DNA from: an uncultured virus (IMG/VR IMGVR_UViG_3300025018_000159)
Taxonomy: Duplodnaviria > Heunggongvirae > Uroviricota > Caudoviricetes
Reading direction: 5' to 3' (one strand)
Length of the DNA stretch: 20,000 nucleotides
IMG/VR virus record: IMGVR_UViG_3300025018_000159
Made by a program: the position numbers and the translations under genes. Shown one piece after another: positions 1-20,000 of this stretch (position 1 is its first letter; every line of letters starts with the position of its first letter). The notes beneath the pieces are model-generated. The model had not been told where the DNA came from. It saw only the letters and a list, made by a program, of their open reading frames with translations, and made no database searches.

Positions 1-2099
1 CGATAGACCGATCCCTGACGGAGAAGCAGCAGATCGACAGAGTCAACAAGGCGCTGGATCGCCGCATTGCTGAGGAAGAGGAGTTGGCGCGGAAAGGTCT
101 CGTGGATCGCATCCTGAGCAAGAGCAAACCTGTCACTGCCGCTGAAGTCGAAGCCCGTCGCAAAAAGCTCAACGGTCTTGTGGAAGCACGACGCAAAGCC
201 AAAGCTGCCCGGATTCCAAAAATAAGCGAACTCGATCTGGCGATCAAAGCTTCTGAGACCACAGCTCGACGTGTCCTCAAGCATTATGAGGACATCATCG
301 CCGGAATCAAGAAAGCCGCAAAGGCACCCTTCGAGATTGTCCCCGGTGAAGACCTGGCCAACCTGTGGGATCTGCGTGACGCTGCCAAAGCTACTGTTGT
401 GGAGATGCGGCAGATCGAGCGGGAGATGCGCCGGAAAAGCCCCGAGCAGATCGCCTACGCCGCACGTCTCCGCAGTCTTGAGAAAACCGTCGCCGATCTG
501 GAGTCACGTGCCAAGCGCGGGGACATCTCCAAGAAGGGCAAAGTGCTCGGCCCGGACACCCTGGAGGTCTCCGAACTCAAGAAGAGGGCTGACGCTGCCC
601 GTGCTGTCATCGAAGCCCTGCGTGCCGCCACAGACCCGCGCACACCTGAGCAGAAGAAGGATGACGCCCTCGTCAGGGCGAGCAAAACCCGCAAGGCCAA
701 GATTGAGGCCAGGATCGCGGCAGATGATTATGTGGACATTCCACCTGTGACCCGAGCAGAGAGCAAGGAACTTGTCCAGGCACGCTTTGAGGAACGCCGT
801 GCGAAGGATGAGTGGTTGAAGAACCGCCAGAAGTGGAACCTTGCGAACAGGGGAACCCTCGGGAAGATCAGCTACAAGCTGGGTTCTTTGTGGCAGTTCC
901 GGAAAGTGCTCATCCTGGGTCTCGACTTGTTGATCTTCCGCCAAGGTATCGTGCCCTTTATGAACAGGCCGATCCGCACTGTCCGCAACCTGTTCAAAGC
1001 CATCGGAGCCTACAGCGAAGCGAACGAGCTTGACGTTTATGACAGTATCATGAACCCGGCCAGGAACCCTTATGCGAAATTCCACAGTGTGGCCAAGCAG
1101 ATGAAGTTCTTTGGGCCGTTCGAGGAAGGATTCCGCAACAAGGAAGATCTTCCCGACCCGGAGATCCTGAACAAGCTGGCCAAGATTCCGGGACTCGGAA
1201 CTGTCTCGCAGATCATGCTGTCGCTTGAGCGTATCAACAGGGTTCACTTTAACCTGATGGCTAATGATGCTTTTAATGCCCTCCTTAGTATTGCCCCAGC
1301 AAACGCGCCCACAAAATCTGATATTCTTCTGGCCGCAAACGCGGCAATGACAGCCGTTGGCCGTGGAAGTTTCAAAAACCAAAGGGCTGAGACTGGTATC
1401 GAGCTGGCCAACTATGCCTTGCTGTCCACACGTTACTACGTGGCTCGTGCAAAGCTCGTGACCCTGGAACCGATCTGGTCAACCCGTGGAGGGTTCGAAG
1501 GGACGCTGAAAATGCGTTCCAAGATTGCGTTTCAGCTCTACGGCATGGCACTGTTCAACACCGCATTGGTTATGACACTCCTTGCCCGTGGGTTCATGGA
1601 CGATGACGAGCGTGAGGACTTCATCAGCCCGACTTCGAGCAAGTTCGGAGCATTGAAGGTGAACGGAACCACCTATGAGCTGCTAGGCGGTGTCCGTGCC
1701 TTCATTAACCTTATCTCCCGCTTCGTTGCTGGCTACAAGGTGCAGGACGGGAAGGTCGTGAGCCTCGCCGGAGAAGACGCCAAGTATAAGCAGGATCTCA
1801 AGGAGGAGTGGACACGCTTCTGGCAGAACCGTAGGAATATCAACTTTGCGCTCCTTTTCGATGTTGCATCAAGGCAGCAGTTCGACGGATCGCCCACCAC
1901 GGTCAAGTCAGCCCTTACAGCTGCTGTTCTCAACATTAACATCGAGAATGACATCGAGATTATCAAGAAGCACGGTAAGGACAGCCCTATCCAAGCAGTT
2001 GTCTCAATCGCTGCTGTTCACTCCTCGCTGAACGTCAGGGCTGAGGACTACAAACCGAAAGAGAAGAAGTCGGCTGACCCCTTCAAATCCGGATTCTAA
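1..2099 (+). CDS. Large phage protein, 5'-truncated; probable internal virion/ejection-type (large polyvalent-like) protein
   Basis: The frame is open from position 3 (ATA GAC CGA...) to TAA at 2097-2099, so the true start lies upstream of the window. It has a charged helical N-terminal part and a C-terminal region with PTSSKFGALKVNGTTYELLGG, reminiscent of the C-termini of large phage virion proteins. The function is inferred. Confidence 0.55.
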   Translation, partial: IDRSLTEKQQIDRVNKALDRRIAEEEELARKGLVDRILSKSKPVTAAEVEARRKKLNGLVEARRKAKAARIPKISELDLAIKASETTARRVLKHYEDIIAGIKKAAKAPFEIVPGEDLANLWDLRDAAKATVVEMRQIEREMRRKSPEQIAYAARLRSLEKTVADLESRAKRGDISKKGKVLGPDTLEVSELKKRADAARAVIEALRAATDPRTPEQKKDDALVRASKTRKAKIEARIAADDYVDIPPVTRAESKELVQARFEERRAKDEWLKNRQKWNLANRGTLGKISYKLGSLWQFRKVLILGLDLLIFRQGIVPFMNRPIRTVRNLFKAIGAYSEANELDVYDSIMNPARNPYAKFHSVAKQMKFFGPFEEGFRNKEDLPDPEILNKLAKIPGLGTVSQIMLSLERINRVHFNLMANDAFNALLSIAPANAPTKSDILLAANAAMTAVGRGSFKNQRAETGIELANYALLSTRYYVARAKLVTLEPIWSTRGGFEGTLKMRSKIAFQLYGMALFNTALVMTLLARGFMDDDEREDFISPTSSKFGALKVNGTTYELLGGVRAFINLISRFVAGYKVQDGKVVSLAGEDAKYKQDLKEEWTRFWQNRRNINFALLFDVASRQQFDGSPTTVKSALTAAVLNINIENDIEIIKKHGKDSPIQAVVSIAAVHSSLNVRAEDYKPKEKKSADPFKSGF

Positions 2100-2296
2100 A
2101 AGCCCAGTTCCTCGTAGCTATAAGTCCGCTCATCGGAGCCGCAAACCACCTTGACGATCTGATCCACAGGATGCACCTCGATCATCGCCTCGTCCGAACC
2201 AGGCACCTCGGCCTTGAACCTGAAGGCTGCTGCGAGCATCAGCTCTTCGATAGAGAAGCTGGGAGCTAGGAAGGCTTCGGAGAAGTTGTAGAGCAT
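2096..2296 (-). CDS. Hypothetical protein (66 aa)
   Basis: ATG overlaps the polymerase stop (TAATG); last gene of the - strand operon. Confidence 0.7.
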   Translation of the reverse strand: MLYNFSEAFLAPSFSIEELMLAAAFRFKAEVPGSDEAMIEVHPVDQIVKVVCGSDERTYSYEELGF

Positions 2297-4272
2297 TAGT
2301 TCAGCGGGAAAAGTTTACTCCAATTCGGCCCCCACTCACCCTCAACCTTAATCGGAACCTTAAACTTGATGGCAGTCTCCATCGTATGCTTCATGTAATC
2401 GAAAGCCTTCTCGTTCCAGCCAGCCGAAACGCTGAAGTCCTTTTCATCGTGAACGATCAGCCGGGGGAATCCGATCTCATCGTAGACCCCGGCCTTCCAG
2501 CACTTCACGATGGCCATCTTCATCAGGTCTGCGGCAGATCCCTGGATGGTGTAGTTCAGCGCCTTGTGGAGATAAGCACGCTTGATGTTCGTTCCGTAAG
2601 CTTTGATCGCGGCTTCCAGCCGGAGCGCGAAGGGACGCTCGCCTTTCTTACTGAATTGCGGCTCCCACTTGTCGAAGAGGGCACGGCGTCCCATGATCGT
2701 TGTGGTGAAGCCATCCTCCTCCGCTTGGCTGCTGATCGCCTTCATCGTTCCGCGAACGTAGGGCAGACCTGTGTGGTAGGCTTCGAAGAACGTCGCCGCC
2801 TCCTCGTCGGAAAGCTGCATCATGCGCTGAAGCTTGTTCTCGCTGGCACCGTAGATCCCGGCGAAGTTGACGTTCTTCACGTGCTTCCGGTTCAACTCCA
2901 GACCCACGAGGTCGTAGATCATCTTCTGGGTGAAGTTGTGGTAGTCCGTGTTCGGGTTGTCGGTGTATTCCCGGCGAAGCTCACGAGACCCCTTGCCCAC
3001 AGCGTAGTGGGCCAGGATGCGGGATTCGATGGAACTGTAGTCATACTTCCGCCAGTGGTCGTGCCCTGCGTCCGGGATGAAGATCGCCCTGACAACCTTC
3101 GAGAGTTCGTTCCGTGAAGGAACCTGCTGGAGGTTGGGGTCTGAAGCACTCATCCGCCCCGTGACAGGCTTCAACGGATTGATATTGCCGTGAACCTTAC
3201 CGTTTACATTGGAGTTGAGAATAGCATTCTGGATGAATGTCGAGTTGTATTTCTTCAACTCCTCCAAGTCCACAATCATCTGACCAATGGGGTGTGCGAT
3301 CCCCTTGAGGAACTCGCCTGTCAAGGACATTTTCCCGTTCTCCGTCCGGTTGAAGTGGATCTTGAGCTTGGTGAAAACCTTCTCCATCTCCACAGGAGAT
3401 CCGGTGTTGACGGGACGCCCAGCGATGGTGTCAACCTCTTTCTGCACGGCGCGGGCGCTGAGGTCAATCTGGTGGTAAGCACGCTCGGCGGCATCGAGAT
3501 CCACACTCACCCCGGCGAGGCGCATCTGCACGAGCACGTGCTGAAGGTCGCACTCCATGCGGAACACGTCCCACAGGCCAAGCTCCTCCATGATCTTCCG
3601 CTGCTTCACCATGATCCGGAGCGGGAGATCCACATCAGACTCGGCGTAGAAACCCACGAGCGCGGGAGGGCACCTGTAGATGTTGCCCATTGCCACCTTC
3701 CGGCGCTCACCGTCCGTTTTTGCCCTGCCCTTGCCGAAGGCGTCCCAGGCCCAGTCGTAGAGCACGGAGGACTCCTTGCCGTCCTTCAGGTAGCGTTGGG
3801 CGGTTTCTTCCAGCGAGGCTGAGGCTGAGTGCTCGATCAGCTTCTCCGCGCTCCACGTGTCAAAGATGTCTCCCACAACGTCCACACCCTCGTGGGCGAG
3901 CCAGCCAAGGTCATAGAGGGTGTTGTGCCCAACCTTAACCTGGTGCGGCCTGGAAAGCTGCTCTGAGCAGTAATCCAGCACAGTCTGTGGATCGAGGTTC
4001 TCGAAGCCCTCATGCCGAATTGGGTAGTAGCGTTTGAAGCCGTCGTCTGTGGACAGTGCCACACCAACGATATGCCCATCACCGCGTCCCCATCCTGAGC
4101 CTTTCGCTTTCAGGTTCGGGTCGCAGGTCTCCACATCGAAGCCGATGAACTTGGCGCTCGACAGATCCGGCATCCGGGCATCGAGCTTCCACCCAGTCAC
4201 CGGAATCCTCGGCATCGGATTCGGTGCAAATCGTTTCGCCTTCGGTTCGTCCTCTTTCCAGATCAGGCTCAT
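2296..4272 (-). CDS. polA: Family A DNA polymerase with 3'-5' exonuclease domain
   Basis: Exo motifs FDVET, HNTLYDL and YAESDV. Polymerase motifs TGRMSASDPNLQQVP, A (DYSSIESRILAHY), B (RKHVKNVNFAGIYG) and C (VHDE). Start placed at ATG 4272 (MSLIWKE), which forms an ATGA overlap with the upstream gene. Confidence 0.95.
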   Translation of the reverse strand: MSLIWKEDEPKAKRFAPNPMPRIPVTGWKLDARMPDLSSAKFIGFDVETCDPNLKAKGSGWGRGDGHIVGVALSTDDGFKRYYPIRHEGFENLDPQTVLDYCSEQLSRPHQVKVGHNTLYDLGWLAHEGVDVVGDIFDTWSAEKLIEHSASASLEETAQRYLKDGKESSVLYDWAWDAFGKGRAKTDGERRKVAMGNIYRCPPALVGFYAESDVDLPLRIMVKQRKIMEELGLWDVFRMECDLQHVLVQMRLAGVSVDLDAAERAYHQIDLSARAVQKEVDTIAGRPVNTGSPVEMEKVFTKLKIHFNRTENGKMSLTGEFLKGIAHPIGQMIVDLEELKKYNSTFIQNAILNSNVNGKVHGNINPLKPVTGRMSASDPNLQQVPSRNELSKVVRAIFIPDAGHDHWRKYDYSSIESRILAHYAVGKGSRELRREYTDNPNTDYHNFTQKMIYDLVGLELNRKHVKNVNFAGIYGASENKLQRMMQLSDEEAATFFEAYHTGLPYVRGTMKAISSQAEEDGFTTTIMGRRALFDKWEPQFSKKGERPFALRLEAAIKAYGTNIKRAYLHKALNYTIQGSAADLMKMAIVKCWKAGVYDEIGFPRLIVHDEKDFSVSAGWNEKAFDYMKHTMETAIKFKVPIKVEGEWGPNWSKLFPLN

Positions 4273-5204
4273 ACGTTCACCCTTGTTGCTGCAATCACCC
4301 TGCAATTCTCGCTCACGGACATGATGCGGGAGCCGCAGGAGCTTAGGCGAATATCCTGACCGACCCGCGTAGCGAAGTCGATGTTTTTCTTGCTAATCAG
4401 AAAGCTACACTTCCCGATGAATACCTCGCCCAACACCCCCTCCATGTCGTCGCCAATGTAAGTGACACAACCATCCTCAAAACGGAACTTTTCGCACTGG
4501 ATGGCGTGGAGGTCGTCGGCGAGATTCTTGACCAAACCGCAGTCCGTCCACTTGTCCTTGAAGAGGTTCGACGTGTCAATCATCTGCTCTGCGATACAGA
4601 GGCTGGTGAGTGAGCTTCCATCGGCGAAGAACACCTTAACCATGCGCCCGTCAGAACTAACCCCCGTCACCGGGGAGGTGAATTTGACGATTGCCTTGCA
4701 CGTCTCCAGGGGCAGGTTGAACTCCAGATCCTCATCCACACCACTGACGGCACTCACGATGATGACACTGTTTGTGGACTCCATCACCCCGTTTCGGAAA
4801 GACACACCCTGTGCCCATGGGCGAGGACTTTCAGGGTCAATCACGTCAGCACACAGCTTCAGCAGCCCCATGTCCAGTTCGCATGGTGTGGCCTGTCCCA
4901 GCACGTCCAGCGTAGCCATCTCATCCGCATCCAGATACGGGATCGAAAGCTTCTCCTTGCCCTCCTTGAGCACGAGCTTGTTCTTCTGGAGCGTGTAGGA
5001 GACAACCTTCCTGGGCTTGCGGAAAAACACCGCTGCCTTGGATGGGCTGAAGCAGGCTTTGATGTCCACCTCCACCGGAACCCGGATACAGAACGTCCCG
5101 CCGAAAGCGACCATGAAGCCGTCTTCGAGCTTCACCATTGAAGCGGTGGGGGAAGGTGCGGAAGGGTTGAGCGCAAGGGAGCAGAGGGCTAGGGCTGATT
5201 TCAT
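4269..5204 (-). CDS. Putative DNA polymerase beta-clamp-like processivity factor
   Basis: 311 aa, beta-rich and translationally coupled to the polymerase. PESPRPWAQGVSFRNGVMESTNSVIIV resembles the DnaN segment RPxLxGV...ATDG. Confidence 0.55.
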   Translation of the reverse strand: MKSALALCSLALNPSAPSPTASMVKLEDGFMVAFGGTFCIRVPVEVDIKACFSPSKAAVFFRKPRKVVSYTLQKNKLVLKEGKEKLSIPYLDADEMATLDVLGQATPCELDMGLLKLCADVIDPESPRPWAQGVSFRNGVMESTNSVIIVSAVSGVDEDLEFNLPLETCKAIVKFTSPVTGVSSDGRMVKVFFADGSSLTSLCIAEQMIDTSNLFKDKWTDCGLVKNLADDLHAIQCEKFRFEDGCVTYIGDDMEGVLGEVFIGKCSFLISKKNIDFATRVGQDIRLSSCGSRIMSVSENCRVIAATRVNV

Positions 5205-5434
5205 TTTGATGCAGTTTTTGGTCTTTCGATGTCGCCGGAGCTTGTAGCCTCCCAGTCTCCGCTATCCCAATTTTTGGTGATTGCGAAGCACTCGGGGTGC
5301 GCGTGACTGGTGCCGAATCCAATGCCGTTCACAAGCCACGTCCACCGCTCACAAGGTTCACCCTTGAGGATGAGTTCGTTACAGAGGCGGCACCTGTGGT
5401 CTTTGCGCGGGATGCACAAGGAGTCGGCTTTCAT
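5201..5434 (-). CDS. Small putative Zn-binding protein (CxxC...HxxC)
   Basis: RKDHRCRLCNELI...HAHPEC; ATGA overlaps at both ends. Confidence 0.7.
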   Translation of the reverse strand: MKADSLCIPRKDHRCRLCNELILKGEPCERWTWLVNGIGFGTSHAHPECFAITKNWDSGDWEATSSGDIERPKTASK

Positions 5435-5634
5435 TCCAGTATCAGGTCAAGCTCCGAACCATGCCTTGCCAGCGCGATCCCACCGACCACTTCCACGAGC
5501 CTGAAGTCACACCCCCTGAGTGTGGCTATCGCCTTGTCGAGTATCCCGGTTTCCTCCTTGCTGTATAGTTTGGTAATTAGGCGGTAGCCTAGTTTCTCTG
5601 CTTGTGCTTCTGTTACAGTATCGTATTTGTTCAT
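5431..5634 (-). CDS. Hypothetical protein (67 aa)
   Basis: Preceded by the recurrent AACGACAATG leader; coupled to the next gene. Confidence 0.75.
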   Translation of the reverse strand: MNKYDTVTEAQAEKLGYRLITKLYSKEETGILDKAIATLRGCDFRLVEVVGGIALARHGSELDLILE

Positions 5635-5654
5635 TGTCGTTGTTGTTATTGAGA

Positions 5655-7265
5655 TTATTTGTTGAAGTCACACCCAATCACATTGGAGTGCTCTCCGGCG
5701 ATGTCCACGCGGATGATGTCCGGGACACGAAGCTCGTCCTTTGCCCGTGCCGCAGCTTCCTCGCTGGTCTTTGGACAAGGTAGTTCCCCGCCCCTGAATG
5801 TCCACCAGTTTTCCCATCTATTTTTGCCGTAGGGCGCTTCAGGGAAAAGGGCTTCCTTGTGGGAACTCACACCTGTCATATACGTCACCCTGAAGTAGGG
5901 CGCAAGGGTCTTCTTGGCGATCTTTTCCTGGTAGAGGATACCCCGGACAGGGTGCTCGACGATGACGCAGGCGGGGGTGTCCGTGACTTTAAGAATAGCG
6001 TCGGTGCCAGCGGTCTTCTTGATGGTGGATGGAGGGGGGAACACATAACCGCAATCTGGGCACACCACAGTGCGTGTGTGAAGATAGGAGTAGCACTGAG
6101 GACACTCCTTAACTGGAGCCTCACCTTTCACTTCATCCCCCTTGCGCCTTGGCTGGGGAACCACTGGATCATTTACCGGGCCGAGACGGCGGGTATTCCC
6201 AGCAAAGTCAAGAACTAAGCCATCTTTTTTATTAGGTGCTCTTCTAGTTAGACGAACACAGCCTTGAACCCACAGCGCCACAGACTGGGTTGCCCGTGCC
6301 CACGCCAAGAGATCCAGCTCAGGAAAATCCCAACCACGGCCATAGAGGCCGCAGTTCACCAGCACCCTGTATTCCCCGGCACGGAAAGCAGCCTCTGACT
6401 GTTCCCTGAAGCGCATGTCGTCCTCACCGGACAACATGACTGCTGGGATGCCTTTCGAGTTGAAAAGCTTCGCCAACTTGTGGCCGTGCTTCACACCGGA
6501 GCTAAACACGAGCCAATGCTTCCTATCGTGACCGTAGCGGATGCACTCCTCGACCACAGCACGATTCAACTCATCGGTATCAGCTACGGCTTCCAGGGAT
6601 TTCTGATCGAACTCGCCGCCCTTCATGGCGACATTTTGAACGTCGATTTCAGTGCAGGCTTTCTTCGTGACCAGTGGGGAGAGGAAGCCGTTGTTTACAA
6701 ACCAGTTGAACTTCTCCGCCTTTGTCAAGTCGATAATTATCCTGTCCCACAGGTCTGAGTTTGTCAGGCAACCTGTCCCCCTACGATAAGGGGTCGCGGT
6801 AAAGCCAAGAATACGGACATTCGGGTTCAACTCTCTAACAGAACTGACTAGCTTCATGTATAACGTCTCCTCTTTCGGTGAGACCAGATCACACTCGTCG
6901 ATAAAGATCACGTTCCACTTTCCCAGCTCATTGATGCGCTTTGCCACAGACTGGATGCCTGCGAAGATTATGGGGTGTTTGGTGTCCCTGCGGTTGAGGC
7001 CGGAGGAATAGATCCCTGCCGGAGCCTGTGGCCAGAACTTCAGCATGGATTCGCAGTTCTGGTTGATGACCTTGGCGTCATGGACTAAGGAGAGCACGCG
7101 GGTTCCTGGCCACTTGGTGACAAGCTGCTTGATGACGCGATTCATCGTGTGGCTTTTACCTGTGCCACCGGGGGAGGCAACTACACCGTTGCCTGTATGT
7201 TCAAACAAGTGTTCGAAACAGGCGTTGTAGATGTCCTCTTGATATTGTCGGTCTTGATAGCTCAT
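5655..7265 (-). CDS. Superfamily 2 DNA helicase (RadD/YejH-like) with C-terminal Zn finger
   Basis: Q motif RQYQ, motif I SPGGTGKS, motif II IDECD, motif III TATPYR, and LDFAGNTRRLGP followed by CPQC...CPDC. Confidence 0.92.
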   Translation of the reverse strand: MSYQDRQYQEDIYNACFEHLFEHTGNGVVASPGGTGKSHTMNRVIKQLVTKWPGTRVLSLVHDAKVINQNCESMLKFWPQAPAGIYSSGLNRRDTKHPIIFAGIQSVAKRINELGKWNVIFIDECDLVSPKEETLYMKLVSSVRELNPNVRILGFTATPYRRGTGCLTNSDLWDRIIIDLTKAEKFNWFVNNGFLSPLVTKKACTEIDVQNVAMKGGEFDQKSLEAVADTDELNRAVVEECIRYGHDRKHWLVFSSGVKHGHKLAKLFNSKGIPAVMLSGEDDMRFREQSEAAFRAGEYRVLVNCGLYGRGWDFPELDLLAWARATQSVALWVQGCVRLTRRAPNKKDGLVLDFAGNTRRLGPVNDPVVPQPRRKGDEVKGEAPVKECPQCYSYLHTRTVVCPDCGYVFPPPSTIKKTAGTDAILKVTDTPACVIVEHPVRGILYQEKIAKKTLAPYFRVTYMTGVSSHKEALFPEAPYGKNRWENWWTFRGGELPCPKTSEEAAARAKDELRVPDIIRVDIAGEHSNVIGCDFNK

Positions 7266-8110
7266 TTAGTTACATCTTTATACTCCCCACAAACCTCCCC
7301 AAACTCTCTTCCCTTACCACACACCCATGTCCTGTTCTCCCCAGGACTCGCAAACTTGCAAGTCCTACAGCTAACCTCCGAAGCAGCACCCTCGTGACAC
7401 ACGCTGTAAAAATCACAATACTTACAAGCATACCAGCTTGGGTTATTGGAGACCCTTTCCGGAGGGCTAGTCGCTTCTAAGATGTCCTGTGCCCTGTCCA
7501 CGAGCTGGCCGAACTGAGCCTTGTTGAAGGGTATCCACTCCATGTGGAGTTCATCCGTGTTCTTGTTCACAGCGATGAACAGGGCGGCTTTCAGTCCGTT
7601 ATAGCCACAGTAGAGGATGCACTGGCTATAGTATTTGATGTCGGACTTTTTGACGCCTGACTTGACGAGCTGGTTAAAGCGTTTGTCGGAATAGGTTTTA
7701 TATTCCAGCAGGAAAGGGTGCGGTTTGCTTCCTTTAACCCAGAACTTCTTCGGAGCCTTGCCCACTCCGTCCATACTTCCAGAAAGGTGCCCCTCGAAGT
7801 CCGTGGCTTTAAACTGCTTGCCTTCGGCGTCTACCTCAAACACGTCGAAGCCGATTCCACGGAGGAAATAGTTGAAGGAGTATTCCTCCAAATGACCTCT
7901 ACGAAAGAGCCTGAGGATACGTGAAGGAAAAGACTTCGCGGCCACCTTGCGGAATGAATACCAGATCTCCCGTGTGCATTCACCGCCTAGGGCGCTCATG
8001 CCGAGATAGTGGCGCTCCTTGTTTTCGGGAATCACCATGTGGTGCTCCTCGGGGTGTCCCTCGAAGACGAACTTTTCGATGGCTTGGTGTATAAGTGGTA
8101 TATTAAGCAT
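7262..8110 (-). CDS. Cas4-like PD-(D/E)xK exonuclease
   Basis: N-terminal Cys (GGECTRE), GSMDG, LEYKT, QxxxY (QCILY) and C-terminal CKYCDFYSVC, the Fe-S ligand pattern. Confidence 0.85.
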   Translation of the reverse strand: MLNIPLIHQAIEKFVFEGHPEEHHMVIPENKERHYLGMSALGGECTREIWYSFRKVAAKSFPSRILRLFRRGHLEEYSFNYFLRGIGFDVFEVDAEGKQFKATDFEGHLSGSMDGVGKAPKKFWVKGSKPHPFLLEYKTYSDKRFNQLVKSGVKKSDIKYYSQCILYCGYNGLKAALFIAVNKNTDELHMEWIPFNKAQFGQLVDRAQDILEATSPPERVSNNPSWYACKYCDFYSVCHEGAASEVSCRTCKFASPGENRTWVCGKGREFGEVCGEYKDVTK

Positions 8111-8510
8111 GGTGTCTATCTTCTAAGTAAGCCGTAAACACAGCTTTAAAAGTATCGAGGTCATTGACCACAACGGCCAGGTATCCCTCTTCGGTTGCGG
8201 TATTCAGAAACGCTTTCTGCTCCGGCTTGGGTGCTCCCCCGGCTTTCTTCAGTTCCACGTAGAGACCCGCATACTCGCCGGAGCGCAGTGGCAGGAACAC
8301 GTCAGGAAAGCCAGCGCAGACACCCATCATCTTGAGCTTGGAAGCCTCACGCTGGGAGCGCCGACCGCCGTTGGGGCAATGCACGAAGACCTGTGGCTCG
8401 TTGGTGTTGTAGAGCGCCTTCTTGCCGAAACGGGCGCACTCGATCTGGAGGGCGTCTTCGGTTTTCTGCCATGCAAGTTTGGCAGGGAGTCGGAGGTCTA
8501 TGTAGGGCAT
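8103..8510 (-). CDS. VRR-NUC domain nuclease
   Basis: TEDALQ, HCPNGGRR, GVCAGFPDV, YVELK and PKPEQKAF match the VRR-NUC pattern. Confidence 0.9.
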   Translation of the reverse strand: MPYIDLRLPAKLAWQKTEDALQIECARFGKKALYNTNEPQVFVHCPNGGRRSQREASKLKMMGVCAGFPDVFLPLRSGEYAGLYVELKKAGGAPKPEQKAFLNTATEEGYLAVVVNDLDTFKAVFTAYLEDRHHA

Positions 8511-8543
8511 TGTCGTATTAGTAATAATCGTCTTCGTCTCCGT

Positions 8544-8894
8544 CTATGATACCATCAAGGATACCGTGCTTGTCAGCAACGCCCATGAAGTATTGCTCCA
8601 TAGGGTTGTTAATTGCAAACCTAGTTGGACGACTAAGATCCGGCGCATTCCAGCTTCACGGACAAAGCTGTCGAAGTCCTCAACCACGCCCCACGGGGTG
8701 CCCTTGGCCTGCGCTTTGCTCGCGCACTCTTCCCGGTGTGTCCGGTATTGACCGAAGTTACAGACCTGATCTGCTGTAAACTGTGGGACTCCCAGAATGT
8801 CCCTGTGGCGTGATTTCTGCCCCTTCATCACGTAATAGCCTGAAGCTTTCCACTCATCGTAGGAAAGGGCTGTGTCTTCGAGTTCTAGGGGCAT
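8544..8894 (-). CDS. Hypothetical protein; 3' end uncertain (see findings)
   Basis: AACGACAATG leader; the N-terminus (SYDEWKASGYYVMKGQKS) looks protein-like, but the C-terminal frame is ambiguous. Confidence 0.65.
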   Translation of the reverse strand: MPLELEDTALSYDEWKASGYYVMKGQKSRHRDILGVPQFTADQVCNFGQYRTHREECASKAQAKGTPWGVVEDFDSFVREAGMRRILVVQLGLQLTTLWSNTSWALLTSTVSLMVS

Positions 8895-8904
8895 TGTCGT
8901 TATT

Positions 8905-9240
8905 TTGAAAGTGGGAGCACCTTACGGGTGCCAGTCGCCAGTCTTTCCTGAAGTCAGATCTCTCTAAACGCTAGAGCACTGCATCCCCCGTATTTCTACG
9001 GCTGAGGGGCTTCGAACCCCTTCTTTCACCAGATCTCAATCACCGAGCGGGAATCGAACCCGCCTGCTCTTTTATGGTTTTGAACCACACTCGCAGCCAC
9101 CATCCAAGGCGGGGAATCGAACCCCGAACACATCCAATTATGGACGATGACCGCGAGTGTGGTGACAGACTTTAACCCGTCTGTCAGGGGCTGATGACAA
9201 CCCGAATTTCCGGGACTATCGTGTTCAGCGGTTGTCTATT
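8905..9240 (-). ncRNA. Cluster of structured RNA elements with three tRNA T-arms but no complete tRNA
   Basis: T-arms CGGGG-TTCGATT-CCCCG (9110-9126), GCGGG-TTCGATT-CCCGC (9047-9063) and AGGGG-TTCGAAG-CCCCT (9005-9021). A 23-bp stem (9084-9106/9141-9163) has four G-U pairs on the - strand, and further hairpins are present. Confidence 0.7.
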
Positions 9241-9246
9241 TTGGGA

Positions 9247-9771
9247 TCACTCCCAAGGCTTCTTCTTGCCTTTTGTCGCAGGGGCGGGAGCTTCTTCCTC
9301 TTCGGTTTCCTCCTCTTCGGATTCTTCCTCTTCGGTCTCCTCCTCTTCCTCCGTTTCCTCCTCTTCCTCGTCACCGCTATACGGCTCGATGGAAGCGATG
9401 TTCACGAAGGTCTTGTCGCCCTTCTTGGTCTCCCTCGCCTCGATGACGACACAGGTGTCGATCAGCTTCTTGAGCTTGGCCTCGTTGAGGTCTCCGGTGT
9501 TGCCGGAAGCCTGCCACAGGGTGCGGAGTTCCTTCTCGGCGATCTCACGGCGCACGTCATTGTCCGCTTCAACAGCGAAGTATGTCTTGCACGTGAAGGT
9601 CTCACCGATGAGCGAGAGGCCGACCACAATGTGGAAGGATTTCCCGGTCGGGTCGGACTTGACTGGCAACCGCGCAGCGTCCGTGATTCTGTAGGGATGT
9701 GCCCCGAGCTTGATGTTGGAAGCTCCATCTGAGATGGTTTCCCCTTCGCCTTTCATTAGCCATTTAGCCAT
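9247..9771 (-). CDS. Putative single-stranded DNA-binding protein (DUF669-like) with acidic tail
   Basis: Start moved to ATG 9771 (MAKWLMKG), after an A/C-rich leader. OB-fold-like core, Glu-rich tract and KKKPWE terminus; in the same operon as a Sak4-like ATPase. Confidence 0.75.
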   Translation of the reverse strand: MAKWLMKGEGETISDGASNIKLGAHPYRITDAARLPVKSDPTGKSFHIVVGLSLIGETFTCKTYFAVEADNDVRREIAEKELRTLWQASGNTGDLNEAKLKKLIDTCVVIEARETKKGDKTFVNIASIEPYSGDEEEEETEEEEETEEEESEEEETEEEEAPAPATKGKKKPWE

Positions 9772-9823
9772 AGTATTGGTGTTGTTGTTGTTTTTTGTTT
9801 TTTGTTTTCCGTTAATGGAATTT

Positions 9824-10117
9824 TTATGCAGCCTGGAGCTTCCTCTTGGCAAGCTTGGCTGCGTGTTTTTTGCCGACATGCGGCATGTATTTGGAAGTGT
9901 GTCGGATGATCTCCTTATGCGGAAGAGGGCGACCTTCAGGGTCACGGAGGACTTGAAGGCTGTCGTGGTTACGCCACTCTTTCTTTCCCATCTTGTTGAT
10001 AGACCAGCCCCACAGCCCCTGCTTGCGGGCACGCTTGGAGTTGGTGTGGATAACTGTGATGTATGCTTTCCGTGGTTCTGGAAGCAGGGGTGTTTCTGTC
10101 GTTGCTGATGTGCTCAT
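9824..10117 (-). CDS. Basic hypothetical protein (97 aa)
   Basis: ATGA overlap with the exonuclease gene; Lys/Arg/His-rich. Confidence 0.7.
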   Translation of the reverse strand: MSTSATTETPLLPEPRKAYITVIHTNSKRARKQGLWGWSINKMGKKEWRNHDSLQVLRDPEGRPLPHKEIIRHTSKYMPHVGKKHAAKLAKRKLQAA

Positions 10118-10677
10118 TTGACTATTCCTTGTTCAATTAGGTGTTTGTGTATTCTAGCGCAGGCTCGAACGTCAGCGAGGGCGTCATGTGCCCCCGTAAA
10201 GTCCTCACCAAAGAAGTGGATATGTGCCTCACTCAGTTTCGGCCACTTGTAACCGCCCCGCTTGTTGCGGATCTTGCAGATGTTCGTTGTGGCGTCCATC
10301 GTGCAAAACTGCGGCTTGGTCTCAAGTATGTTCTCCCGATCCAGCCTGTCAACTTCAAATCCAACTAATTTTCTATCGAAGTTGATATTGTGGGCGACTA
10401 CCTGCTCGGCTACCCGGCAGAGGTTGGAGAACATGGCCATTGCCGTGAGTATGGGTATTCCGAACCGGGAAGCTTTCTCCGTGGAGATTCCGTGGACAGC
10501 CGCAGCCCCTGAGCCAACCTCCCAGCCTGTGGGCTTGATGATCGTGTTCATGGAGGCCAGTTCACCTTCCTCGTCATCGACAAGGATGGCGGCAAGCTGG
10601 ACGATGTGGGGCTGTTCTGCGAGTGTTCCGCTATTGGCAAATCCAGTCGTCTCGGTATCAAAATACACCCGGATCAT
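10114..10677 (-). CDS. DEDDh 3'-5' exonuclease (DnaQ/epsilon-like)
   Basis: Exo I FDTETTG, Exo II AHNINFD, Exo III AHDALADV. Confidence 0.93.
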   Translation of the reverse strand: MIRVYFDTETTGFANSGTLAEQPHIVQLAAILVDDEEGELASMNTIIKPTGWEVGSGAAAVHGISTEKASRFGIPILTAMAMFSNLCRVAEQVVAHNINFDRKLVGFEVDRLDRENILETKPQFCTMDATTNICKIRNKRGGYKWPKLSEAHIHFFGEDFTGAHDALADVRACARIHKHLIEQGIVK

Positions 10678-11462
10678 CCCTGACGTGCCTCCTTCACAGC
10701 AGCGTCAAAGGCTTCCCACGTGAGTTCAATCTCCGCCTCAAGGCGTCCGTAGACACCACGACCGCCACCAGGGTGTGCCGGGGACTTGCGGGTGAAGAGG
10801 TAGTGACCCTCTTCGTCGTTGTCCACAACCTTGGCCTTTACGTTTTTCTTGCTGAAGCCCTGGGACTCAAGGCGGATACCGATACTCTTATTTGCGAAGC
10901 CAATGAAGTCAGCCCAGCGAACGAGGTCGTTACCGACTTTCTTGTTGACATCAAACTGGTATTGGTCGTAGCTCTCACGCTCGGGGTCGTGGAATTTCTC
11001 AACCTTGACGTGGCCTATGAGAATCGAGCCGATACCGCACTCACTCCGGAGGTAGTCGAGGATTGTGGTGAGCTTGCCCCACTTGTTGCGGACAGCTTCC
11101 GTTCCAGCACCAAATCCTCCGCCGATCTCGGAGACCAGTGCAACCCCAGCCTCTTGGCAGCAGGACTCGGCGATGAGCACGTCAAGTGTGGTGGCGGAGT
11201 CAATCACCACTGTCTTGTATTTCGTATCACCCTCGGCGAGGACTTCGAGTGCTGCGACCAGCTCATCAAAGGACTCTGCGACCGGGAAACGATCCACATC
11301 AATGTCGTCGATACCTTCCTCGCCCCGGACGGGGATGAAGACGCAGTTAGGGGCACCAGCGGCGAAGGTGGACTTGCCGATTTTCTCAACCCCGAGGATA
11401 ATCATCCGGGGTGGGCGGATCACCTTTTTGTTGGTGATGGATTTAAGGATCATTTTAGACAT
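10674..11462 (-). CDS. Sak4-like AAA_24 ATPase / single-strand annealing protein
   Basis: Walker A GVEKIGKST, Walker B VVIDS, LIGH, WADFIGF. Confidence 0.88.
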   Translation of the reverse strand: MSKMILKSITNKKVIRPPRMIILGVEKIGKSTFAAGAPNCVFIPVRGEEGIDDIDVDRFPVAESFDELVAALEVLAEGDTKYKTVVIDSATTLDVLIAESCCQEAGVALVSEIGGGFGAGTEAVRNKWGKLTTILDYLRSECGIGSILIGHVKVEKFHDPERESYDQYQFDVNKKVGNDLVRWADFIGFANKSIGIRLESQGFSKKNVKAKVVDNDEEGHYLFTRKSPAHPGGGRGVYGRLEAEIELTWEAFDAAVKEARQG

Positions 11463-11494
11463 ATCGTTGTTTTTCTTTTTGTTGTTTAGGAGAG

Positions 11495-11903
11495 TGGTGG
11501 AGCTAAGGGGAGTCGAACCCCTGTCCGTAACCGCGTTATTAACATTTTCTACAAGCTTAGACCTTTATGGAGTCACTCAAGGGCGTCCGGTTAGGGACGC
11601 CTCCACCACCCGGTCTTTACGGCGACGGGTTCCGTTGTTTGCCTCACTGTTTCAGGTCATCCGCCCGGAGGCGCGGCTTAGGATGATCTTGCCCGGTTTG
11701 TTTCTCACCGCAGCGCGGGCGTTTCGGTGAGCGTGTTTTGCTTAGGCTACGAGAGCAAGCTCACCCTGAGGTGCGCTGCGTCCGAAGATTCCGCGAATGA
11801 CGTTGATGCCATTTGAACTTTGAGCGGCTTTTTAAGAGGCCAGCCGATCAACCTCTACTTGCTTATGTTAATTTTTCAGTTACGTCGAAACCAGTATAGC
11901 CCC
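11495..11903 (-). ncRNA. ssrA: tmRNA (409 nt)
   Basis: 5' GGGGCTATACTGGTTTCGAC and 3' GGACAGGGGTTCGACTCCCCTTAGCTCCACCA. Acceptor stem GGGGCTA/TAGCTCC has the G3-U alanine identity pair and an encoded CCA. P2 helices CGTAACTG/CGGTTACG and ATTAACAT/ATGTTAAT; pk1 GAGG/CCTC plus CGGCT/AGCCG; tag ORF present. Confidence 0.97.
11742..11810 (-). other. tmRNA tag reading frame: (A)GINVIRGIFGRSAPQGELALVA*
   Basis: Resume codon GGC inferred after pk1 and the TTCAAAT context; the frame ends GCT CTC GTA GCC TAA. Confidence 0.8.
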
Positions 11904-12046
11904 TTTGTTGTAGATTAAAATTAAAATGGATGTGCTAATTATGCCAAAAGGTTAAGCTCACTTTCTCGCCCCGGTCGCTGTCGCGCCTTTGCTCATACCT
12001 ACTCCTTAGATGATGCCTTTCTGGGGCGACATTTCCATTGTTGAGA

Positions 12047-12427
12047 TTATTTGAAGTCCACACTCGGTGGCCCTGCCGTCACGTTGACGAATTTTGAAAC
12101 CCTGTCAACCAGCTTTTTGAAAGCCGACGTTTTGACACGCGGGCTGAAGCTGAGTAGTTCGCCGTATGCTTCCGGATCTTCCTCATGGAGGAGGTCGGCG
12201 TCGGCTGTGGTGATGGAGTAGTTGAGCGTGCGCTTGATGGCAAGCTTCAGTCCATCGACGGTGATCGTCTTGGAACCCTCTTCACCATTGTGGAAGGAAT
12301 CGGCGATCCATGTGCGGATGGCAATCTCTTCCTCGCGGGCTTGGTTCTGGACGATACGGAGTTCGCTAAGTCTTTCCTTAGCATCGAGCAGTTGCTCTTG
12401 TGTTGGTAATTTTGTTTTCTTGGCCAT
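12047..12427 (-). CDS. Hypothetical protein (126 aa), first gene of the replication/recombination operon
   Basis: AACGACAATG leader; coiled-coil-like N-terminus. Confidence 0.8.
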   Translation of the reverse strand: MAKKTKLPTQEQLLDAKERLSELRIVQNQAREEEIAIRTWIADSFHNGEEGSKTITVDGLKLAIKRTLNYSITTADADLLHEEDPEAYGELLSFSPRVKTSAFKKLVDRVSKFVNVTAGPPSVDFK

Positions 12428-12461
12428 TGTCGTTGTCGTTGTTTTTCTTGCTGACGAGAGG

Positions 12462-12490
12462 AGTAAAACACGGGTGAGAAAACTTGTCTA
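12462..12490 (-). promoter_or_regulatory. Putative sigma70-type promoter for the leftward operon
   Basis: TAGACA (12490-12485), 17 nt, TTTACT (12467-12462), with an A-rich UP-like tract upstream. Confidence 0.45.
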
Positions 12491-12516
12491 GCATTTTTCT
12501 CAATTTTTTTTGTTCC

Positions 12517-12545
12517 TTGCCAAATCTGGGTTTCCGGCGTAGAAA
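12517..12545 (+). promoter_or_regulatory. Putative rightward promoter, possibly giving a near-leaderless HTH transcript
   Basis: TTGCCA, 17 nt, TAGAAA; ATG follows 6 nt later. Confidence 0.35.
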
Positions 12546-12551
12546 GCGCCC

Positions 12552-12776
12552 ATGTCCGAAAACGCTACAGCAGTCATGCGGAGACTGCGAGAACAAATTT
12601 CCAAGCCCGAGATCAATCTCTTGGCACTGGCACGGGGGAGCAAAGTCAGCTACGACAAGCTGCGCCGTCTGAAGCTTGATGATAGTCCGCTATCTGTCGC
12701 CGACGCAGAAACCCTTCACATCTTCCTAACAGGAAAAACCTTTATCGCCACACCTGATGCTCCACAACATTCCTGA
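12552..12776 (+). CDS. Small helix-turn-helix DNA-binding protein (Cro/XRE-like)
   Basis: INLLALARGSKVSYDKLRRLK has an HTH pattern; sits at the divergence point upstream of the primase. Confidence 0.7.
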   Translation: MSENATAVMRRLREQISKPEINLLALARGSKVSYDKLRRLKLDDSPLSVADAETLHIFLTGKTFIATPDAPQHS

Positions 12777-15027
12777 AGAACTCACCCGCCTTGGCCAATG
12801 GGTTACGTTCGATATTACCGAAGACGGTAAGAAGATCCCGTATATTCCCGGCACGAACGACATGGCCGCTTCCAACCGTCCCCGCGACTGGCGCTCATTC
12901 CGCGCAGCCTGCAAGGATGTCGAGGAAGGCAAACGCCAGCACGTCGGCTTCGTCGTCACCACACGAGACCCCTATGTCTTCATCGACTTGGATGACCCCG
13001 AGGACGAGGATCAGAAAGCTGTCTTCAAGCGCCTCGATACCTACGCCCAGCTCAGTGTCTCCGGCGAGGGTGCCCACCTGATTGCCGTCGGAAAGTTCAA
13101 GGGTAAAGGCAAGCACCCTGCGTCTCCGGCGGCGGGGTTGTTCCAGGATAACAGGTTTGTGCTTATGACCGGGGAAATTCTCCAGAACAGATCTACTATA
13201 AAAGCAGTAGATGACTGCGATCTCCAAAGCATCCACACATGGCTCGGCGGCGGCAAGGACTATGAGCTTGAGGATCTCGTGGAATATGCTTCGAAAATCC
13301 CCGACCAAACGGTGGTCGACCTGGGTTGTGACCGCTTCACCAAATTCAACGATCTCTGCAACGGCAAGTGGCAGCAGTTCGATGAGTATCATGGAGACCA
13401 CAGCACAGCAGACCATGCCTTCCTTGCCATGCTCTGCGACATCACCGAGTCAAACGACCAAGTGCGCTTTCTCTTCTCCATCTCAGGCATGTGGTCTCCT
13501 GAGCGTGCAGCCAAGAAGTCAGGTCACGGACTTGCGGGGTATGTTGACCGGACGATCCGCAAGATCCGGGGAAACCAGCAGCGTGAGCGCCGTTCCCTCG
13601 AAGAGTGCCCCCTATCCTTCGGCGAAAGAAAAGTGTTGACAGAGATCCACCCGGCTACCCCGGAAAAGGGAAAATGCGACCTGATCGAGAGCTTGCCTGA
13701 CGGTCTGGTGAAAGACATCGCACGCTACTCCTTCGAAACCTCCTACATGCCTCTTCAGGAGGCTTCGATCCTCGTGGGCTTGCAGGTTGTCTCCGTGCTC
13801 TGTGGCCGGGGCTACCTGACCCCCACGAAGTCCGGCCTGAACATGTGGCTCATCCTTGTGGGTGGAACATCCTGCGGAAAGGACGAATACCAGAACGGTG
13901 TCAAGCGGATTCTGAACAAGATTGCCAAGTCGCATCCCAGCGTCCTGAAGATCTTCGGCGGAGAGATCGTTTCCGGGCCAGGCATCGAGACTGTGTTCCA
14001 GGATACATTCCGCTACTGCTCATATATCCCTGAGTTCGGCGACACGTTCAAGCTGCTCGCCAACCCACAGGCACCCGATTATGTCAAGACCCTTTCACGC
14101 GGACTCCTCAACTCCTACAACTCGGCTGGTGTCGGCGGCACGAGCGAGGGACGGCGCAAGGCTCAGGGGACAGACGAGAAGGTGCGTGTGGAACGCCCCT
14201 GTCTCTGCGTCGCCGGAGAGGCCACCCCCGAATCACTCTACGGAAACATGACCACGAGGGAGCTGTCCACAGGTTTCCTCCAAAGGTTCATGCTCCTCAA
14301 CGTGCCACTGACCTCGTGGTCGATGATCGAGAACGAGAACCACGGCGCGGAGCCTCCGAAGGCTCTCGTGGATCGTCTGGCGAACCTGGCCATGATGATG
14401 GACTCTGCCGACGTGAGCAACAGCTTCCAGACCGTAGAGTCGTCACCTGAGGCCGCAGATCTCCTGAAGCGTTACCGGAACCACAAGCGGAAGGAAATCA
14501 TGGAGTGCCCTGACGGACTTTCGAAGAAGGAAGTCATCAACCGCGCAGGACTCAAGGCTCTGCGTCTCGCTTCACTTCTGGCTGTCGGTTCCGATGAGCA
14601 CTCCCCCCGCATTGGGCTGGAACACGCCCAGTGGTCAATCGACTTCACTGAGAAATGTGACAACGAGATCCTAGCCAAGTTCGATTCCGGCGAGGTTGGC
14701 TCCGGCCAAGTCAAGCAGGAAAATGAGATAATTCAGGCTTGCAAAAACGTGGCGGCTATGAAAGTCGGGATGAGGCAATCGCTTGGGATGAGCCGGAAGG
14801 TCGCCCTTGAGAGCACAATGGTGCCGCTGGCCGTAATCAAGGCGAAGGTCGTGAACAATGCCGTCTTCGCTTCGGATCGTCTGGGAGCTGTCTCAGCCTT
14901 CGACAAATGCGTGGACTCTATGGTCAAGGCCGGGGTGTTTGTCCGGGTGTCGGAAACCCTCGCAGCAGACAGTTATAACCACCTGAAGGGGGTGTTGCTG
15001 TGCGTGAGTGGGAAGTATCTGAAGTGA
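12757..15027 (+). CDS. Primase-polymerase (AEP/NrS-1-like) fused to a DUF3987-like helicase domain
   Basis: QWVTF, KIPY, FIDLD, SVSGEGAH, helix-bundle motif DHSTADHAF, P-loop GGTSCGKD, GEATPE and GFLQRF. Confidence 0.85.
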   Translation: MLHNIPEELTRLGQWVTFDITEDGKKIPYIPGTNDMAASNRPRDWRSFRAACKDVEEGKRQHVGFVVTTRDPYVFIDLDDPEDEDQKAVFKRLDTYAQLSVSGEGAHLIAVGKFKGKGKHPASPAAGLFQDNRFVLMTGEILQNRSTIKAVDDCDLQSIHTWLGGGKDYELEDLVEYASKIPDQTVVDLGCDRFTKFNDLCNGKWQQFDEYHGDHSTADHAFLAMLCDITESNDQVRFLFSISGMWSPERAAKKSGHGLAGYVDRTIRKIRGNQQRERRSLEECPLSFGERKVLTEIHPATPEKGKCDLIESLPDGLVKDIARYSFETSYMPLQEASILVGLQVVSVLCGRGYLTPTKSGLNMWLILVGGTSCGKDEYQNGVKRILNKIAKSHPSVLKIFGGEIVSGPGIETVFQDTFRYCSYIPEFGDTFKLLANPQAPDYVKTLSRGLLNSYNSAGVGGTSEGRRKAQGTDEKVRVERPCLCVAGEATPESLYGNMTTRELSTGFLQRFMLLNVPLTSWSMIENENHGAEPPKALVDRLANLAMMMDSADVSNSFQTVESSPEAADLLKRYRNHKRKEIMECPDGLSKKEVINRAGLKALRLASLLAVGSDEHSPRIGLEHAQWSIDFTEKCDNEILAKFDSGEVGSGQVKQENEIIQACKNVAAMKVGMRQSLGMSRKVALESTMVPLAVIKAKVVNNAVFASDRLGAVSAFDKCVDSMVKAGVFVRVSETLAADSYNHLKGVLLCVSGKYLK

Positions 15028-15031
15028 GACC

Positions 15032-15053
15032 GGGGCAATAAAAAAAGCCCCCG
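15032..15053. terminator. Probable terminator between convergent transcription units
   Basis: GGGGC...GCCCC hairpin just after the primase stop; on the - strand CGGGGGC is followed by T7 (15046-15040). Confidence 0.5.
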
Positions 15054-15130
15054 AATTACGCATCGTCGAGAGGCGCGGGAGGTCTGCTGGTTTAGTATGC
15101 AGAAAAGCCACGCCTTGACAGGGTGGGGCT

Positions 15131-15182
15131 TCCGAACGGTCGATGCACGGGACGCTATGCGCCTGGGATCTCCTTGTTAGCG
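15131..15182 (+). other. attC-like site E (52 bp, compact/degenerate)
   Basis: TCCGAAC-GGTCG-ATGCACGG...CTGGGAT-CTCCTT-GTTAGCG; imperfect arms. Confidence 0.6.
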
Positions 15183-15301
15183 ACGAGAACATCCTTGTGT
15201 TCGTTGCATCTGGGGCGGTATTCATCATCGCCGCGCATCCAGCTTGTTTGGATTTCCACTTTGCCGACCGCTTTATTCTCGCATAGTTGGCATTTTGGCA
15301 T
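15155..15301 (-). CDS. Cassette ORF, 48 aa CxxC...CxxH putative Zn-binding protein (not in the ORF track)
   Basis: MPKCQLCENKAVGKVEIQTSWMRGDDEYRPRCNEHKDVLVANKEIPGA*; the frame is open for a further 42 codons upstream. Confidence 0.65.
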   Translation of the reverse strand: MPKCQLCENKAVGKVEIQTSWMRGDDEYRPRCNEHKDVLVANKEIPGA

Positions 15302-15385
15302 TCCGTTGGGGTGTCCCTTGTATTTCTGGAATCTGCTGATTCGCGGGTATTTTCGATTACTCCTAGTCTTTAGGTTGTTCGGTTT

Positions 15386-15470
15386 CGCTAATAAATCGCC
15401 GTATCCAACGGCGGCCTGCCCTCTTATTTATTCGGAGTCTTTCGCGCCGTGGATAGGCTCGGCGTTGTGG
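15386..15470 (+). other. attC-like site D (85 bp; AAC changed to AAT in R'')
   Basis: CGCTAAT-AAATC-GCC[G]TATC-CA[A]CGGCG...CGCCGTG-GATAGGC-TCGGC-GTTGTGG; brackets mark unpaired extra bases. Confidence 0.8.
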
Positions 15471-15766
15471 CCAAGAATCGGCACGTATTTGTTGAGCGTG
15501 CGCGTCTCGATTTGGTTGAGCGGTTTCCATTCTGCGAAGTCACCAGCCATCCGGCCTTGCCCTTCGTTATCCAGCTCCCCTTGGAGATCGGACTCCGGAC
15601 ACCATTTCAGCCCGCCATAGCCGATCCACTTCTGGCGGCACTTCGCTACCGCTGGGCGGGGCATCTTGTAGGCGCGGCAGTATTCGGCCAGTTGGTCGAG
15701 CCAGCTTTTATATGAGTCACCGAAAAGCAGGATCGAGCCATCGGGGAAGGTTGCTTTGATTGTCAT
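15428..15766 (-). CDS. Cassette ORF, hypothetical protein (112 aa)
   Basis: Intact ORF inside cassette 15465-15882; its stop lies within attC D. Confidence 0.8.
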   Translation of the reverse strand: MTIKATFPDGSILLFGDSYKSWLDQLAEYCRAYKMPRPAVAKCRQKWIGYGGLKWCPESDLQGELDNEGQGRMAGDFAEWKPLNQIETRTLNKYVPILGHNAEPIHGAKDSE

Positions 15767-15797
15767 TTTATCGGGCGTTTTCGTTGTTTCGTAAGAT

Positions 15798-15888
15798 CCA
15801 CAACAAGCGTCTGGTGGTGACGCCGTTGAAGCATTCTGATTAAATTCGGGGCTCTTTTTCCGGCGTCACCACAGACGGAGCGTTACGC
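15798..15888 (+). other. attC-like site C (91 bp)
   Basis: CCACAAC-AAGCG-TCT[G]GTGG-TGACGCCG...CGGCGTCA-CCACAGA-CGGAGC-GTTACGC. Confidence 0.88.
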
Positions 15889-16241
15889 CTATAAACTCCG
15901 ACGACCATGAAGAGGTCGTGACTCTCGCCAATTTTCATCCCTTCCCATCCAGTCGGCACATGACCGAAAGTTACTTCGTATTCACCTCTCTCGATCCGCA
16001 GCTTTGCGCGGCGTTTCAACTCCTCGGGGGAGTATTGAGCAATCTCGTTTTCCAAGAATTGCACCGCCGCGCCGAGCGTTACATCCCCCTGTCGCACTCG
16101 ATACCTTTCCCTTACTTTTCGGTATCCACGCTCTAGGGCAATTCGCTCAGCGTAACAAGACATCGCACTACAATCCCCACTCGGAGTCTTGGGAGGGGCG
16201 GCGATTTCAGGCGGGGGAGTATCGTTTGTGGTATCAGTCAT
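15840..16241 (-). CDS. Cassette ORF, hypothetical protein (133 aa)
   Basis: ATG 16241 (MTDTTND) lies in the loop of attC B; the stop lies in the loop of attC C. Confidence 0.75.
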   Translation of the reverse strand: MTDTTNDTPPPEIAAPPKTPSGDCSAMSCYAERIALERGYRKVRERYRVRQGDVTLGAAVQFLENEIAQYSPEELKRRAKLRIERGEYEVTFGHVPTGWEGMKIGESHDLFMVVGVYRRNAPSVVTPEKEPRI

Positions 16242-16276
16242 TTTCGTGTGTGGATGTGTGGATTTTATCGTTCGAT
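16150..16276 (+). other. attC-like site B (127 bp)
   Basis: GCGTAAC-AAGAC-ATC[G]CAC[T]ACA[A]TCCCCAC...GTGTGGATGTGTGGAT-TTTATC-GTTCGAT. Confidence 0.8.
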
Positions 16277-16471
16277 TTACCAATCCCAGTCGATGAACTC
16301 AGCCCATGCGTAGGCTTGGATCTTCTCGAACGTGGTTTCCGGCATGACTTCTTTTCCGTCGTATTCGAGGCCGAAGACCCCGTGACAGTAGCGAATAATT
16401 TGAGTGCGCCCGTCGTGCGCTTCCCAGAAGACCTTTCGGCCAGGTGTTTGTCCTTGTAGTTCATTTTTCAT
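16277..16471 (-). CDS. Cassette ORF, hypothetical protein (64 aa)
   Basis: The TAA stop abuts the core of attC B exactly; composition is more protein-like than the overlapping 76-aa frame. Confidence 0.65.
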   Translation of the reverse strand: MKNELQGQTPGRKVFWEAHDGRTQIIRYCHGVFGLEYDGKEVMPETTFEKIQAYAWAEFIDWDW

Positions 16472-16494
16472 CGGTGTTTTGGGGTGATTCGGAA

Positions 16495-16594
16495 ATCGAA
16501 CAAGCGGATCGTGGCGACCCGATCCCGCTCCCCACGGTAGATTTATGTAGGCTTTGAGGGTGCGGGATTGGTCGCCACATCCTTGACGTTCTGC
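16495..16594 (+). other. attC-like site A (100 bp)
   Basis: ATCGAAC-AAGCG-GAT[C]GTGG-CGACC[C]GATCCCGC...GCGGGATTGGTCG-CCACATC-CTTGAC-GTTCTGC; canonical 5-nt and 6-nt spacers and an extra C at position 4 of L''. Confidence 0.9.
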
Positions 16595-16639
16595 TTAAGA
16601 TGTGCCGCGAGGCAGTCCGTGGCGACGGCGAGGAGGCCG

Positions 16640-16807
16640 TCACATTTCAAATCTCTTCACAGAGATAATCTTCGATAGGTGCTGGTAATTCTTCAATTTC
16701 TCCCTAGCCTTCTTGATTGACTTGGCCTGCACTTCAGTTTCCACGGTCTGTCCGTTGCTAAGTGCAACCACACATACCCATGTCACTACTGCGATATTTT
16801 TATCCAT
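16640..16807 (-). CDS. Hypothetical protein (55 aa; not in the ORF track)
   Basis: MDKNIAVVTWVCVVALSNGQTVETEVQAKSIKKAREKLKNYQHLSKIISVKRFEM*; 8-nt overlap with the upstream gene. Confidence 0.7.
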   Translation of the reverse strand: MDKNIAVVTWVCVVALSNGQTVETEVQAKSIKKAREKLKNYQHLSKIISVKRFEM

Positions 16808-17144
16808 GATTCAGGTTTCTGAAATACTCATCCCGCTTTTCCCTGACTTCCTTTTTGGTCTTACCTCTGGCGATCACTCTACCTTTGAAGGTAAACTTGA
16901 ACGGGAGGTCGTAACCAATGTAGCGGTCTGGGTTTTCAGCAGCCTTGCTGGCAGCGGTTTTTTTCCTGCGGACAGGTGCGTTCAGCGAAGCGAAAAACGC
17001 ATCCCTCGCTTTCTCAGCGGCTTTGCCGGAGACCGTGCCGAGGGATTTGCGCCTCTGCTTGTCGTCCACATAGTAGAGGGCGTAGGTGTAGCCGTTGACT
17101 TGGACTAAGGCTGTGCCAAGGGAGGTGTCGGGTATTTCAGTCAT
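16800..17144 (-). CDS. Basic hypothetical protein (114 aa), possibly DNA-binding
   Basis: Start moved to ATG 17144 (MTEIPDT), overlapping the previous stop; two beta-helix-like basic segments (RRKSLG...AEKARD; IARGKTKKEVREKRD). Confidence 0.7.
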   Translation of the reverse strand: MTEIPDTSLGTALVQVNGYTYALYYVDDKQRRKSLGTVSGKAAEKARDAFFASLNAPVRRKKTAASKAAENPDRYIGYDLPFKFTFKGRVIARGKTKKEVREKRDEYFRNLNHG

Positions 17145-17334
17145 GGTTGGGTTTGAGTTTCTTTTTCTGGCATGAAGGGCAGTTGTCCCTGTGGGTGTCG
17201 TTGCCTTCTTCGCGGTCGCCCGCAAGGTAGAGCCAGCGACCACACAGGGATTTGCCACCGCACCCCACGTAATGGAACTTGCTGCGTGGGTTGAGCGGTT
17301 GGGGGTTCCACCATCCTGTAAGTGTGTCACTCAT
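17137..17334 (-). CDS. Small Cys/His-rich hypothetical protein (65 aa)
   Basis: MSDTLTGWW...KFHYV..KSLCGRW...NCPSC; start moved to ATG 17334. Confidence 0.75.
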   Translation of the reverse strand: MSDTLTGWWNPQPLNPRSKFHYVGCGGKSLCGRWLYLAGDREEGNDTHRDNCPSCQKKKLKPNHD

Positions 17335-17539
17335 GCGTGTTGTCGATAAGTTTGATGCCGGAAATGACGGAGAGATTTTTAGAGTAATGTTTTGATTTAA
17401 CGCCTCCATCCTCCCACGGATCAGCCCACGTTTTAAGTTGCATGGTATCTTTTCCTCGATCCACAAAAAGAACGAAAACGCTGTTAATTCCTACAGGAAT
17501 GCGCTCCAGCCGGAGCTTTGGGCGGTTGAAGAGTCTCAT
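17327..17539 (-). CDS. Hypothetical protein (70 aa)
   Basis: Part of the chain of overlapping small - strand genes. Confidence 0.65.
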   Translation of the reverse strand: MRLFNRPKLRLERIPVGINSVFVLFVDRGKDTMQLKTWADPWEDGGVKSKHYSKNLSVISGIKLIDNTHE

Positions 17540-17699
17540 GGCTTCTTGGCTTTCTGTTCTTGGACGTAGGACTTGCTACCACACGGAAATGGCCCCTCTG
17601 GAAGCTTCCTCGGCCAAGGCCATGCTGGTAGAAATTTTGGCCTCTTCTTGTGGTCGTAGCACTGAGTCTTGTCGCCGCTGATAAATGTAGGAACACGTA

Positions 17700-17996
17700 T
17701 CAGTTGTAAACGATCACGCCCTCCAGTTGTCCGGGCGTCCACCCGAGTGCCTTGTTGCGGGTTGCTGCGATGTCGCGGGCTTCGGCTTCCGTGAGGTGAC
17801 GGAGACCCCCCGTGTGGTCACAGAATGCCGTGTAGTTCCATTCGGTGTTCGGTGCCCCGTTGCGTGCCACAGCGTGAACCGTGTCCGGCTTGTCGCTGGT
17901 GTTGTAGCGTTCGAGGGGAGTGCCCTTGACTTGGCTACGGGATTTGGAGACCACTTTAAAGTGGCTAGTGGGTTGCTTTTTAGTTTTGGTGCTCAT
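17700..17996 (-). CDS. Hypothetical protein (98 aa)
   Basis: ATG follows the hairpin-TTTTGGGGTG module; plausible composition. Confidence 0.75.
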   Translation of the reverse strand: MSTKTKKQPTSHFKVVSKSRSQVKGTPLERYNTSDKPDTVHAVARNGAPNTEWNYTAFCDHTGGLRHLTEAEARDIAATRNKALGWTPGQLEGVIVYN

Positions 17997-18205
17997 GTTC
18001 TTTGTAGGTTACACCCCAAAACCCGCTGGCTCTTGCGAACTCAGCGGGTCATTTGTGTTAGGGGTTGTTCTCCCCTTTATTCAGTTAATCGTTTTCATAT
18101 TACTTCCTCCTTTCACCCCAAAACCCTCCCCCGCGTCTTGGCAGGGAAGGGTGGGACGGCTCGTGAGGATAAGTCACAAGCTAACGCTGACGTTGTTGTG
18201 GCAGA

Positions 18206-18553
18206 TCAGGCAGATTCTTTGGGTTGACGTTGGTTTGTTGGCAGTAACCACAGGGAAGAGTAACCTTTGCCGTAGAGGGCATCCAGCGGGACGAGCTGCT
18301 GATTCCGGTAAGATCGCGTCCCCAGTTCGCCGGAGGGCAGGACGATAACCTTGCGGAACCAAGCAGGCCACTTTTTGGTGTATCGCCACAGATAGAGACC
18401 CGGCCTGCGGGGTTCCCGCTGACCCCATGCCCAGCCCTCAGGCGCGGTATCGAACTCCGGGTATTCACTCCCGTGGTTGTCGGCTTCCGTGTGAACGGAA
18501 GTCATCAGCTTGTAGAGGTGCTGGTGCGGTTTCAGTTTGGTTTTGGTTGTCAT
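18206..18553 (-). CDS. Hypothetical protein (115 aa)
   Basis: AACGACAATG leader; contains PRRPGLYLWR. Confidence 0.75.
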   Translation of the reverse strand: MTTKTKLKPHQHLYKLMTSVHTEADNHGSEYPEFDTAPEGWAWGQREPRRPGLYLWRYTKKWPAWFRKVIVLPSGELGTRSYRNQQLVPLDALYGKGYSSLWLLPTNQRQPKESA

Positions 18554-18590
18554 TGTCGTTGGCGTGATGGTAGTTGAATTGTCCCGAAGG

Positions 18591-18929
18591 TCAAATTGTT
18601 TTCTTCAGTATTTTTGTGATGACTGAGAGGTGGTTGATGATCCTGTTTTTGATCTTTTCCGGGTCTTCCCCGTGCCAGACCACAGGGCTGAGGAAGTGGA
18701 ACTTGTCCGTCCACAGCGGGATCAGTTCCACACGGTGATGGTTCAGCTTGAAGGAATACTCCCTGCCGTCAGGCAGTTTGAAACAGTCGCTTGAGACGGT
18801 GGCTCCCAGCAGGCGTCCGGCTTGGATGAGCTGTGAGTGGACTTCGAGGGTCTTGCGCTGAAGGTTGCTATTCTTCCTGCGGTTCAAGTTGAAAGGCTTG
18901 CGGTTGCGGATGTTGTCGATGAAGTTCAT
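18591..18929 (-). CDS. Hypothetical protein (112 aa)
   Basis: ATGA overlap with the upstream gene. Confidence 0.75.
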   Translation of the reverse strand: MNFIDNIRNRKPFNLNRRKNSNLQRKTLEVHSQLIQAGRLLGATVSSDCFKLPDGREYSFKLNHHRVELIPLWTDKFHFLSPVVWHGEDPEKIKNRIINHLSVITKILKKTI

Positions 18930-19201
18930 TGTTTCTCTAGGTGTGATTTCAGTTCTTGGCTATAGTTGGTAATTACTTGCCCCTCTCCCACAAGTGCTAT
19001 ACCTAAGGTTCCGTGGCTGGTCTTCACCACGGCGAGTTTGTCCTGCACGACCCTGTGCTTGATCCACTGGCGACGTTGCCTGTCCGTCCTGCCCGGTGCG
19101 GCCACAGCCCCTGAAGGGTAGACCACACCGATGAGTTGGACTTTTGCTTGGAGTGCCACGAGGATGGGTGCGACTTTCCGGTTCCAGTTTATGGGGTTCA
19201 T
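18926..19201 (-). CDS. Hypothetical protein (91 aa)
   Basis: Start moved to ATG 19201 (MNPINW); ATGA overlaps at both ends. Confidence 0.75.
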   Translation of the reverse strand: MNPINWNRKVAPILVALQAKVQLIGVVYPSGAVAAPGRTDRQRRQWIKHRVVQDKLAVVKTSHGTLGIALVGEGQVITNYSQELKSHLEKQ

Positions 19202-19527
19202 TGTGATATGCGGTAAAGTTCCCTCCGGCTGTTTGACGCCCAAACCTCCACAGTCTGTCCGGCGTAAACCCGCTTCCAGTCCTTGGCCTCAGGGATCTTG
19301 ATCCCGTCGTTGGCATAGCCTAGGCTGGTGTAGTGAAGTTGGATGTGCTCCAAGCTGGGGTTCAGCCTGTTGCGCCTCCAAAGGTCGAAGTCCCTGGCCT
19401 TGATCTCCGCAACCTCGTGGATGCGTAGACCTTCCCGCTCGATGACGGTGTAGGCTTCCGCAACCGTGGGTGCCGCTGCGACTTGGTTGAGGCCGGAGGC
19501 CGTGTAGTGGAATGCTGCTAGTTTCAT
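19198..19527 (-). CDS. Hypothetical protein (109 aa)
   Basis: The likely start is ATG 19527 (MKLAAFHY), overlapping the TGA of the repeat protein. Confidence 0.75.
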   Translation of the reverse strand: MKLAAFHYTASGLNQVAAAPTVAEAYTVIEREGLRIHEVAEIKARDFDLWRRNRLNPSLEHIQLHYTSLGYANDGIKIPEAKDWKRVYAGQTVEVWASNSRRELYRISQ

Positions 19528-20000
19528 GGCTTGAGGTTTTTGAGGGCTGCAATGAGCCAGTTCTTTTTGACAACGGCTTCTTGTTGTGTTTCTGACATTG
19601 CTGCTGACCATGCTGCTGACCATGCTGCTGACCTTGCTGCTGACCTTACTGCTGACCATGCTGCTGACTCTGCTGCTGACTCTGCTGCTGACCTTACTGC
19701 TGACCATGCTGCTGACCATGCTGCTGACTCTGCTGCTGACCTTACTGCTGACCTTGCTGCTGACCTTGTTGCTGACCATGCTGCTGACTCTGCTGCTGAC
19801 CTTACTGCTGACCTTGCTGCTGACCTTGTTGCTGACCATGCTGCTGACTCTGCTGCTGACCTTACTGCTGACCATGCTGCTGACCATGCTGCTGACTCTG
19901 CTGCTGACCTTACTGCTGACCATGCTGCTGACCTTGCTGCTGACCTTGTTGCTGACCATGCTGCTGACTCTGCTGCTGACTCTGCTGCTGACCTTACTGC
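19524..20000 (-). CDS. Ser-Ala-Ala-X tetrapeptide repeat protein, 5'-truncated
   Basis: The frame from 20000 reads AVR SAAE SAAE SAAW SATR SAAR...SAAMSETQQEAVVKKNWLIAALKNLKP*, and its TGA forms an ATGA overlap with the next gene. Confidence 0.8.
   Translation of the reverse strand, partial: AVRSAAESAAESAAWSATRSAARSAAWSAVRSAAESAAWSAAWSAVRSAAESAAWSATRSAARSAVRSAAESAAWSATRSAARSAVRSAAESAAWSAAWSAVRSAAESAAESAAWSAVRSAARSAAWSAAWSAAMSETQQEAVVKKNWLIAALKNLKP
19601..20000. repeat. 12-bp tandem repeat (C/T)TGCTGAC-(CATG/CTTG/CTTA/TCTG), at least 33 units, running off the window
   Basis: Directly visible; includes an exact 60-bp duplication (19741-19800 = 19801-19860). Confidence 0.97.

Follow-up and report, generated by a model that had tools for sequence, protein, structure and literature searches.

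An integron-type array of four attC sites and small inverted cassettes in an uncultured aquifer phage

Introduction

A CALIN consists of at least two attC sites lying close together, with no intI nearby. In class 1 integrons, the cassette ORFs are read from the integron promoter. A second kind of modular arrangement is formed by the promoter-early stem-loop (PeSL) cassettes of T4-type phages, which are bounded by near-identical repeats acting via homologous recombination. Integron components, including 17 CALINs, have been described in 21 phages (Qi, Rajabal, Ghaly, Tetu, Gillings 2023, Front Microbiol, PMC9892861). According to the same report, five of six phage attC sites assayed recombined with IntI1, and methyltransferases were noted among the cassettes. 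Integron parts and CALINs in phages were already published in that 2023 paper, and the locus described here is a further case. It lies in a window of 20 kb, the whole stretch of DNA that was analysed, from an uncultured aquifer phage.

Results

Phage context of the array

The array is preceded on the left by genes for primase, a DUF7173 protein, tmRNA (found by Rfam, not by ARAGORN), Sak4, an exonuclease, a Cas4-like nuclease, a helicase and PolA, and a processivity factor is also among the phage replication genes of the window. The PolA is 44% identical to the PolA of Variovorax, Stenotrophomonas and Pseudomonas phages. The right side contains only small ORFs, which are arranged as an overlapping operon and match almost no family; this operon is compatible with a phage, though no proof of one. 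Judged by its genes, the window is evidently phage DNA, and PolA, helicase and primase together agree with the earlier placement of the array in a phage accessory region. Relatives of this phage were found neither by blastn of 12700-19000 against phages, nor by a search for the exact 28-nt pattern in viral contigs, nor by a primase search in viral and metagenome contigs.

No integrase had been seen in the window before, and none was detected here: tblastn with bona fide IntI over the 20 kb gave a best E-value of 1.5, and a scan of 30 ORFs gave no match to PF00589. The 20-kb window has neither an intI gene nor a recognisable attI, which would lie side by side next to the array in a complete integron. 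The locus has the composition of a CALIN, with four attC sites within 1.2 kb and no IntI in the 20 kb, and since the surrounding DNA is evidently that of a phage, it is a CALIN in a phage.

Table 1 Features of the array and its left neighbour. Scores are for covariance model R1, whose E-values are rough owing to a shortened calibration
Feature	Coordinates	Strand	Description
Phage primase	12757..15027	+	left neighbour of array; phrog_3022 (E 1.6e-121), DUF3987
Site 1	15131..15182	+	not attC; its right end G/TTAGCG (15176-15182) is the left junction of the array
Cassette 1	15177..15464	+	288 bp; bounded by G/TTAGCG and the G of GTTGTGG; attC at right end
Site 2, attC of cassette 1	15386..15470	+	R1 35.7 bits, E 3.5e-8; fold z -1.9
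Cassette 2	15465..15882	+	418 bp; cores GTTGTGG (15464-15470) and CCACAAC (15798-15804), 7/7
Site 3, attC of cassette 2	15798..15888	+	R1 46 bits, E 5.9e-11; fold z -4.2/-4.6
Cassette 3	15883..16270	+	388 bp; recurs in other contexts with the same ends
Site 4, attC of cassette 3	16150..16276	+	R1 21.8 bits, E 2e-4; fold z +1.1/+1.5; degenerate
Cassette 4	16271..16588	+	318 bp; cores GTTCGATTT/AAATCGAAC, 9/9
Site 5, attC of cassette 4	16495..16594	+	R1 40.3 bits, E 2e-9; fold z -4.1/-4.8 (computed on 16485-16594, 10 nt beyond the left end of the site)
ORF1	15155..15301	-	48 aa, CxxC...C..H; 16 relatives in representative library
ORF2	15428..15766	-	112 aa, phrog_32581 (PHROG E 3.8e-10), function unknown; 38 homologues
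ORF3	15840..16241	-	133 aa from ATG 16241; two homologues
ORF4	16277..16471	-	64 aa, function unknown; 11 homologues, 66-89% identity

Architecture of the attC sites

The first-pass annotation had proposed five attC-type palindromes sharing one geometry. Two inverted box pairs in the order R''-L''...L'-R', with spacers of 5 nt and 5/6 nt and a variable centre, are formed by four of these five sites. Covariance model R1 was trained on 34 attC sites taken from other loci, of which some adjoin bona fide IntI, with the sites of the window excluded. It recovers sites 2, 3, 4 and 5 as attC, and its matches start and end at exactly the coordinates assigned in the first-pass annotation. The four sites score 21.8-46 bits, compared with 11.1 bits for the next best match in the 20-kb window. 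As a control, R1 scores the class 1 attC sites of aadA2 and dfrA12 at 39.1 and 31.3 bits, and our box scanner recovers all three class 1 attC sites with 0 mismatches on the cassette sense strand.

The boxes and cores are as first annotated, and the boxes pair at all sites except site 1. In sites 2, 3 and 5, the 8-nt box without its fourth base is the exact reverse complement of the 7-nt box (0 mismatches); for example, the boxes GCCGTATC/GATAGGC of site 2 pair perfectly once base 4 is omitted. Site 4 has one mismatch. The extrahelical base in L'', the 8-nt box, which renders an attC hairpin asymmetric and bears on strand choice, is visible as a bulge in the predicted folds. Sites 3, 4 and 5 possess both triplets AAC...GTT. 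Site 2 has the triplets AAT...GTT, its R'' being CGCTAAT, with AAT where AAC is expected. The four attC sites differ in length (85, 91, 127 and 100 nt), and their boxes are strongly unlike each other.

Folding as single-stranded DNA bears out part of the earlier proposal. Sites 3 and 5 fold clearly better than shuffled sequences (z -4.1 to -4.8), site 3 forming a 15-bp stem with a single bulged G, and site 2 reaches a z of -1.9, whereas sites 1 and 4 are no better than shuffles (z +0.7 to +1.5). In site 4, only the R and L boxes conform; the 89-nt centre is unfolded and encodes the N-terminus of ORF3. A simple geometry scan (at most one mismatch, both strands) gave six matches, a count not above chance (3.2 ± 1.8 in 200 shuffles). 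The three matches on the + strand are all attC sites, namely 3, 4 and 5, and the three on the minus strand all lie in the primase gene with one mismatch each.

Site 1 does not belong to this group. It scores 6.7 bits under R1 (E 2.4) and only on the minus strand, its boxes do not pair, and its fold is no better than shuffles (z +0.7/+1.2); the score, the wrong strand, the unpaired boxes and the fold together rule it out as an attC. It was also considered as an attI and rejected, since site 1 and the left flank have no similarity to the attI regions of the four arrays compared (L012, L017, L036 and L038).

Sites 2-5 are real attC sites, far beyond chance. The palindromes lie between small genes, and they might instead be ordinary intergenic hairpins of a phage operon, such as terminators or RNA-processing sites, chained by coincidence. 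One terminator-like hairpin does occur in site 2 (15413-15397, minus strand), and attC sites are thought to hold weak terminators, as cited in PMC9892861. However, terminator-like sites are not enriched in the window (8 versus 10 expected), and ordinary hairpins account neither for a geometry fixed at 7-5-8...7-5/6-7 nor for the bulged base or the exactness with which the cores are chained. The R1 matches and the recurrence of cassette 3 with G/TT ends (see below) contradict such an origin, which we regard as extremely improbable. Given the attC identity of the four sites, their folded bottom strands would be the substrates recombined by an IntI.

Chained cores and cassette boundaries

Each right core had been described as complementary to the left core of the next site, and this chaining is confirmed. 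In all three pairs of adjacent attC sites in the window (GTTGTGG/CCACAAC, GTTACGC/GCGTAAC and GTTCGAT/ATCGAAC), the cores are complementary at 7/7 positions, and the last pair extends to 9/9 (Table 1). At the left junction, GTTAGCG is complementary to CGCTAAT (15386) at 6/7 positions. The same rule is followed by the window, seven related arrays and the class 1 control taken together: among their 44 adjacent attC pairs, 39 are complementary at 7/7 positions and 42 at 6/7 or more. The cores depart from GTTRRRY, as noted previously.

The array ends on the right with the R' core GTTCTGC of the cassette 4 attC, for which no GCAGAAC partner exists downstream, and no partner was found near the array for the terminal cores GCAGAAC and GTTCGGA. 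The four cassette intervals derived from crossover at G/TT stand, and the two ends of cassette 3 (15883 and 16270) are verified through contigs in which this cassette has other neighbours.

Inverted cassette genes

The first-pass annotation assigned one small gene to each cassette. Four ORFs are indeed present, and two features had been overlooked: the ORFs are inverted with respect to the attC top strands, and three of them extend beyond the crossover point. Every ORF is read from the minus strand, the attC top strands being on the + strand. In the usual, though not defining, cassette layout, which the class 1 control exhibits, the ORF is on the attC top strand and upstream of its attC. ORF1-3 read over the crossover into the neighbouring attC, so that excision would change their C-termini.

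ORF1 leaves cassette 1 across the core (A41-N42, encoded by GCT AAC) and stops inside site 1. Its relatives have 63-77 aa, including an N-terminal extension that is still encoded in frame upstream in the window, without a start codon (AGG, versus M in the relative P0052). The homology to P0052 ends at N42. In ORF2, residues 101-112 are encoded by the cassette 1 attC; its homologues cease to align near residues 97-101, and even those with 84-85% identity have different tails. The AF2 model of ORF2 has a mean pLDDT of 85 and values of 48-49 for residues 101-112. ORF3 starts within its own attC, passes the core GCGTAAC (read as R-N) and terminates within the cassette 2 attC, in its loop. It is 92% identical to its homologue P0039, including the N-terminus, and the tail differs directly after ...RRNA. 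ORF4 lies entirely within cassette 4, with its stop codon abutting the core. The tails of the ORF1, ORF2 and ORF3 homologues thus part right after the in-frame AAC, a divergence that lends indirect support to cassettes 1 and 2, and also 3, as units.

Homologues of ORF2 are located between attC sites in the IntI arrays L012 and L017 and in a Planctomycetaceae MAG (L030). The arrays that served as sources for R1 are real integrons: in L012, the IntI (345.7 bits for TIGR02249, cutoff 265) is divergent from the array and lies on a 203-kb contig with housekeeping genes, and the IntI of L017 is truncated. The ORF4 family was not found in viral contigs. As to the function of the cargo, Pfam, PHROGs and PADLOC yielded a single assignment, phrog_32581 for ORF2; no usable match came from the ESM Atlas, and Foldseek comparison of the ORF2 model with the PDB gave no match at an E-value of 0.001 or below.

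An alternative unit, composed of an ORF and its own downstream attC with crossover at G/TT on the minus strand, was considered since ORF1-3 end inside the downstream site. It is ruled out on three grounds: the orientation of the 8-nt box is known from the class 1 control, the viral contig L036 has ORF3 with the upstream and not the downstream attC, and the tails diverge just after AAC in near-identical homologues.

Recurrence of cassette 3 in other genomes

Cassette 3 is present in L036, an otherwise unrelated viral contig, with 97.5% identity over 395 bp. The identity is confined to 15880-16274 of the window, ending at most 4 nt from both predicted G/TT points, and the attC of the cassette is also recognised in L036 (459-585, 22.8 bits). 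In addition, contigs from four public sequencing runs (X2, X3, X4 and X8), three from aquifers and one from a cold spring, match 15880-16272/16274 and then diverge, and run X8 alone holds two right-hand contexts besides that of the window. The expectation that cassette boundaries fall at G/TT in other contexts is therefore borne out for cassette 3; no further contexts were found for cassettes 1, 2 and 4. Among the contigs aligned with the window, there were no joints skipping a cassette and no circle junctions; contigs alone are uninformative on excision. From these alignments, cassette 3 evidently moves as a unit, and it is the one cassette whose mobility they document.

In L036, cassette 3 is in canonical layout beside a 341-aa IntI-type integrase. 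The best family of this protein is integron integrase, with 243.9 bits over positions 2-313 of the 315 in the profile. This score falls short of the curated cutoff for TIGR02249, 265. The protein is 39% identical to the IntI of L012. The presence of cassette 3 both here and in the window is in line with the idea that the phage has an IntI of its own outside the 20 kb, the array being the distal part, or a second array, of a complete phage-borne integron. The phage contigs L036, L037 and L038 indeed encode IntI-type integrases beside attC sites and phage structural or replication genes. Nevertheless, the side where intI and attI would be expected, upstream of the top strand, is occupied by the primase gene. 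Moreover, apart from cassette 3, the window shares with L036-L038 one weak protein match (L037, 40% over 70 aa, E 2.4e-5) and no other DNA similarity. An IntI belonging to the phage itself is therefore distinctly unlikely.

Discussion

The segment 15177-16594 is very probably a CALIN of four genuine cassettes in a phage, moved by an IntI-type recombinase acting in trans. The array is bordered by the primase gene, at its 3' end, and by a leftward operon of small genes. A cassette consists of one small ORF and one attC. On the top strand, the order is R'', 5 nt, the 8-nt L'' with its extra base, the centre, the 7-nt L', 5/6 nt and R'. With the + strand as the attC top strand, the minus strand would be the recombining bottom strand. 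An IntI-type tyrosine recombinase very probably made the cassettes and moved them as units, cutting folded attC hairpins at G/TT and so leaving every R' core complementary to R'' of the attC that follows. Its source may have been a host chromosomal integron, or a phage-borne IntI like that beside cassette 3 in L036, and the cassettes may have been inserted one by one in this phage. With all four ORFs on the bottom strand, what moves would be an attC followed by an ORF in the sense direction. The cassette genes are co-oriented with the leftward genes of the phage and so presumably transcribed together with them. ORF1-3 span the crossover, with AAC read as Asn, and thereby gain a context-dependent C-terminal tail from the attC of the neighbour.

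The cassettes could also be genuine without an IntI having built the array in the phage. A ready-made stretch of an integron, from a bacterial chromosome or another phage, might have entered the phage in a single event, through illegitimate or homologous recombination, and now be inert cargo. Off-target or illegitimate recombination is the route that Qi et al. 2023 (PMC9892861) propose for phage CALINs. The window has neither an IntI nor an attI-like sequence, its site 1 is not an attC, and the degenerate site 4, the AAT in site 2 and the lost start codon of ORF1 suggest decay, all of which would suit such cargo. The edges of the array speak against it: its left boundary falls exactly at G/TT, where TTAGCG matches R'' in the first attC, and its right boundary is exactly that of a complete attC. 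The four attC sites are very unlike each other, whereas a single chromosomal array can hold near-identical ones (L015). Furthermore, cassette 3 circulates in several contexts in the same habitats and is carried by an IntI-bearing phage contig. We consider acquisition in one step unlikely, and favour assembly by an IntI-type recombinase acting in trans.

A wider reading, conceivable and offered tentatively, is that groundwater phages and bacterial chromosomal integrons draw on one pool of 'inverted' cassettes, whose attC precedes the ORF when read in the sense direction, moved by phage-encoded IntI as in L036 and L038. If so, integron recombination would be a routine means of swapping early or accessory genes among some phage lineages and with host arrays, and the inverted layout may permit expression in phage operons and silence in bacterial arrays.

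The window presents an unusually clean phage accessory region that appears to have been assembled by integron recombination, with boundaries resolved to a few bases. One of its cassettes occurs in several genomes, among them a phage contig that itself encodes an IntI-type integrase. The locus links the mosaicism of phage genomes with the cassette pool of integrons in environmental bacteria. The four attC sites and two candidate integrases provide substrates for the study of cassette traffic between phages and hosts. In addition, the consistent inversion of the ORFs and the C-terminal tails supplied by neighbours are features that cassette annotation pipelines may mishandle.

Among known systems, the sedentary chromosomal arrays L012 and L030 resemble the window in the geometry of their attC sites, in the chaining of their cores and in the consensus nnnGAAC AAGnC ... 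C GTTCnnn, and they contain ORF2 homologues as cassettes in the same inverted orientation. These arrays are longer and lie beside intI on bacterial DNA, whereas the window has four cassettes with phage flanks and neither intI nor attI. Class 1 cassettes (dfrA12 and aadA2, AB571791.1, locus L029) resemble the window in box geometry, extra base and G/TT cores, and their attC sites score 31-39 bits under the environmental model R1, the same range as the sites of the window. They differ in that the class 1 ORFs are on the attC top strand, while those of the window are on the bottom strand and its cores deviate from GTTRRRY. The PeSL cassettes likewise comprise small phage accessory genes bracketed by stem-loops and shuffled as modules. 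By contrast, the sites of the window are unlike in sequence, have only their structure in common and carry the footprint of site-specific recombination.

A close resemblance exists to the phage CALINs in PMC9892861, which according to that paper are also clusters of attC sites without integrase, with small cassettes, in phage genomes. A term search of its main text found no passage on an inverted orientation of ORF versus attC. Compared with those CALINs, the window stems from an aquifer phage that is uncultured and had no match in the phage collection searched, all its cassette ORFs are inverted relative to the attC, and it documents chained cores, one cassette common to unrelated phage contigs, and homology of a cassette gene to cassettes in IntI-bearing bacterial arrays.

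The cassette array and an independent attC model

The first-pass annotation proposed an integron-type cassette array at 15131-16594, in which five palindromic sites (sites 1-5) delimit four cassettes with one small gene each (ORF1-ORF4). All of its boxes and cores are present where it placed them. Dropping the fourth base of the 8-nt box leaves an exact reverse complement of the 7-nt box in sites 2, 3, and 5; the boxes of site 4 have one mismatch, and those of site 1 do not pair. The chaining of the cores also holds, each right core being complementary to the next left core at 6/7, 7/7, 7/7, and 9/9 positions along the array. Folded as single-stranded DNA, sites 3 and 5 are far better than their shuffles (z about -4 to -5; the site 5 segment included 10 further nt on its left side), site 2 shows a modest gain (z -1.9), and sites 1 and 4 fold no better than shuffles. 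A plain geometry scan of both strands gives a count that is not significant (6 versus 3.2 +/- 1.8 in shuffles), and its three plus-strand matches are exactly sites 3, 4, and 5.

ORF2 has 38 homologues. Seven of their loci (L012, L014, L015, L016, L017, L019, and L030) contain dense site arrays of the same geometry with zero mismatches. Among them, the 203-kb bacterial contig L012 carries housekeeping genes as well as an integron integrase (IntI; TIGR02249, 345.7 bits versus the curated cutoff of 265) divergent from the array, L017 carries a truncated IntI, and L030 comes from a Planctomycetaceae MAG. The far end of the L012 array has a gene for a group II intron reverse transcriptase/maturase (4990-6216, +). 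The covariance model R1 was built from an alignment of 34 sites from ORF2-homologue loci, with the window sites left out, and searched against the window with filters off. It identifies four attC sites (see table), and the next match reaches 11.1 bits. Site 1 (15131-15182) does not hold as an attC, its score being just 6.7 bits, on the opposite strand. In the class 1 integron used as positive control (L029, containing intI1, dfrA12, and aadA2), the box scanner finds three sites with zero mismatches, and R1 scores the attC sites of aadA2 and dfrA12 at 39.1 and 31.3 bits.

Features of the window
Feature	Coordinates	Strand	Remarks
Family A DNA polymerase	2296-4305	minus	with processivity factor
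tmRNA gene	11495-11903	minus	RF00023, full-length, 126.7 bits, E 1e-49
Large primase	12757-15027	plus	
abiF RNA motif, sub-threshold	15047-15082	minus	RF03085, 32.8 bits (gathering score 37), E 0.016
attC (site 2)	15386-15470	plus	R1, 35.7 bits
ORF2	15428-15766	minus	phrog_32581
attC (site 3)	15798-15888	plus	R1, 46 bits
attC (site 4)	16150-16276	plus	R1, 21.8 bits
60-aa GTG ORF	16461-16643	minus	
attC (site 5)	16495-16594	plus	R1, 40.3 bits

When the window is taken together with the class 1 control and seven related arrays, right core and next left core are perfectly complementary in 39 of 44 adjacent attC pairs and complementary at >=6/7 positions in 42; the window contributes 3/3 pairs. 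Such chained cores are the footprint expected of circular cassettes joined at G/TT. The window array is a genuine integron cassette array lacking an integrase (CALIN) in a phage genome.

Cassette 3 in other contexts

An ORF3 homologue with 92% identity is found on L036, a 6.2-kb viral contig whose sole similarity to the window is a 395-bp stretch (97.5% identity, window 15880-16274). This stretch matches the proposed cassette 3 interval, 15883-16270, but for a few additional bases, which are core positions common to the neighbouring sites. Contigs of four public sequencing runs (three aquifer, one cold spring) also match cassette 3, with the similarity breaking off at exactly 15880 and 16272/16274. 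In the cold-spring run, cassette 3 has two right-hand contexts besides that of the window, and the window's own context is also present, without differences, in run X2. No joints or circle junctions occur in the run contigs aligned to the window, a search of contigs only that has no bearing on excision.

Inverted ORFs with borrowed tails

In the class 1 control, the sense strand of the cassettes is the strand reading the 8-nt box first. In the window this is the plus strand, whereas ORF1-ORF4 are all encoded on the minus strand; the window cassettes are therefore inverted. ORF2 homologues in the bacterial arrays show the same inversion. The reading frames of ORF1, ORF2, and ORF3 cross the core, where AAC forms an Asn codon, and stop within the neighbouring attC. 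In their homologues the protein is kept up to this Asn and then diverges abruptly, at 84-85% (ORF2), 92% (ORF3), and 79% (ORF1) identity. The AlphaFold model of ORF2 (mean pLDDT 85) is confident except for residues 101-112. Ownership of the downstream attC by each ORF is rejected, as L036 shares ORF3 with the upstream attC and not the downstream one. No function of the cargo proteins emerges from the searches made: Pfam, PHROGs, and PADLOC give no match beyond the phrog assignment of ORF2, the ESM Atlas gives no usable hit, and Foldseek against PDB with the ORF2 model gives none at E <= 0.001.

The frame upstream of ORF1 (15302-15385, minus) encodes ...SNRKYPRISRFQKYKGHPNG, matching the N-terminus of the ORF1 homologue P0052. 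The start-codon position of P0052 is AGG in the window, so that ORF1 may be 5'-truncated or a pseudogene. The 60-aa GTG ORF covers the attC of cassette 4 from end to end; it is probably no gene.

In the arrays of L012, L014, L017, L019, and L030, many cassettes have their longest ORF on the bottom strand of the attC, as read from longest-ORF calls, which are unreliable in GC-rich DNA; some of these ORFs have Pfam support (MT-A70, C5 methylase, HTH). The phage-like contig L013 (RecT, ExoVIII, integrase, portal) has a plus-strand DNA methyltransferase gene (13476-14084) between minus-strand attC-model matches of 36.5 and 21.4 bits (13452-14122), and this cassette is thus also inverted. L013 also contains a frameshifted ORF2 homologue with ends resembling the window cores. 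In L001, an IMG/VR phage contig with portal, large terminase, and repressor, an ORF2 homologue is followed by two weaker minus-strand attC-model matches of 27.8 and 25.3 bits (8918-9849).

Phage context and IntI-type integrases

The window is phage DNA. Besides the polymerase and primase, it encodes a helicase, a Cas4-like nuclease, a VRR-NUC nuclease, an RNase T-like exonuclease, and a Sak4-like annealing protein. The polymerase shares 44% identity with its counterparts in Variovorax, Stenotrophomonas, and Pseudomonas phages of ~42 kb. The region 15155-20000 contains small minus-strand ORFs only, many of them overlapping. No relatives of the phage itself were found by blastn of 12700-19000 against phages, with a 28-nt pattern in viral contigs, or with the primase in viral and metagenome contigs. 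The tmRNA gene, which has no ARAGORN call, is located in the replication module, flanked by the Sak4-like gene and a DUF7173 gene. The sub-threshold RF03085 match falls between the array and the stop codon of the primase gene.

As the first-pass annotation remarked, IntI is absent from the 20-kb window. The left flank of the array bears no resemblance to four attI regions (L012, L017, L036, and L038), and the terminal cores of the array have no partners near it.

L036 contains genes for a small terminase, a head-tail connector, and a 341-aa integrase (1188-2213). The best family of this integrase is the integron integrase (243.9 bits, just below the cutoff of 265; aligned to profile positions 2-313 of 315), and its identity to the L012 IntI is 39%. 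The two attC sites of L036 (459-585 and 847-933, minus) show the canonical divergent layout, and at 49 nt from the start of the integrase there is a G/TTGTGT that matches the first of them. Two more phage contigs, L037 and L038, belong to this type. The integrase of L037 (172-1194) is identical and is accompanied by podovirus head and tail genes, and L038 has a 77% identical integrase (10001-10987) and two attC sites. In these three IMG/VR contigs, the IntI-type genes adjoin attC sites, terminase or primase genes. The contigs appear to carry complete small integrons within phage DNA, and their integrase might also be the phage's own integration enzyme.

Comparison with known phage integron components

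Qi et al. 2023 (PMC9892861) describe 17 CALINs, with integron components in 21 phages overall, and recombination of 5/6 phage attC sites by IntI1. The kind of array is therefore already known. The earlier interpretation as an integron cassette array is supported, except that site 1 falls away and its novelty was overrated. What the present array adds are the base-level cassette boundaries, a cassette that occurs in otherwise unrelated phage contigs as well as in several other contexts, the link to IntI-bearing bacterial arrays, and the consistent inversion of the ORFs.

Follow-up and report, generated by a model that had tools for sequence, protein, structure and literature searches.

The window, a stretch of 20,000 nt from an uncultured virus, contains four integron-type cassettes in tandem (15177-16588), and a phage replication/accessory region surrounds them. 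It is likely that these are reversed attC cassettes, whose genes are read across the crossover point as an asparagine codon and finish in C-terminal tails borrowed from the adjoining DNA. On the same likely explanation, the array would comprise four cassettes and a decayed fifth site, placed at the end of a leftward phage operon of small genes. Integrons are taught as systems in which promoterless top-strand genes are placed ahead of attC sites. None of the four window cassettes displays this classical layout of a top-strand gene followed by its own attC.

Every plausible gene between positions 15155 and 16807 is on the minus strand, matching the neighbours on the right up to position 19998. 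An integron integrase gene was not detected in the 20 kb by tblastn (best E 0.027), and none of the 30 window open reading frames has a recombinase domain. With three model-supported sites and site B located within 1.2 kb, the array in the 20-kb window falls under the definition of a CALIN (at least two close attC sites and no intI nearby). The segment 12757-17400 has no blastn match in deposited phages, and viral contigs yielded no close relative of either the primase or the 112-aa protein. Promoter and terminator scans of the window gave nothing above chance. An Rfam search had no match at the attC sites; Rfam is not known to have an attC family. Features of the array are listed in Table 1.

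Table 1. Recombination sites, cassettes and reading frames of the array, by position in the window
Feature	Position	Strand	Details
attC A	16492..16594	+	fold z -4.6, geometry scan, covariance models; AAC 16499-16501; left arm GAT[C]GTGGCGACC...; R' GTT 16588-16590
attC C	15795..15888	+	fold z -4.0, geometry scan, models R1 and R2, L088 identity break; AAC 15802-15804; left arm TCT[G]GTGGTGACGCCG; R' GTT 15882-15884
attC D	15383..15470	+	R1 covariance model not trained on D; R' GTT 15464-15466
attC B	16147..16276	+	R2 model, geometry scan, junction breaks; long, pairs poorly; R'' GCGTAAC; R' GTT 16270-16272; holds start codon of 133-aa gene
Junction E	15176..15178	+	GTT in GTTAGCG; left end of array
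attC remnant	16612..16655	+	left arm and part of loop only
Cassette 1	15177..15464	+	288 nt (TT...G); limits are junction E and, in attC D, the R' G
Cassette 2	15465..15882	+	418 nt; bounded by R' of D and C
Cassette 3	15883..16270	+	388 nt; mobile unit, other contexts known
Cassette 4	16271..16588	+	318 nt; bounded by R' of B and A
48-aa gene	15155..15301	-	cassette 1; Cys-rich; crosses junction E
112-aa gene	15428..15766	-	cassette 2; phrog_32581; crosses D at Asn100
133-aa gene	15840..16241	-	cassette 3; crosses C at Asn120
64-aa gene	16277..16471	-	cassette 4; best codon-usage frame, not AAC frame
Remnant frame	16543..16650	-	35 codons; reads across A, AAC being in frame (NVKDVATNPAPSKPT)

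Judged by structure, A, C and D are genuine attC sites, and + is the top strand of all three. As DNA, A and C form strong folds, with none of 200 shuffles equal to either, and they are the only window sites with the strict attC geometry including the stem extension (0/200 shuffles). D folds weakly (z -1.4) and is the best non-training match of the R1 model (10.8 bits, E 0.44 per 20 kb). Its arms pair as GCC[G]TATCCA[A]CGGCG with CGCCG/TGGATA/GGC; read from the sequence, the left arm has two extra bases situated 6 bp apart. The R'' of D is degenerate, with AAT for AAC, which gives an AAT...GTT pairing with a G-T wobble. No fold is found for site B (z +1.0 to +1.3). It scores only 11.2 bits (E 0.35) with the R2 model run with filters off, yet is the top non-training match of that model, and it matches the geometry with one mismatch and without the stem extension. 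The identity breaks between genomes nevertheless mark B as a real recombination junction. The remnant has a 24-nt segment that is 96% alike to the left arm of attC G002b (E 2e-5) and scores 5.9 bits with R1. E is a junction and not an attC. There is no attC hairpin on its left side (z +1.6) and no model match, and its left flank does not resemble the attI region of either L088 or L091. The earlier note had counted E among the attC sites, which is incorrect; the asymmetry of spacers and extra bases from which it argued that + is the top strand is present in A, C and D.

All the repeats belong to one attC family. Aligned together, 17 sites of the family display a common layout consisting of an AAC/GTT box, unpaired spacers, an extra base behind the first 3 bp, then 6 bp of stem and an invariant A. 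They come from the window and from five further contigs of phage or metagenome origin (L093, and G001, G002, G003 and G006 of IMG/VR). The AAC/GTT pairing is present in 16-17 of the 17. The left spacer is 5 nt in every site and the right spacer mostly 6 nt (5 nt in three, including window D), the spacer arms being non-complementary. The first extra base follows 3 bp in 17/17 sites and its identity is variable. The invariant A (bottom-strand T) is located 6 bp beyond the extra base; it is bulged in seven sites, mismatched in six, T-paired in three, among them window A and C, and unclear in one, and is thus unpaired in 13/17. Pairing extends over 91.8% of alignment cells versus 71% in shuffles, none of 500 shuffles being as high, and drops to 32-51% when the partners are slid. 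In the L stem, compensatory changes are found in 9/9 pairs. The layout agrees with the attC rules as set out in PMC5027507.

Model matches are 87-134 nt long across the family and 88-130 nt long for the window sites, about 10 flanking nt being included in each, and lie within the 57-141 bp length criterion for an attC, with its stem and a terminal loop that varies. A specificity control on 51,217 bases from 10 other phage loci gave 0 matches. A 15-base attC pattern occurs at 77 loci in viral contigs, approximately the number estimated by chance, and only four of these are true sites. A 20-mer of the attC left arm is found in one Mesorhizobium chromosome, where model scores are too weak (15.9 and 13.2 bits) to point to a host. 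Among 31 metagenome loci, 28 represent distant recombinases (at most 61% identity, over short stretches); of these 28, only L095 entered a model search, where it had no match.

Comparisons between genomes locate the cassette boundaries. The segment 15880-16274 (395 nt, 97.5% identity) is common to the window and L088, a phage unrelated to that of the window, and both flanks are unrelated. The same block is present in L093 and L094, whose difference from each other begins exactly at an AAC. It also occurs beside different neighbours in contigs of the metagenome runs X2, X3, X4 and X8, with breaks at 15880 and 16272-16274, and on the right side of B four different neighbours are joined at 16272-16274. 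The identity breaks, at 15880-15884 and 16270-16274, are consistent with a crossover where A meets C in the bottom-strand AAC; they are resolved to 0-3 nt because adjoining bases are shared. The junctions are read from assembled contigs and represent differing arrangements, not activity. As the 133-aa cassette has at least four right-hand neighbours and is 97.5% identical in an unrelated phage, its exchange is recent. The block shared with L088 contains the hairpin before the 133-aa gene and not the hairpin after it. The DNA comparison sets the break at the AAC, on the side of the attC nearer to the gene, which confirms independently that + is the top strand.

Codon-usage scoring, trained on the long open reading frames of the window, places the minus strand best of the six frames in 4/4 cassettes. 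This bears out the claim of the earlier note that the cassette genes are antisense to the attC sites and co-directional with the neighbouring phage genes. PHROG matches back the bottom-strand genes of the window, as do the 38 homologues of the 112-aa protein and the mostly synonymous differences from L088 given below. As the genes are on the bottom strand, a cassette's own attC precedes its gene and may hold the start codon; the 133-aa gene starts inside its own attC (B).

Three of the four cassette genes (48, 112 and 133 aa) have no stop codon of their own and traverse the crossover with AAC in frame. For the 48-aa and 112-aa genes, the minus-strand AAC frame is the top one of six by codon usage. 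The 48-aa gene takes the tail KEIPGA and its stop from flanking DNA. The 112-aa gene ends in AEPIHGAKDSE with a stop inside attC D, and the 133-aa gene in APSVVTPEKEPRI with a stop in the loop of attC C. Within the 395-nt block, the window and L088 differ at 10 positions, seven synonymous and three non-synonymous, with no stop in the coding frame; the other five frames of the block display 1-9 stops. The 64-aa gene ends at its own TAA (16277-16279), 6 nt short of junction B, and does not cross. All five tails quoted previously are read as given; the frame quoted as the tail of B is not a gene, because the 64-aa gene has its own stop. The 35-codon remnant frame across A is probably not a gene either, an open frame being its sole support.

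The AlphaFold model of the 112-aa protein has a pLDDT of about 90 for residues 1-90, 74 for residues 91-100 and 48-49 for the tail; the read-through tail is short and probably disordered. A Foldseek search of the model against the PDB gave no match at E ≤ 0.001.

Protein homologues diverge at the Asn. A total of 38 homologues of the 112-aa protein were found and 36 were aligned, the weakest two (P0037 and P0038) being excluded. The core is conserved up to the Asn, and unrelated tails lie beyond it in at least 20 of the 36. Five groups share the residues before the Asn (ILGHN, REFPLN, PDSRMN, PDSRVN and GWAN) yet differ in their tails. Ten other homologues of the 36 end on their own stop soon after the core. 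The 133-aa protein matches those of L088 and P0039 through ...VGVYRRN, with two or three substitutions over the first 120 residues. Past the Asn its tail is APSVVTPEKEPRI in one context versus ADVEARPHGAPPQQDGF in the other; P0040 is a further homologue. Homologues of the 48-aa protein diverge exactly past the Asn at junction E, three different tails being found after ...AN or ...EN. The comparison that the earlier note had proposed for the 112-aa and 133-aa proteins thus has similarity stopping at the Asn and variable tails following, and supports its suggestion that stopless cassettes borrow a tail from the next attC. At ten viral loci with distant 112-aa homologues, attC sites of this family are absent; the 112-aa gene family thus also exists outside these cassettes.

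The arrangement extends beyond the window. In blind codon-usage scoring of 15 bounded cassettes, nine have the AAC frame of the bottom strand as their best frame, and in four it is one on the bottom strand that includes its own stop; the remaining two are top-strand or unclear. In none of the 15 does the best frame cross the junction in a non-AAC frame. The reversed layout is seen again in phage contigs G001, L091 and L093. Ordinary-orientation cassettes with the same attC family are found in L084 and, as cassette X, in L093, and the reversed layout is frequent, not a rule. Raw bottom-strand open reading frames of at least 50 codons that reach R' number 13, 5 and 4 in the three frames over 25 sites, and these raw counts are less clean than the codon-scored set. 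PHROG comparison of genes picked manually in G001 gave 0/9 matches. At E ≤ 0.001 there is no PHROG family for 15 G001 open reading frames, the 141-aa open reading frame of L093 or the 78-aa one of L091; the 146-aa open reading frame of G001 has one weak match, to phrog_4392 (E 0.0025).

An IntI-like gene adjoins arrays of the same sites in L088, L093 and L091, and in all three the top strands of the attC sites point away from it, as in ordinary integrons. The L088 protein has TIGR02249 as its best family, with a full-length match of 243.9 bits, short of the NCBIfam cut-off of 265. Its best solved relative is VchIntIA (2a3v; E 1.6e-39), and the two align without long gaps across residues 186-240, which we take to be the IntI-specific segment. 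IntI relatives were not found in the species genomes.

A mechanism can be proposed from these arrangements. With + as the top strand, the minus strand is the bottom strand, which would fold and be cut where A meets C in 5'-AAC-3'. The gene would leave its cassette via the crossover point, and the split codon AA/C would be restored as Asn by the invariant C of the DNA that follows. The tail and the stop would then be supplied by the next attC, or by flanking DNA at the end of the array. With the Asn rebuilt and the tail borrowed, cassettes could be moved without breaking the gene. An IntI-type integrase from the host or from a co-infecting phage, for example of the L088 type, may move the cassettes in trans. 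The common frame may be kept by selection, and translation into the first hairpin arm may open the hairpin for the next gene. The layout may represent an adaptation.

A more far-reaching interpretation, which we regard as tentative and on the whole doubtful, is that this phage cassette lineage is reversed on purpose. Bottom-strand transcription would couple expression to exchange by leaving the bottom strand unpaired, as the non-template strand, and able to fold. The AA/C codon would be frame-locked as Asn and keep stopless genes portable, translation would open the attC, and phages would run their own integron variant for the shuffling of accessory genes.

It is in our judgement improbable that, with the structure unchanged, the read-through tails and the common frame are a neutral by-product in which genes that lost or never had a stop reach the next chance stop, the window array being an immobile, decaying fossil. 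The AAC-frame stop, present inside the attC in 20 of 25 family sites versus 15.3 expected from shuffles, is enriched barely above chance. The earlier note held that every site carries one, which is literally correct for this array and weak as a signal. The window array may indeed be decaying, as D has AAT in its R'', B is unfolded and one remnant site is present; the 20 kb holds no integrase, the tail is predicted to be disordered, and about a quarter of the 112-aa homologues have their own stop. Against a by-product, however, all nine scored genes that cross a junction do so in one and the same frame of the three, the 133-aa cassette was recently exchanged, and the five 112-aa groups have identical residues before the Asn and different tails after it.

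Two further explanations are already contradicted. The hairpins might be terminators, processing sites or stabilisers of the minus-strand transcript acting at the RNA level, with a convergent likeness to attC. They do sit between genes read in one direction, either strand can fold, and attC sites have been proposed as weak terminators in PMC8876359. This is nonetheless very improbable, and the junction data contradict it, in that genomes cease to be identical precisely at the AAC. In addition, an IntI-like gene is flanked by the same sites, extra bases are present on one arm only, the AAC/GTT box and spacers obey attC rules, no T-run follows the hairpins, and terminator-like sites number 4 versus 4.6 expected. 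Equally improbable is a misread polarity, whereby the true top strand would be the minus one, in ordinary gene-then-attC cassettes with the stop inside the attC; a gene followed by a hairpin with its stop does resemble many ordinary cassettes, and two G001 genes have their terminal TAA inside the box, but the block shared with L088 omits the hairpin after the 133-aa gene and keeps the one before it, protein tails diverge past the Asn and are not conserved with the gene, the extra bases are on the left arm of the + strand, and in L088 and L091 the + polarity faces away from intI.

Reversed cassettes with borrowed tails thus appear, to judge by sequence, in the window and in several unrelated phage contigs, with genes that are on the recombined strand, start at or inside their own attC and would be translated through the crossover. 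If this is general, a fixed Asn codon makes the recombination site compatible with coding, and phages swap small accessory genes as cassettes across unrelated genomes. Surveys that cut at attC borders or assume top-strand genes would then truncate or miss such proteins. A question made testable is which attC strand is exposed in phage, and when.

Phage genomes are known to carry attC arrays without an integrase, as well as a few phage-borne integrases, and assays had IntI1 recombining attC sites of phages (Qi et al. 2023, PMC9892861). The typical arrays described there have co-directed cassettes, whereas genes of the window are on the bottom strand; the main text of that paper, as available, mentions neither bottom-strand genes nor reading across the crossover. 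A literature search found no paper on the reversed, frame-locked layout, phage attC arrays themselves being published. The classical cassette as described by Nivina et al. (2016; PMC5027507) has a promoterless top-strand gene that is read from Pc, with the attC behind it. In contrast, a window cassette has a bottom-strand gene with the attC in front and the end of the gene in its neighbour. The first extra base is variable in the window's family, whereas in classical attC sites it is usually a G on the bottom strand, according to PMC5027507.

At junction E, the first cassette abuts ordinary phage DNA at the GTT, without an attC or attI. Insertion outside att sites, at attG (bioRxiv 10.1101/2022.09.11.507474), could explain this junction; the abstract of that report has nothing on gene strand or reading frames. 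The closest likeness in reading frame is to ORF-11/ORF-18 of attI1 (PMC8876359), where the frame also overlaps the crossover and the stop comes from the next inserted cassette. As presented in that source, ORF-11/ORF-18 is a short leader peptide encoded on the top strand, at attI, and helps the first cassette to be translated. The window differs from it in having full-length proteins, encoded on the bottom strand and crossing attC junctions, with the crossover read as Asn.

Polarity and crossover were tested INDEPENDENTLY by DNA comparison of the window with related contigs, chiefly L088, a viral contig in which the 133-aa protein of the third cassette has a homologue of 137 aa. The two share a block of 395 nt with 10 differences, and both ends of the block lie at a minus-strand AAC; beyond it L088 carries a different attC site of the same family on the left and a different cassette on the right. 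Because identity ends at 15880 and 16274, the shared block has no hairpin after the gene and one before it. This layout, read from the alignment, fits the + strand as the attC top strand and is the opposite of the ordinary cassette, in which the attC site follows the gene. Four metagenome runs, from aquifer and cold spring, have contigs in which the block recurs, its loose ends lying at 15880 and 16272-16274; these contigs, which are evidence of arrangements and not of activity, add three right-hand neighbours to that of the window, one being the start of the attI-adjacent cassette of L088. Contigs L093 and L094 represent the same integron as L088, but their sequences part precisely at another AAC. 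At this break L094 has a second copy of one cassette, of which the end is seen; it could reflect a tandem copy, a circular form or an assembly artefact. Bar a distant polymerase match, nothing else is shared between the window phage and these contigs at E 1e-4.

The minus-strand location of the cassette genes, proposed in the earlier note, is borne out by codon usage: a score trained on the long ORFs of the window places the best of six frames on that strand in 4/4 cassettes. In the 133-aa frame, 7 of the 10 differences from L088 are synonymous, and there are no stops vs one to nine in the other five frames. The 112-aa protein has 38 homologues and matches phrog_32581. Open reading frames on the + strand were considered as genes and found to be without support: the 72-aa + strand frame of the third cassette is truncated in L088 and has more changed positions there.

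The same note held that similarity among homologues should end at the core Asn, with variable tails behind it, and this is what was found. The 133-aa protein matches through ...VGVYRRN, after which the window has APSVVTPEKEPRI and both L088 and the homologue P0039 have ADVEARPHGAPPQQDGF, so that two contexts are represented. Among 36 homologues of the 112-aa protein (the two weakest of the 38 were excluded), at least 20 lose similarity at an Asn and continue with unrelated tails, with five groups displaying common residues before the Asn and different ones behind; the others have their own stop soon past the core (10), are ambiguous (4), diverge earlier (1) or are distant (1). In an AlphaFold model of this protein, pLDDT is about 90 over residues 1-90, 74 over 91-100 and 48-49 in the tail. 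One of the homologues, P0010, matches the family over its first ~70 residues and then diverges completely over ~60, and looks like a frameshifted copy. For the 48-aa protein, the core endings are ...VLVAN, ...VLIAN and ...ILAEN, and the tails behind them KEIPGA, ASGEGRRSEDAAITDKGE and VHSNPPP. As these tails differ past the Asn, the left-end junction E is a true junction, though it has no attC site. The frame that had been quoted for site B is not a gene: the fourth gene (64 aa) stops at its own TAA, 6 nt short of the junction.

Codon usage was also scored blind in 15 cassettes bounded by two sites (four from the window, nine from G001, one each from G006 and L093). The bottom-strand AAC frame scores best in nine. 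In four the best is a bottom-strand frame ending at a stop of its own, twice a TAA made from the final bases of the cassette (...TAA|C); in two the best frame is top-strand or unclear, and in none of the 15 does it cross the junction in a frame other than that of AAC. A cruder count, in which bottom-strand ORFs of at least 50 codons that reach R' at 25 sites are sorted into the three frames, gives 13, 5 and 4. It had further been claimed that every site carries a stop in the Asn frame. Such stops are indeed common in the family (20 of 25 sites), but shuffles lead one to expect 15.3, and the excess is slight at most. The five sites without one include both sites of the IMG/VR record G002, whose cassettes have the ordinary orientation. 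L084, the end of G002 and the same as G004, has the same attC family and ordinary-orientation cassettes encoding proteins with PEP-CTERM-like ends; these may be host integron DNA at a predicted prophage edge.

G001 (L078-L081) is a complete phage genome, with a record of 64,545 bp that has direct terminal repeats. Its attC sites of this family number at least 13: two internal clusters account for 11, two more lie close to one end, and the opposite end has two partial matches. Bottom-strand genes are favoured in most of its cassettes, and two genes stop at a TAA made by the cassette's last bases; manual gene picks in this genome have no homology support, and it contains no IntI-like gene.

Features of the window discussed in the text
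Feature	Position	Strand	Remarks
Intergenic gap	8990-9165		GGG(G)AATCGAACCC-like motif three times, the reverse complement of a tRNA T-arm; no tRNA called by ARAGORN or Rfam
Inverted repeat, 23 nt	9084-9106 / 9141-9163		within the same gap
tmRNA gene, full-length	11495-11903	-	RF00023, 126.7 bits; among phage replication genes; no ARAGORN call
abiF RNA family, weak match	15047-15082	-	32.8 bits vs gathering score 37; just past primase gene; probably only a terminator-like hairpin
Cassette array	15177-16588		between primase gene end (15027, + strand) and small minus-strand genes that run to 19998
Junction E	15176-15178		neither fold nor model match
attC site D	15383-15470		10.8 bits, E 0.44 per 20 kb
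attC site C	15795-15888	+	fold z -4.0; 0/200 shuffles as good
Loop motif TGATTAAAT	15838-15848		in site C
Block shared with L088	15880-16274		
attC site B	16147-16276		no fold, z +1.0; 11.2 bits, E 0.35
attC site A	16492-16594	+	fold z -4.6; 0/200 shuffles as good

Sites A and C form strong single-stranded DNA folds. A strict geometry search (AAC and 5 nt, then an arm in which one extra base follows 3 bp, its partner arm, 5-6 nt and GTT) returns three matches per strand; 5-8 additional stem pairs are found only in A and C, and in 0/200 shuffles. The 15-base left-arm pattern of these two sites has 77 viral-contig matches, mostly by chance, with true relatives in four viral loci. A covariance model, R1, built on five sites (A, C and relatives from those loci), detected additional sites in the contigs concerned. 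With filters off, its top non-training match in the window is D, whose arms, GCC[G]TATCCA[A]CGGCG and CGCCG-TGGATA-GGC, pair over 14 bp and leave two extra bases, 6 bp apart, in the left arm. B has no fold, yet is the best non-training match in the window for a second model, R2. As a specificity control, R2 gave zero matches in ten other phage loci, which total 51,217 bases. The window and five other contigs together supply 17 sites that can be aligned well: 91.8% of cells pair, vs 71% in shuffles (0/500 reach it), pairing falls to 32-51% when partners are slid, and 9/9 L-stem pairs display compensatory changes. According to attC rules set out in PMC5027507, a T is conserved on the bottom strand, which is cut between A and C of AAC in R'; the family shares the layout of the sites described there. 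The invariant top-strand A of the 17 sites is bulged in seven, mismatched in six, paired with T in three (including A and C) and unclear in one.

Right of A lies a truncated further attC, a 24-nt left arm 96% like another family member. The loop motif of site C is conserved in L084 (1218-1307) and L093 (530-620) and carries stops in two top-strand frames and one bottom-strand frame; genes of both orientations terminate there. An exact left-arm 20-mer occurs once in L092, a Mesorhizobium sp. chromosome with two weak model matches nearby, at 4951-5027 and 7142-7229 (15.9 and 13.2 bits), which represent either chance or a distant attC-like pair.

The window is a phage-like replication and accessory region encoding a family A DNA polymerase, a helicase, PD-(D/E)XK and VRR-NUC nucleases, an exonuclease, an AAA_24 ATPase and a 756-aa DNA primase (phrog_3022, 408 bits). 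No IntI gene is present in the window's 20 kb. A recombinase of 337-341 aa does adjoin the arrays in L088, L093 and L091, and attC top strands point away from its gene, as they do from the integrase in ordinary integrons. Its best family is the integron integrase, matched over the full profile at 243.9 bits (curated cut-off 265), and among relatives of solved structure VchIntIA is the best (E 1.6e-39), the alignment passing through what we take to be the IntI-specific segment. At L088 1188-2713 and from L093 1821 onward, the gene overlaps that of the small terminase subunit by 4 nt, and this overlap makes it look like a member of a phage packaging operon. The putative attI crossover of L088 and L093, ...CAGCTG|TTGTGTGG, is supported by one metagenome contig in which the end of the third cassette is fused to TTGTGTGG.

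As a whole, the cassette system likely works as follows. An IntI-type enzyme, presumably supplied in trans to the window phage, would exchange cassettes with the folded minus strand as its substrate; since this is also the strand of the genes, the crossover is located within their last codons. AA|C would be restored as Asn every time, with the neighbour supplying a short, dispensable tail and a stop. Selection may keep the common frame, and translation into the first arm could open the hairpin for the next gene.

Integrons and CALINs in phages have been published (PMC9892861), in a paper whose main text contains neither 'antisense' nor 'opposite'. A search of openly accessible full texts found no account of cassette genes that lie on the bottom strand and are read through the crossover. 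A frame whose stop comes from the inserted cassette is known in ORF-11 at attI1 (PMC8876359), and the ideas put forward in that article on short ORFs in attC sites agree with hairpin opening by translation.
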